This document shows, piece after piece, positions 1 through 64,000 of a stretch of 64,000 nucleotides of DNA (the first letter of the stretch is position 1; each line of letters begins with the position of its first letter). Both the position numbers and the translations under genes were made by a program. The notes under the pieces were generated by a model. It made no database searches, was not told where the DNA came from, and worked only from the letters and a program-made list of their open reading frames with translations. The DNA comes from Candidatus Krumholzibacteriia bacterium (GTDB taxonomy: Bacteria > Krumholzibacteriota > Krumholzibacteriia > Krumholzibacteriales > Krumholzibacteriaceae): positions 384,001 to 448,000 of the forward strand of contig CAWIIQ010000001.1 in NCBI GenBank assembly GCA_963836185.1. Reading direction: 5' to 3'.

Positions 1-3000
1 GACAGCACCGGCAGGGTTCCCTTCGCTCAGAGAACCGATGCTGACGGAAAAATACTCTGGACGATCGGTGGAGAAGCGATAGGCATTGGAACCTATTTCA
101 CACAAGGGACAAAAGCAATTTCCGATGGGGCTGGTGGAGCGATCATAGTCTATCAGGATTCTCGCAGCGGCACTTCGAGCCTTTATGCACAAAGGATAGA
201 TTCCGATGCAGAGGTTCAGTGGACTGCCGGGGGTGTTCAGGTGTGCACATATCCGGTTTCTATGAGCATTCCCATGATTGAGTCTGATGGAGATGGTGGC
301 GTGATCATCATATGGAAGGATTCGCGCAACGGTAATTCCGACATCTTTGCGCAGCGGATCAACGCATCAGGTTCGGTCCAGTGGGCTGCGGAAGGTGTGT
401 CGATCTGCACGGCAACTGGGACTCAAAATAATTTTGGTATCGTATCGGATGGAGCTGGTGGCGCCGTTGTCGCATGGACCGATCGCCGCAGTGTGACAAA
501 CGATCATATATATGCACAGCGCATAAACGCTTCTGGAACGGTCCAATGGACTGTAGATGGCAATCCGCTCTGTACCGTGGCTGGTTATAAGAATTTCGCC
601 AAGACCACTACCGATGAGGCGGGCGGGGCGATTGTCGTGTGGGAGGACAACCGTGATGGAAGCAGTACAAGGCATATTTACGCACAGAGAGTGAACTCCG
701 CAGGAGCGGTCCAGTGGGTCGCAGATGCTGTTGCAATATGTTCTGTTGCAAGTACCAAGACAAATCACCAGATTATTTCTGATGGTATGGGTGGGGCAAT
801 TTTCTCCTGGGCGGATCTGCGGAATGGAAATTATGACATATATGCCCAGCGTGTTGATGCCGCTGGAACTGTGCATTGGACAACCGACGGTTTTCCTGTT
901 TGTACCAATGTGGAAACTCAGATCAATCCCTTCCCCGTGCCCGACGGATCGGGCGGAGTTGTCATCAGCTGGTCGGATCAGAGACCTTCTGGTGTAAACG
1001 AAGATATCTACGCGCAGCGTGTAAATGTATCCGGAACTGCGCAATGGGCGACGGATGGCGTGCCGGTCTGTTCAGGATTCGGGAGTGGCAGGGATTATTG
1101 CAGCGGCATATCTGATAGTGCGGGTGGTGCGTTCATCGTCTGGCTTGATGAGCGATATCCTTATCCCGGGATATATTCCCAGCGGATCGATGGTTCCGGT
1201 TCGCAGCTGTGGAGCACGGAAGGTACGGGCGTATGTATCGAGGTATGTTATCAGGCTGATTCGCAGATTCTTTCGGACGGAGCAGGAGGATCCTTTGTGA
1301 CTTGGACCGACCGGCGCGACGTGACCCTCAGCGACATATATATCCAGTTGATGGATGCTTCCGGAGAGGCTCAGTGGGGCAAGGATGGTCTCCCGCTCTG
1401 CGCGGAACCAGGAAATCAGAACTTCCCTCAGATTGTGTCGGATGGATCAGGCGGAGTCATAGTTACATGGCAAGACGATTCGGATGCCATTTATGCACAG
1501 AGAATAGACGCATCGGGAACGATTATATGGGCGTCAAGCGGCGTTGCGGTATCGGCAGCTGCAGGCTATGAGATGTTTCCCAGGGCGGTTTTTGACGATT
1601 CCGGAGGTGCAATCATAGTTTGGGGAGATAACAGGAATGGAAACTATGATATCTACATTCAGCGTATAGATGCCGATGGTATCAAGCAATGGACGGTCGA
1701 TGGAGTGCCTGTCTGTACAGATTTGGGCCATCAGCTGAATTTCGAGGTGATTTCGGACTCAGTCGGCGGGGCGATAGTAACATGGGAAGACTGGCGAAGC
1801 GGAACGCGTGATATATATGCCCAACGGATAAATTCCTCGGGAGCGGTCCAGTGGACGGTTGACGGCATTCCCGTCTGCGCGGCGACAGGCCATCAGTTAG
1901 AAGCAAGGCTGGCGACGGATGGATCAGGAGGTGCTTTTATAACATGGCAGGACGGGCGTGGCAGTGTCTACGAAATATACGCACAACGTATAAATAGCGC
2001 GGGAACGGTTCAGTGGGCGGTGGACGGGGTCGATGTGAGCGTGTGGGAATTTGACCATCAGTACAGTCCGGAAATCCTTGCCGACGGTTCAGGCGGTGCA
2101 TTTATCGCATGGCAGAATTACAACACCGCTGAGTACTATGCCCATGTTTACGCTCAACACATCGATGCAGCGGGAACAACAGGGTGGGGAGCTTTGGGCA
2201 ACCCCGTTTGTACAGTTGAGAATACGACACCGGCTATAAAACTTGCCGCCGATGGTGACGGAGGGGCGATCATAACATGGATCGGTTCCGGAAGCATTCC
2301 AGCCAGTATCTCTGCTCAGCGTATAGATATCTCCGGAGTCGTGCAGTGGGCGACTGATGGAATTCCTGTGAGCACTGAACTTGAGTCTGTGGAGGGTCAT
2401 CAGGTCGTATCGGATGGATCGGGCGGGGCGTTCATATCGTGGACGGGGGGAGTATCCACAGATGTCAGGATTTATCTGCAGTGGCTGACTGATTTTGGCC
2501 TGGGCCCGGTCTGCAAAGTATATCCCGAAGAAATAGTAATTCCCGGAAGTGTAGAGACAGGCGCTTATTTCGACACTACATTCAGCATCACAAATATTGG
2601 ATTGGGAACGCTTCAGGGATATGTCAGTGCGACATGTGATGGCTTCGAACTGATGTCGGGCGAAGGCTCCTTCGGTCTGTTGCATGGACAGACCCGGGTC
2701 GTATCAGTCAGGTTTGAACCTGCATCTTCCGGCTCATATCAGTGTACGGTCGAGACGGGAACGCATTTCTGCAGCGATGTTTCTGTCAGCGGCAGGGCAT
2801 ATAGCTGTCCACCTGATTCGGTGTTTTATGTCGATGCCGATGCTTCCGGGGCTGATGATGGCACATCCTGGATGGATGCGTTTGCCAGCTTGAGTGACGC
2901 GTTGGCGGTTGTGCCGCTGTGCCCTTCGGGCACGCAGGTCTGGGTCGCCGAGGGGACGTACCTGCCTGCGAACACGACTGGGCGGGACGCGACTTTCCAG

Positions 3001-5358
3001 CTGGTCAGTGGAGTGGTGGTCTACGGCGGATTTGACGGGACCGAGACGGTTCTCTCGCAGCGGGATTATTCAGCGAACGAGACGATCCTCAGTGGGGATA
3101 TCGGTGTTCTGGACGATACTTCCGACAACTGCTATCACGTAGTCACGGGTACGGGAACTGACACAACGGCCGTACTGGACGGAATCGTCGTCGAGAAGGG
3201 AAACGCGAGCCTGACTACTTTGCCGGACTGTTCCGGTGGAGGATTAACGAACTACCAGGGAAGCGCAACGGTAAGAAACTGCGTTTTCAGGAATAACAGT
3301 GCCTATTTGCACGCAGCGGGAATTTACTGCCAGCAGGGCGAACTGCGCGTACTCAACACGGTATTGGAAGACAATACCGCCGGACACTCGGGAGGAGGTG
3401 TCTATTGCAGCGACGCAACGACGTCGTTGATCGATGTTATCTGCCGCAGGAACGACGCGAACTTCGGCGGAGGATTGAGACATGGAAACGGAGCTCTGAC
3501 AATTGTAAATGCCGTCTTTTATTCAAACACCGGGTTTCAGGTCGGGGGAGGCATCTACATCTCCCATGCGTCTCCCGGATCTAAGATCGTGAACGTGAGT
3601 ATTAACTCAAACGTTGCCTGGAACGACGCCGGCGGAATCTACAACTATGCCTGCTACGACCAGCTCGAGCTGGTGAATGTGATCGCGTGGGGCAATACGG
3701 CGCCAACGCCTGAGATCCTGAACAGTTATTCCACACCGGAAATCTCGCATTCACTCATAGACGGATGCGGAGGTAGTGGGGGTGGATGGGATGCATCGTT
3801 CGGCACTGACGGCGGTGGCAACCTCGATGCTGATCCGCTCTTTTTCTCGGAGGCTGGTGGTGATCTGCGGCTTATGACCGGATCGCCCGCCCTGGACGCC
3901 GGCGACGGTACTGTCCCCGGTCTGCCTTCTACAGATATCACGGGCGCATCGAGGGTGCAGGGGCTCGAGGTAGATATGGGAGCGTACGAGGGTGCGACCG
4001 ATCCCGGCAACGTGAGGGTGACGACCAGCCCGGAAGGACTGGATCTGCTGGTGGACGGTGAATCACGGACCGGACCTTTCGATACAGTCATGGCAGTTGG
4101 AAGCGAGTTATCGATATCCGCGCCTTCGCCGCAGCCTTCCGGGGACTATGTGTACATGTTCACAAACTGGAGCGACGGGGGAGCCGCTTCGCACACCGTG
4201 ACTGCCGCGAACGCGGATACGACATTCACGGCGTATTTCGCGCAGCTGGCCGCGTTTGCGCTTGTCGATTCGATCGTCGATGTGCCGGACGACCAGGGAG
4301 GATGGGCGAGGATCTTTTTCTCGAGATCATACTACGACGATGCGGGCGAGGCGACTTACCCGATCGCGCGGTACGATATCCACCGGCGGATGGATGATAT
4401 CGGACTGGCCGCGGAGGTGATCGAGAAAGGTGAGACGATCATCGACCAGGCAGCAGTCCGCCTGCCCGACGGGAGCGAGGCGCTTCTCGCGCCGCCTGCG
4501 GATGAAGCGGGTGCGAGATACATCTCGTACGATGATCGTTTCTTCCTCGAGATAAAAGATGGTGAGCGGGAGATTATGCTCGCGCCTCCCGGCCTCTGGG
4601 AGGTTCTCGGCAACGTCTCGGCGATGCAGCAGGACAACTACGTTTACCTCGCGCCGACGCTGGCCGATTCCATGGCGACATTGACCTACACGGCCTTCTA
4701 CATCTCGGCGCATTCGACGACCCCGGCTGTCTACTTCGAGAGCCCGCCCGACAGCGGGTACTCGGTCGACAATATCGCGCCGGGCGTTCCGCTGGGACTT
4801 GCCGTCGCCTACAACACAGGCAGCGGGAACCAGCTCACCTGGGATCCAAGCGGTGAACCTGACTTCCAGTATTACCGGATCTACCGGGGTGCCGAAGAGA
4901 GCTTTGTTCCCGTGCCGGGGACGGAGGTCCACTCGACGGCCGATCCGTACTGGACCGACCCCGAACTCGACGGCTCAGGAGTCCACTACAAGGTCACAGC
5001 CGTCGATCACGCGGGGAACGAGAGCCCCGCTGCTTCGCCGTCTGTGACTACCGACAGCGGCGATCCGGGAGTGCCGAAGGCGTTCGCGCTGGGGCAGAAC
5101 GTCCCGAACCCGTTCAATCCGTCGACGACCATCTACTTCGACGTGCCCGGCGGCGGGGGAAATGTCTCGATACGGGTATTCGATGTGTCGGGCCGGCTCG
5201 TGCGGGCGCTGGTGGACGGCCGCCAGCCTGCCGGGTCGAAGTCTGTCACATGGAGCGGCACGAACGACCGGGGGCAGCGTGTCTCGAGCGGGATCTACTT
5301 CTACCGGATGACGGCGCCGGGGTTCACGCAGACAAGGAAGATGGTTCTTCTGCGTTGA
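1..5358 (+). CDS. Large secreted modular protein (5'-truncated by window): >=15 beta-propeller-type repeats, ASH/Ig-like domain, right-handed beta-helix, conserved pre-CTD module and FlgD-Ig/T9SS-like C-terminal domain
   Basis: Frame is open from base 1 (DSTGRVPFAQRTDADGKILW...). About 55-aa repeats SDGxGGAxxxWxDxR...DIYAQRIDxxGxxxW; GGG-rich beta-helix ending in VDMGAYE; C-terminus QNVPNPFNPSTTI...RKMVLLR. Confidence 0.9.
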   Translation, partial: DSTGRVPFAQRTDADGKILWTIGGEAIGIGTYFTQGTKAISDGAGGAIIVYQDSRSGTSSLYAQRIDSDAEVQWTAGGVQVCTYPVSMSIPMIESDGDGGVIIIWKDSRNGNSDIFAQRINASGSVQWAAEGVSICTATGTQNNFGIVSDGAGGAVVAWTDRRSVTNDHIYAQRINASGTVQWTVDGNPLCTVAGYKNFAKTTTDEAGGAIVVWEDNRDGSSTRHIYAQRVNSAGAVQWVADAVAICSVASTKTNHQIISDGMGGAIFSWADLRNGNYDIYAQRVDAAGTVHWTTDGFPVCTNVETQINPFPVPDGSGGVVISWSDQRPSGVNEDIYAQRVNVSGTAQWATDGVPVCSGFGSGRDYCSGISDSAGGAFIVWLDERYPYPGIYSQRIDGSGSQLWSTEGTGVCIEVCYQADSQILSDGAGGSFVTWTDRRDVTLSDIYIQLMDASGEAQWGKDGLPLCAEPGNQNFPQIVSDGSGGVIVTWQDDSDAIYAQRIDASGTIIWASSGVAVSAAAGYEMFPRAVFDDSGGAIIVWGDNRNGNYDIYIQRIDADGIKQWTVDGVPVCTDLGHQLNFEVISDSVGGAIVTWEDWRSGTRDIYAQRINSSGAVQWTVDGIPVCAATGHQLEARLATDGSGGAFITWQDGRGSVYEIYAQRINSAGTVQWAVDGVDVSVWEFDHQYSPEILADGSGGAFIAWQNYNTAEYYAHVYAQHIDAAGTTGWGALGNPVCTVENTTPAIKLAADGDGGAIITWIGSGSIPASISAQRIDISGVVQWATDGIPVSTELESVEGHQVVSDGSGGAFISWTGGVSTDVRIYLQWLTDFGLGPVCKVYPEEIVIPGSVETGAYFDTTFSITNIGLGTLQGYVSATCDGFELMSGEGSFGLLHGQTRVVSVRFEPASSGSYQCTVETGTHFCSDVSVSGRAYSCPPDSVFYVDADASGADDGTSWMDAFASLSDALAVVPLCPSGTQVWVAEGTYLPANTTGRDATFQLVSGVVVYGGFDGTETVLSQRDYSANETILSGDIGVLDDTSDNCYHVVTGTGTDTTAVLDGIVVEKGNASLTTLPDCSGGGLTNYQGSATVRNCVFRNNSAYLHAAGIYCQQGELRVLNTVLEDNTAGHSGGGVYCSDATTSLIDVICRRNDANFGGGLRHGNGALTIVNAVFYSNTGFQVGGGIYISHASPGSKIVNVSINSNVAWNDAGGIYNYACYDQLELVNVIAWGNTAPTPEILNSYSTPEISHSLIDGCGGSGGGWDASFGTDGGGNLDADPLFFSEAGGDLRLMTGSPALDAGDGTVPGLPSTDITGASRVQGLEVDMGAYEGATDPGNVRVTTSPEGLDLLVDGESRTGPFDTVMAVGSELSISAPSPQPSGDYVYMFTNWSDGGAASHTVTAANADTTFTAYFAQLAAFALVDSIVDVPDDQGGWARIFFSRSYYDDAGEATYPIARYDIHRRMDDIGLAAEVIEKGETIIDQAAVRLPDGSEALLAPPADEAGARYISYDDRFFLEIKDGEREIMLAPPGLWEVLGNVSAMQQDNYVYLAPTLADSMATLTYTAFYISAHSTTPAVYFESPPDSGYSVDNIAPGVPLGLAVAYNTGSGNQLTWDPSGEPDFQYYRIYRGAEESFVPVPGTEVHSTADPYWTDPELDGSGVHYKVTAVDHAGNESPAASPSVTTDSGDPGVPKAFALGQNVPNPFNPSTTIYFDVPGGGGNVSIRVFDVSGRLVRALVDGRQPAGSKSVTWSGTNDRGQRVSSGIYFYRMTAPGFTQTRKMVLLR

Positions 5359-5379
5359 TCAACTGCCGGAAGGCACATC

Positions 5380-5408
5380 TTGACACCCGTTGAGAATGGG
5401 AATATCGT
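5380..5408 (+). promoter_or_regulatory. Putative sigma70 promoter for the DUF4230 operon
   Basis: TTGACA(5380)-N17-TATCGT(5403), about 30 bp upstream of ATG 5441. Confidence 0.45.
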
Positions 5409-5440
5409 TTCCGGAGTCTTAGTGAAAAGGAATTATAGAT

Positions 5441-6325
5441 ATGGAAACAGTATTCCTGTCCGGTGCATTCGGTTTTCTGATCGCGGTCGCGGTCTATATC
5501 GCCTTCCGGGTCCTGAAGAAAAGACGGGGTTCGTCGGGGCCGTCGGTGAATGTATTCTCGTCTATCGAGCATATACGATCGGTCGGAGAGCTGGTCGTCT
5601 TCAAGATAGTGACAAAGGAGATCGTCACGACCGCTGAGCACTGGTTCGGCGAGACGGGAAAGAAATACTTCAAATGGCTCGTCTCCGCCAAGAAGATGGC
5701 GATGATCTTCGAATTCGAGATCGATTTCCGGTACGATCTCAGGAGCCCGGACTTCATCATCGAGGAGAAGAAGAACGGGCAGCCACTACTGAAGATGCCG
5801 AAGTGCCTCTACGAAGTTCATATCCGCGACATCAATTTCTACGACGAGCAGAGCGCGAAGCTTCTGCCGTGGCTTCTGCCCGGACTGCTCACGAATGCTT
5901 TCGGGACCGGGTCCACCGAGGAGGACAAGAACCGCCTCAAGGAAGAGGCCAAACAGCAGGCGGCGCTTATGGCGGGGCAGCTTGTCCAGAATATGAGGAC
6001 CGAGGTCCAGAACTCGGCCCGGAAGACACTGGAAGCGCTTGCGAGGAATTTCGGCGCGCAGCATGTGGACTTCGATTTCACGCACGCCGACCTGATCCGT
6101 TCCAAGGTCGAGGCTGCCGTGCGGGAAGTGACGGAGGGAAAGATAGAACAAGGAGGGATTCAGGTTGGATCCGACCCGGTTAGATTTCTGGATAGCGGTC
6201 GCGGTAGCCAGCCTGTGCGGCGCCGCTATCGGAGTCGAGCGCCAGCTTCGCGGCAAGCCTGCCGGTATCCGCACGAGCATCATGATCTGCCTGGGCACGA
6301 TGGTATTTGTCCGTCTTGGCAGTGA
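5441..6325 (+). CDS. DUF4230-domain membrane-anchored protein (true stop probably near 6150; read-through into the next gene is likely an indel)
   Basis: N-terminal TM, then IRSVGELVVFK...FEIDFRYDL...A(Q)NSARKTLEAL pattern typical of DUF4230. The 161-bp overlap with the next gene and its RBS is suspicious. Confidence 0.7.
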   Translation: METVFLSGAFGFLIAVAVYIAFRVLKKRRGSSGPSVNVFSSIEHIRSVGELVVFKIVTKEIVTTAEHWFGETGKKYFKWLVSAKKMAMIFEFEIDFRYDLRSPDFIIEEKKNGQPLLKMPKCLYEVHIRDINFYDEQSAKLLPWLLPGLLTNAFGTGSTEEDKNRLKEEAKQQAALMAGQLVQNMRTEVQNSARKTLEALARNFGAQHVDFDFTHADLIRSKVEAAVREVTEGKIEQGGIQVGSDPVRFLDSGRGSQPVRRRYRSRAPASRQACRYPHEHHDLPGHDGICPSWQ

Positions 6326-6635
6326 AGTCGCTGGTACGTCCGGCGACACTACCCGGGTACTGGGGCAGGTCGTTACAGGGGTAGGGTTTATCGGGGCCGG
6401 CGTGATGCTTGCGCGTGAGGGGCTCGTCAGGGGTGTCACCTCCGCATCGGTGATATGGATGCTGGCGGCGATAGGCTCGCTCGTAGGGTTCGGGCGTAAC
6501 AGCGCAGCTCTGGTGATTACATTTCTTGTGCTTATGGTCTTGACCGGGGTCCAGATTCTCGAGCGCGCGGTGCGGCGCCTTCGGCGCGGTGATTACGCGA
6601 GGGAGGCAGACAGCGAGAACCGGGACGAGGGCTAG
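6165..6635 (+). CDS. MgtC/SapB family membrane protein
   Basis: IGVERQLRGKPAGIRT...QVVTGVGFIGAGV...GVTSASVIW motifs; AAGGAGG RBS at about 6150. Confidence 0.9.
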   Translation: MDPTRLDFWIAVAVASLCGAAIGVERQLRGKPAGIRTSIMICLGTMVFVRLGSEVAGTSGDTTRVLGQVVTGVGFIGAGVMLAREGLVRGVTSASVIWMLAAIGSLVGFGRNSAALVITFLVLMVLTGVQILERAVRRLRRGDYAREADSENRDEG

Positions 6636-6682
6636 TGTGTGCGATCTTGAATACAGGGAGTGAACGCTTGACCAGACAACCG

Positions 6683-8233
6683 ATGAAGATTACGACCCGG
6701 AAGTGGCGCCTCGAGGATATCCCCGGGATCATCGAATGCAGCAAGGCCGCGTATGGGGACTATCCCGATGAGGATATGGAGACGCCGCGCCAGTACAAGA
6801 TGCAGTTCACTGCTTTCCCGCAGGGCCAGTTCGTCGCTGTCTGCGGCAAAAGAATCGTCGGGTACGCCACGAGCCTGATCGTCAGTATCGATGATGAGTT
6901 CTGGTACGACGTCGACGAGCTGACCGGGGCAGGCACCTTCAGCACGCACAACCCCGACGGCGACACCCTATACGGAGCCGATATCGCCGTCCATCCCGAC
7001 TTTCGGCGTCGCGGCGTAGCCACGCTGCTCTACAAGCGGAGACGGAGCCTCGTCAAACGGAACAACCTCAGAAGGATGATCGCCTACGGAAGGATCCCGG
7101 GGTATAAGAACTATGCCGGGAAGATGAGCGCGGAGCAGTACGTCGCGAAGGTCATTGATGGAGAATTGCAGGACTCCGCCCTGAACACCCACCTGAATGC
7201 AGGATACAAGGTCAAAAAGGTCCAGCTCGACATCACCGTGGACCGCTCGAGCCTGAACTACTCCACGTTCCTCATCATGGACAATCCCGATTTCAACCTC
7301 GCCAAGAAGAATATATCGTCGGCCGTCTTTCCCAAGATCCAGGCGCGCAGGGTCAGGGTGTGCGCGGCTCAATACAATATGCGAGCCATCAAGTCTTTCG
7401 AGGAACTGGAAGGTTCGGTGGAGTTTTTCGCGGATACGGCCGATTCCCATCACTCCCATTTCCTGCTGTTTCCGGAGTATTTCACGTACCAGCTTCTGAG
7501 CTACAAGAAGCGGCTCACTATGAAAGAGGCCGCAGCGGAGCTGGCAAAATATACCGACCGGTACATCGATATGTTCAAAAGGTTCGCGAACAAGTACAAC
7601 ACGTACATCATCGGCGGGTCCCATCCTGTATTGAGAGACGGCAAATATTACAACACCGCCCACCTGTTCACGCCGTCCGGCAACGTCTACACGCAGGACA
7701 AGCTGCACATAACTCCGTCTGAACGCAACGAGGGCGGCATCGAGCCGGGCACAGCCATCCGCATCTTCCGCACCCCTCTGGCCAGGATAGCGATCCAGGT
7801 CTGCTACGACATAGAGTTTCCCGAGGTGTCGCGCCTTCTGACCCTCGCCGGGGTGGAGATCATATTCGTGCCTTTCTTCACCGAGGAGAAAAAGGCTTAC
7901 TACCGCGTGAGGCACTGCGCGCAGGCCAGGGCCGTCGAGAATTTCGTCTATGTAGTGATGACGGGGAACGTCGGCAACATGAGGACCGAATCCGGCTCTT
8001 TCATGAACTACAGCCAGGCGGCCATTCTCACTCCCAGCGATTTCTCATTTCCGGAGAAGGGAGTGGAAGGAGTGGCCGATCCCAACGTGGAAGCCGTTGT
8101 CATCTCGGAACTCGCGCTGTCTTCACTGTCCCAGCAGCGGCACGTGGCGTCTGTAAGGCCGCTGCACGACATGCGCCCTGACCTCTACGAGCTGAGCCCG
8201 AAGAACAAGATCGAGATCATCACCGTCGAATGA
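6683..8233 (+). CDS. Bifunctional GNAT acetyltransferase / carbon-nitrogen hydrolase (nitrilase family)
   Basis: N-terminal AVHPDFRRRGVA acetyl-CoA motif; C-terminal FPEY, DKLHITPSE and VCYDIEFPE (Glu-Lys-Cys triad). Confidence 0.9.
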   Translation: MKITTRKWRLEDIPGIIECSKAAYGDYPDEDMETPRQYKMQFTAFPQGQFVAVCGKRIVGYATSLIVSIDDEFWYDVDELTGAGTFSTHNPDGDTLYGADIAVHPDFRRRGVATLLYKRRRSLVKRNNLRRMIAYGRIPGYKNYAGKMSAEQYVAKVIDGELQDSALNTHLNAGYKVKKVQLDITVDRSSLNYSTFLIMDNPDFNLAKKNISSAVFPKIQARRVRVCAAQYNMRAIKSFEELEGSVEFFADTADSHHSHFLLFPEYFTYQLLSYKKRLTMKEAAAELAKYTDRYIDMFKRFANKYNTYIIGGSHPVLRDGKYYNTAHLFTPSGNVYTQDKLHITPSERNEGGIEPGTAIRIFRTPLARIAIQVCYDIEFPEVSRLLTLAGVEIIFVPFFTEEKKAYYRVRHCAQARAVENFVYVVMTGNVGNMRTESGSFMNYSQAAILTPSDFSFPEKGVEGVADPNVEAVVISELALSSLSQQRHVASVRPLHDMRPDLYELSPKNKIEIITVE

Positions 8234-8268
8234 TCACTGGGGGAACCCCTGCCCGGTCGTGTGTCCGG

Positions 8269-10104
8269 TTACAGGCCTTCCAGAACCTTCGCATCGACCC
8301 AGAAGATATCGCTCGTCTGGCTCTTCTGCGAGATGAAGAAGAGATACTTCCCGTCGGGAGAGAGCATCGGGCACTGGTCGTGTGTGGTCGTGTTTACTCC
8401 TTCGCCGAGGTTGACCGGCTCTGTCCAGCCGCCTTTCCCGTCGGCTCGGCTCATGTAGATATCGCCGCCACCTACGGAGTTCTCACGCCCCATGCTGTTG
8501 AACAGCAGCATGCTGCCGTCGGGCGTGACGTAGGGCGATCCTTCACTTGCCTCGGTGCAGACAGGTTCGCCGAGGTTCACCGGCTCTCCGTATGTATCAC
8601 CGTCGAGTCTCATCATGTAGATGTCGCCCATGCCCCTCGAGTCGGGGCCGCGTCCACCGAAGTAGATCGTACCGTCATCCGTGACGGCGAACTGCCAGTG
8701 TATGTCGATCGCTCCATGCTTTCCCTCGACAAGGCGTGCGTCAGACCAGCCGTCGCCCTTGCGCTCGACGTACCAGATCCTCTCATTACCTTGTTCTTCT
8801 CCATCCAGCGACCTTCTCGATATGAAGTAGAGTGTCTGGCCGTCGGGGGCGAAGAAGGGAACGTCGCCGGAGTATTCATCTACTTTGGAGAAAGGTTCAA
8901 AGCGCGGCTTCGTCCATCTGCCGTTTTCGATCACGGGTTCCCATGATCGAGCCAGTCGAGTAGCCGGTATCCTTGACCATGAACGATGTCGTCCAGTATG
9001 CCTCGTCGCCGGCGGGGGAGAAGGTGATGCAGCCATGCTCGCCGTCGCAGGTGGACGCGATCCCTGCGGCGAAGACCTCGGGGACCATGCCGGGGGGCTT
9101 CTGGCCGAGGTACTTGCCCTTCAGAACGGGGAACTGCGGGGGAGAAGTCGGTGCGCCCGCTTCCGCGAGGATGCCCGCGGTCTCTGTCGTGGTGCCATTT
9201 ATCGGCAATGTTCCATGGAGTATCGCCTGCCATTGTCACGACCTCGAGGAAAGCCCCCTTAGAGATGAGCAACTCAATGACCTCGTCGCGTCCCCTCTTG
9301 GCTGCGTAATGGACAGGGGCGTATCCGTACATGTCCTGACCGTTGATTTCGAGACCATGGTCGAGGAGGGTAGCCGTTATCTCAGCCGAGCCGCCCAGCG
9401 CTGCCGAATGCAGCTTCGTCCATCCTGTGTCGGTAGTGGATGTGAAATCAGCGCCGTTCGCCTCAAGCACAGCGAAAAGCCTGGGGAGACCCTTCTTTAC
9501 CGAGTACTCGACGAGCTGCGCGCCGCGAGGTCCGTCGATCGGAGTCTCCGCTCCCCGGTCGAGGAAGAGATTCACCTGTCCCTCGAACCCGCGCCAGGCC
9601 GACAGCACGATCGGCGTATCGTCGAAGCGGTCGGCGGCGTTGACGTTGGCGCCGTGGTCGAGGAGCAGGCGGGCCATCTCGACGTCTCCCGTCTCTCTGG
9701 CGCAGATCAGCAGGGGAGTGCGGCCGTAATCGTCGGGGATCTCCGTGTCGGCGCCAGCTTCGAGCAGGACCCTGGCGGCTCTCATGCTGGTTGCGAACGG
9801 AGGCGTAGCGAAGGGGAGTGAAATCTTCCTGGTTCTGCACATCGAGCGGCGCGCCCTGCGCGATCAGGAAACTTGTGATATCTGCTTTTCCATAGGCGGC
9901 GGAATAATGCAGGGGAGTATTGCCCGAATCATCCGGTATTTCGATCAGGACCGGGTCTCTTTCAAGCATGAGCCGCACCGCGTCCATGTCCCCCTCTTCG
10001 ATCGCCTCGAATATATTTTCGCCCTGGGCCAGTGCGACCATTGCGATCGCTACCAGGATCACCAGTATAACTGTAACGAAGAACATGATTTTGACACTCT
10101 TCAT
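8269..10104 (-). CDS. Secreted ankyrin-repeat + PD40 (TolB-like WD40) protein; split by about 3 frameshifts
   Basis: Joined ORFs 9463-10212, 8931-9842, 8897-9208 and 8269-9036. Signal peptide MKSVKIMFF...ALAQ, TPLH ankyrin repeats, then YLGQKPPG..PEVFA and FAPDG/VTPDG/LSPDGKYLFF PD40 repeats. Confidence 0.8.
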
Positions 10105-10159
10105 GGCCTTTACTCCCTCTGAGCTGGATCTCGAATACGGATCCCTGAGCTCTGCCGGT

Positions 10160-10212
10160 ATGTTAACCACTTCACATGTTAAAAATTTAACATCTTGGGC
10201 GGGGTGCGTCAA
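10160..10212. promoter_or_regulatory. Tandem palindromic operator overlapping a minus-strand sigma70-like promoter
   Basis: Perfect ATGTTAAA-AA-TTTAACAT at 10176-10193 plus imperfect ATGTTAA-N4-TTCACAT at 10160-10177; minus-strand TTGACG-N17-TAAATT (10212-10184). Confidence 0.6.
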
Positions 10213-10324
10213 GGGGATTTTAGCAGAATCGCTGGATTTATATCATTGATGAAGCGATTAATCGGGGATATCCTCTTCTGGAATTCCCCGCCTGACCCCG
10301 TAACTGATTAATGGAGGCGTTGCT

Positions 10325-12161
10325 GTGCGCATAAAAATCCTGATCAGTTATTCTATTCGTAATGGCCTTTTCAACCTCTTGCCTTGCGCAGGGCGGTGAG
10401 ATCCATGATGCCGCCCGCGCAGGCGACATGGAGAAGCTTGCGGAACTGATTGCCGGCGATCCGGAACTGGTCAACGCGAGGGACGAGGAGAATCATACAG
10501 CGCTTCATTCGGCCGCGATGGGCGGGCAGCTTGAGGCGGCAAGATTTCTTCTCGCGAACGGGGCCGACCCCGATGCGCGCAACACTGCCGATCAGTCGCC
10601 ACTCCTCTACGCCGCCTATATGAACTTCGTTGAGATCGTCGAGCTGCTGATAGATGCGGGGGCGCCGATCTACTACTGGGACGCTCGGCAGTACACACCG
10701 CTTCATTTCGCGGCGAGGCAGGGAGGTACCGAGACCGTCAAGCTTCTCGTCGAGAAGGGGGCGGTGGTCGACGAGCCGGGACAGATGGAGAGGACCCCGC
10801 TGCATTTCGCCGCTCTTAACGGCCACACTGAGATCGTCGTATTCCTCGTGGACAAGGGTGCTGATCCCGGGAAGCTCGACGAAAACGGCCAGACGCCGTT
10901 TGCGATCGCTCTGACCGGCGGGCATGCCGAGACGGCGGAGGCCCTGCTCGCTTCCGGCAAGGGGATGGAGTTCGAAGAGGCGATGATGACCGAATACCTG
11001 CATGCGGCAGCTGCGGCGGGGAGCGAGAGCATCGTCGATATGCTGATGGCGAAGGACGCGAAGCCGGGCAGAACCGATGATGGCGGCAGGACCATACTGC
11101 ATAACGCCGCGATAGGCGGCCTCGAGCAGCTGGCAGAGGAATCGATCGCCGGAGGCGTTGATGTCAACGCGGTCGACAATTCCGGGAAGACCGCACTGCA
11201 CTACGCGGTGACCGAGGGGAACACTGCGATGGTCGATCTTCTCCTTAAGAACGGGGCGGACCCCAATATCGTCGACAAGGGCGGCCAGACGGCGCTTCAT
11301 ATCGCCGAGGACAACATCAGGGATGATATCGTCAAGTTGCTGGTAGCGGCCGGAGCGGTCGAGACAGACAGGCCTGTCATTCCTCTTGCCGGCGGCACCG
11401 GCCGGCTGGAGATCACATACATCGCCAACGAAGGCTTCATGATCGCAGGCGGCGACCAGAAGATCATCATCGACGCGCTGCACACGAATCCGTGGGCGTA
11501 CATGAATACCGGTGACAGGATCTTCTCGATGATCCTTGCGGGGAGCCCGCCGTTTGACGGGATAGATGCCTGTGTCGCCTCGCACGCTCATGCCGATCAC
11601 ATGACAGCAGCGATGCACGCCGAATTCCTGGAGAGCAATGACAGTATCGTATTCCTGTCCAGCCCCACAGCGTGTGATTCCATTGAAATGGTCGCCGGGG
11701 AGGCGTTTGCGGGATTCTCGGACAGGGTAATCAGCGTCGACCCCGAGTGGAACGAATTCACCGAGCTGACGGCGAACGGCGTCGAGCTCGGGTTCTTCGG
11801 GATCAATCACGCCGGCCCCGGCCAGGCGCCGTACAAGACACTCGCGACATGTATGGATTTCGGCGGCGTGTACATCGCACATCTCGCCGACCAGGTGCCG
11901 GAGACAAGCGCCGAGTATTACAAATCGGTAGACCTGAAGAGCCGGGGCGTCGACATCGTATTTGCCGACCGGTTCTTCCTTGCTGACTCTATCGGGCAGC
12001 ATCTCATGAGCGAGTATATCGATCCGCAGTACATCATCCTGATGCACCTGCGGGCCGATGAGGTAGATCCGGCATGGGAGGAGCTGTCGCCACTCTACCC
12101 GAACCTGATCGTGTTCCGCGACCAGCTCGAGAAGAAGATATTCGCTGCGAAAGAGGACTGA
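10325..12161 (+). CDS. Secreted ankyrin-repeat + metallo-beta-lactamase-fold hydrolase
   Basis: GGAGG RBS then GTG 10325 with a probable indel in the signal peptide; about 9 ankyrin repeats; C-terminal ITYIANEGFMI...SHAHADH (HxHxDH). Confidence 0.85.
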
Positions 12162-12232
12162 TATCTGACATAACCGTCCTGGACAGAAACCAGAGCTTTA
12201 TCCCGGTGCAGGGTGTCTGTGCCGGGATAATT

Positions 12233-13414
12233 CTATCTGGTATCTTCCATCTCCCCGTTGACGGGCATCTTCAGGAAGATGACGAAGAGCAGTGAGCCGA
12301 CGGCGGCGATCGCGGAGAGCTTGTAGGTCAGGTCGAGGCCGATGCGGTCGGCGGCGTAGCCGACAACGAGGACCATCAGCGAGCTGAGGACGAAGTTCAG
12401 CGTCATGAAGATGCTGTTGATGAACGACATCCTCTTCGAATCTATGTCGTGGACGAGGGCGAGCAGGACCGGCCCGCTTCCGAAGAGGAAGAGGCCGTTG
12501 AGTACAAGGACGGGAATGACGAAGATCCCGTCGATGTTCATGAACAGCCACATCAGGACCGGGTTGGCCGCGGTGATTATCAGCAGGGCGTTCTTCCGTC
12601 CGATCCTGTCGGAGATTATCCCGGCGAGAAAGGTTCCCGCCGCGCCCGAGAACTGCAGTACCGAGAGCGAGAGCCCTGCCAGCCAGAGCGAGGCCCCCTT
12701 CGATGTGAGGTATGTCGGCAGGTAGATCGTCAGGGCAGATTTCATCGCGCCCTGGAAGAGGAGGATGCCTCCCAGCGAGATGAAGAATGGCGCGAGGGCT
12801 GCGAGCACCCGGCCCGCGTGGACGTCCCCTTTCTCGACCTTCGACCTGTCGACCGTGATGTTTCTCAGCTGGAAGTAGAGGAAGCCGGACGCGGCGATAC
12901 CGAACGGGACGAGTCGCCAGGTCCCCTCGAGTCCCCACAGCGAGACGGCGCCGAGGATTATCAGGGGGCCGAGTGTGCGCGCAAGCTCGCCGCCGAGCAT
13001 GTAGAAACTCATCCCGCGGCCGATCCTGTCGATCGAGACCTCTTTGACCATCACGGGAGCGGTGACGTGATAGATCGCCGAACTTATCCCCGATATTATC
13101 AGCAGGATCGCGAGGAAAGTGTAAGTCGGGGCGATGCCGAGCAGGCTCATCATCACTGCTGTGACGCCAGGGGTGATGATGATAAAGTACCGGATCCGCA
13201 TCCTGTCGGCCATCAGGCCGAGTAACGGGTTGGCCAGGGAGGGGAACCTTCTGAAAACGTCGAGCAGGCCGGCCATGAAGACGGTCATTCCGAACTTTTC
13301 GATCAGCAGCGGCAGTATCGGGGCGAGGAACGCTCCCGGTATGTCGTGCACGAGGTGCGAGAACGACAGCGTCAGAACGTATCCAGGGTTATTCTTTTTC
13401 GGGTCTTTCGTCAT
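12233..13414 (-). CDS. MFS transporter (Fsr-like family)
   Basis: About 12 hydrophobic segments; SHLVHD, GLMADR and SDRIGRK MFS motifs; likely ATG at 13414. Confidence 0.9.
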   Translation of the reverse strand: MTKDPKKNNPGYVLTLSFSHLVHDIPGAFLAPILPLLIEKFGMTVFMAGLLDVFRRFPSLANPLLGLMADRMRIRYFIIITPGVTAVMMSLLGIAPTYTFLAILLIISGISSAIYHVTAPVMVKEVSIDRIGRGMSFYMLGGELARTLGPLIILGAVSLWGLEGTWRLVPFGIAASGFLYFQLRNITVDRSKVEKGDVHAGRVLAALAPFFISLGGILLFQGAMKSALTIYLPTYLTSKGASLWLAGLSLSVLQFSGAAGTFLAGIISDRIGRKNALLIITAANPVLMWLFMNIDGIFVIPVLVLNGLFLFGSGPVLLALVHDIDSKRMSFINSIFMTLNFVLSSLMVLVVGYAADRIGLDLTYKLSAIAAVGSLLFVIFLKMPVNGEMEDTR

Positions 13415-13539
13415 CAGGGCTGAATAATAACGATGCGGGTATCCTGGCGCAACCGGTACGTGCGGGCTGCGGCGTGTGCGCATATCCGTTGAAGTATTCG
13501 GCGGCGCATCGTATCCTGCCGGTAAGGAGGATCAGGTAT

Positions 13540-14013
13540 ATGACGACAGAGAAGGCATTCCAGGATTACTACCCCGATGATGTGAGCCACTGCTTCGGAT
13601 GCGGGAAGCTCAACGAGAAGGGTCACCAGATAAAGAGCTACTGGGACGGTGACGAGTCGGTCGCCGTCTTTACGCCCGAGCCGTATCATACCGCCATCCC
13701 GGGGTATGTGTACGGGGGGCTGATCGCCTCGCTGATCGACTGCCACGGGACCGGCACAGCTGCGGCCGCCGGGTATCGCGAGGAGGGACGCGAGATGTCC
13801 AGCGATCCTCCGCTGCGTTACGTCACCGCCTCGCTGCACGTCGACTACCTTCGCCCCACGCCGATGGGCGTGCCCCTCGAGGTGCGCGGCAGGGTGGAGG
13901 AGATATCGGGCAGGAAGGTCGTGGTGAGCGAGACCCTGTCCGCCAACGGCAAGGTCTGCGCGAAGGGAACGGTGGTCGCTGTGAAGATGCCGGAGAACAT
14001 GCTGAGGAAGTAA
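13540..14013 (+). CDS. PaaI/hotdog-fold thioesterase
   Basis: HCFGCG...PGYVYGGLIASLIDCH...VTASLHVDYLRPTP; AAGGAGG RBS. Confidence 0.9.
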   Translation: MTTEKAFQDYYPDDVSHCFGCGKLNEKGHQIKSYWDGDESVAVFTPEPYHTAIPGYVYGGLIASLIDCHGTGTAAAAGYREEGREMSSDPPLRYVTASLHVDYLRPTPMGVPLEVRGRVEEISGRKVVVSETLSANGKVCAKGTVVAVKMPENMLRK

Positions 14014-14047
14014 CAGCCTCGTCTGCTTCTGCTCACTATCGGCTTTC

Positions 14048-14076
14048 TTGAATCTCACCCTATTCTATGCTAAAAT
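14048..14076 (+). promoter_or_regulatory. Putative sigma70 promoter with extended -10
   Basis: TTGAAT-N17-TAAAAT with TGn, upstream of the FG-GAP gene. Confidence 0.55.
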
Positions 14077-14106
14077 CATTGCAGGGTTAGAATATTTCTA
14101 CATTTC

Positions 14107-17100
14107 ATGACCATCGTTCTCGGACGCTGGATAGTCAGGAGTAGCACCATGCCTTCCTGTGGATTTACTGTTGTTAGCACGGGCAGAGGTCTGCTCGTAA
14201 AAGTCTATGTAATAATTCTTGTCGCGTTACTTGGCGCATCGGTTCCGGCGCTTGACGTATCGGCCCAGGTTCAGGTGCTCGACTACCGGTTGATCAACAG
14301 TCTGGAGAACCTTGCCGATCTTCCCCTGGATCTGGACCTGGAGATGGGCGGTGCCCTTACATCTCTAGGCGATCTCGATGGTGACGGTGTTGACGAGATC
14401 GTTGCCGGAGCCGACACGGGTATCTGGATAATATTCCCCGACAGCAGAGGTATTGCGAAGTCCTACGTGAGTATCAATGAGACGATCGGAGGTTTTACCG
14501 GGACTATCTCAAGCGATGACGATTTCGGATGTGCCGTCGAAGCGATTGGAGATCTGGACGGAGATGGCATGATCGATCTCGCGGTCGGAGCCATGTTTGA
14601 CGATGATGGAGGTTCCAACAAAGGAGCGGTATGGATCCTCTTTCTGAACACCGATTGTACGGTAAAATCCCATCAGAAAATAAGCGATACAGAAGGCGGA
14701 TTCACCGGAATTCTTGGCAACGACTGTAAATTCGGCTCTTCACTTGGCGCTCTTGGCGATATGGATGGTGATGGAGTCGAGGATCTGGCCGTAGGTAACT
14801 ATCTTGACAATGATGGCGGCGATTATAGAGGCGCGATCTGGATCCTGTTTCTCAATACCAATGGTACGGTGAAGGCTTACCAGAAAGTCAGCGACCTGGC
14901 TGGCGGATTCACAGGAATCCTTGACGACTTCGATTGTTTCGGAGTCTCAGTAACCTCCCTCGGTGATCTGGATAATGACGGTGTGGATGACCTGGCTGTG
15001 GGTGCTCATGGGGACGATGATCAGTACAGCTCGGCAGGAGCCGTCTGGATCCTATTCATGAACTCCAACGGAACGGTTAAAGCGAATCAGAAGATCAGCG
15101 ATCTGGATGGTAATTTCTTTGCGCCGTTGTATACAAATCATTACTTCGGAGCTGATCTGGCTTCATCGGGTGATATCGATGGGGACGGTGTCGAGGACCT
15201 GATGGTCGGAGCCTATGGAGATATCTACGGATACTATGGTGTCGGAAGAGTGTACATGCTGTTTCTCAATACCAATGGTACTGTGAAGGATTATGAACGG
15301 ATCGACCATTGGTCATCAAACTTCATCGGTTCACTGAGTAACAATGATTTTTTTGGTTATGGTGTATCTTCCACGGGAGATATCGATGGCGACGGCGTTC
15401 TGGATTTTGTTGTCGGAGCCTGGGGAGACGACGACTGCGTGAACAATAGTGGATCGGTCTGGTTTCTTATGATGAACAGCGATGGGACGCTTAAGACAAA
15501 CCAGAAAGTCAGCTGTTCGGTGGGTGGTCTCATCGGGATGATGGAGAATTACGAACAGTTTGGTTCGTCCGCTGCGGCAATAGGGGATTGGGATGGAAAC
15601 GGAGTGCCGGATATCGCAGTAGGAGCGGTCAAGGATATTGAGAGGTACGCGAGGGAGGGGGCGATCTGGATCCTCCTCATGGATAGCAACGGGGAGGTGG
15701 AATCTTACCAGAAGATAAGCGCTGTTTCAGGCGATTTCCCGGCCGATATAGATTTTAATGATGCTTTTGGTTGTGCTGTTGATTCGATAGGGGATCTGGA
15801 CAGCAACGGCTATACGGATCTGGTTGTCGGAGCGTGCTGGGACGATGATGGTGACACTGACAACGGTGCGGTGTATGTCCTTATGATGAACGCCGATTAC
15901 AAGGTCGATTCATACGTGAAGATCAGTGATACCTCGGGTGGTTTTACCGGAACCTTATCTGCCGGCTGTCAGTTTGGGAGTTCGGTGGCATCGCTGGGCG
16001 ATCTGGACGAAGATGGAGTCAGCGATATAGCCGTCGGTGCCGTTCAGGATGCCGATGGCGGCAACAGCGGAGCGGTATGGATACTCTTTCTGAATCCAAA
16101 CGGTACCGTCAAGGCCCATCAGAAGATCAGCGCGGCGGCGGGCGATTTCACAGGAGTTCTGGGCACCGACGACTATTTCGGATCTTCCGTCGCCAATCTC
16201 GGTGACCTCGACAGTGACGGTATTGTGGATATGGCCGTCGGTGCTAGGCTGGACGATGACGGGTATAGCAACGCTGGAGCGGTGTGGATACTCTTTCTAG
16301 ACAGCGATGGATCGGTGAAATCGTATCAGAAACTCAGTGCGACAGAAGGTGGATTCCCAGGCCCGGAATATGTTGACGAGGCATTTGGATGCGATGTCGC
16401 TAGAGCGGGTGACCTCGACGGTGATGGTCTTCAGGACCTTCTCGTGGGAGCATACGGTGACTACGATGGAGGGAGCGTCAAAGGCCTCGTGTGGGTCCTG
16501 TTGCTGAACGCCGACGGTACAGTGCGATCGTACTCGAAGATCAGTGATTCGTCGGGAAATTTCTCGGGATACATCACCTCTGACGATCAGTTCGGATTCG
16601 CGGTTGCGGGGCCTGGTGATATTGACGGGAACGGCATGAACGATATCATTATCGGGGCTCCGTTCGACGATAATGGTTCTTCCGCAACTTACCAGAGAGG
16701 TTCGATCTGGGCTGTTATGCTCGAACAGGAACCTTCCTCGTGCGATGTTTCCCTGAGCAGCATACTTTTCGAAGTGGAGGGTGTCGGTTCGTACCGCGAT
16801 ACGACCATTACGATCACGAATGCCGGAGGTTACACCCTTTCCGGAACGATCTCCGAGAGCAGTGATCATTTCAGCATCATATCCGGGGGAGGTGCGTACT
16901 CTATCGTTCCGGATCACTTCCTTGATGTCACGATCAGGTATGAACCGTTATCAGCCGGAACACACTACTGTACGATTGAAACAGGCGATGCGCTATGTAC
17001 GGATGTCTCGTGCACGGGTACGACTACTCTAACTGTCACAGTGGCCACAGTGCCTCCCGGTCTGCTGGTCAATGTTGACATGGCATACCATACAGCGCCG

Positions 17101-18372
17101 TACCAGTTTATAACAGGTAGCGGAGTCATGCACTTTATCGGCACGGACTACCAGCAGGTAAAGAATGACACTACATACATCTTCACCGGCTGGGGCGATG
17201 GTGGCGCAGTAACTCGTTACATTACAACCGGAGTGGCGGATACTGTTTTTACTGCCTTTTTCAAGGACTTTACCAGTTGTGCGGTGATCGATTCGATAGT
17301 CGACGTACCAGACGACCAGGGGGGATGGGCGAGGATCTATTTCAAGAGGTCGATGTATGATGCTGCAGACGAGGCCCTGTACCCGATCTCAGGATACAAT
17401 ATATACAGGCGTATCAGTCAGGCCCCTCTTGTATCGAACGTTCTTTCGGGGGGAGAAAAGGTAGACGGAGAAAGACTCTCGCAGTATGTCAGCGATCAGC
17501 CCGGTCCGTTTCCGGTGGCCATGAAGAGCGATGTTTCGGAATACTACCTGTACGATGATCGTCTGTTCATGCTGAGCCGGGATGTTCTGGCGGCAGCGCC
17601 TCCAGGCCTCTGGGAGTTCATTTCAAGCATATACGCGACCCAGCAGGAACAGTATGTTCTGCTGGCGCCTACTCGAGCAGATTCGTCTGCTGTGATACCG
17701 TGGGAGGCGTTCTACATTTCGGCACATTCGACGACGCCGTCGGTCTATTTCGAGAGCCCGCCTGACAGCGGTTATTCCGTTGACAACATTGCACCGGGGG
17801 TGCCGCTCGGCCTTTCGATCGCGTACAACACCGGGAGTGGGAACGAATTGACATGGGTTTCCTCTCCTGAAGAGGATTTCCAGTATTACCGGATATACCG
17901 CGACGCGGATGAGGCTTTCGTGCATGGTCCCGGAAATCTCGTGCACCAGACATCGGATCCACAGTGGACGGATCTGGCGCATGACGGATCGGACGTTTAC
18001 TACAAGGTCACTGCACTGGATTATGCCGGGAATGAGAGTAATCCCGCGTCAGCAGGTGTTACGACCGATGTTGAAGATGCGCAGCTTCCCAATGCGTTTG
18101 CGCTGGGGCAGAATGTGCCCAACCCGTTCAATCCATCGACCACTGTCTACTACAATGTGCCCGAGGGTGGGGGAGATGTTTCCATACGTGTGTTCGACGT
18201 ATCAGGACGGCTTGTGAAGACGCTTGTCGATGGTCAGCAGGCAGCAGGCTCCAGGGCTGTCACCTGGAACGGCACGAACGATCACGGTCAGTCCGTTTCG
18301 AGCGGCATCTACTTCTACCGGATGTCTGCGCCTGGATTTACGAGGACGCGCAAGATGGTACTCTTGAGGTGA
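14107..18372 (+). CDS. Secreted FG-GAP (integrin-alpha-like) repeat protein with Ig-like domains, pre-CTD module and FlgD-Ig/T9SS-like CTD
   Basis: 12 repeats of FGxxVxxxGDxDxDGxxDxxVGA; signal peptide around aa 31-54 (true start probably near 14195); C-terminus QNVPNPFNP...RKMVLLR. Confidence 0.9.
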   Translation: MTIVLGRWIVRSSTMPSCGFTVVSTGRGLLVKVYVIILVALLGASVPALDVSAQVQVLDYRLINSLENLADLPLDLDLEMGGALTSLGDLDGDGVDEIVAGADTGIWIIFPDSRGIAKSYVSINETIGGFTGTISSDDDFGCAVEAIGDLDGDGMIDLAVGAMFDDDGGSNKGAVWILFLNTDCTVKSHQKISDTEGGFTGILGNDCKFGSSLGALGDMDGDGVEDLAVGNYLDNDGGDYRGAIWILFLNTNGTVKAYQKVSDLAGGFTGILDDFDCFGVSVTSLGDLDNDGVDDLAVGAHGDDDQYSSAGAVWILFMNSNGTVKANQKISDLDGNFFAPLYTNHYFGADLASSGDIDGDGVEDLMVGAYGDIYGYYGVGRVYMLFLNTNGTVKDYERIDHWSSNFIGSLSNNDFFGYGVSSTGDIDGDGVLDFVVGAWGDDDCVNNSGSVWFLMMNSDGTLKTNQKVSCSVGGLIGMMENYEQFGSSAAAIGDWDGNGVPDIAVGAVKDIERYAREGAIWILLMDSNGEVESYQKISAVSGDFPADIDFNDAFGCAVDSIGDLDSNGYTDLVVGACWDDDGDTDNGAVYVLMMNADYKVDSYVKISDTSGGFTGTLSAGCQFGSSVASLGDLDEDGVSDIAVGAVQDADGGNSGAVWILFLNPNGTVKAHQKISAAAGDFTGVLGTDDYFGSSVANLGDLDSDGIVDMAVGARLDDDGYSNAGAVWILFLDSDGSVKSYQKLSATEGGFPGPEYVDEAFGCDVARAGDLDGDGLQDLLVGAYGDYDGGSVKGLVWVLLLNADGTVRSYSKISDSSGNFSGYITSDDQFGFAVAGPGDIDGNGMNDIIIGAPFDDNGSSATYQRGSIWAVMLEQEPSSCDVSLSSILFEVEGVGSYRDTTITITNAGGYTLSGTISESSDHFSIISGGGAYSIVPDHFLDVTIRYEPLSAGTHYCTIETGDALCTDVSCTGTTTLTVTVATVPPGLLVNVDMAYHTAPYQFITGSGVMHFIGTDYQQVKNDTTYIFTGWGDGGAVTRYITTGVADTVFTAFFKDFTSCAVIDSIVDVPDDQGGWARIYFKRSMYDAADEALYPISGYNIYRRISQAPLVSNVLSGGEKVDGERLSQYVSDQPGPFPVAMKSDVSEYYLYDDRLFMLSRDVLAAAPPGLWEFISSIYATQQEQYVLLAPTRADSSAVIPWEAFYISAHSTTPSVYFESPPDSGYSVDNIAPGVPLGLSIAYNTGSGNELTWVSSPEEDFQYYRIYRDADEAFVHGPGNLVHQTSDPQWTDLAHDGSDVYYKVTALDYAGNESNPASAGVTTDVEDAQLPNAFALGQNVPNPFNPSTTVYYNVPEGGGDVSIRVFDVSGRLVKTLVDGQQAAGSRAVTWNGTNDHGQSVSSGIYFYRMSAPGFTRTRKMVLLR

Positions 18373-18465
18373 TCATCAGCCGGCGTTGTCGCCGGATTAC
18401 CGATAATCATGCGTCGCCCGGATTTCAGAGCGCGTGATGATGTGATCCGGGACAGTCGAAGCGTG

Positions 18466-19429
18466 CTATTCGGATCTGTATTTCGTTTTTATTTTGCCCC
18501 AGGAAGCCGCTTCCTGTCTGTACGGGGCCACATCCCACTGACAGTGCGCCTATCAATCCGCAGGCAGCGCTGTTTGGGTCTTTGTCCGCGACGCAGGGCG
18601 AATCAGACTGAAGGTAGTAATTGTAACTTCCGGGTATTCCGCAATATTGAGGATCGAGAGACAGGTTTCCGTCTATCCCTTCCTGCTGGGAAATCGATCC
18701 GACCCAGTCTCCTCCTGCATTGTTGTACAGGTTTGAACATAAAAGGACCGCCGATCCTCCAGCGGTAGTGGATATCGCAGGACCCAGGGAGCTGTTGGAT
18801 ATGATCGAATATTCGACTATCGCGCTGCTCATGTCCGCGCAGGCGATGGCGGCTCCATAGTCGTATTCTGATTCACACCTGTTATTGTCGAAGGTACAGT
18901 TTGTCACGGTGCAGTTATCCACGAATTCCAGGTAGATGCCAGCTCCTTCGAAACTGCTGTTGTCGTGGAATATACACCACCCGATTCCGACTGTCATAAC
19001 CGTTGTGAAAGCTATACTGCCTCCGTGCCTTGCTTCGTTGCCCCTGAAGATGCAATTGTAGAAGAGCGGCGCACGTCCCGAACAATAGATAGCGCCTCCA
19101 CTGGATGCATGAAATCCGTTCGCGAATGTCATTCCCTGGACCATGACTTCGTGAGCAGAGATGGTCAACGCCCTGCACGTCGAATCACAATCAATGATAC
19201 ATGCTTCGGGATCGTTGGATTCTGACATGAGCATGATCCCGGTAGAGATTGTAAGGTCGACATTTCCAGTTCCGCCGTATGTCCCATCGGCGATCAGTAT
19301 CGTGTCGCCTGCAGAAACAGCATCCAGCGCATCCTGAATTGTGCCGTACTGACCGGGGACTTTCAGGGTATTGGCGGTACATGCTCCTGACAGGACAGCA
19401 AGAACCGCAATAACTGACATGAATTTCAT
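18466..19429 (-). CDS. Secreted right-handed beta-helix protein with C-terminal SWGxIKxxYR motif (hidden by a frameshift at about 18513)
   Basis: VPGQYGTIQDALD...GDTILIADGTY start and GGAIYC repeats; the alternative frame reads ...GCGPVQT/EAASWGKIKTKYRSE* with stop at 18466-18468. Confidence 0.8.
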
Positions 19430-19511
19430 TGAGATGCCCCTCCCGTTTGACTATTAACGAGAGAGAGATACTACCACAACAGACATCGATATATCAAGGA
19501 AGGCAGTGTGG

Positions 19512-20759
<1,248 letters not shown>

Positions 20760-20775
20760 GGTTAAGCCAGAGCTC

Positions 20776-22014
20776 CTATTCGTATGACAGTGCGACTACC
20801 GGATCGAGTTTTGCCGCGCGCATCGCGGGCAGCAGTCCGGAGACAATGCCCACCGCGAACGAAACGATGATACCGACTATCACTATCGGCACAGACAGTG
20901 ATGCCGGCATGATAGTCGCGTTTATCAGTGCTGCTATCCCGTATGACAACACCAGGCCTATCAGGCCTCCGATCGTGCATAGAGCGCACGATTCGAAGAT
21001 GAATTCTGTAAGGATCATCCTGCGCCTCGCTCCGACCGCCTTGCGAAGGCCGATCTCGCGTGTCCTCTCGGTGACAGAGACGAGCATGATGTTCATCACG
21101 CCGATTCCGCCGACGAAGAGGGAGAAGCTTGTGATGATGAACCCGATCAGTATCACGACACCCATGACGTTGTTGTAGGCGGTCATCAGGCTGTCCATGC
21201 TGTTGATCGAGAAGTTGTCCGGTTCGGTGGGCTTCAGCTTGCGTATCTTTCGCATCTCACTGACCAGTTCGTAACGGAACGCCTCGAGCTGGGCCTGGTC
21301 CGGCGCCTTGGCGGCGATGTCGAAACCCCGGTTCCTGCTTCCGTAGGCTTTCGTGAAGCTTGTAATCGGGATCGATATATGCCTGTCGAAGTTAGGGCCG
21401 CCGAAAAAGCCGCCGCTGCCCTGGGATTCCATCACGCCTACTACACGGAACTTGTACCGTCCAATCTTTATGTCTTTGTTCAGCGGGTCGGCTTCCTTGA
21501 AGAGGTGCTCGCGGATCTCGGAGCCGATGACGCAGATGAACCTGCGATTGTGGACGTCAGAAGCACTGAAGAATCGGCCGTTTTCGGGGACGCCGCTCGC
21601 CACTAGCATCTGCTTGTCGGTGGTCCCTATCACGACTATGTTCTCGAGTACCGTCGAGCGGTACTTGACGTTCCGGGTGGTCGCAGTCGACGGATTGACC
21701 GCCTTCGTGGATTTCAGCCGGCGGGCGAGTTCCTCAGTCTCGTCGTACGTGATCTGCGGGCGGTTTCGGTACTGGAAGAAGTCACCCGTGATTATCCACG
21801 GCATACGCGATACATAGAGGACATCCGAGCCGACAGACGAGATGCTCTCCTTGAAGTTGTTGCCGAGGCCGTTCGAGACAGTCATCGTAGTTGCGATCGC
21901 GAGGATGCCGATGACGATGCCAAGGGTCGTCAATGTCGCCCGTCTCATATTCGACCGCAGCGCCCTGAGGGCGATGCCCATCGATTCCCTGATGTAGTAT
22001 ACAAATGACCGCAT
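20776..22014 (-). CDS. MacB/FtsX-family ABC transporter permease
   Basis: RATLTTLGIVIGI...GGIGVMNIMLVSVTERTREIGLRKAVGA...DPVVALSYE. Confidence 0.95.
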   Translation of the reverse strand: MRSFVYYIRESMGIALRALRSNMRRATLTTLGIVIGILAIATTMTVSNGLGNNFKESISSVGSDVLYVSRMPWIITGDFFQYRNRPQITYDETEELARRLKSTKAVNPSTATTRNVKYRSTVLENIVVIGTTDKQMLVASGVPENGRFFSASDVHNRRFICVIGSEIREHLFKEADPLNKDIKIGRYKFRVVGVMESQGSGGFFGGPNFDRHISIPITSFTKAYGSRNRGFDIAAKAPDQAQLEAFRYELVSEMRKIRKLKPTEPDNFSINSMDSLMTAYNNVMGVVILIGFIITSFSLFVGGIGVMNIMLVSVTERTREIGLRKAVGARRRMILTEFIFESCALCTIGGLIGLVLSYGIAALINATIMPASLSVPIVIVGIIVSFAVGIVSGLLPAMRAAKLDPVVALSYE

Positions 22015-22088
22015 AATCAGTAGCAGAATCAGTAACAGTGTTCAGCGCCCCTGTCGCTCGGGACTTGACGTGGAGCTGTTCGCTGCTT

Positions 22089-23387
22089 TTATATTTTCCT
22101 TCTTCTTCTTCTCTCTTCGCCATCACAGGCGTGTTGTTTCCGAGTTCCTGGCTGATGGCCCGGTAGCTGCCCGATACGATCTCGTCGCCTGCTGTTGATT
22201 CCCTCGACGACTTCAATATGTGTGTCGCTCTGGATACCCGTCTCGACCTGTATGGCCTTCGCCACTCCGTCCTCGATGACGAATACGATCGTCACGAAGC
22301 CGTCCTTGTCCGCTTTGAACTGCGGTTCGGATGTGCTGTCCGCGTGAGCGTCTCCGAGGCCGCTGTCCCTGGCTTTTTCGGGCTCCTTCGTCTTGAGCTG
22401 TTCGGGGGTACGCACCGTGACGCACTGTATCGGAACGCATAGTGTGCTGTCGCGTGTCTCGATTACGATGTCGGAGCTGGCCGTCATCCCGGGGCGAAGC
22501 TTCTCGCCCGGGTCGATGATGGCGAGCTTGACCTCGAACTCGGTCTTCTGGTCGGTCGAGCCCATGCCGGAGATTCGGGCGCTGCTGGCGATCTCGCTGA
22601 CGATGCCCTTGAAGATCCTGTCGGGCAGGGCGTCGATCTCGATCGAGGCGCTGTCGCCGAGGCTCACGTTGACGATGTCGTTCTCGTCGACATTGACGAG
22701 CGCTTCCATCTCGCCGAGGTTCGAGACGATCATGATGACGTCTTCCTGGAACTGCGAGCCGAGCGCGATCTCGCCCACTTCCTTGTTGAGCACGCTGATC
22801 GTGCCGGCCATCGGCGCGTATATCGTTGTCTTCGAGAAATTGTCCCTCGCCTGCTTGACGGCAGCCTGGGCCTGGTCGACATTCTCGAGGACCGACTGGT
22901 ACCGGGCCTGCTCGATCTTTACGGTCGAGAACATCTGGTCGTACACGGCCTCCGACTCGAGGTTGCGTTCTACGAGTGTCTTGGTCCGCTCGAGGTCCTT
23001 CTCGGCCTTGACGACCGTCTCGCGGGCGAGCTCGGCGCTGGCCTGGACGGAGCGGAGGCTGGCCTCGGTCTGCTCGAGGGCCGCGATGTAGCGTTCCTGG
23101 TCGAGGCGGACGAGCAGATCGCCCTTCTCGACCCAGTCACCCTCGTTTACGCCAAGAAAGATGATCTTGGCGGCCACATCGGCGCTGATCTTCACCTTTG
23201 TCGCCGGTTCGATCCTGCCTGTGGCAGTTACAGTCTCAATTATCCCCTGTTTTTCGGCTAAAATGGTCTGAACACTTGTTTTAGTTGTTCCATTCTTGTT
23301 CGCCATAACCACAACAATGGCGATCACGACGACTGCAACTGCCGCTAGAAATATGATCCGCTTCTTCCCTAACTTGAATCTGGACAT
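22089..23387 (-). CDS. Efflux periplasmic adaptor (MacA/HlyD family); indel(s) near the 3' end
   Basis: ATGRIEP...VNEGDWVEKGDLLVRLD, coiled coil, TIYAPMAGTI, LRPGMTA; the alternative frame gives the canonical AGDEIVSGSY tail. Confidence 0.9.
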   Translation of the reverse strand: MSRFKLGKKRIIFLAAVAVVVIAIVVVMANKNGTTKTSVQTILAEKQGIIETVTATGRIEPATKVKISADVAAKIIFLGVNEGDWVEKGDLLVRLDQERYIAALEQTEASLRSVQASAELARETVVKAEKDLERTKTLVERNLESEAVYDQMFSTVKIEQARYQSVLENVDQAQAAVKQARDNFSKTTIYAPMAGTISVLNKEVGEIALGSQFQEDVIMIVSNLGEMEALVNVDENDIVNVSLGDSASIEIDALPDRIFKGIVSEIASSARISGMGSTDQKTEFEVKLAIIDPGEKLRPGMTASSDIVIETRDSTLCVPIQCVTVRTPEQLKTKEPEKARDSGLGDAHADSTSEPQFKADKDGFVTIVFVIEDGVAKAIQVETGIQSDTHIEVVEGINSRRRDRIGQLPGHQPGTRKQHACDGEERRRRRKI

Positions 23388-23471
23388 CGCCTTCTGCTCC
23401 CTGCTCTGAATACCCGATCTGTCTGGCTATAGTATATACCGAATCCCTCAATAAAATATTCGACACTCATT

Positions 23472-23499
23472 TATACGGGTGGGGGAGGGAATAGTTGCA
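23472..23499 (-). promoter_or_regulatory. Putative ECF-sigma (sigmaW-like) promoter of the exporter operon
   Basis: Minus strand TGCAAC-N16-CGTATA, matching the B. subtilis sigmaW-type TGAAAC-N16-CGTA consensus, about 85 bp upstream of ATG 23387. Confidence 0.55.
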
Positions 23500-24009
23500 A
23501 TGAGTTTTGTTGCGGTTGACGACAGTGGATTCTGTTGATACTCTGCCATGAGTGTAATCCTAAGGACATTTCAATTATGAGACTATAATGCGGATTAATT
23601 TTATTTGGGGACTTGTCGTTAGATGTCTAATATGAAACTTGTGGTTTGAACACGAAAGTGAACAAACTGCACAGCCTGAATGCTATACAAAAATATGATT
23701 AACTTAGTGGACTCCGGGATTGTTGAGGCATGCCAATTTCTCACCATGATTTACCGAGGACTCTCAAATCAGTTTGGGAATTGATTTATTCGGGTAGAAA
23801 AATGGTTAGGAGGTACATGCAAAAACAACAGAACGATACATGTAAGTACGTATGAACATCAAATATGGAGAGATGTGCGGTTGATTAGGTAAAAGAAAGC
23901 ATTGATTAGGATATCGAATTTAGATCGAGTCCTCCGCTTTCTTATAACTGTAGAGATTGCGTGAGATTAAGTTGTTTCGATATGCAAAGCTTTTAAGAAC
24001 GGAGGACAC

Positions 24010-24735
24010 ATGTTAGCGACTATCCACGAATTGCTGAGTTCAAAAAGTGCAATAGTGATCACTTTGCTTGTTGTGTTAAGCACTCTTTCAGGTTCAAGCA
24101 CAGGGCAAGGAGTATCTGATGAGCAAGATACGGTTGCTGTATGTGGGGGTGGTGGTGGTAATCTCAAGTCCTCAAATAGCGAAATTATTTCAGTCAACAC
24201 AGGTTTTGTGTCATACGAACAAAGCTCGGATGTTAAGTGGCCTGTGTCAATGTTAAAGCCAAGAAACTTTGACGAAAAGTGCATATATTTATGGGCTGAT
24301 TCGTATGGGATATGGACGATATGGAGTGAAAAAGTAACGTCTGATTTACTTAAATTGCAAGTCACCTCTGATTGCGGAATTCGAATTCTTAGTGTGAATA
24401 GTAGCAATATAGGTGATGTTTGGGAAAAGTCGCTTGTCCTCAGAGAAATCCTTGCTAACAATATTGGGGAAGTGAATCTTACTTTTGAGATTTGCGATAA
24501 TCGATTACATTTAGAATCCTTGAATAGCCTCAAAGAAGCACCTATATCGTTAAAGCAGGTTCTGGAGAGTTCACTCCAGCTTACTATCCGTTGGTCATTG
24601 AACTACCACAAAAAGACGATACGATTCCAAAAGAACACACGTAGGCAAAAAGCTGCGCTTGGAGCTGCAAAGAGCAATGAGGGTGTAGGTAAAGGGAAGA
24701 AAGAGGAGCAGGTAAATTATGATAGTGAGAAATAG
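24010..24735 (+). CDS. Hypothetical exported protein
   Basis: GGAGG RBS at 24001 and an N-terminal hydrophobic segment; no recognised family; 3' part may be frameshifted. Confidence 0.5.
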   Translation: MLATIHELLSSKSAIVITLLVVLSTLSGSSTGQGVSDEQDTVAVCGGGGGNLKSSNSEIISVNTGFVSYEQSSDVKWPVSMLKPRNFDEKCIYLWADSYGIWTIWSEKVTSDLLKLQVTSDCGIRILSVNSSNIGDVWEKSLVLREILANNIGEVNLTFEICDNRLHLESLNSLKEAPISLKQVLESSLQLTIRWSLNYHKKTIRFQKNTRRQKAALGAAKSNEGVGKGKKEEQVNYDSEK

Positions 24736-27700
24736 TGGTAATGGGAGAATATTCAAACAATACAGCGCCATCTTGCTTTTCCTTGCGGCCATTCTTAGCC
24801 CCATTAGTTTCGTTGCTCAAGAAGGCTCTATTGTAATTTTTGATCTTACTAACGAAATTGTTTTACAAAATGGACCTAATCAAATCGTAGATGATTATGC
24901 ACAAGGCAAGAAATGGGTGGCATATTTTCATGCAAGCATTCCTCATGCAGGCGGAGGACTGACATTCTCTATTGATTTGGCCGATATTTAGAAATATCGC
25001 CGGAAGGTAAGCAGGTTGGGTGACATTATGGATGGACGTTGATTTTAGTTTTGGGCTGGGCCTTCCTTTTGGTTTTGGAGTTATGCGAAGGGAATTTGAC
25101 GCGAACACGCCTGATGATCATACGTCTTTATATGATTGTAGTGTCGGAGGGTCAGTACCCTTTATAAGTGTTGAATCCCTAGGAGTGTCATCATCTGGTA
25201 GCGCTAAGCTATATTCTGCCAGCTTTAATAATCAGATGGAGTTAGGCGCAGGCATGGGATGTCAATTTCATGGAAATACAATAGAAATAAAGAGGGAATT
25301 GCTAGATTTCCTAATCTATCAGGCTATGGTGCCAGGAGTAACGGCGAATAATTTCGCGGCATCTCTTATATCTCGCATTATGAATCCTGTGGATATTTCA
25401 ATAACTGAGCTTATTACTTCATTTCGATTAACGACTAGTCAAGATGATGATGAATTCTACATGATTGAAGATATCCGTTATGATTATTTAGTGGTCGGCG
25501 AGTGGAGTAATATTGAAGTAGATGTTTATGTATTAGAGTCCGATTATTATAAGATGGAAGTGAGATCAGATGTTTTAGCTAGTCCTTGGCCACCATGGGA
25601 TTGGCAGGCGCGTGTAATTGAGAATGTGTATCTATATGCGAACCAGCGAAATACTATAACGTTGCGCGTCAAACCAGATACTGAAACAGGAGAAATTGCG
25701 GGTCTGGTTATATCAAAGAGATGGACCAATTACTTGGGATATTGTATGGAGAGTCAAATCCATACGAATTTAATACTGTTTCAACGATTCCTGACAGAAA
25801 TCCCCCAAGAGTTCTTTAGTCACAAACGCTGGCACAAATCCCGATACAAACATTGACGATGTTATTTTTAGTGAAGAGATGGCAGAGTTTTCATTTTCCA
25901 ATGGCACAGTCATTGTGCAGGGCAGTATGTCAGGGATTCATGATGTTTCTATGCAATACGATGAAGTCAGCTCAGAAACTTGCTCTCGATCCGACAACGA
26001 ATTTCTCGAATGACGAAATAGTAACAGTTAGTATATCACAGTTCGTACAAGACGTCGCCGGAAACGATCTTGGGAGTGACTATATTTACAGCTTTGAGGT
26101 TACTTCTGCGCCGAGTCCTGATCCTAGTGGTATTACATTAAACGCAAGTGTCACTCCTAGTTCTAGTGTGCCGGCATTCTCTCATATCATAGTATCGGGT
26201 ACAGCTCAGTATAACACTGGAAGTCCTGTGACTACAGCGACAATTCAGATAGACACGGGAGATAATGTATACACAGCGCCATTGACGAATGGGACGTATA
26301 GTCAGGATTGTGTTGCGCCCTCTGGCAGTAGGAATATTGTTATAAGTATATATGGTGATCCCTTTGGACTTCAAACCTCAGTAAGTAGATATATTTCTGT
26401 TGAAGGGGAAAGTCCGGGTGGCGATCTGTATGATTTTGGGAGAGCAACAGCTTGTATGGGTGTTTCTGGGGATCCTTGGTTGCCGATAATTGAAACCAGA
26501 TATTATAGTAGATATGACGGGAGAGCTTATGTCTGGATTGAGTTAAATGATGTGTATATTGATGGTGGTTATGATGACGACATCTTGTATAAATGGGAGT
26601 ACTATACACCAGCTGGCAGTGAATTGGATCCGGTTACTAGTTTTGTAAGTGATCCAAGAAATGACGACTATGAATATTGGGAATGGTGGAGGGATTATTC
26701 ATACATAAGTAATTTTGGCGGTAGTCCCGGTCGATGGACGTGTCTGTTCTCTGTAAATGAGGGGAATGGATACGAACTTCAGAGTACGATAGAGTTTACT
26801 GTAGGGTTTGAATATTCTGAGAATCGAATAGCTAAGGGTGTTAACCAAACTACCTTTCAGCCTATTGATCCTACTAACAGCTTTTCACCTGCCGATGCAG
26901 CAGTATATTCTTGGTGGCAGATCAATAACTTGTGTGAGGATCTGGATCTGAAATGGGAATGGATCGATCCTAAGGGGAATATATATACGACCTGGACAGA
27001 AGAGCCTATGTCAGATCACCATATTGGCCCTGGTTCCTTTGATCCGCCTTATGAAGAATATTTTAGTTATTGCTACATGAACATTGACGGAACTCCGGCG
27101 GTACAAAGATGCGGAACTTGGCAGGTGAATGCTTATGTCAAGAATGTAAGTGGATCTTGGGAATTAGAATATTCAGACAACTTCGAGATCATCGAGGATG
27201 AAGCCCCCTCCTTTACGAGCATATCTCATTATCCAACGGTTCCGTATGAAACGCAAGCGATAGCCGTGAATATCAGTGCTACTGATAATAATCATTTAGA
27301 TAAGATAGAAATATATTGGGATGATGGTTCATTGCATCAACAGTCTGTTGCGTTAAATATTGACAATTCTGAATATAATGGACAAGCATCCATTGGGGTT
27401 TTTGCTTCAGGCCAAGTAGTCGAAGTGTGGGCGGTTGCGACAGATGAATCAGGAAATGTCACTGAAAGTGATAGGATTGTTCTTAATATTCAGGCGGAGA
27501 TAGTTTCTGTGCCTGGTTGTCCAAATGGTCCTCAGTATTTGATGGCAGGCATTGAGGGGGAATATACAACTCAGGGATCTACATCAAGTTTGGGCAATCT
27601 AGTGCAGTATCGCTTTGATTGGGGCGGTGGCATGATATCGGATTGGAATAGTCCGGTTAGAACTAATGCTTGGTTCATTGATGATGTGTATTCAGTCAAG

Positions 27701-30626
27701 GCACAAGCGAGATCTCAGTCAAATCCTAGCAGAGAGTCTGCCTGGTCAACTGCTCTGCCTGTAATTGTTGATTCACAATCTCCTTTCGTCAGTATTTTGA
27801 CTAATGATGGTGCAGATACGGTTGTGACTGATCCGGAAATTCAAATATTCGGCATTACATCTGACCAGATGCCTTCATCTGGAATACTAGAGTCAAGCAT
27901 CAATACGGGTGATATCAATACAGGTGATGAATATGAGTGGGTGTTTGAAGTATCACTACTGCCCGGTATTAATGAGTTGGTTGTAACTTCAACGGATAAT
28001 TCAGGAAACAGCAAGAAAGACTCGATGAATGTTACATACGTGCCATATGACTCTGGCGATCATGTATGGCATGTTAAGCCTGATGGAACAGGTGAAGTTC
28101 TGACTATACAGGCAGGATAGCTCATGTGTAGTTGGGGATACCGTCCTTGTGCATCCGGGAACGTATACAGGAATTGGTAATCGCGAATTGGAATTTTTGG
28201 GTAAGGCAATAATGGTATTGGCTTATACAAGTTATGATGTAAATACCGTTGATCCTTCTGTCATTTCCAACGAGGAGCATGTTGCATTTCAACTTCACCA
28301 GAATGAGGATACGACTTCCATAATTGATGGATTGGAGATAGTGACAGACGGTAGTTTTACTACAGGTATATCTTGCATCTCATCATCCCCGAAGATCAGG
28401 AATTGCTGGATTCATGGAGGCAATCGGTCAATTCAAGCGAATCTGTCGTCACTAATAATTGAAAACAATATTATAGAGTATCAGGGAATGTCTGGGACAG
28501 GGATTGAATTCGAAGAATCCACACCTATCATAAGATATAACAATATCAAAGGAGACAATGAATACAGTACGGGGATTAGAATAACCTCTTGTTCAATGGC
28601 CGATATACATAACAATACGATTGATGTTTATGGTGGAGAAACGGCAGCGGGTATATCTATTAGTAATTCAACAGCAAATATATACAACAACAATATTGGT
28701 CCATGTAGCGGCTACTATCCTACGTGTATCAGTGCGACATCCTCGAACATAACCTTGATCGGTGATACCCTGCATCATTCTGGAGGCAGAGCTTATCACA
28801 CTGGAACTGCCTTGTATTGTCTGAACACATCTATTGTGATGACGGATAACTATGTTCATAGCAACGGCTCGGAATTTGGTTATTGTATCGAGATAAATGA
28901 TTCGCCAATGAGTACCATTGATAACAATATCATCGAAAATAATGGTACCGGCGGGATAAAGTTTTCGGGTGGAGAATCAAGCATTATCAGCAACAACAAG
29001 ATTGTCAATAATACTGAGATGGGAGGCATTCTTGTTAGTTCTTCAGTAACGATACGGGGTAATACTATAATAGGCAATAATACTGGCCTTGCTGATACTG
29101 GCTCTGATAACTGTGGGATTGCCTGTTATTCGTGTTCTCCGATAATTGAATACAACTTGATTGCGGGAAATCGTGGAATCAGTGGAGGTGGAATCTATTG
29201 TGAAGCCTCATCACCAACAATTGCATTCAATACTATATGCAATAATGAGGCTGGCAGAGGTGGAGGAATATTCTGTGACGAATTATCTTCACCAACCATA
29301 ATGAATACAATCGTTGCCGGAAATGTTCTTCGTGCGGGTCGATATTCGGACGGATGGGGCATTTACAGTGAATCAGATGGAATCACTTTCTCATGCAGTA
29401 ATATTTACAGTAACGATGGTGGAGAAGTTTACGGTGTAGATTATATAACTGGAGTAAACGGTAATATTTCTAACGATCCAGATTTTTGTGGAATGCTCGA
29501 AAATGAGTATTCTTTGAGTATTGACTCACCTTGCTTAGCTGGTAATCATCCTGATGGGGCATCTTGTGGACAAATCGGTGTCTATGGATGGGGTTGTTAT
29601 AGCACATACCCCCTAATTGCCAGCGTAGAAGATATTCCTGCCGATCAAGGACGCAGCGTGCAGCTTGCGTGGCACAGAAGCCGACATGATTATAGTGGCT
29701 CCGGTATGGAGATCACTCAATATGAGATATTCAGGCGCATCGATCAGTTACCACAAGCTCTATTCAATACTGTCGGTGATGAGCCTGATGATAGTGATGA
29801 GGGGCGCGACATAACAACTTATCCTCCTGGGAACTGGGACTATTTATTTTCCGTGGAAGCAACTAACACTGATTCATACGTCACTGAAGTAAGTACTTTG
29901 GAAGATTCGTGCAGGTTCAATGACTTAGATCCGCTATCTGATGAGCCGGCATACTTTTCGACTTTCTTTATTCGTGCATCAACAGCTGAACCAAGCTTAT
30001 TCTATGATTCGCCAGTCGATAGTGGGTATTCAGTCGATGATATAGTCCCAACCTTACTAAATGAGGTTATCTTTACTTACAATTCTAACGGCAGAAGGTT
30101 GGACTGGACTCGTTCAAGTGCCTTGGATCTGAAATGTTACAATATTTATTGTGATCGCTCAGACGGCTTTTCTCCTGGACCAGAAAACTTCATGGCCTCT
30201 ACAACTGACACTTTCTGGGTAGACCAGAATGGTGCGGGATATTTTCTTGAGAATTATTTGGTTACTGCGGTAGATAAGTCAGGCAATGAAAGCCTGCCAA
30301 TAGCGCCTAGTTCTATTGTAGATACCGAAGAGGGCATAACGCCTAAAGCAATTACGCTGCATCAGAATATTCCTAATCCTTTCAATCCAGTCACCACGAT
30401 CAATTTCGATCTTCCTGACGCTAATTCTCGAGTGACAATTACTGTCTACAATGTAGAAGGCAAGGTTGTAAGTAGGTTGTTGGATAAAGGACTGGAATCG
30501 GGAAGGCATAGTGTTACCTGGAACGGTGCAGATATGAGTGGTAACACAGTCTCGTCGGGATTGTATTTTTGCAAGATGACGGCTGGTGCATTCAGCAGTA
30601 CGATCAAGATGATATTGTTACGCTAA
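24719..30626 (+). CDS. Giant (about 1950 aa) secreted multidomain protein: SbsA/Big-type Ig, other Ig/FN3-like domains, beta-helix, pre-CTD module, FlgD-Ig CTD; split by frameshifts
   Basis: ORFs 24719-24991, 25020-25856, 25853-28120 and 28149-30626 join in register. The 28120/28149 junction reconstructs TIQAG(ID)SCVVGDTVLVHPGTY, matching paralog 39998 (NIQAGIDSCAVGDTVLVYPGTY). Confidence 0.75.
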
Positions 30627-30647
30627 GTATATGGAGGGGCAATCAGT

Positions 30648-33600
30648 ATGAAGAACTTTTTAAGTATGAAGGCTGCATTACTAATCCTATTGCTTCATTT
30701 CATAATTAGTATGAGCTGTTGTGCGACAGGTAGTGCGGCAGAACACAGTTTTAAGGAAAGCTTCAATACTACAGCGAATTGTTCAACTGCTAACACTACG
30801 GCCTGGTGGGACATAAGTTCTGGTGAATTGAAACTATATCCTTTTGATATAGAAATAATCACGCATGTGGAAATTTATGGCGGCCCATGGCAACTGGCAG
30901 TACATGGCGACTATATGTATGTTGCAGATGGACATCTGGGAATTAAAATATTTGAAATTAGTGATCCTGAGTCGCTTGTGTTAGTTGCCGTATATGATAC
31001 CCCTGGAAGCGCTTGTGATGTAAAAGTTCATGGAGATATTTTATACGTTACTGACATAGGATCAGGAGTTCTCGTGCTGGATATTTCCAATCCACAGTTT
31101 CCTGTTTATAGTAACAATGTTTACACTTCCGATTCTCCATATCATATTGAAATCTTGGGTGACAATGCATTTGTTTCGAACTGGGCAGATTCAACTGTTA
31201 CAGTATTAGACATTGTTGATCCCGCTAATCCAATAATGATTTCAGAAGTAGAAGAACCAGGGCGATGCGATGCAAATTCTTGCGCAAGGCGATTACGCAT
31301 ATATTGCCAGCTTAGACAGTGGATTATCAGTCATGAATATTTCTGATCCATATAGTCCGATAGTATGTGGGAGATACGTGACTGGTGACAAGGTAAGAAG
31401 GATGAGAAAATAAGGTAACTATATCTTTGCATCAAATGAGTATTCAGGAATGGTCATTCTGGATATTTCAGATCCAACCGATCCGTTTCTGGTGACATCT
31501 TTTAATACACCTATCAGGGCACTTGATATCGAATTAGACGGTTATTATCTGTATGTTGCAAGCGATTATAGCCTTGCCGTATTTGATGTGTCAGTTTTGT
31601 CTATTCCTGTCAAGATGTCAGAAGTTGGTACTACCAATAATGCAATTGGGCTATGGCTAGATGGAGAGTATGCATTCATTTCCTGCTATTCCGCGGGTAT
31701 AGATGTTGTACGGATTGCAGACGTTGCAGAGCAGCCTCTGGAAATTGGTTATGATAGCACATGGAGTGATGCTGGTGTATATAGGTGCTATTCTGAGGTC
31801 GCCGGTGACGTAATGTATGCGTCTGTTCAGCAGAACTTTTGTGGCTTATGATGTCTCATCCCCCTTGAACCCTGTTGTATTATCAAGTGCCAATCTGTGA
31901 TCAGACCGCAGTTATTAGCATTGAAATAACGGATAAGTGGGCTTACGTAGCCACAGGGGGGTATTATGATGGGTTCCAATGTGTAGACATATCTGATCCT
32001 AATGCAATCTCATATCATTCATCATATGCGTATCCTGCCAGGTACTTAGAGCTGGTGGGCGATGTTCTGTTTTTGTCCTGCCTTCAAAATGACAGAGCAT
32101 ATTTGCTGGACATTGGTTTTGAATATCCTGAAGAATATGTGTTGCTTAACGAATTCGGATTCGCGGCAGGATTGGGTGATATGGCAGCTGAAGGCGATTA
32201 TCTTTACGTCGCCAATAGTGATGAATGTGCCCATATTGTGGATATAAGCAATCCCGCTTCACCGTATCAAATAACTTGGATTAATAATGACCAATACACA
32301 AAGCGAGTAAAAGTCGCTGGAGATTTTATATATTGCATCAGGTGCACCTGGAATATCCTTCGCTGCAGTTCAAAATAGTATAGAGGCTGAATCGTCTGAT
32401 TGCTTTCAAATAAATTAATATTTCTGACCCAACTTTTCAAATCCAGCGCTTGTTGGGTCTTGCAATGTTGGCTCAGGCAGAATCATAGATTTTGAACTAT
32501 TCGGAAATTATGCTTTCTTGAATGATCGCTATGAAGGATTGTATGTTGTTGATATTTCAGATCCTTTAAATCCTGTAGCGATGGGTCATATACAGGGAAT
32601 GCCTGACTATGCCAGCAGTGTAATGCGCCATGGTGACTACCTGTATACCAATGACATCAATTCTAAGGGAATGCGAATATTGCGTGTTATTGACAGGGGA
32701 CACTACTTGACGTGTGGGAATACAGCGTCATCAGTACAAATATCGCCGGGGCAGCCTATTATCGCAGGACGAATTAAACCGGTATGCACAGGCGATATTC
32801 AATGGACACTTGATTTTTCTGACTTATATTTATGGAAAGGTGCTGTGCCTTGTGATTGGTATCACTTTGGTGCGCCTTAGTCAGGAAACATTGGTGGAAG
32901 CAGACTGCATTATTCCCAGATAGAAGTACTGCAATGTCAGGAGTTAGAAGTCGAATGGCTGTTCGAAAACGCAGCTATAGATTCAATAATGGACATTTCT
33001 AACGATCAAGGTGGGATTGTTCGAATTTCATGGTCAAGAAGTGGATATGATTTCCCAGCCCCAAATAATGATATTCCAATCTCGGATTATGTGGTCTACA
33101 GATGGAATGATACTGCTTGGGATTCTTTGATGGCAGTTCCTGCTCATTGTGAGGATATTTATTCTGTTGTCGTTGGAACGGTTGCAGATTCAACAGCGTA
33201 CGGAGAGTTGATATTTACCAAATACTTTGTTAGAGCATTTTCAAGGCAACTAGGTCAATACTTCGATTCCTCTCCTGACAGTGCATATTCGGTTGACAAT
33301 ATCTCTCCAGAATCACCGTTGAATTTCATGGTTCATTATCACTCAGATGAAAAAAATACTCTGACGTGGACCCAAGAAAGCAATAGTGATGTTTGTGGGT
33401 TCAACGTCTGTAGAGATTGTAAACAGAAACATGGAGCTGTCAGAGGATAATCTTCTATGTTTTACTGAAAATTCTGAGTTTGTGGATTCTGGGGCTGATG
33501 TATGGCAGTACTACTATTCAATAGCGTCAATTGATAAGGCGGGTAACGAGAGTGAACTTGTTGCTCCTGAAGTTGTAACAGATACAAACATTGATAAAAC

Positions 33601-33901
33601 ACCCAAAAGCTACCTGCTGTATCAGAACGTTCCCAATCCCTTTAATCCTTCGACTACAAATAGCTTCGATATTCCTGAATCAGCGCATGTCCAGTTGGCT
33701 ATATACAATATCAAGGGTGAACTGATAAATAATTTGATTGATGAATATTTGACTGCAGGGCATAAAGAAGTGAATTGGAATGCGATTGATGAATCAGGAA
33801 ATTCAGTTGCCAGTGGGATATATTTTTTTCGGATTAATAGCGGTGATTTTTCGACGAAAAAGATGGTATTGATCGTGGATCTTTTGCGCTATGCGATGTA
33901 A
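30648..33901 (+). CDS. Secreted LVIVD-repeat protein with pre-CTD module and FlgD-Ig CTD; multiple frameshifts
   Basis: Fragments with GDYMYVAD..GIKIFEISDP / VLDISNP / VVDISDP repeats, then DISNDQGG...SVDNISP and QNVPNPFNPSTT...KKMVLI. Confidence 0.8.
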
Positions 33902-34206
33902 ATGTATGATTAGTATTGAGTTGATGCTTGTCTAAGTCAAGATAGATATCTAAGCCTGTTCCAAAGTCGGGGGCAAGAGGCCCTGCCTCCAGATCTTACC
34001 TCAAAATCTGGATTCGTTCAAGGGGGTCAGTTCAGATCGGTTTCCTGATTCTAATGTAAATGGGCATTTTCTTGATATCAGAGATACTAGAGCCTAATAA
34101 AATACAAATTTAAAGGGCTTCGCAAAATTGCATATCCTTTCGTTCTGTCCAGAAGCTGCAAGCGTCTTCAAGCCATTTATTCAGAAAGCGTTACACCGTG
34201 ACCTGC

Positions 34207-34236
34207 TTGACAGGTAAGCTGAGTATGCTGTAGCAT
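34207..34236 (+). promoter_or_regulatory. Putative sigma70 promoter of the Lon-receptor operon
   Basis: TTGACA-N18-TAGCAT; the -35 is flanked by the short palindrome ACCTG-N5-CAGGT (34201-34215). Confidence 0.4.
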
Positions 34237-34277
34237 TGCCAACTGGTTTCTAGGGGACTTTGTTCGGAGGGGCAAAT

Positions 34278-36563
34278 TTGAGGGATATTAGCGGCGTTTC
34301 CACGCGTAAGCTGGATGAGTGTCTTACTCATCTTTTCGATGATATAAGACAGGACCAGAAGAATCCTCTGTTGAGGGAATTTGCCATACTGAGCCTTGGC
34401 ACTATGATAGAGCAGAGGCCTGAATTTTCTCTTTCAATATATCTCCATTCTCACGGCAAATATATCGGTGAAAGTCTCTCCCAGCTGTTTCTTGCCACAT
34501 ACAGTTATGAAACTCTGCGACAGGTCGAATCTGTCTCCGCTGCACTATGCGATGTCTCGAGCGAATACATCCCTGGTGGAAGAGATGTCTGTCTCACGTA
34601 TACGAAGCAAAGACTGGAAGAGATTGAATCCGATTCGATTGGTTCAGCCCATGAAGAAGTATCAGCCACATCAGAGGATGATCGTTCGGATGACTGGCAG
34701 GTAACTTCAAAGGCAGGCCCTGTCTGGGGAGCTCTGGTTACCGGTTACCCGCCGAATAATCCGATCGTCAGTGTCGGGAAAGTGCTCGAATTCAAGCTTG
34801 GACTCGAGATCAGCGGCGAATGGAGCAGGAAGCACAAGCGCGAGACAGTAGAATTCGGCGGCAGCACCCTGATGAAAAAGGACGAATTCGAGAATCAGCT
34901 ACGGGAGTCGGTACGGTATGCCGAGAGTCAGTTTGTAGAAAAATACAAAGCCCGTGAGATCCCAGGCTTGAACAGACGGTACCAGTTTGAGGCGTACAGT
35001 GGGATCCATAGCTATAGCAACACGCCATATACAGGCGGCTCAGCAGGTCTGGCAAAATCGTTGCTTTCCATGACAGCTCTGGATGGACTCAGGGTCAGAA
35101 GCAGGCAGCGGCGGATTCATTCGGGAACGGCGTGCACTGGGCAGATAGATTCAGAGGGCAATGTGCTCGGTGTCAAGGATTCGGAGATCCCGGCCAAGAC
35201 AAAAGCGGTATTCAGGTCATCGTGTTCAAGGTTCGTAGTTCCGGAGAAAAACTTCGATACGGCTCGTAAAACACTCGATGAGCTGAACAGTGAGCATCCA
35301 GATCGGCATCTGGAACTGATCGCAGCCGCGAATGTCAGGGATGTCTATGAAAGCGATGACATATCGAGCGAGAAGATGGTGTCGGTCCCGAGCATTGCAA
35401 TTAACAAAGCCCGGCGCAAGAGGAAGACTCTTCTGGCATCAATATCCAGCGCCGTAGCAATTGTTGCTCTTGCCGTTGTGGGGATATTTTCATTGGTGTT
35501 TTTCACTGAGGATGTAAGCAGCGTCAGATTTGACGGCCATCGGATAGAATTTGTGAACCGCTTTGACAGGGTCTACAAAGAATTTGAGCTGCCCTACCAT
35601 GTTAATGTTAAGGGAGATAACAACTATACAGATACATCCGGCAAATCTCACCGGTTGATAATCGATGATATCACGGGAGATGGAAACAGAGAGTTGCTTT
35701 TCATCGGTGTTGCGGTGAATTCTGGTTCCACTGATCATTTCGGAACGGTCAATGTGCATCTGTTCGATGAGGAAGGCGATGAGCTGAGTCATGTTGAAGC
35801 ATTTGACAGTGTGAAGATGACGACAAAGGATGGAAGCAGATTCATTCGTGATATCAGCTACAACAAGGATGTTGTTGTAGACCTGAATGGAGATCGATTC
35901 AAAGAGGTCGTTCTGTATTTCGTTGAGCGCTTGTGGGCGCCGAGTGGGGTTGTGGTGTTTTCCTTGAAGGAAAAGTCTGCTCAGACATTTTTTCACAATG
36001 GGAACCTTCAAAACCTGATTGTGGATGATTGTGATGATGATGGCGTCCCTGACATCATTGTTACCACAGAATGTAACTATATCGATACCTCTGCTCTGAT
36101 CGTGCTGGACCCCGATCATGTCCAGGGGTCTTCTCCGAAACTTAAGGGTCTGCAGTTCGATGGATATGAGGGGAATGTAGCTAAATACATGATTTTTCTG
36201 CCCCAATCGATCGTGTTCAAGAATCAGAGCAAGAATGAGAGACCATCCATAAGAACATTGTTTTTAAATACCGCGGGGCGAGTTCAGATCGGGGTATGCG
36301 AATACAAGCTTCCGGATACCTGCGCATCCCTGTTGTATGAATTCTCTGCTGATTGGAATTGTGCGAGCGTAAGCGACACGGATCCATACTGGAAAGAGTT
36401 CATAAAGTATTACGATGATGGAGATATCGAACGAAATAGCGATGAGTATGACGATTACCTTAATTCGCTGAAAAGCGAGTTTCGATATCTCAATGGTGAT
36501 ACATTGACTTTCACCCCTGGTATGAACTCAGGGTACATGGCTCATGCAAACGAGACATCGTGA
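34278..36563 (+). CDS. Single-pass membrane protein: cytoplasmic Lon-like (S16) protease domain + TM + extracellular FG-GAP/VCBS-like repeats
   Basis: GGAGG RBS and TTG 34278. TGGSAGLA (catalytic Ser, codon 35040), ACTGQIDSEGNVLGV...IPAK (Lys, codon 35196) and FVVPEKN match Lon_C. KARRKRK precedes the hydrophobic TM; DITGDG/DLNGD/DCDDDG motifs follow. Confidence 0.8.
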   Translation: MRDISGVSTRKLDECLTHLFDDIRQDQKNPLLREFAILSLGTMIEQRPEFSLSIYLHSHGKYIGESLSQLFLATYSYETLRQVESVSAALCDVSSEYIPGGRDVCLTYTKQRLEEIESDSIGSAHEEVSATSEDDRSDDWQVTSKAGPVWGALVTGYPPNNPIVSVGKVLEFKLGLEISGEWSRKHKRETVEFGGSTLMKKDEFENQLRESVRYAESQFVEKYKAREIPGLNRRYQFEAYSGIHSYSNTPYTGGSAGLAKSLLSMTALDGLRVRSRQRRIHSGTACTGQIDSEGNVLGVKDSEIPAKTKAVFRSSCSRFVVPEKNFDTARKTLDELNSEHPDRHLELIAAANVRDVYESDDISSEKMVSVPSIAINKARRKRKTLLASISSAVAIVALAVVGIFSLVFFTEDVSSVRFDGHRIEFVNRFDRVYKEFELPYHVNVKGDNNYTDTSGKSHRLIIDDITGDGNRELLFIGVAVNSGSTDHFGTVNVHLFDEEGDELSHVEAFDSVKMTTKDGSRFIRDISYNKDVVVDLNGDRFKEVVLYFVERLWAPSGVVVFSLKEKSAQTFFHNGNLQNLIVDDCDDDGVPDIIVTTECNYIDTSALIVLDPDHVQGSSPKLKGLQFDGYEGNVAKYMIFLPQSIVFKNQSKNERPSIRTLFLNTAGRVQIGVCEYKLPDTCASLLYEFSADWNCASVSDTDPYWKEFIKYYDDGDIERNSDEYDDYLNSLKSEFRYLNGDTLTFTPGMNSGYMAHANETS

Positions 36564-37735
36564 AAAACAATACATCGGACAACGGCAGACATAAAGATCT
36601 TCTCGAGGCTTTCAAAAGGGTCCGGGATGTGTTTTCGTCGTATGGATCGGGCAGCATCGGGGGTCTCAGCCTCCCGCAGGCCGAGGACCTTGTCCGGAAG
36701 GAGCTTTTCACTCTTTATAACAGCTGTCAGTCGATGGCCAGGGACATTATCACGGGGAAGATATATGGATCTCATGCCTGTTACAGCTATTGCGGCGACC
36801 AGGATATCGATGCGGCAGCGGCGGATGCTGTCAGCAACCTGTTCGGGCATCGGAAGACTGTCAGCGGAAAAAGCGAATCGCCTACCGGCCTTTTTGAAAT
36901 CATCGGAGTAGTTCAGGCTCTCTGTGAGATCAATCCTGAAGCCGACAGGTCCAGATGTTTACTACTGGCTGCGAAAGACTGTTTACAACCATGTAAATAA
37001 CTACAATTACAGGAAGCTGAAAGAAAAAAGCCCTGAATACGCGAATACAGGCAAAAAGATAGACCGTTTTATCAACAATTCGGATCGATATCGAGTGCAA
37101 GGAAAGCTTGTTCGTGATACCGTCGTTGAATTTGATAAGCGTAGAAAGCAGGAACGCTTCGGCAGGATGAGATCGTGTCTTTGTGCGGACAGATAGACCC
37201 GCAGCCGACAAACATCCCCGCGGCAGTTGACCTGATCTTCGACCTGTTGGCCGAACAGGTGAAGTTCAGGTCGGAAGTGTCCCTTGCTGCGCTTCGAGTA
37301 GCGGTCTTCAAGATCATCGAGCCGAGACTGCCTTCCTGGACTCCGGGTGTGACCCAGAAGACTCCGTGGGATGATCTTATCCTTGGCCGTGCGGAGAAGG
37401 CAGCCGTCGATACCCTTAATGCTGCCGCAGAGAGTTATGCCTGGCGGAAGGGATTCACGGAAACCGAGAAATCCGCTTTTCTCGAGGCAGGGGCAGACTA
37501 TATCTTTGACCTCGTATATCGAGGTGAGCGTACAATGTCGCTGCACAAGTATCTTGCGGCGCATCTCGATGAATGCTCAAGTGTGTTGTATGAAACTGCG
37601 TACAAAGGAAGTATGCAGCACTTTTCCAAATATCTGCGTGAGGACTGGCGCAGGCGCGTGACTGACGACAGGCCGGACAAATTTGGCAAAGAGAGGAAAA
37701 ACCCGGATGCAGATCGCGAGAATGGCGACATATAA
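36560..37735 (+). CDS. Divergent sigma70/ECF-like factor (about 390 aa after repairing 2 frameshifts)
   Basis: Joined ORFs 36560-37000, 36924-37196 and 37175-37735; region-2-like DIDAAAADAVSNLF...YWLRKTVYNHVNNYNYRK; overlaps the upstream stop (GTGA) and precedes a zf-HC2 gene. Confidence 0.55.
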
Positions 37736-37746
37736 AGGGTGGGAAG

Positions 37747-38394
37747 ATGACACGACGTGATGAAATGAGGGGATGTTTATCCCGGGAAGGCCTGGGGAGT
37801 CTCGCCATTCGTATCGCACAGGATGCTGGCGACCCTGGAGCGCCTGGGGAAGGTTCGCCGGAATACCTTTCGGTGGACCTTTTTTCGCCAGATGAGGAGG
37901 AAATACGCCAACATCTCGAATCGTGCCCTTCCTGCCGGAAAAAGCTTCTGGAGGAAGTTTATTCAGCACGCAGGTATCTGGACGGACTAGAGAACCCGGA
38001 GAATATTAAACGGTTCGAAAAATTAATGGGCAGCGTTGAGGATCAGGATAGACAGATAGAATCCGACTATATAGAAACGATCCTGGTTTATGATGCCTAT
38101 GATCAAGGTGAAGGGATGGTCCCGCTGGCCGCAGATTCAGAACCAGATTTCACGCCGCCTATGCGCTTCTGTTCAGAAGACGGAACAATGATTATAAGGG
38201 AATTCCAGGAAAGTGGGTCCGCTCAACCGAAATATATGCTCATCGTGGAGGCCCCTAGTTTATCAGATGATGCAGAAGTTATCATAGGAGAGCAATCATT
38301 TCGTATAAGCCCGGAAGGCTGGCTTGAGCTTAAAGATTTAGCGATTGAGATAACCGAGAGTACAATATTCCGCATCCGTTCCAGGCGAAAGTGA
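37747..38394 (+). CDS. Soluble zinc-finger (zf-HC2/ZAS) anti-sigma-like protein with internal LAA motif
   Basis: GCLSRE...IRQHLESCPSCRKKL (Hx3Cx2C); no TM; VPLAADS at aa 125-131 followed by a beta-rich tail of about 86 aa. Confidence 0.7.
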   Translation: MTRRDEMRGCLSREGLGSLAIRIAQDAGDPGAPGEGSPEYLSVDLFSPDEEEIRQHLESCPSCRKKLLEEVYSARRYLDGLENPENIKRFEKLMGSVEDQDRQIESDYIETILVYDAYDQGEGMVPLAADSEPDFTPPMRFCSEDGTMIIREFQESGSAQPKYMLIVEAPSLSDDAEVIIGEQSFRISPEGWLELKDLAIEITESTIFRIRSRRK

Positions 38395-38439
38395 CATCAA
38401 GTAAGATCAGCAGATAAATCTTTTCAGGAGGGGGACCTG

Positions 38440-38829
38440 ATGAACAGCCGTTTCGTTCCGTTGATCATGGCACTGGTAATCCTAATGACATTTCTTCTCG
38501 CGTGCAGTGAAGATGAGAAGGATTTTCTCGTTCCGGACAACGTGCTTTCCGGGACAGTGACCAACAATTCAGGAATAACCGGGACAATATACGTAGAAAT
38601 TCAGTACAATCTCCGGGATGTCGCCGATGGAAGCGGACGATGGGCGATAAGCGTTCATGATGACTATTACGTCGATTCGCTTTACGCTTATGTCGATGTA
38701 AACGGCGATGATAACTACGATTCGGGCGAGCCTTTCGGCTTCTATCACGCTGCCGGTGAATATTCGACCGCCAAAGGCTTTCTTGTAAGAAACATGGATG
38801 TCAGCAATCTGGACTTTTCTATTCCCTGA
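38440..38829 (+). CDS. Small lipoprotein with Ig-like, possibly Ca-binding domain (DUF2141-like)
   Basis: AGGAGG RBS; lipobox LLAC; YAYVDVNGDDNYDSGEPFGFY. Confidence 0.75.
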   Translation: MNSRFVPLIMALVILMTFLLACSEDEKDFLVPDNVLSGTVTNNSGITGTIYVEIQYNLRDVADGSGRWAISVHDDYYVDSLYAYVDVNGDDNYDSGEPFGFYHAAGEYSTAKGFLVRNMDVSNLDFSIP

Positions 38830-38858
38830 TTTCTGCAGGGTGCCAGAGCGAATTCCAG

Positions 38859-39879
38859 GTGAGCTATGGGAAGTCAGCAACGGTGACTTGTCGGGATATA
38901 TATGAGTCCCTTGCCCTGAGGCACGCCCCCGTCCTGATGCAGAAGGTCAACCGGCACAATCCGCGCGGAGATCTCATCACTCGCGTAGACATGAGCGGTG
39001 ACCTTGACCGGGCTTGTCGACAACTGGGCTTATGTCAGCGACGAGCGCAACGAGCTTCCCGCCGCGGGATATTACTCCGTCGTCGAGACCGCTACCCACT
39101 ACTTCATCCTCTACGCCTTCTATCACGGGCAGGACTGGTACGACGGAGACCGGTTTGCCGACAAGATCCGGAAGATATTCGACGAGCACCTGCACGACAT
39201 GGAAGGCGCTCTGGCTGTCGTCACGAAGAGGGAGGATGAGGCGGATGAGCGTGTCGACGCTTTCATGACGATCAGCCACTTTCATTTCTACTGTTATACG
39301 GGGTGGATGAAGAGCGAGCTTGAGTATCTCTATCCGGACGCGGAGTGGGAGAACGGGATCCGCGGACTCACCGAGAGCATCGACGGCAGTATCTGGCCGA
39401 TGGAGGATGGTGATCGGATACGGTTCGCGCTGTACGCACAGGCGAGGGGGCACGGAATCAGGGGGGACCGCAAGGGTTGGGGCTCCGAGAAGCATATCAT
39501 CCCTTACTATCCATCGCTCACAGAGAGCGATTCGCCTGATACGGGCGGGAGCATCTACGGTAAGAGCAGGGAGCTTCTGCTTCCCGATGTCAGGTACAGG
39601 TTGATCGATTTTAATGAGCCGGGAGGGCTCTGGGAGAACCGCGGCAATCCGGATGTCTTCCAGGAGAATGAGAAGGGTCAGGTGGCGTTCGTTATTCTTG
39701 ACGATGATGGCAGGAGGACCGCCGGCTCGGCCAACCCTCCGTGGGGCTGGGAGGACATCGACGATCGTCACGACTGCGGGATGATCGCGCTGGACCCGGC
39801 GCGGCTCGTCCATGATTATCTCGACGGTTTCCCCGAGTTCAGCCTGGAATATATCCACAATCCTTATCTCAGCATCTGA
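38859..39879 (+). CDS. Hypothetical protein with NPP1/Vps62-like motifs (frameshift near 39000)
   Basis: LALRHAPVLMQ...DNW...YYSVVETATHYFILYAFYHGQDW...HLHDMEG...ARGHG. Confidence 0.6.
39643..39863 (+). repeat. Direct repeat copy 1 (3' end of 38859-39879)
   Basis: About 221 bp with about 18 mismatches (hand count) versus 42642-42862. Confidence 0.95.
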
Positions 39880-39893
39880 TTACCACATAGGAA

Positions 39894-39922
39894 TTGACAC
39901 AGAATTGCGTAAATGGTAATCT
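39894..39922 (+). promoter_or_regulatory. Putative sigma70 promoter with extended -10
   Basis: TTGACA-N17-TAATCT with TGn, upstream of ATG 39998. Confidence 0.55.
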
Positions 39923-39997
39923 ATGCATCACTAATGAGCTAAGCGGCTCAATCCTTAATGGGAAAAAACCAACTTATCTTTTCTGGGGGGTAGTGCT

Positions 39998-42637
39998 ATG
40001 CGCGCAAGAGTATTCTTGTCGATCCTGGTGTCTGTTCTTCTGTCAAGCCAGGCTTCCGTGGCAGATATCTGGATCGTTAAAGATGACGGTTCAGGTGACG
40101 CAGTCAACATCCAGGCAGGAATAGATTCCTGCGCAGTCGGTGACACAGTTCTTGTGTATCCTGGAACCTACTCTGGATACGGTAATCGAGAGCTGGAATT
40201 CCGTGGAAAAGCAATAACAGTGATTTCATCAAGAAGTTACGATGCTGGAGTGACTTCCTGGTCGACTATAGAAGGTGAAGCATACCGTGCTTTTTACCTC
40301 CAGCAGTACGAAGACACGAATTCGGTAATAGATGGATTTGAGATCAGCACCAATACTTTGAATACTCCAGGCATTCATTGTCTTATCTCTTCGCCGAAGA
40401 TAAAAAACTGCTGGATTCACGGGACCAGTCCTGCCATCAGGGCTGATTCATCCTCGATGATCGTCGAATATACGGATATTACTTCTTTTTCCGGGCTTTC
40501 TGGAACAGGGATAGAATGTTCCGCATCATCGATGCCGATCATCAGGCATAATTCGATCAGTGGAAGTAACGAAAACAGCGGTGGAATCTGGCTCAAGTCG
40601 GGAACCTCAGCAACGATATTCGGCAATACTATTGAAATCGACGGCGGGGATTTCGGCTCGGGGATATACATCACTGATTCCTCGGCAGATATTTACGATA
40701 ATGATTTTGGACCGATCCGCGGGCTAGTCGGGAACTGCATTTATGCGGATGACTCGGATATCGTCATTACGAATAATGTTTTTCATGGTAGCGGAGGCGG
40801 GGCTAATTATACTTTAGGTTCGGGGCTCTATTGTGATAACACGACCGTGAATATGTCAGGAAACGATCTCTACGACAATGATGCTGGATTCAGTTATTGC
40901 ATCTATATCAGGAATTCTCCATACAGCAGTATTGTCGATAACAACATCACGTCCAACTATTCCGGTGGAATCTACTTTTCCGGAGATTTATCCAGCGTTA
41001 TCAGCGGAAACCTGATAGAGGACAATACCGAGATGGCCGGTATAAGCTGTCATTCCTCAATACAGATCAGCAATAATGTCATCATAGGGAACAATATCCA
41101 TCGCGCTGAGCCCTCATCGAACAGTTGTGGCATTATCTGCGATTCGTGCTCGCCGACAATAGAGTACAACATAATCGCGGGAAATTACGGATATGACGGA
41201 GGTGGTATCTACTGTGAAGACGCCAACCCGAATTTATATCGCAATACGATATACGGAAACAGAGCAAGGCGCGGAGTAGGGATATTCTGTGATTCGTCGT
41301 CAGATCCGACCATTCTGAGTACTGTAATATCCAGCAACACGAGGTTCGATCCGGCATTTGAAGGTGGTGGTATATACGTTGAATCATCGGGTCCCTCCGT
41401 AGATCCACCCGTTGATTGCAGCAACGTCTGGGGCAATGAAGGAGCCAACTATATCGGAATGACGGATCCGACTGGATCTGACGGCAACATATCTTCCAAT
41501 CCTCACTACTGCAACTCGAGCGGCGACGATTTTACGCTAAGAGCCAATTCGCCATGTCTTCCGGAAAATCATCCGGATGGATATACATGCAGTGTGATCG
41601 GCGCGAAGGATATGGGATGCGCTGCAATCGGTGCTGCAATGATTGCAGCCTTACATGATCTCCTGAACGATCAGGGACGGATGCTCCGTATCCGCTGGTT
41701 CAGGAGCGAATACGATGTGTCAGGATCTAATTTGCCTATATTGACTTATGAGATCTACAGGCGGATAGACGATCTTCCATCCCAACTCGCTCATGCTGAG
41801 GGCGGGAATGTATTGAAGTCAGTCTCGGGACCAGCCTATCCACCGGGGGACTGGGACTTTGTGATGGATGTTCCCGCGCACGGAGAGGACGAATACAACT
41901 TGGTCGTGCCCACACTCGAGGATTCATGTGCATACAACGATACGACCATGGCGGGAGACCCTCTTTACTATTCTGTTTTTTTTATAAGAGCAACGACATC
42001 GGACCCGACGTTATTCATAGATTCTCTGCCTGACAGCGGATACTCGGTCGATAATCTGGCGCCTGCGGTACCGGGTGGACTGTCTGTGGCATATAACACG
42101 GGTAGTGGAAATCAGATCGACTGGGAGGAAAGCACTGAAGAGGATTTTGGGTATTTCAGGATCTACAGGGGTGAGGCAGAGGACTTTATATGTGGACCCG
42201 GGAATCTCGCTCATTCAACCACCGGGACAGACTGGCTGGATGATACAGAACAGGGATGGCGCTATTACTATAAGGTCACGGCAATCGATCTCAACGGCAA
42301 TGAGGGTGACCCCGCCTCCGCTACTATAGTGACAGGCGCTGACCTGCCGGTGGTCCCGACGGAGTTCATGCTCTACCAGAACGCTCCGAATCCGTTCAAT
42401 CCTGTAACCAGGATAATGTTCGATCTTCCACATGCGTCTCATGTGAAGCTCTGCGTCTATAACATAAAGGGAGAGCTGATCTCGACGATCGTGGACGGCC
42501 ACATGGCTGAGGGACGAAAAGAAGTGACCTGGTCGGCTGCGGACAATGGGGGGAGAAGAGTGGCGAGCGGAGTGTACTTCTACCGCCTGGTTGCCGGCAG
42601 ATTCATCGAGACCCGGAAAATGGTGCTGTTGAGATAA
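39998..42637 (+). CDS. Secreted beta-helix protein with pre-CTD module and FlgD-Ig/T9SS-like CTD; paralog of the C-terminal half of 24719-30626
   Basis: Signal peptide; GI.C..SSP repeats; DLLNDQGR...DSGYSVDNLAP; QNAPNPFNP...RKMVLLR. Confidence 0.9.
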   Translation: MRARVFLSILVSVLLSSQASVADIWIVKDDGSGDAVNIQAGIDSCAVGDTVLVYPGTYSGYGNRELEFRGKAITVISSRSYDAGVTSWSTIEGEAYRAFYLQQYEDTNSVIDGFEISTNTLNTPGIHCLISSPKIKNCWIHGTSPAIRADSSSMIVEYTDITSFSGLSGTGIECSASSMPIIRHNSISGSNENSGGIWLKSGTSATIFGNTIEIDGGDFGSGIYITDSSADIYDNDFGPIRGLVGNCIYADDSDIVITNNVFHGSGGGANYTLGSGLYCDNTTVNMSGNDLYDNDAGFSYCIYIRNSPYSSIVDNNITSNYSGGIYFSGDLSSVISGNLIEDNTEMAGISCHSSIQISNNVIIGNNIHRAEPSSNSCGIICDSCSPTIEYNIIAGNYGYDGGGIYCEDANPNLYRNTIYGNRARRGVGIFCDSSSDPTILSTVISSNTRFDPAFEGGGIYVESSGPSVDPPVDCSNVWGNEGANYIGMTDPTGSDGNISSNPHYCNSSGDDFTLRANSPCLPENHPDGYTCSVIGAKDMGCAAIGAAMIAALHDLLNDQGRMLRIRWFRSEYDVSGSNLPILTYEIYRRIDDLPSQLAHAEGGNVLKSVSGPAYPPGDWDFVMDVPAHGEDEYNLVVPTLEDSCAYNDTTMAGDPLYYSVFFIRATTSDPTLFIDSLPDSGYSVDNLAPAVPGGLSVAYNTGSGNQIDWEESTEEDFGYFRIYRGEAEDFICGPGNLAHSTTGTDWLDDTEQGWRYYYKVTAIDLNGNEGDPASATIVTGADLPVVPTEFMLYQNAPNPFNPVTRIMFDLPHASHVKLCVYNIKGELISTIVDGHMAEGRKEVTWSAADNGGRRVASGVYFYRLVAGRFIETRKMVLLR

Positions 42638-42641
42638 CAAT

Positions 42642-42881
42642 GGCAATCCGGATGTCTTCCAGGAGAATGAGAAGGGTCAGGCGGCTTTCGTCGTCCTTGA
42701 CGATGATGGCTGGAAGATCGCCGGCTCGGCCAACCCTCCGTGGGGCTGGGAGGACATCGACGATCGTCACGACTGCGGGATGATCGCGCTGGACCCGGCG
42801 AGGCTCGTCCATGATTATCTGGGCGGCTTTCCCGAATTCAGCCTCGAATATATACGTAATCCATTTATCGACTCAGGGTGA
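42642..42881 (+). pseudogene. Direct repeat copy 2: displaced or orphan 3' end of the NPP1/Vps62-like gene
   Basis: Open frame GNPDVFQENEKGQAAF...EYIRNPFIDSG* with no start codon, beginning 4 bp after the stop of 39998-42637. Confidence 0.85.
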
Positions 42882-42901
42882 CCGCGTGTTATAATCGGCC
42901 T

Positions 42902-43362
42902 ATGACAAAAACAACAGATGAAGATCGTCTGAGGAAGACGATCCGCGGACTGCTCGAGTCACAGTACTTTGCCGTACTCTGCACGAAGGGCGAGACGCAT
43001 CCTTACTGTTCGCTGGTGGGATTCGCGGCTACCCCGGATATGAGCCACATAGTCTTCGCCACAATGAAGGACACGAGAAAGTTCAGAAATCTGTCCGCGG
43101 AGGCACGCGTCTCGCTTCTGATAGACAGCAGGACGAACCGGTCGAGGACCTCAAGGACGCCAGCGCGCTGACAGTGCTCGGAGAAGTGTGTGCCGTGGAG
43201 AACGCCGCTGGATGGAGAGCACAGGGACGCTCTATCTCGAAAGGCACCCGCACCTGGTTCCGTTCCTTGCCGATCCCAACACGGTCATAATCTGCGTGAA
43301 GGTCTCGAAGCTATATAGTCGTATCAAGGTTCCAGGAAGTCTTCGAGCTGGAAATCGAATGA
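42902..43362 (+). CDS. Pyridoxamine 5'-phosphate oxidase-like FMN-binding protein (frameshifted)
   Basis: FAVLCT...PYCSLVGFA...FAT..TRKFRNL...VSLLIDSR...YLERHPHL..FL; ATGA overlap with the next gene. Confidence 0.8.
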
Positions 43363-45539
43363 ATCCGTTCACAGTGCAATTGAGCGTCGGCATCGAAGAA
43401 GCCGCGCTATCTGCGGCGGCAAGGCTGCTGCGCTCTCTGAGATGATGGAGAGCGGCCTTCGTGTTCCTGGCGGATTCTGCGTAACCGCCGACGCCTACGA
43501 GTATTTCATAGAGGAGACCGGCCTTCGCGGCCGCATAGCGATGGAGCTGGGCCGTAAGCGCCTCGAGGAGATGCGCTGGGAGGAGATGTGGGACGCTGCC
43601 CTCCGTATAAGGAACATGTTTCTTGCTGCTTATATGCCCGATGAAGTCGGCCGTCGCCATCAGAAAGGCTGCGGCCGGTCAGTGGCTGTCCGAGGCGCCT
43701 GTGGCAGTGCGCTCGGCGTCCCTCGCCGAGGACAGCGCGGAGACCTCATTCGCGGGACTCCACGAGTCGTTCCTCAATGTGACGCGGTGAAGAGGAAATC
43801 CTCAAGCACGTCAGGCTCGTGTGGTCATCGCTCTGGTCTGACGCGGCGCTTTCTTACAGCAGGGAGCTCTCCCTGGACCCCGGCACGAGCAGCATGGCCG
43901 TGATAGTCCAGGAGATGGTTTTCGGAGAGAGGTCCGGGGTGGCTTTCGGCGTCGATCCGCAGAACAGCAGGCGGGCCGTCATCGAGGCGGTCTACGGCCT
44001 CAACAAGGGACTCGTCGACGGGGACGTCGAAGCCGACCGCTGGACGGTCGACAGGTCGAGCGGAAAGGCCCGGCAGATCACATGGCGCGTCACGAGTAGG
44101 CGCAGTCCGTCAGGGAGCGGAGTCCGGCTGGAATCTCTCGACAGGAGTACTTCGACAGGCCGGTTCTCGATGAGAGGGACGTATTGGAGGTCTTTTCCGC
44201 CCTGATGAAGGCGGAGGAGCTGTTCGGGGCGCCGCAGGACATGGAGTGGACGATAAGGAGGCGAAGATCTCTATATCCTGCAGGCTCGCCCGATCACGAC
44301 GGTGCAGTCCGCGGATGCTGATGAGAGACGATCGTACGACCTGAGCCTTCGAAGGAGCTTTCGCCAATCTCAAGGATATCGGAGAAAGGATAGTCAGCGA
44401 ATACCTGCCCGCCATGGAAACCGAGGCGGCCGAGGCCGCCGGGAAGGACCTCGGCAGCATGGATGACGAAGAGCTCTCGTCAGAGATCGAGAGCCGCAAT
44501 GAGGCGATGGAGCGCTGGCAAAAGGTCTACTGGGAGGATTTCATCCCGTTCGCCCACGGAGTTCGTCTGTTCGGGCAAGTCTACAATGACAGGCACAACC
44601 CGGAGGATCCATTCGAATTTATCGATCTTCTTGCCGCCGTTCCGCTGAAGAGCATGGAGCGCAACAGGAAACTCGCCGACCTGGCCTCGATGATCGCAAG
44701 GGCCAGCGGACTGGAGGGAATCGAGAAGGAGAAAGCCGAGGATGATATCGAGCAAAGCCTCGAATCGCTGGTCGGGGAGTTCGCCGGTCTCTCCTGCAGC
44801 ATGGCCGCCTGCGACGATGAGAAGGAATCACTCCGTTCGATCGCGGCTGAGATGTCCGGCATTGAAAGACCGGGAAACAGGAATAGACGAGGACAGGGTC
44901 GGGATACTCGAGAAGAGAGTGGTTCGCGTCCTTCGAGGATGAAGAGCGGATCATGCCTCCGAACTGCTCGAACTGGGGCGCGAGAGCTACCGGCTTCGGG
45001 ACGACGATAATATCTACCTCGGCAGGTTCGAGTCCAACCTTACGCGGGCGATGGAGGAGTCGAGGAGCAAGGCTCGGCGAGAGGTGCGATCGGCGAGTAC
45101 GCCTGCACCGATGCGGAGGAGGTCATAAGGGCGCTGCGGTTTTCCGATTATATTCCTGAATCCGCAGGGACAGGAGCCCGAGGCAAAGGACAGATACAGT
45201 GCTGCTCGCCCGCCAGCTGAGGGGCCAGCCCGCCGGAGCCGGTATCGCCAGGGGTAAAGGCAAGGGTCATCGGGAATATCGTCTGATCTCTTCAAGGTCA
45301 AAAGGGGGGAGATCCTCGTCTGCGACTCGATAGATCCCAACATGACCTTCGTGGTGCCTCTTGTCTCTGCGATAGTCGAGCGGCGAGGCGGCATGCTTAT
45401 TCACGGGGCGATCATCGCCCGCGAGTACGGGCTGCCATGCGTCACGGGCGTACCCGAAGCGACGAGATACATCAGGTCGGGAGTCACGATCACAGTCGAC
45501 GGTTACTACGGCCTTGTTATAATCCACGATGGTGATTGA
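43359..45539 (+). CDS. PEP-utilising enzyme (PEP/pyruvate-binding + mobile His domain; PEP synthase / rifamycin phosphotransferase-like); heavily frameshifted
   Basis: GLRVPGGFCVT, AVRSA..ED...SFAG, MAVIVQEMV, IEAVYGL and GGMLIHGAIIAREYGLPCV...VDG across fragments. Confidence 0.8.
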
Positions 45540-45573
45540 TCGAAGTTCCGTTATTCATTCAGTGACCTGACAT

Positions 45574-45605
45574 AAAAAGCGGGAGAGGCCTGGGCCCCTC
45601 CCGCT
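45574..45605 (-). terminator. Rho-independent terminator
   Basis: Hairpin AGCGGGAGAGGCC-TG-GGCCCCTCCCGCT with A5 tract (U-tract on minus) just after stop 45631. Confidence 0.75.
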
Positions 45606-45630
45606 ATGAAAGCGATCCTGCATTCGCTGG

Positions 45631-48600
45631 TTATCTCACTACGATCATCTTTTTCGTAGCGAAGTATTCTCCGGCTCTCAGCCTGTAGAAGTAAATCCCC
45701 GAAGCGATATTAAATGCCTCGAAGCTCACATCATGTCGCCCGGCCGAACGAGGTCCGTTGACGAGGGTCGCAATCTCTCGTCCCGACACATCGTATACCT
45801 TGAGGGATACGTTCTGAGAGGTTGGGAGAGTGAACGAGATCGTCGTAACGGGATTGAACGGGTTCGGGTGGTTCTGATCGAGCCCGTACGTCTCGGCAAT
45901 GGGCATGTCCTGCTCCTGCTCGGGCTTCTTCATCTTTTCGACGAGCGCCTCAGCGTCAGCCTTGCTGCAGTAGATCTTCGGGAACTCTACGACCGCGCCG
46001 TTCGGCAGGGCCGCGAAGAGCCCGAAGCCCTCTCCGTTCTGGTTGGACGCAGGATCGACGAATCCGCTGGCGAATACGACCGCCGCGCCTCCGTCGAGAC
46101 CTGTGAGGTCTATCTCGTAAAGCCCGACCACAGTGAAATCCCAGTCCCAGATACCCGAATAGTTCGCCAGAACCAGCGCCTTGTTCATCTTCGGCTTCAG
46201 CGATTCGTAATCAGTCATGTCGCCGTACTTGGCGTCATCGACAACAAGCTGGCCGAAGAAGACGTATACGTCGACCATCGGCGCGTCGGTCGCTCCGTGA
46301 AGCGTGAAGAACTCGACCTTCGACGGATCCATAGCGGCCTCGCGCGCTCCAGCCTTGGCGAAGAGTGTGAAGCCGATGTCGCGCCCGTCGGGATTGGCAG
46401 CGAACATCGCCGGATCGAGCACTCCGTTGGCGACGACCGCGTAGGTCTCGTCTGCCATCAGAGTCACCGGGAAGGTTGCGATTATGTCGCCCGCTCCCGT
46501 GCTCGTTCCCGGAGCGACTCCGATAACTAGCTCCACTTCGGCGGGTACGTCGATATACGGCGTGGCCGTGCGGAATGCGAAGTCATCGAGCTCCAGATTG
46601 CCGTTGATGTAGATATCGACCTCGGCAGCGCCCGGATCGGCCGCGTTATGGATCACCTGAAGGCGCGCCATGGCCATAGGCGGATCTGCGGGAGGGAATT
46701 CGACGACCGCGCCGTTCAGGCAGGGCCGCGAAGAGCCCGAAGGCCGCTCCGCCCTGGTTGTCGCCAGGTGTGAGGAACCCGCTGGCGAAAACTACAGCGG
46801 CTCCGCCGGCGAGACCGGATAGGTCGGCCTCGAAGGAGGCGACGATAGTCGAATTGTCGTCACCGGGTGTCACATCGAGGATGTAACTTGCCGGCGGAAC
46901 CGGAATATAACCTGTCATGTCGCCGTAGGCGGCGTTGTCGACGAGTGTCGCCACGCCGCGCGCGATCACGTCTACGGTCGGAGCGTCGGTCGCTCCGTGA
47001 AGCGCGAAGAACTCGACCATCGACATGTCCATCGCCGCTTCTCTGGCTCCAGCCTTGGCGAAGAGCGTAAACGCGATATCCAGCCCGTCAGGGTTGGCAG
47101 CGAACATCGTCGGATCGAGCACACCGTTGGCGATGACAGCGTAAGTCTCGTCTGCCATCAGAGTCACCGGGAAGGTGGCGAGGATATCGCCGGGGCCGGT
47201 GCTCGTGCCGGGAGCTACGCCGATAACGAGCTCTACGTTGGCCGGTACGTCAAGGTACTCCGTAGCTGTGCGGAACGCGAAGTCGTCCTTGAACAGGGCG
47301 TCGTTGACGTAGATGTCTACCACAGCAGCGCCCGGATCGGCCGCGTTATGGATCACCTGGAGGCGGGCCGTCGTCAGCGCGGGGAACTCTACGACCGCGC
47401 CGTTCAGGCAGGGCCGCGAAGAGCCCGAAGGCCGCTCCGCCCTGGTTGTCGGCGGGTGTGAGGAACCCGCTTGCGAACACGACTGCCGCTCCACCGGCCA
47501 GGCCGCTGAGATCGGCCTCGAACGAGGCAACTACCGTCGCGTTGTCGTCACCCGGAGTCACATCGAGGATGTAACTTGCCGGCGGAACCGGAATATAACC
47601 GGTCATGTCGCCGTAGGCCGCGTTATCGACCAGAGTGGCGACGCCGCGGGCGATGACATCTACGGTCGGCGCGTCGGTCGCTCCGTGAAGCGCGAAGAAC
47701 TCGACCATCGACATGTCCATCGCCGCTTCTCTGCGCTCCAGCCTTGGCGAAGAGCGTAAACGCGATATCCAGCCCGTCAGGGTTGGCAGCGAACATCGTC
47801 GGATCGAGCACACCGTTGGCGATGACAGCGTAGGTCTCGCCGGCCATCAGAGTCACCGGGAAGGTGGCGATGATATCGCCGGGGCCGGTGCTCGTGCCGG
47901 GGGCTACGCCGATAACGAGCTCTACGTTGGCCGGTACGTCAAGGTACTCCGTAGCTGTGCGGAACGCGAAGTCGTCCTTGAACAGGGCGTCGTTGACGTA
48001 GATGTCTACCACAGCAGCGCCCGGATCGGCCGCGTTATGGATCACCTGGAGGCGGGCCGTCGTCAGTGCCGGGAACTCTACGACCGCGCCGTTCGGCAGG
48101 GCCGCGAAGAGCCCGAAGGCCGCTCCGCCCTGGTTGTCGGCGGGTGTGAGGAACCCGCTGGCGAACACGACTGCCGCTCCACCGGCCAGGCCGGTGAGAT
48201 CGGCCTCGAACGAGGCAACTACCGTCGCGTTGTCGTCACCGGGTGTCACATCGAGGATGTAACTTGCCGGCGGTACCGGAATATAACCGGTCATGTCGCC
48301 GTAGGCCGCGTTATCGACCAGAGTCGCCACGCCGCGGGCGATCACGTCTACCGTCGGAGCGTCGGTCGCTCCGTGAAGCGCGAAGAACTCGACCATCGAC
48401 ATGTCCATCGCCGCTTCTCTGCGCTCCAGCCTTGGCGAAGAGCGTAAACGCGATATCCAGGCCGTCAGGGTTGGCGGCGAACATCGTCGGATCGAGCACA
48501 CCGTTGGCGATGACCGCGTAGGTCTCGTCTGCCATCAGAGTCACCGGGAAGGTGGCGATGATGTCGCCGGGGCCGGTGCTCGTGCCGGGAGCTACGCCGA

Positions 48601-49471
48601 TAACGAGCTCTACGTTGGCCGGTACGTCAAGGTACTCCGTAGCTGTGCGGAACGCGAAGTCGTCCTTGAACAGGGCGTCGTTGACGTAGATGTCTACCAC
48701 AGCAGCGCCCGGATCGGCCGCGTTATGGATCACCTGGAGGCGGGCCGTCGTCGGCATCGGAGGCTCGGGCAGGGTGCCATAGAGCTTTATCTGGCCGCGG
48801 ATCTCGCCCGAGATGTAGTCGCCAGGTCCCGTATTGTCTCCGTCCAGTCCGTCGTCGGTATGGACGTTTACATACGCGTCTCCCGAGGCTAGAGCGTCGA
48901 TGAGTGCCTTAAGCGGCTGGCCAGCGAGCGGTCCCATGAGATCATCAGCTGTCACGACACCTTCTTCATAGGTGCATCTCTGCCAGCCGCCACCCGGTTC
49001 CATCGGTCCGTAAAGGGTCGCTACCGGGGGACCGTTCTCTCCTCTTTTACCGAGGTGAATATGGGCGGCTACGATGTTCTCGAACATCCACAGGTACATC
49101 CTGAAGTGCAGTTCCATGTAACCTTCATCGATCTGAGCGAGGAAGATACCTTTCGACATGGACTTGTTGGGAGGCACCTCCTGTTTGCCGCTCATCCAGG
49201 CGTAGAAAAGATGCTTCGGATGGTGTCCACCCGTCATCAGCATCTGCCTGCCGCTTGATTTGGCAGGATCGTTATCCCTCTTGGAATATAGGTCAAGGAC
49301 GTCGCCGACAACGGGTTCGTTTTCGAAATTATCGCTCCATGTCTTCTCCCACTCGGAGACCTTGGAACCCTTGTCGATCTGTAATTCCCCTCCATCGTTG
49401 CTCTGACCGGCAGCGCCAGTCGCGAACATCATTGAAAGGGACAGCAGAACCAGTAGTAGTTTGGTTCTCAT
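45631..49471 (-). CDS. Secreted CHRD + tandem DUF4397 protein with T9SS-like CTD; split by frameshifts
   Basis: Signal peptide; CHRD (QEVPP..., AAHIHLG..GENGPPV, AYVNVHT...GEIRGQI); four ARLQVIHNAADP units; QNHPNPFNP...KKMIVVR. Confidence 0.85.
45990..48752 (-). repeat. Intragenic tandem repeat: 3 near-identical units of about 688 bp plus 1 diverged unit
   Basis: GTTATGGATCACCTG recurs at about 48722, 48034, 47345 and 46645. Confidence 0.95.
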
Positions 49472-49539
49472 TATTTCCTCCTTTGCTGATACTGCTGTAT
49501 TTATCTCTTTACGCTGATTTAGCATTATTTATCTGTCGC

Positions 49540-50967
49540 TTACGGATTCGGCATAACCTCGAACCCGATCCATGGGAATGTCACCGTATCCACGATGAAC
49601 AGGCGGAATCCGTTTCCGTTGACCGGCGGATTCGCCGCCGAACCCATTGCCACGGCAAACAGCCTGTTACCGGCGGCGGGGCCGACCTCGAACGTGAACA
49701 GTGGTGTCGTCTGACCTGTCAATGCCACACCGATATCATAGGTGCCTGCGGGAACCACTGTTCCGGCACCGGTCGAAGACTCCGTGAAATCGACATCAGT
49801 GAAATCGGGAATCGGTGTCAGGACATTGAGTGAAACGGTACCGATGTCGACAGCGGGAGCGTCAGGAGAGGCATGAACGGCTCTTACGAGGGGATCCGTG
49901 CCTCCCAGAGTAAAGGCGTCACCGACCGGGATAAGCTGGAAATCGGGAGGACCCTCACTGAGGAATCCTGAGGCGATGGCGAGGTAGCGTTCTCCAGCGG
50001 CCAGCGCGGGTGTCGTCGCCGAAGCGGAGGTCACTCCGCTGCCCGTAGCCTGGAAATCGAGCGTGTAGGCGCCCGGTGGTACCTGGACCAGGGAGCTGAG
50101 CTCACCGAATCCGAGGCTCTCCACGAGTATGGTCCCTCCCGTAACGATATCTACCGCGGGTGCGTCCGGAGATGCATGCAGTGCGAATACGGAGGGATTC
50201 TGCTTGATGAAACCGATAGAGCCAGTCGGTGCGACGGCGAGAAGGGTGAATCCGTCGTCCTCGCGCGGCAGCTTGCTCAAGAGCCCCGTAGCGATAACGA
50301 AGAGCTCTCCGCCCTCGGGAAGGGACGGGGTTGTAAATACCGTTACCCTGCCAAGAGGATTGCCGGCCCATATAGCTATCTGCAGCGCGGTGCCGGACGG
50401 AAGAGGCACACCTGCAACGCCTGTATCATCGAAGCGGGCAAAATCAAGTATCTCGGGATTGGCGTCGTTGCCGACGTCGATCGCGACCGTCGGAGCGTCA
50501 GCTGAGCCGTGGATGATCCTGACAGCGGCGTTGCCGGCGCCCGGATCGGCAAAGTCTTCCATAAGAGGCAGGACGCGGAACTTGTCGTCGGCATCCATAC
50601 TGCTGAAAAGTCCGACGGCGAGAGCCGTGTACTTGTCTTCATCATCTATAGTGAGGTCACCGGTCTCATATACAGGAGCCGAGCCGGGATCGGCACCCGC
50701 ACCGCGCAGCTGTATGTTGTATGTGCCGGCGTCAAGGTCGAGATAGTCGCTCGTCTCACCATACTCGAGGTCGGTGATCAGAGCGCCCGAGACTCCCTCA
50801 GCGTAGATGTCTACGGACGGCGCGTCAGGCGATGCGTGGATTACTCTCAGCATGGCGCCAGAACCCATTTCTGGCTCGACGATCGTCTCATCATCATCGC
50901 AACCGACGATGAAGGTCGACAGGGCGATCATTACTATCAATGACAGAATACTCTTTTTCCAATTCAT
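49540..50967 (-). CDS. DUF4397-domain lipoprotein
   Basis: Lipobox IVGC; four H(A/G)S(P/A)DAP.V motifs. Confidence 0.9.
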   Translation of the reverse strand: MNWKKSILSLIVMIALSTFIVGCDDDETIVEPEMGSGAMLRVIHASPDAPSVDIYAEGVSGALITDLEYGETSDYLDLDAGTYNIQLRGAGADPGSAPVYETGDLTIDDEDKYTALAVGLFSSMDADDKFRVLPLMEDFADPGAGNAAVRIIHGSADAPTVAIDVGNDANPEILDFARFDDTGVAGVPLPSGTALQIAIWAGNPLGRVTVFTTPSLPEGGELFVIATGLLSKLPREDDGFTLLAVAPTGSIGFIKQNPSVFALHASPDAPAVDIVTGGTILVESLGFGELSSLVQVPPGAYTLDFQATGSGVTSASATTPALAAGERYLAIASGFLSEGPPDFQLIPVGDAFTLGGTDPLVRAVHASPDAPAVDIGTVSLNVLTPIPDFTDVDFTESSTGAGTVVPAGTYDIGVALTGQTTPLFTFEVGPAAGNRLFAVAMGSAANPPVNGNGFRLFIVDTVTFPWIGFEVMPNP

Positions 50968-51152
50968 GATCAGGTTCCTTTAATTTTTCGATAGTCAGGA
51001 CAATGATTTAGCGAGATTCTTGAATGAACTTTACCCCCTTTTCTTAGATATACACGGCGGTTTCCGGATCGATTCTTATGGTTAGTTGACCCCGGTGGTT
51101 TCCGCCTATCTTATACATGCATGAATATTGGACGAATCGAGAATGATTGTAA

Positions 51153-51357
51153 ACTCGGTGAAATACGGGTTTTCACCCAATAAATTACCAGTATCAATTC
51201 TTGTATTTTTTTACTGCAGGGCATGAAATTGGGCAGAATCCCCCCAGCTAGCTCTTTAATCTTATTGATATTCCGTTGATCTGACAAGTCCAGTCCTTCA
51301 GGGCCTATTCAGGCAGCACTGGTATTTATATTTCCGTATACTGGTATTTCACCGAGT
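51153..51357. promoter_or_regulatory. Mirror-symmetric response-regulator binding sites in a divergent promoter region
   Basis: 14-bp inverted repeat ACTCGGTGAAATAC (51153) / GTATTTCACCGAGT (51344); ACTGGTATTT at 51318 and 51340, with reverse-oriented near matches at 51161 and 51183 (both pairs 22 bp apart). Confidence 0.6.
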
Positions 51358-51423
51358 AGCCAGGGAGTCCAGATCCGGTTATCTTGATTTAAGATCTTTG
51401 AATAACCGCAACCGGAGAGAGGC

Positions 51424-51819
51424 ATGGAGAGGCGAAGGGTAATAATAGCAGACAGTAGCCATCACCTTATGGAAGGAATCAGGGGGCTTCTGGATACTGT
51501 ATTCGATTCATTAGTCATGGTTGCCGATGTAAGGTCCCTGATCGATACCGCCGATAAACTTGGGGCTGATCTGGCGGTGGTGGACCTTACAATCGGTAAC
51601 GGTGATTTCGTTGAGACGATAAGAGATGTGAAAGAGAGGTTTCCGGGCCTCAAGATAATCCTTATGAGTATTCACGACGACGAAAAGGTACTCGAAAAGG
51701 CCATGTTTGCAGGTGTGGATGGATTCGTTCTCAAACGCCTGGTAGCGGACGACCTGTTACCCGCCGTCGATGCCGTTCTCGGCGGCGGGACGTTCGCTTC
51801 AAGACTTCAGAAAAGCTGA
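51424..51819 (+). CDS. Single-domain response regulator (receiver only)
   Basis: VIIADS...DLAVVDL...LMSIH...GFVLK receiver pattern with no output domain. Confidence 0.85.
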   Translation: MERRRVIIADSSHHLMEGIRGLLDTVFDSLVMVADVRSLIDTADKLGADLAVVDLTIGNGDFVETIRDVKERFPGLKIILMSIHDDEKVLEKAMFAGVDGFVLKRLVADDLLPAVDAVLGGGTFASRLQKS

Positions 51820-51826
51820 CCTTCCC

Positions 51827-52471
51827 CTAAATCGAGATAATACCGTGCTTGATGGCGTAGTGTATCAGCTCTGCGCTTGTGCCAAGGTTCAGTTCCTGCA
51901 TCATCTTGTACTTGTGGAACTCTACCGTCCGGGCAGAGATGTTGAGCTTCGCGGCCGTTTCCTTCGTCGAGAAACCCTCGGCGAGCAGCTGCAGGACCTC
52001 GCGCTGGCGGTCAGTGAGCTTCGCGCGGACGTCGTCCGGCCTGATATCTCCATCCTCCCTGTATGAGCGGATCAGGTCGCCGGCGATCATCGGTGTCACG
52101 AATGTCCTTCCCCGTAAAGCTTCCTTAATTGCGGAGACCAGTTCCTGGGTGGCGGCCTGCTTCATGACATAACCCGATGCTCCCGCATCGAATCCCCTCG
52201 TGGCGTAGGTTACGTCACCGTGCATCGTCAGCAGGACTACCTTGATATCGGGATCGATCTTCTTTATCTGGATGGTCGCCTCTATGCCGTTGAGCTCCGG
52301 CATGGAGATATCAGTCACCACGATATTCGGCCTGAGCTTTTCGACTTCCTCGATCAATGCTCTTCCGTTTTCCGCGGTCCCGATGATATCGAACTCATCT
52401 TCCAGAAGGCTCACCAGGCCGTCGAGAAATATCCTGTGATCGTCAGCGAGTACAATCCTGGGGCGTTCCAT
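51827..52471 (-). CDS. NarL/LuxR-family response regulator
   Basis: LADDH...TDISMPELNG; LTDRQREVLQLLAEG...LNISARTVEFHK HTH. Confidence 0.95.
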   Translation of the reverse strand: MERPRIVLADDHRIFLDGLVSLLEDEFDIIGTAENGRALIEEVEKLRPNIVVTDISMPELNGIEATIQIKKIDPDIKVVLLTMHGDVTYATRGFDAGASGYVMKQAATQELVSAIKEALRGRTFVTPMIAGDLIRSYREDGDIRPDDVRAKLTDRQREVLQLLAEGFSTKETAAKLNISARTVEFHKYKMMQELNLGTSAELIHYAIKHGIISI

Positions 52472-52490
52472 TAAATCCTCCGTGGTCTCA

Positions 52491-53636
52491 TTAGCCTCCG
52501 CCGAATGGTACTTCGACTGAGACGGTGGTTCCGGAGCCGGGATTCGAGGTGATAGTCACATCACCGCCGATCAGCAGGGCGCGCTCCCTGATACTTACCA
52601 GACCGAGGCGTTTCTTGCTCTTTATCGATTCGAGATCGAATCCGATTCCGTCATCCTCGATTGAGATGTGGATCGAATCCTCTTTCGTGCCAAGCCCTAT
52701 CCTTACCTGTTTCGCTTCAGCGTGCCTGGCTGTATTGCCGAGGCTCTCCTGGATTATCCGGTAGAGGTTAAGCGCAGTCTCTCTCGGCAGATCGGGCGGG
52801 ATCTTTCCGATATCGAACTTGACGGCTATTCCCTCGTTGTCTGCGAAGCTTTTACAATATGAGGCAACAGCGTCGGCCAGCCCGAGGTCCTCGATTATAC
52901 GCGGATGGAGCTGTGTAGCGATGTCGTGGATATCGCCTGAGAGACTGGACATCTCCTCCTGGATCCTCTTGAGGCCCTCGACGTTTCTCTCGTCTTCGAA
53001 GTTGTTGATTTCAATTTTTGCCGCCAGCATTGATATAAGGGCGAGACGCTGGCCCATGCTGTCGTGGAGTTCGCGGGCAAGGTGTCTGTTCGAGTCTTCG
53101 CGCGCAGTAATCAGTTTCCGCGACAGCGCCCGGTATTCCTCGCGGCTTTCGCGCAAGTGCTGTTCGCTCCTGCGCAGCTCATCCTCGGCGATCTTTCTTC
53201 TCGTTATGTTCGTATGGGATACCACCGCTCCACCCTCAGGCCTTTTCATAGGCAGGACGGTCATGAGGAACCAGCGTTCCTCTGTGGGCGACGAGCAGGG
53301 ATATTCCATCGTGAATATCTCCTTCTCGCCACTGATTACCTGCTGCATCCCCGCGAGAGCAGTTGAGGCGTATTCACCGTCTTCGGCTATCGCACGACGG
53401 CACACTTCGAGGTAGTTGGCGCCCTCTGAGACGTCGAGCGCAGACTGGGCGTCGTTCCGGCGTGCGAAACTCCGCCAGGCCTCGTTGACGGCGATTATGC
53501 TGCCGTCCTTCTCGACCACTGCAATGTGCTCGTACAGTGAGTTGAGGACTGCGGTGAAGAATGCCTCGGCATCCGTATGGTCCGGTCCCACAAAGCGGTA
53601 TCGCTCTTCGCGGCATTCTGGATTGTCGTCAGGCAT
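52491..53636 (-). CDS. Cytoplasmic PAS sensor histidine kinase (HisKA_3)
   Basis: PAS (VNEAW...GANYL...EYPC..ERWF); LARELHD H-box; QESLGN, DDGIGF, GLVSIRER; no TM. Confidence 0.9.
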   Translation of the reverse strand: MPDDNPECREERYRFVGPDHTDAEAFFTAVLNSLYEHIAVVEKDGSIIAVNEAWRSFARRNDAQSALDVSEGANYLEVCRRAIAEDGEYASTALAGMQQVISGEKEIFTMEYPCSSPTEERWFLMTVLPMKRPEGGAVVSHTNITRRKIAEDELRRSEQHLRESREEYRALSRKLITAREDSNRHLARELHDSMGQRLALISMLAAKIEINNFEDERNVEGLKRIQEEMSSLSGDIHDIATQLHPRIIEDLGLADAVASYCKSFADNEGIAVKFDIGKIPPDLPRETALNLYRIIQESLGNTARHAEAKQVRIGLGTKEDSIHISIEDDGIGFDLESIKSKKRLGLVSIRERALLIGGDVTITSNPGSGTTVSVEVPFGGG

Positions 53637-53750
53637 GATCAGGTCCCCTCGGAAGAATCGACCTGAGTGTACTATTATCTGGCAGCAGTTACAAGGCTGA
53701 GCTGGATGTATGCTGACGGACGGAGTTGTTTTCGACCTCTCCGAATACCC

Positions 53751-53880
53751 TCAGCAGGTTAACTCCCCGTCGTAGTCGGAACCGAGGCCGATGTGGTCGA
53801 TCAGGACGTCGATCTCCTGTGATTCGGACATTGACGCAATCCACAGGGGCCTGAGTTTCTCGCGGGCCGCCTCATTCCGG
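53751..53880 (-). pseudogene. Remnant of membrane dipeptidase (peptidase M19)
   Basis: Minus frame reads ...AAREKLRPLW...IDVLIDHIGLGSDYDGELTC*; the M19 signature (IDHI...DHVGLGSDFDG) is collapsed. Confidence 0.55.
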
Positions 53881-54067
53881 CTTGTCTGTCGACGAATCGC
53901 TGTAGGCGTCTCCGCTCCCGACGAAGACGGCGAGGAATACGGCGTCGAGCCCGCCCTTGTCGTTGCGCACGCATATATCGAGGGCCCCGGATCATGTTCA
54001 GCGGCGTGTCTACGTGTGTGTTTCTGACGGCTCTGGAAATGAAGGGAAATAAGAATTTACGGTAAAC

Positions 54068-55235
54068 TCATGCAGGTGCGAGGCCGGGCCCGTGTCTGGC
54101 GAGAAAGAGGGCGAGCAGCGCGGTTCTCGATGCGAGTGTTGGGATGAGGATCCTCTCGCGTTCTGTGTGGTCATCGAGGCAGACCGGCCCGAAGCCGTCG
54201 ATGGCGGGGACGCCCGCGGCCCCGAAGAAATTAGCGTCGGAGGTGCCGCGCCTGTGCTCAGTCGTGACGACGGTACCCACCAAGCCGGCGGTCAGTTCCA
54301 GGGAGGCCATCAACCTCGCCGTACCCTCCGTTGCGGGCATGGCCGGGCGATGGTTGAGTATCGTCAGCCGGCAGCTGCCGGCTCCGGTCGTCCGGTCCTC
54401 GGTGAGGCGCCTTGCCTCGGAGACGAGCTTTTCGAAATAGATCTCATCGCGCCACCTCAGGTCGAAGAGGCAGTGAGCCTCGCCCGGAACGGTGCTCGGG
54501 CCGAGCCCGCCGCTGACCTTACCGACATTTACCGTGACATCGGGGAAAGCTCCATTGAGCGATTCGAGCGCTATCACCGCACGGGACAGTTCGAGTACGG
54601 CGCTACTTTTCTCACCGTCAGCCCCTTCCGACGTGGTCCTGCTCCCCGGTGCAGTCGAGCCGGCCGCCGGCCTTGCCGTTCCGTGATACGACGAGCTCTC
54701 CGTTCTCCCCGGCGCATTCGGCGGTGAGGCAGGCGGCGGCGCGCGCCCTCTCACGTTCGTAGATCGCGCGGGAGCCGGTCGAGCCTGTCTCTTCATCTGC
54801 GCCGAGTATCATCGAGAGGTTCATCGAATCGATCACACCGGCATGCGCAAGCGCCTCGAGGGCGAACACGATCACGGCCAGCCCGCCTTTCATGTCACCC
54901 GTGCCCGGGCCTGTGAGCCAGTCGCCATCCCTGCTGCACGACTGGAAGGAATGGCCGGGGGGGAAGACGGTGTCGAGGTGGCCGAGAAGGTATATGGCCG
55001 GCCCGTCCCCGCCGCTTCTGAGGATATGATGGGTGCGCCCGGCTTCGTCCGTGGTGGGCTCATGCGTGCGGAAGAGAGAACCGGCCCTCTCGAGGATCAT
55101 ACCGGCCACTCGCTGCACTCCATCGATGTTGTCCGTGTAGCTGTTGACGCGGCAGAGGTCCTCCACGAACCGGAGCTGGTCACCGGCCTCGCGCTCGACG
55201 TGGTCGAGAATCGAATTCTGCACCGATTCATTCAT
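54068..55235 (-). CDS. M20-family metallopeptidase (glutamate carboxypeptidase-like); frameshift near 54625
   Basis: GHLDTVF, GPGTGDMKGG, DEETGS, VNVGKVSGG, GTSDANF, DGFGP..DHT..E. Confidence 0.9.
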
Positions 55236-56502
55236 CGATCAGCTCGTCTTCGTATTCGCATACATCGCCGGCCCAGGTCCTGAACAGGAGCTTTCCGTTG
55301 CGATTGTAGTTGAGCAGGTAGGTCGGCGCCATCGGCGTCTTGCCCCTGCCCTCGGGGGCGGTGATTATGAATGTCGGCACGGCGAGTCCCGACGTGTACC
55401 CCCGGAGGTTCTCGATGATGTTGAGGCCGTCAGCGACCGGCACCCTGAAGTGCCTTATGCCCTCGAGCTTCTTGCAGTTGAATATGTAGTACGGCCGCAC
55501 GCGGATGCGCACGAGCTCGTGGACCAGCTTCTTCATGACGTTCACGTCGTTGTTGATGCCGCGCAGCAGCACCGACTGGTTGCCGATGACTACCCCGGCT
55601 CCGATCAGCCTGTCGACGGCGTCCTCGGCCTCCGGCGTTATCTCCATCGGGGAATTGAACTGCGTGTTGAGGTAAACAGGCTTGTGCCGCTCGAGCATGC
55701 TGCACAGCTCCGGCGTCACCCGCTGAGGCAGGGTCGCCAGCATGCGCGAGCCGAGTCTCTTGATCTCCACGTGCCCGATTTTATCGAGCTCGCCGAGGAT
55801 CCAGTCGAGATAGTCATCCGAGAGGGCCAGCGCGTCACCGCCGGTGAGCAGGACGTCCCTGATCTCGGGCGACTCGGCGATGTAGTCGAGCGCGGCCTGG
55901 ACGTCATCCTTCGGATAGATCATATCCTTCGACGATATGTCTTTCTTGCGCAGGCAGTGCCGGCAGAACATCGCGCATATGTTCGTCACATTGATTATCA
56001 GCCGATCGGGATAGAGGCGCGTTATCAGCGGAGCAGGCGAGTTGTACTTGATCGCGTAATGGTCCTCGGTCCCTATGGCGAGGTACTCCTCGCTCGTCGG
56101 GATCGACTGCATGTATATCGGGCATGAGCGGTCGGAGGGATCGATGAGGCTGGCGTAGTATGGGGATACCGACCAGCGGCCGAGTGCGGCGGCCTTTTCG
56201 ATCACCCCGGTCTCCTCGTCGTTCAGGTCGAGGATCCGCGAAAGGGTCCCGGTGTCCTTGATGACGTTGCTGATGTGCCACCGGTGGTCGTTCCAGTCGC
56301 CGGCGGTGCCCCCGAGGACCTCGAGTATCCTCGCTTTACTCTTCTCTGTCCTCTCCCGGCGGTTTGTACCCGTCGGTATCGAATCACGGACGTCGAGGTA
56401 TCCCTTTATCCGGCTCTTTCTTTCGGCGGCCCGCTCCCTTGCGATCTTCCGGTTCTCTTCCGGGATGTACATCGGCGATTTCGGATCGTTGGCTACTGAC
56501 AT
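55228..56502 (-). CDS. eam: KamA-family radical SAM aminomutase, glutamate 2,3-aminomutase-like
   Basis: CAMFCRHC, LLTGGDAL, NQSVLLRGIND, PLP Lys in GRGKTP. YYIFNCKK has Lys where lysine aminomutase has Asp (YYIYQCD); N-terminal extension (ERAAERKSRI..Y) resembles Eam. Confidence 0.75.
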   Translation of the reverse strand: MSVANDPKSPMYIPEENRKIARERAAERKSRIKGYLDVRDSIPTGTNRRERTEKSKARILEVLGGTAGDWNDHRWHISNVIKDTGTLSRILDLNDEETGVIEKAAALGRWSVSPYYASLIDPSDRSCPIYMQSIPTSEEYLAIGTEDHYAIKYNSPAPLITRLYPDRLIINVTNICAMFCRHCLRKKDISSKDMIYPKDDVQAALDYIAESPEIRDVLLTGGDALALSDDYLDWILGELDKIGHVEIKRLGSRMLATLPQRVTPELCSMLERHKPVYLNTQFNSPMEITPEAEDAVDRLIGAGVVIGNQSVLLRGINNDVNVMKKLVHELVRIRVRPYYIFNCKKLEGIRHFRVPVADGLNIIENLRGYTSGLAVPTFIITAPEGRGKTPMAPTYLLNYNRNGKLLFRTWAGDVCEYEDELIDE

Positions 56503-57599
56503 CGGTATCTCCCCGTCTGGTGCCGGCCGTCCCTACTTTTTGGGGCGTGTCTTGTTCTTCTCTTTTTTTCTGTTGTTCTTCTTCCCTCTTCGACCTGCTT
56601 CCCGAAATATTCCGGCTCATCGGCCGCGTAACGCTCGACAGCGACCTCGACGATACGGCCGATCAGTTTGCCGTAGCTGAGGCCGTCCTTCGATGCCGCG
56701 TAGACGAAAGATGATCCGGGATTGAGGCTTGCCATCGAGTTGGCCTCGAGGATGAAAGGCCTGTTAAAGCGGTCGAGCCTGAAATCTATCCGGGCGAAAT
56801 CGTGGATATTGAGCAGTTCGAAGGCTTTCACCGCCAGATCCTGGATGTACTCTGAAGTCTCCTTCGGCAGGTCGGCGGGGCAGACCTTCTCTACCTTTTT
56901 CTTCCGGCCCCTGGCAAACTTCGCGTCGTGGGAGTAGATCTCGTCGTCCAGAATCAGCTCGAGCACGGGAAGGGCCCTGGGTGGATTGTTCCCGAGCACT
57001 CCGACGTTGACCTCTCGTCCCTCTATGAACTCCTCCACGATCACCGGCTGCCTGAACTCGCTCAGTATCCTGTCGACCGCTTCGTGCAGCGCTTCCTCGT
57101 CTCTGACGACCGTGATCCCGAAGCTCGCCGCCTCTCCCCGGGGCTTGACGATGAGCGGAAATTCGAGGTTGCCGGCTCTCTGGTCGGGGGAGGAGAAGAC
57201 CTTGTAGCTGGGCGTCGGCAGATTGTTCGCGGTGAATATCTGTTTCGAGACGACCTTGTCCAGGGCGAGCGTGTGGCCTATCGGGCTCGAACCGGTGTAA
57301 GGAAGGCCGGCGAATTCAAGTATTGCCGGCACGTGCGTGTAGCGGGCCTTGCCCTGTATGCCCAGGGCCATGTTGAGTACGATGCCGTTGCTGCGCCTCT
57401 TCGATATCCTGGGAAGGAACTTGTTGATCTTCGACAGAAGGAACCTGTCACCGGCTACAAGCTCGACTTCGTGCCCCTGCTTCTCGAGCGCGGCGGCCGC
57501 GCGCGCTATCGTCTCCTGGGGATACCATTCCCTGTTCTGGATACCGAAGACGTTGATTATGCCTTTCGCGTCGGGATTGTAGACTATCGCAACCTTCAA
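56493..57599 (-). CDS. D-Ala-D-Ala ligase-like ATP-grasp enzyme
   Basis: PYTGS...LALDK, PLIVKP..E.ASFGI, VEEFIEGRE, ARIDFRL, LEANSMASL. Confidence 0.9.
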   Translation of the reverse strand: MKVAIVYNPDAKGIINVFGIQNREWYPQETIARAAAALEKQGHEVELVAGDRFLLSKINKFLPRISKRRSNGIVLNMALGIQGKARYTHVPAILEFAGLPYTGSSPIGHTLALDKVVSKQIFTANNLPTPSYKVFSSPDQRAGNLEFPLIVKPRGEAASFGITVVRDEEALHEAVDRILSEFRQPVIVEEFIEGREVNVGVLGNNPPRALPVLELILDDEIYSHDAKFARGRKKKVEKVCPADLPKETSEYIQDLAVKAFELLNIHDFARIDFRLDRFNRPFILEANSMASLNPGSSFVYAASKDGLSYGKLIGRIVEVAVERYAADEPEYFGKQVEEGRRTTEKKRRTRHAPKSRDGRHQTGRYRCQ

Positions 57600-57682
57600 G
57601 TTCGATCACCTCGAAACGGTGTTAAAGAAGTCGGTTCGTCTGCCCCGGTTCAGGCTGTCTGTATGCAGTGGTATCTCAACAT

Positions 57683-57699
57683 AGCATATACGGGGCCGG
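57683..57699 (-). promoter_or_regulatory. Putative sigma54 -24/-12 promoter of the ATP-grasp/aminomutase/M20 operon
   Basis: Minus strand CCGGCCCCGTATATGCT (GG-N10-GC), similar to the site at 58931. Confidence 0.45.
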
Positions 57700-57727
57700 A
57701 GTCATAGGGATGCATTACGGGGATGAT

Positions 57728-57761
57728 AAAACAAAGGGCGGGCCCTTGCGGGTCCGCCCCT
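57728..57761 (-). terminator. Rho-independent terminator of the TPR lipoprotein gene
   Basis: GC hairpin AGGGCGGGCCC-TTGC-GGGTCCGCCCCT followed on minus by TTTGTTTT. Confidence 0.75.
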
Positions 57762-57786
57762 CTCTGCGCCTCGTCTGAAAGGACCT

Positions 57787-58861
57787 CTATTCCGGGCCGG
57801 CAGTCGTCGTGTCGGGCAGCGCCACTGCGGCGATCCCGATCAACAGCGAATCAGTCAGGGCTGTGACTTCATGTGTTTCATTGCCGTCCGCGGCAAGCTT
57901 CCAGTCCTCCATCTTTTCGATGAAACGCTGCGCATACTCACCGAGATCTATCGTTTCCACACCAGGCTCCTCGTCGACGCCCTGGATGCGGACGAGGTTG
58001 GCGTATGCCTTTTCATGGCCGTCATCGGCCTCGAAGGCGTGGCTGTAGGCCTGCTCGGCAGAGCGGTAACGGCCCGTCCGCTCGAGGGCCATCCCGAGGT
58101 TGTTCCAGAAGAAGGCCCTGTTGCTGTCGATCTGCGTGGCGCGGGCCAGCGGAAGCAGGGCCTCCTCGTAACGTCCCTCGCCGATCATGATCAGGGCCAT
58201 GTTGTTCATCGACCAGGCGTCCTTCCCGTCGATGCTGATCGCCTCGCGGTAAGCATCGATCGCTTCGTCCTTGCTTCCGAGCTGGTCGAGAGCTCTGCCC
58301 TTGAGGCGGTATGCGACGTGCAGGCCGGGATCGATTTCGATCGCCTCGTCTATCCTGACAAGCGCCTCCGAGGGGCGGCCGGTGTCGAGGAGGACGCGGC
58401 TGAGGTTAAGCATGCTCTTGACATGTCCGGGGGCGAGGGCGAGAGCCTTCTCGAACGATTCCTCGGCATACTCATGGTCGCCGGCCTTCCAGGCGGAGAG
58501 TCCGAGCATGTAGAATCCCCACGGATTCTGGTCCTTGTTCGTGGTGTAGATCGTGAAAAGCTGCATGGCTGTCTGGTACTGCCTGTTGTTGTAGGCAACT
58601 TCGGCATCCTCGTAGGCGACGACCTTAGGCAGCTCGGGCTCCTTCGGCTCTTCCTTGACCGCTAACTGCTCCTCGACGGGGACTGCCTTGGGGGCGTTCG
58701 ATGCGGGCGGCCTGGTTCGAGATGGAGGGGGAGGTCTTCCTGGCGACCCTGCGGGTCGTCTTTTCCGTGTTGTCATCGCCGCATCCGGCGACGACCGATA
58801 CGATGATCAGCACCGCGAGGATCGCGATACTTGTGGCCCTTTTTCTGATGATGCTCAGCAT
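57787..58861 (-). CDS. TPR-repeat lipoprotein (frameshift near 58700-58770)
   Basis: N-terminal ORF 58625-58861 has lipobox VAGC; ORF 57787-58776 has about 6 TPR motifs. Confidence 0.85.
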
Positions 58862-58930
58862 TTCGGGCCTCCTTTCGGGTTGTGAGCCCCTGCGGGCCCA
58901 GGTTCGTGACTGCTTTCAACGGGGATATAT

Positions 58931-59093
58931 CGCAAGGACGGGACCGGACGAGGAGGGGAAATTTGAAGATGATGGAAGTTATTTTTATTAAAGATGTTAG
59001 GGGTTACTGCATCCTCGGGGGCAGGGGCACTGGTCCTGGCAGTGTGTCCAGACGGACACGCCTTGAAACAGGCGCATGTGTCCGTGTGGACAC
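58931..59093 (-). promoter_or_regulatory. Sigma54 promoter with two upstream enhancer palindromes
   Basis: Minus CCGGTCCCGTCCTTGCG (58947-58931, GG-N10-GC); GTGTCC-N4-GGACAC at 59044-59059 and 59078-59093; AT-rich tract between; directly downstream of an NtrC-type gene. Confidence 0.7.
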
Positions 59094-59116
59094 GTAGCTT
59101 GAGGTCAGTATCGGGG

Positions 59117-60472
59117 CTATTTCTTCCTGATGTCATGGCGGCGCATGATCTTCAGGAGGGAGGCGTGATCGGCCAGCCCGAGGTCGGCCGCCGTCTTCGT
59201 GATCTGCCAGCCGTTTCGCTCGAGGGCCGCTATGATGATGTGCCGCTCGGCCTCCGCTTTCTGATCCTGGAATGTGCCCGTCCCGGGGAGAGACGGCGCT
59301 CCAGTCCCCTCGCCGACCTCGGCCGGCACGTCGCCGGGGCCGATGATGTCGCCCGCGGAGGAGATGACCATCCGCTCGATGATGTTCCGCAGCTCGCGGA
59401 CATTGTTGCGGCGCCACTCGCAGTCCATAAGGAGGGCGAGGGCCTCGGGCGAGAGCGTCCTTGTCCTCACTCCGAACCTCGCGCATACAGATTCGAGGAA
59501 ATGCCCCGCCAGTTCGGCGACATCGGATCGGCGGTCGCGAAGGGGCGGGACGTGGATCGTGTGAACGTTGACGCGATAGAAGAGGTCCTGGCGGAATCTG
59601 CCCGCTGTGACCTCTGCCTCGAGGTCGCGGTTCGTTGCGGCGACGACGCGGGTATCGACCTCTATGGTCCGTTCGCCGCCGACGCGCATCACCCTGTGAT
59701 CCTCGAGAACGCGCAGCAGTTTCGCCTGCGCCGCGGCTGGCAGCTCGCCTATCTCGTCGAGAAAGAGGGTCCCGCCTGAGGCGAGCTCGAATGCTCCCTT
59801 GCGTACGCGGTCGGCGCCGGTGAATGCGCCCCGTTCATGGCCGAAAAGTTCGCTTTCGACGAGGTTCTCGGGAAGGGCTGCGCTGTTTATCGCGACAAAC
59901 GGCGCTTTCGGCCCCGGGCCGAGGCGGTGAAGCTCGCGCGCAACCAGCTCCTTGCCCGTGCCGCTTTCACCTGTTACGAGGACGGTGCTCGGGATGCCGG
60001 CTACCTTCGCGATCTGCTCCCCCAGCTGCCGTATCGGAGCGCTCGAGCCGATGATAGGGGAGTCGGCGCCGAGATCGCGCCTCAGCGCCCTGACCTCCGT
60101 CTCGAGCCTGACCCGCTCGAGAGCGTTCTCTACCTCGCGGGCGACGCGCTCCATCGATTCCGCCTTGTCGATAAAGCTGTACGCGCCGAGGCGGATCGCC
60201 TTCATGCAGCGGTCGAAGTCGCCGGTGCCTGTATAGACTATCACCGGCGTCGGGTCCTGCAGTTCGGCCAGGCGGCGCAGCACCGAAAACCCGTCGACGC
60301 CGGGCATCTCGAGGTCGAGGATGACGCAGTCGACGGCCTCACTGGCGATGATCTCGAGCGCCTGCGCCCCGCCGGTGGCGACCATCGTCTCGTAGCCGCC
60401 GACCCGCTTGAGGTCGTAGGCATACTGCTGCCCGAGGGGGAGGACGTCATCTACGATCAGTACGAGCGCCAT
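59117..60472 (-). CDS. Sigma54-dependent response regulator (NtrC family)
   Basis: Receiver, [38 protein letters not shown], Fis-type HTH. Confidence 0.95.
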
Positions 60473-60476
60473 CCTG

Positions 60477-62165
60477 TCATTCTCCTGTCTCTGGTTCCGC
60501 CGCGGCAGCGGGAAGGTGGATTATCATCCGTGTTCCCTCGCCTTCAGCGCTTTCTACATCTATCCTGCCGTCGAGGTCCATCACGAGCCTGCGGACTATC
60601 GACAGCCCCAGTCCCGTTCCATCGGCCTTGGTCGTATAAAAATCGTCGAATATCCTCGACTTCTGTTCTTCATTCATCCCCGTCCCGTTGTCTGAAACAG
60701 TGACGCGGATCCATGTCCTGCCCCCGTCGCCGGGGACGTGTTCGGTCGCGACGGTGACCGTTCCCTGGTCGGGCCCGATGCTGTCGATGGCGTTGCGGAC
60801 GAGGTTCTCGAGGATGCGTCTCAGGGCGACGGGATCGGCCTCTACGACGGCGCCCTCGCAGAGGTCGGCGATCAGCCCGGCCGGCCTCGTTCCATGAAGG
60901 TCCGATACGATGCCGGCTGCGATATCGTTCACGTCGCAGGGCCTGCGGTCGAGACGGGGATAGAGGCGGGCATAGTTCGACGCTAGGTCATCGAGGTATG
61001 TGATGCTCGATTCAAGCGTCTCTTCCCGCTCGGAGAATACCCCGGGCATCGCCTGCGGGTCCTCCCGCGAGAGCTGCGAGAGGTGCCGTATTACGTTGCG
61101 TATCGGTGTCAGGCCGTTTTTGATGTCGTGGTTTACCTGTCTGGCCATCTCTCCCAGTGTCGCCCGCCGCTCGGCGTCCCTGATCCGCAGCGCCCCGGCC
61201 CGCAGCCTGTCGGTCATCGCTGCGAGGAGCTTCGAAAGCGCGCCGACTTCGTCCCTGCGGTCGGTCTCGAACTCGACATCGAGAGTGTCGAGATCGAGGC
61301 GGGATGTCTTCTTCGCGAGCTTCGTCAGGGGCCGGCTGATCCGTGACGAGAGCCATCCGACGATGATGACGGCGGCAAACCCCGCGATGGCGATAACGAT
61401 CAGGAACCAGCGGTCGATGCTGCCTGTGAGCTCGTCCAGCCCCGACAGGTCGTGCGATACGCGGAACCCCGACTCAACAAGGTTCCCGCGGTCGAGCTCG
61501 ATCAGGGGCACCGGGATCTCGCGGACGATCGCGTTGTCGGGATGATACTTCAGGTCGCTCGGATGGATGAGGTTCACCGAGAGTGAAGCCTCCCGTTCGA
61601 GCCGGGCGAGAAACCGGCGCTCGATCTCGATGCCTCCGGTGATGGTGAAATCTTTTCCCCCGATGCGCAGCCGGGCGGTCCGGGCGAGGACGATCATCTC
61701 CTTGTCGGGAGTGCGGACCTCGACAAGGGCCACCGATGCGGGAGCTGCCGCGAGCAGCCGGGGAAGCTCGGGCTCGAGGCGGTCGAATTCGTTGCGGAAA
61801 TGTCCCGAGCTGATTATCCGCCCTTCGCCGTCCTGTATCTGCAGCATCGAAAGCCCCGTCATCCGCATCGCGCCGCCGGCATAATCGAGCAGGTACCGGC
61901 GCGCGTCCTTGTCGCGGTCGACTGCGGCGCTTCGGAAGCGGTTATCGTCGAGGATCGTCTCTTTCAGGGCCAGAAGCGACGCGCCAAGGGCCGCGCTCTC
62001 CTGTTCGATGTCCGCCTCGATGACCGAGACGAGAGCATCGGCGCGCCGTTCGTACTGCACGGTGAGCCGTTTCGTCATCTCGAACCGGATAAGAAGCGAG
62101 AGGACGATCATCGGCACAAGCACGGCGGCGAGGAAAACGATCATCAGTCGTGTTCGGAATGACAC
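60477..62165 (-). CDS. Membrane HAMP sensor histidine kinase (NtrY-like)
   Basis: Two TMs, HAMP, ARQVNHDIKNGLTPI, NLVRNA, DNGTGM, GTGLGL. Confidence 0.9.
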   Translation of the reverse strand: MSFRTRLMIVFLAAVLVPMIVLSLLIRFEMTKRLTVQYERRADALVSVIEADIEQESAALGASLLALKETILDDNRFRSAAVDRDKDARRYLLDYAGGAMRMTGLSMLQIQDGEGRIISSGHFRNEFDRLEPELPRLLAAAPASVALVEVRTPDKEMIVLARTARLRIGGKDFTITGGIEIERRFLARLEREASLSVNLIHPSDLKYHPDNAIVREIPVPLIELDRGNLVESGFRVSHDLSGLDELTGSIDRWFLIVIAIAGFAAVIIVGWLSSRISRPLTKLAKKTSRLDLDTLDVEFETDRRDEVGALSKLLAAMTDRLRAGALRIRDAERRATLGEMARQVNHDIKNGLTPIRNVIRHLSQLSREDPQAMPGVFSEREETLESSITYLDDLASNYARLYPRLDRRPCDVNDIAAGIVSDLHGTRPAGLIADLCEGAVVEADPVALRRILENLVRNAIDSIGPDQGTVTVATEHVPGDGGRTWIRVTVSDNGTGMNEEQKSRIFDDFYTTKADGTGLGLSIVRRLVMDLDGRIDVESAEGEGTRMIIHLPAAAAEPETGE

Positions 62166-62169
62166 TGGC

Positions 62170-63687
62170 TCATCTCCCCGGCGGTGCCGCCGGCCTGTTT
62201 AAAGCGCCTTCGATATATACATTGCCGTACCAGTCGACAGTCAGGCCGGCAGTTCCCTTACGGACTATAGCATGACTTCTTGTATCTACAAGCGGCAGCA
62301 TGGCATCGGCGAACCCGTCCCCCAGTTGAGAGAGCCAGTCCGCACTGTCGCGCAATTGCCGTATCTGCAGGCAGGGGTCGGCCGGATGAAAGGGGATCGA
62401 GATGATGTACGCGAATTCATCGCCGGCAGCAAGGCTTCTTCCCATCTCCTCCTCAGGCATTTCCGACACCGACAGATCATTCTGATCATCCATCAGTCCG
62501 GGGACCGCCGCCGCGAGTTTTGCCGCTCCCGGGGAGCTGTCCGGTCCCGCAGCTCCGAGGCCGACGATCCGCTCTGCGAGGTTGCGGGCGGCCGCATCCC
62601 TTCCGGAGAAGACGATCCTGCGGGAATCGTTAGATTCAGGTCTATATGACATGTACACCGGGGAGGAGTACGCGTCCGCTCCGTCTGCCAGGGTGGCGCA
62701 GAAGTCGATATTTCCCCACCATTCGGGATCTACATGTCCGCGCGCGACGCCGGGGACCGCATCTCTGGCGAGGCCGTCGGAAAATTCCCTGTCGATCCCC
62801 GCCGGTGTATCGCCAAGACGTATTTCCCGTACGCGGCTCGTGGAGAGAAGCAGGTATATCCTGGACCACGGGAGAGGGACCGTCTCGAGGTGAGACCTGG
62901 TGCGGGCATATTCGATGATATCCGGGTCCCTCGTGATCATCACGTCCACGGTCCCTTCGAGCAGGTCGCGCGGATCGAATGCGGCGGATGAACCGGGCTC
63001 GAGGAAGACAAGGACGGGCCCGTCACTGCCGGATACGGGAGACAAGGTGATGGTGCGGCGATGCATCGGGCCGGGTGACGACTGTTCGATATCGATCTTG
63101 CAGGGAGTGGAACCGTGCGGCCAGCGATCCCCGATCCTTGCGACGGCAAATGGAGGCGCTGTCAGTTCGCGGGGGAGCTCTTCACGGGTATTCATGAAAT
63201 AGATGTGGACAATGTTCTCACCGGCCGCCGCGACCGAATCTACGCCCGCCTCCCAGATGTCCGGCTCTATCCCTGCGCTCTGCCAGCAGTCGACGATATC
63301 CTGCGCGGTAACCGGGCTGCCGTCCTGGAATCTCGCGCCGCGCCGCAGGCGGAACGTCCATCGCCTGCCGCCGTCGCCGTCATACCACTCCGCCGCCAGG
63401 CCGGGATGGACCTTTCCTTCACAGTCGACGGTTATGAGTGTTTCGTAGAGATGCCCGAACAGGATCCGCTCGCTGTCGCTGCGGGGCAGGGGGGCGTTCG
63501 CCGGATCGACTCTGCCCGGCAGGGCGATCCTGATCGTGTCGGGCCGCTCGTCAGTTCCGTCCAGCACTACGCATTCCGGCGACAGGGCCGGTCCCGTACC
63601 TGCCGTCTGGCGTTTGCATCCCGCGGCGGCGAGCAGGCCGCAGATCAGCGATATGAAAATGACCGTATATCTGTTCATCCACTCCAA
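62170..63687 (-). CDS. Family-5 solute-binding-like lipoprotein
   Basis: Lipobox AAGC; LYETL...PGLAAEW...WTFRLR.GARFQDGSPVTAQD SBP5 N-terminal signature. Confidence 0.8.
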   Translation of the reverse strand: MEWMNRYTVIFISLICGLLAAAGCKRQTAGTGPALSPECVVLDGTDERPDTIRIALPGRVDPANAPLPRSDSERILFGHLYETLITVDCEGKVHPGLAAEWYDGDGGRRWTFRLRRGARFQDGSPVTAQDIVDCWQSAGIEPDIWEAGVDSVAAAGENIVHIYFMNTREELPRELTAPPFAVARIGDRWPHGSTPCKIDIEQSSPGPMHRRTITLSPVSGSDGPVLVFLEPGSSAAFDPRDLLEGTVDVMITRDPDIIEYARTRSHLETVPLPWSRIYLLLSTSRVREIRLGDTPAGIDREFSDGLARDAVPGVARGHVDPEWWGNIDFCATLADGADAYSSPVYMSYRPESNDSRRIVFSGRDAAARNLAERIVGLGAAGPDSSPGAAKLAAAVPGLMDDQNDLSVSEMPEEEMGRSLAAGDEFAYIISIPFHPADPCLQIRQLRDSADWLSQLGDGFADAMLPLVDTRSHAIVRKGTAGLTVDWYGNVYIEGALNRPAAPPGR

Positions 63688-63859
63688 TATACCACCAGAC
63701 AGTCCATGGAGGCATCGGTTATTCGGTTGATGTATTCTTGAATAGTGCTGTATGAATCAGAATGTTGCCGGATAATGTGAAACAAAACAGCGTATATGAT
63801 GTCAAAACAGGCAGAGGGAGTATTATTCATTGTCATTCACTACTGAGGGGTAGTCTCGT

Positions 63860-64000
63860 ATGAAAAACAGGTCCTTTTCCATCGGATCGATCATTCTTTC
63901 GATCTCATTAGTTGTAGTCGCGGTCAGCGGTTTTATCACCTGGCGCCTCTTTCCGATCCCGTTCGGGACACTGTTTGATGTTTTCCTGTCTCTGACAGTC
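63860..64000 (+). CDS. Membrane protein, N-terminus only (runs off the window)
   Basis: GAGGGG RBS, then MKNRSFSIGSIILSISLVVVAVSGFITW..., open to the window end. Confidence 0.55.
   Translation, partial: MKNRSFSIGSIILSISLVVVAVSGFITWRLFPIPFGTLFDVFLSLTV

Follow-up and report, generated by a model that had tools for sequence, protein, structure and literature searches.

Organization of the locus

This study focused on three consecutive genes, encoding a predicted receptor-type protease (gene 1), a divergent sigma-like protein (gene 2) and a soluble anti-sigma-like protein (gene 3), that lie within a window of 64,000 nt (the whole stretch of DNA that was analysed) from a Krumholzibacteriia genome. 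Their coordinates and main features are collected in Table 1. An earlier reading made from the letters alone (here called the sequence-only reading) had described the genes as tightly coupled, and both the 4-bp overlap of genes 1 and 2 (36560–36563) and the 11-bp gap between genes 2 and 3 (37736–37746) can be read in the sequence. None of the three received a name above cut-off from Pfam, NCBIfam or PADLOC. A second, intact triad is present elsewhere in the same genome. Gene 4 (38440–38829) was considered as a further part of the operon and rejected, with 0 homologues among 17 related loci.

A search upstream of the operon for a dedicated promoter motif returned only sigma70-type hexamers and AT-rich 7-mers. 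In close relatives, the sequence upstream of the operon shows the sigma70-type promoter-like pattern in 14 of 15 cases (shuffle mean 1.1), the pattern having been picked post hoc, after the loci of relatives had been looked at. A housekeeping promoter likely drives the operon and keeps it on standby as a sentinel.

Table 1. Predicted genes, domains and sites of the operon; nucleotide positions are those of the window.
Feature	Position	Strand	Basis
Sigma70-type promoter-like site (TTGACA, 18 nt, TAGCAT), 5' of operon	34207–34236	+	sequence
Gene 1, predicted single-pass receptor-type protease, 761 aa	34278–36563	+	sequence, homologues, structure model
Gene 1 domains	aa: helical N-domain ~8–121; Lon protease ~142–366; membrane helix ~385–409; partial beta-propeller ~411–757	+	model and homologues
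Predicted catalytic Ser255 codon (GGSAG)	35040–35042	+	Ser in 133/135 full-length homologues; aligns with Lon catalytic region
Predicted catalytic Lys307 codon	35196–35198	+	Lys in 133/135 full-length homologues
Predicted membrane helix after basic cluster, N-in/C-out	35430–35504	+	hydropathy peak 2.7
Gene 2, divergent sigma-like protein; three pieces here	36560–37735	+	fold from intact same-genome paralogue
Gene 3, soluble anti-sigma-like protein, 215 aa	37747–38394	+	zf-HC2 and family profile
Zinc anti-sigma motif, H56-x3-C60-x2-C63	37912–37935	+	zf-HC2 E 3e-4, just under cut-off
Leu127-Ala128-Ala129, likely cleavage site and cryptic C-terminal degron	38125–38133	+	AA conservation; CalpT analogy

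The predicted protease and its putative soluble partner

Gene 1 has the Lon-type fold on which the sequence-only reading had staked its proposal beforehand. The model superimposes on E. coli Lon (1rr9; VIA Z 20.6, rmsd 2.3 Å, 177/182 residues), Foldseek matched the Lon fold (E 1.5e-8) and the family profile matched Lon as well (E 2e-10), the family comprising 387 clusters at E<=1e-10. The Pfam Lon_C match stays below its cut-off, a single-sequence PDB search gave one chance match and nothing else, and a first contig scan with a three-sequence alignment produced 198 pattern matches, none of them confirmed. The GGSAG serine and the lysine 52 residues later, already singled out in the earlier reading, were located as Ser255 and Lys307; their spacing is 52 in 123 of the 133 homologues with the dyad, the dyad is invariant across 70 diverse sequences, and conservation along the protein peaks in the catalytic region. 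An AAA+ ATPase, which had been said to be absent, was found neither in the Pfam scan nor in the model, where all that lies N-terminal to the protease is a helical domain of 120 aa. Gene 1 is very probably an active protease. At one other locus (L043), a catalytically dead tandem copy of the receptor is retained.

A single hydrophobic segment (~385–410) follows the basic cluster KARRKRK, in agreement with the topology first proposed, and net charge is greater on the N-side of the membrane helix in 130/135 homologues. The helix carries no conserved dimer motif. The C-terminal domain had been called FG-GAP-like, and Pfam gave an FG-GAP-type match on two homologues (P0002 and P0003). In G251, a helix and ectodomain of the gene 1 type (266 bits) form one protein with a Pkinase domain (E 4e-47), encoded directly after an ECF sigma (E 2e-44). 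That this ectodomain recurs on a Ser/Thr kinase next to an ECF sigma supports a sensor function for the ectodomain of gene 1, which is considered likely.

Gene 3 specifies a soluble protein with the Hx3Cx2C motif that had been attributed to it, and its family profile matches RsiW (E 7e-4). An ESM Atlas search returned unnamed clusters together with one in which 35% of members have zf-HC2. Three parts can be distinguished, an N-part with the zinc motif, a linker containing LAA, and a C-terminal domain that appears beta-rich from its sequence pattern. The homologues are highly divergent (median identity 17%, n=60), and the zinc motif is kept in 33/60 and missing in 27/60. The most conserved feature is [LMFYW]AA, present in 59/60 (shuffle mean 10.3, maximum 20); it is located in the variable linker between the two domains, and the LAA-type motif persists in proteins without the zinc motif. 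By analogy with CalpT, it is probable that gene 3 is cut at LAA, and it is likely that the uncut protein holds gene 2.

Distribution and proposed mechanism

The triad was found in 77 of 96 receptor-bearing loci (68 distinct), in two gene orders, and ranges from Krumholzibacteria to Balneola and Ignavibacteria, so that the three genes are kept together across distant bacterial groups, as a check suggested in the sequence-only reading had anticipated. None of the refuting outcomes which that reading had named at the level of sequence came about: gene 1 has a Lon fold, its homologues keep Ser and Lys, and other genomes keep the triad. The AA motif of gene 3 is present in 73/77 triads. Within its own phylum, gene 2 always occurs with a receptor in the same genome (15/15 genomes). 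For the census as a whole, the profiles derive to a large extent from the loci that they count, and related genomes are not independent. Gene 2 without a receptor occurs in at least five genomes. Eleven gene 2 loci have no adjacent receptor, and the two that keep the LAA motif both have receptors elsewhere in the genome; in the remaining nine, gene 3 is cut to its N-part (4), is without LAA (1) or is absent (4). This co-loss of LAA and receptor could be plain decay.

The conservation of LAA, its disappearance in loci without a detected receptor, and the occurrence of the ectodomain on a kinase by an ECF sigma support a model in which a ligand outside the cell would cluster gene 1 via the partial propeller, and the clustered Lon domain, on the inner side, would cut the gene 3 protein after the conserved LAA. 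ClpXP (ClpX is encoded in the genome) would then remove the N-terminal fragment, freeing the gene 2 protein, which as a predicted divergent sigma factor would switch on genes. We give this model as a whole a probability of roughly 0.55. Activation of gene 1 by oligomerisation, taken separately, is modestly favoured.

Gene 2 is not one open frame in the assembly but three pieces (36560–37000, 36924–37196 and 37175–37735), the breaks near 36935 and near 37165 being two frameshifts of opposite sign. One DNA sequencing run (share 0.06) and no RNA run was listed, and the contigs of that DNA run do not span the breaks. Probably the copy is intact in the cell and broken in the assembly only. The frameshifts had been overlooked in the earlier note.

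That note had also called gene 2 sigma-like, a description supported in part by the predicted fold and by none of the sequence tests. Residues 9–150 of the intact paralogue match sigma domain 2 with a best Z of 7.7, middling for a helical bundle and within the range that the tool describes as a 'possible common arrangement'; WhiG and ShbA superimpose at 2.8–3.2 Å rmsd, sigma or sigma-like chains make up 22/27 of the matches listed for that part, and Foldseek ranks 1–5 are all sigma factors, with E-values of 0.26 or worse. Full-length alignments to sigmaA are collinear but reach domain 4 only at 17–19 Å rmsd, and no isolated domain-4 match is found among the 50 structure matches listed, an absence compatible with a relationship. 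Pfam sigma families match 0/42 gene 2 members, a PDB profile search was blank, an ESM Atlas search gave nothing usable, and profile–profile scores against ten ECFs of the same genome (17.8–21.9) fall below the reversed-profile control (26.5). An ECF sigma (~170–200 aa) was considered and rejected, since no Pfam region 2/4 match was obtained, relatives are about 360 aa (range 325–400 aa) and there is an additional, winged-helix-like middle domain. These same results would suit a protein that does not initiate transcription, and gene 2 might instead bind RNA polymerase through its sigma-2-like domain as an appropriator or inhibitor, or regulate by binding DNA through its winged-helix-like domain, with receptor and LAA cut as modelled. 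The match of residues 153–246 to a transposase DNA-binding region (Z 6.2), the helical bundles that are the only matches listed for residues 255–361, and the lack of a dedicated promoter motif upstream of the operon lean the same way. Such a role is nevertheless unlikely: sigma chains predominate in three fold lists, the partner bears an anti-sigma zinc motif, and the family has a conserved D-x-A-x-D-x5-F that resembles the acidic region 2.2 motif of sigmas, described as needed for core binding in PMC8999054. A predicted sigma function for gene 2, acting on RNA polymerase, is the reading we prefer, and on the structural models it is rather likely.

The locus had been described as CRISPR-free, and indeed Cas1 had no match in the genome (92.5% complete), and neither the genome nor any of the 77 triad loci showed array-like repeats in a crude scan. 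No SAVED match was found on gene 1 by the Pfam scan; a genome-wide SAVED search gave no match and was silent in controls as well. The only PADLOC match was CARF_LON on the Lon domain, weak and below cut-off (E 6.5e-4). This match, along with the patchy distribution of the triad (16/208 genomes of the phylum, 31/151 of a distant class), could point to an envelope-triggered defence or dormancy switch in which contact with a phage or predator protein would activate the protease and the freed gene 2 protein would arrest growth, as release of CalpS does in E. coli (10.1101/2024.05.08.593097). We consider this improbable, given the absence of a cas1 match, neighbours that in the loci inspected belong to secreted and housekeeping functions and not to defence, synteny of the locus across a genus, and the trees of genes 1, 2 and 3, which track each other (Spearman about 0.7). 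It is a little less probable still that LAA is a docking or adaptor signal while Lon cuts itself or gene 2, or that the trigger is membrane shedding or envelope stress and not clustering, for while the helix without a dimer motif and the dead tandem copy (L043) would fit, LAA vanishes where no receptor was found, lies in a variable interdomain linker and is the motif mapped as the CalpT site in the same source (10.1101/2024.05.08.593097).

Comparison with known systems

A literature search, judged by titles and the starts of abstracts, found no paper on the triad and turned up only known systems. A one-step receptor-protease also has a precedent in BlaR1/MecR1, with a different protease and target. 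BlaR1/MecR1–BlaI likewise uses one membrane protein as outside sensor and as the protease that cuts a soluble regulator in the cytoplasm, but BlaR1, a zinc metalloprotease, passes the membrane several times, senses through a penicillin-binding domain and has a repressor as target, whereas gene 1 is a predicted single-pass, Lon-type serine protease with an anti-sigma-like target. In DegS/RseP–RseA–sigmaE and related regulated intramembrane proteolysis, an envelope signal leads to an anti-sigma fragment ending in Ala-Ala that is cleared by ClpXP; that anti-sigma is membrane-spanning and is cut by two proteases one after the other, while the gene 3 protein is soluble and the predicted protease is part of the receptor. 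The RseA degron is VAA, as cited in 10.1101/2024.05.08.593097.

In kinase-activated ECFs (ECF43 EcfP/PknT and ECF217), a membrane receptor with a cytoplasmic enzyme also controls a neighbouring sigma, and one kinase beside an ECF sigma carries a gene 1-type ectodomain (L142). According to PMC8999054, the sigma is phosphorylated there and no anti-sigma takes part, whereas proteolysis of a partner is predicted for the triad. A protease, an anti-sigma and a sigma also form the triad TPR-CHAT (Csx29)–Csx30–CASP-sigma of type III-E CRISPR, where the protease, unlike gene 1, is caspase-type and activated by target RNA inside the cell (10.1101/2024.05.08.593097).

Much of the logic is shared with CalpL–CalpT–CalpS: an ATP-independent Lon Ser/Lys protease, a three-gene layout of protease, anti-sigma and sigma, and a soluble two-domain partner with LAA between the domains. 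According to 10.1101/2024.05.08.593097, CalpL cuts CalpT at LAA|A, exposing a degron. In the scans described above, the triad has no SAVED domain and no CRISPR link, and the input of gene 1 is a membrane helix and propeller; the N-part of the partner is MazF-like in CalpT, whereas gene 3 has a zinc anti-sigma or a helical domain there; and the output, gene 2, has about 360 aa and a sequence that is not ECF-like, unlike CalpS. The sequence-only reading had seen SAVED as replaced by the propeller, and a helix and propeller do stand in its place, but the implied descent from CalpL is not borne out by the Ser–Lys spacing, 52 in gene 1 against 41 in CalpL. CalpL is absent among the listed structure and profile matches to gene 1, an absence compatible with a relationship. 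The triad would work like CalpL–T–S but is not a member of that system.

If the proposed model is right, it would represent a new bacterial transmembrane signalling route in which a single membrane protein is both the sensor outside and the cutter inside, and neither an intramembrane protease nor a membrane-bound anti-sigma takes part; the CRISPR-linked logic of Lon, LAA degron and sigma would serve outside immunity too, gene 2 would stand for a sigma-like family that Pfam and NCBIfam do not recognise, and synthetic receptors could profit from a protease as output combined with an exchangeable ectodomain. More tentatively, Lon proteases of the receptor type may be a widespread and so far uncharacterised class, the proteolytic counterpart of receptor kinases, with partial propellers that assemble on an outside ligand, active and dead tandem receptors pairing like pseudokinase co-receptors, one LAA cut unmasking a ClpXP degron, and, as output, a new three-domain sigma class unseen by family libraries. 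The model is directly testable, the cut site being predicted to the residue and intact triads being carried by named Gracilimonas strains (L061–L063).

The three-gene unit and its distribution

The operon proposed in the sequence-only reading, a receptor-type protease (gene 1) followed by a sigma-like (gene 2) and an anti-sigma-like gene (gene 3), is placed as described, genes 1 and 2 overlapping by GTGA and 11 bp separating genes 2 and 3, but gene 2 is not a continuous frame: three overlapping frames align to consecutive stretches of a relative that is intact (L034) at 33–49% identity. The assembly is error-prone, with frame switches in 4 of 27 same-genus ORF matches (7 per 25.6 kb, a rough figure that counts in opposite-strand shadow ORFs); the matches affected include genes with 93–94% identity, read as rubrerythrin and ferritin, and the LVIVD gene upstream of the triad is broken into about six pieces. 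The breaks in gene 2, across which a search turned up no reads, are likely assembly errors; it is also broken in one distant triad (L137).

The triad is a real, conserved signalling unit. Its recurrence in other genomes was borne out by 77 triads among 111 loci from several distant groups; judged by gene 2 identity, 68 of these triads are distinct at 95% and 47 at 50%. The counts serve as description only, not as independent statistics, because the census profiles were made largely from the censused loci. A receptor-profile match is found at 96 loci; where no triad was counted (19), 16 loci end where the partners would sit, including that of the G044 receptor, and the others are a triad with gene 3 below threshold, a kinase fusion, and a two-receptor locus with partners on another contig. 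Within the phylum, gene 1 matches 33 of 208 genomes, 17 through the FG-GAP repeat only and 16, including its own (G000), across the Lon domain. The 15 besides G000 comprise 12 with the full triad, two cut by contig ends, and G044, where the receptor is not next to genes 2 and 3. Of the 208 genomes, 15 have gene 2, and all of them belong to the 16 with a Lon-domain match. The order in distant relatives (Balneola, Gracilimonas, Rhodothermales, Ignavibacteria and metagenome contigs) is gene 2, gene 3, receptor. Ignavibacteria receptors (L068–L074) have about 1030–1070 aa where complete, some 300 residues above the usual. A second triad in G000 (23–31% identity) has intact genes 2 and 3, and its receptor, with a doubled ectodomain, is frameshift-split here and whole in relatives. 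The divergent pair beside it resembles BlaI and BlaR1.

Among close relatives, 14 of 15 have a sigma70-type site upstream of the operon (shuffle mean 1.1; three loci with an unclear start or contig edge left out); among distant relatives, 16 of 33 do (shuffle mean 5.7, maximum 13). The pattern was picked after the sequences had been viewed. ECF sigma factors are typically autoregulated; this site suggests housekeeping expression rather than such autoregulation.

Coordinates of the triad, related loci and neighbouring features
Feature	Location	Strand
Gene 1, receptor-type protease	window 34278..36563	+
Gene 2, sigma-like	window 36560..37735	+
Gene 3, anti-sigma-like	window 37747..38394	+
Second triad	G000:C1:179314-184353 (= L004:7315-12354)	minus
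Kinase fusion and ECF sigma	L142:1-3299 (G251:C7)	
Tandem receptors	L043:6450-11019 (G055:C26)	
Tandem receptor-like ORFs	L141:1654-5756	
LVIVD gene	window 30648-33901	
Secreted-type proteins	window 25853-33901, 39998-42637, 45631-46677	
ORF with partial second copy	window 38998-39879	
Partial second copy	window 42633-42869	

The receptor protease and its ectodomain

Gene 1 encodes the GGSAG serine (Ser255), a lysine 52 residues on (Lys307) and one hydrophobic stretch after the basic cluster, and an AlphaFold model (pLDDT 83) agrees with the Lon fold that had been proposed (Foldseek E 1.5e-8; Z 20.6 to E. coli Lon). The model runs from a helical N-domain through the protease domain and a helix at the membrane position to a propeller region, corresponding to the exported FG-GAP-like domain, that superposes on a portion of the propellers of integrin-alpha (Z 12.6, rmsd 6.2 Å, 233 residues). 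Since about five blades were counted by reading the strand list, the ring may be open. A homologue search of 50%-cluster representatives gave 950 proteins with E<=1e-3, of which 387 reach E<=1e-10. Among the 135 of 152 sequences with at least 650 aa, 133 retain both Ser and Lys, 132 have their strongest hydrophobic segment 90–200 residues past the serine, and in 130 the N-side of that segment is more positive than its C-side; a strict hydropathy threshold gives one segment in 116, none in 16 and two in 3. These three features indicate that the protease is under selection, its domain being predicted to face the cytoplasm.

In G251, a Ser/Thr kinase encoded immediately downstream of an ECF sigma carries a gene 1-type helix and ectodomain (profile positions 396–753, 266 bits), helix and propeller replacing the usual C-terminus. 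This fusion is a kinase version of the gene 1 receptor, a single case that shows the predicted ectodomain coupled to a second enzyme output beside a sigma factor and supports a sensing function for it. ECFs activated by kinases are known, according to the accessible text of PMC8999054. Receptors in tandem are common (L043, L050, L060, L064, L067, L068, L117, L118, L141) and some have a doubled ectodomain, both compatible with the proposed assembly-driven activation. The first L043 receptor lacks both catalytic residues (GGSAG to DDPAG, Lys to Asn) and is a possible pseudo-protease co-receptor. For the two L141 ORFs the profile match ends at the membrane helix, and the first has no Pfam match; they possibly carry a different ectodomain. 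Ectodomain profile matches to YesW-type lyases span only about 85 residues of repeat.

The sigma-like and anti-sigma-like partners

The sigma-like assignment of gene 2 has partial support from the predicted fold and none from sequence, every sequence-based test of a sigma relation being negative. In a model of the intact own-genome paralogue (pLDDT 84, pTM 0.52), the top five Foldseek ranks are sigma factors with insignificant E-values, and in a wide structure search the matches are sigma domain 2 for residues 9–150 (best Z 7.7), a Tn3 transposase DNA-binding region for 153–246 (Z 6.2) and assorted helical bundles for 255–361. Compared with sigmaA, the model is collinear from region 1.2 to region 4 but with high rmsd. 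The D-x-A-x-D-x5-F pattern is conserved in gene 2, with what is taken to be the spacing to Phe of the acidic region 2.2 motif. The pattern resembles that motif as it appears in the accessible text of PMC8999054. On balance, gene 2 probably acts as a sigma factor.

The anti-sigma-like reading of gene 3 is supported for the window protein, which has the zinc anti-sigma motif, but this is retained by only 33 of 60 homologues (46 chosen by position; a few near-duplicates and cut ORFs removed). The best-conserved columns are the alanines of [L]AA, in 59/60 and 60/60; the median identity between pairs of homologues is 17%. Shuffled sequences carry the motif in a mean of 10.3 and a maximum of 20. In the type III CRISPR cascade CalpL-CalpT-CalpS, the accessible part of 10.1101/2024.05.08.593097 describes CalpL, which requires filament formation for activation, as cutting CalpT in trans within LAAA, the new LAA end being a degron. 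The own genome has ClpX.

When 32 loci were gathered around gene 2, 17 proved to be triads (4 already seen), 4 were cut by contig ends and 11 lacked an adjacent receptor. Among these 11, LAA is retained in two (L110, L119), both in genomes with receptors elsewhere; gene 3 is reduced to a 70–95 residue N-part in four (L112, L122, L126, L135), full without LAA in one, and absent in four. A genome search found no receptor match in five genomes, of unknown completeness, with receptor-less gene 2 loci. The pattern fits a division in which the N-part would serve gene 2, and LAA with the C-domain the protease; the reduction could also be decay, which would look alike. The four N-part loci are minimal sigma plus anti-sigma-like pairs, or remnants. 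In L120 and L121, from two genomes, gene 2 stands alone, followed by genes presumed to encode an Lrp-type regulator and glutamine synthetase.

Comparison with known systems and the surrounding locus

The working principle would be like that of CalpL-CalpT-CalpS, but the triad fails membership of that cascade because it lacks SAVED and a CRISPR context and differs in dyad spacing and partner folds. A one-step receptor-protease has precedent in BlaR1/MecR1. The full mechanism, in which an outside cue would lead the receptor to cut the gene 3 protein at LAA and free the gene 2 protein, is given a probability of about 0.55, and its weakest link is the identity of gene 2. The triad is apparently undescribed so far: no description was found in a literature search with thin coverage of subscription journals and bioRxiv supplements outside it, nor any mention in the accessible part of 10.1101/2025.11.14.688446.

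Around the triad lies a cluster of secreted-type proteins whose C-terminal domains are of the FlgD-Ig or Por-secretion kind, including beta-helix and LVIVD-repeat proteins. The partial second copy downstream is 86% identical to the C-terminal part of its ORF and is followed by a fragmented PEP-synthase-like gene.
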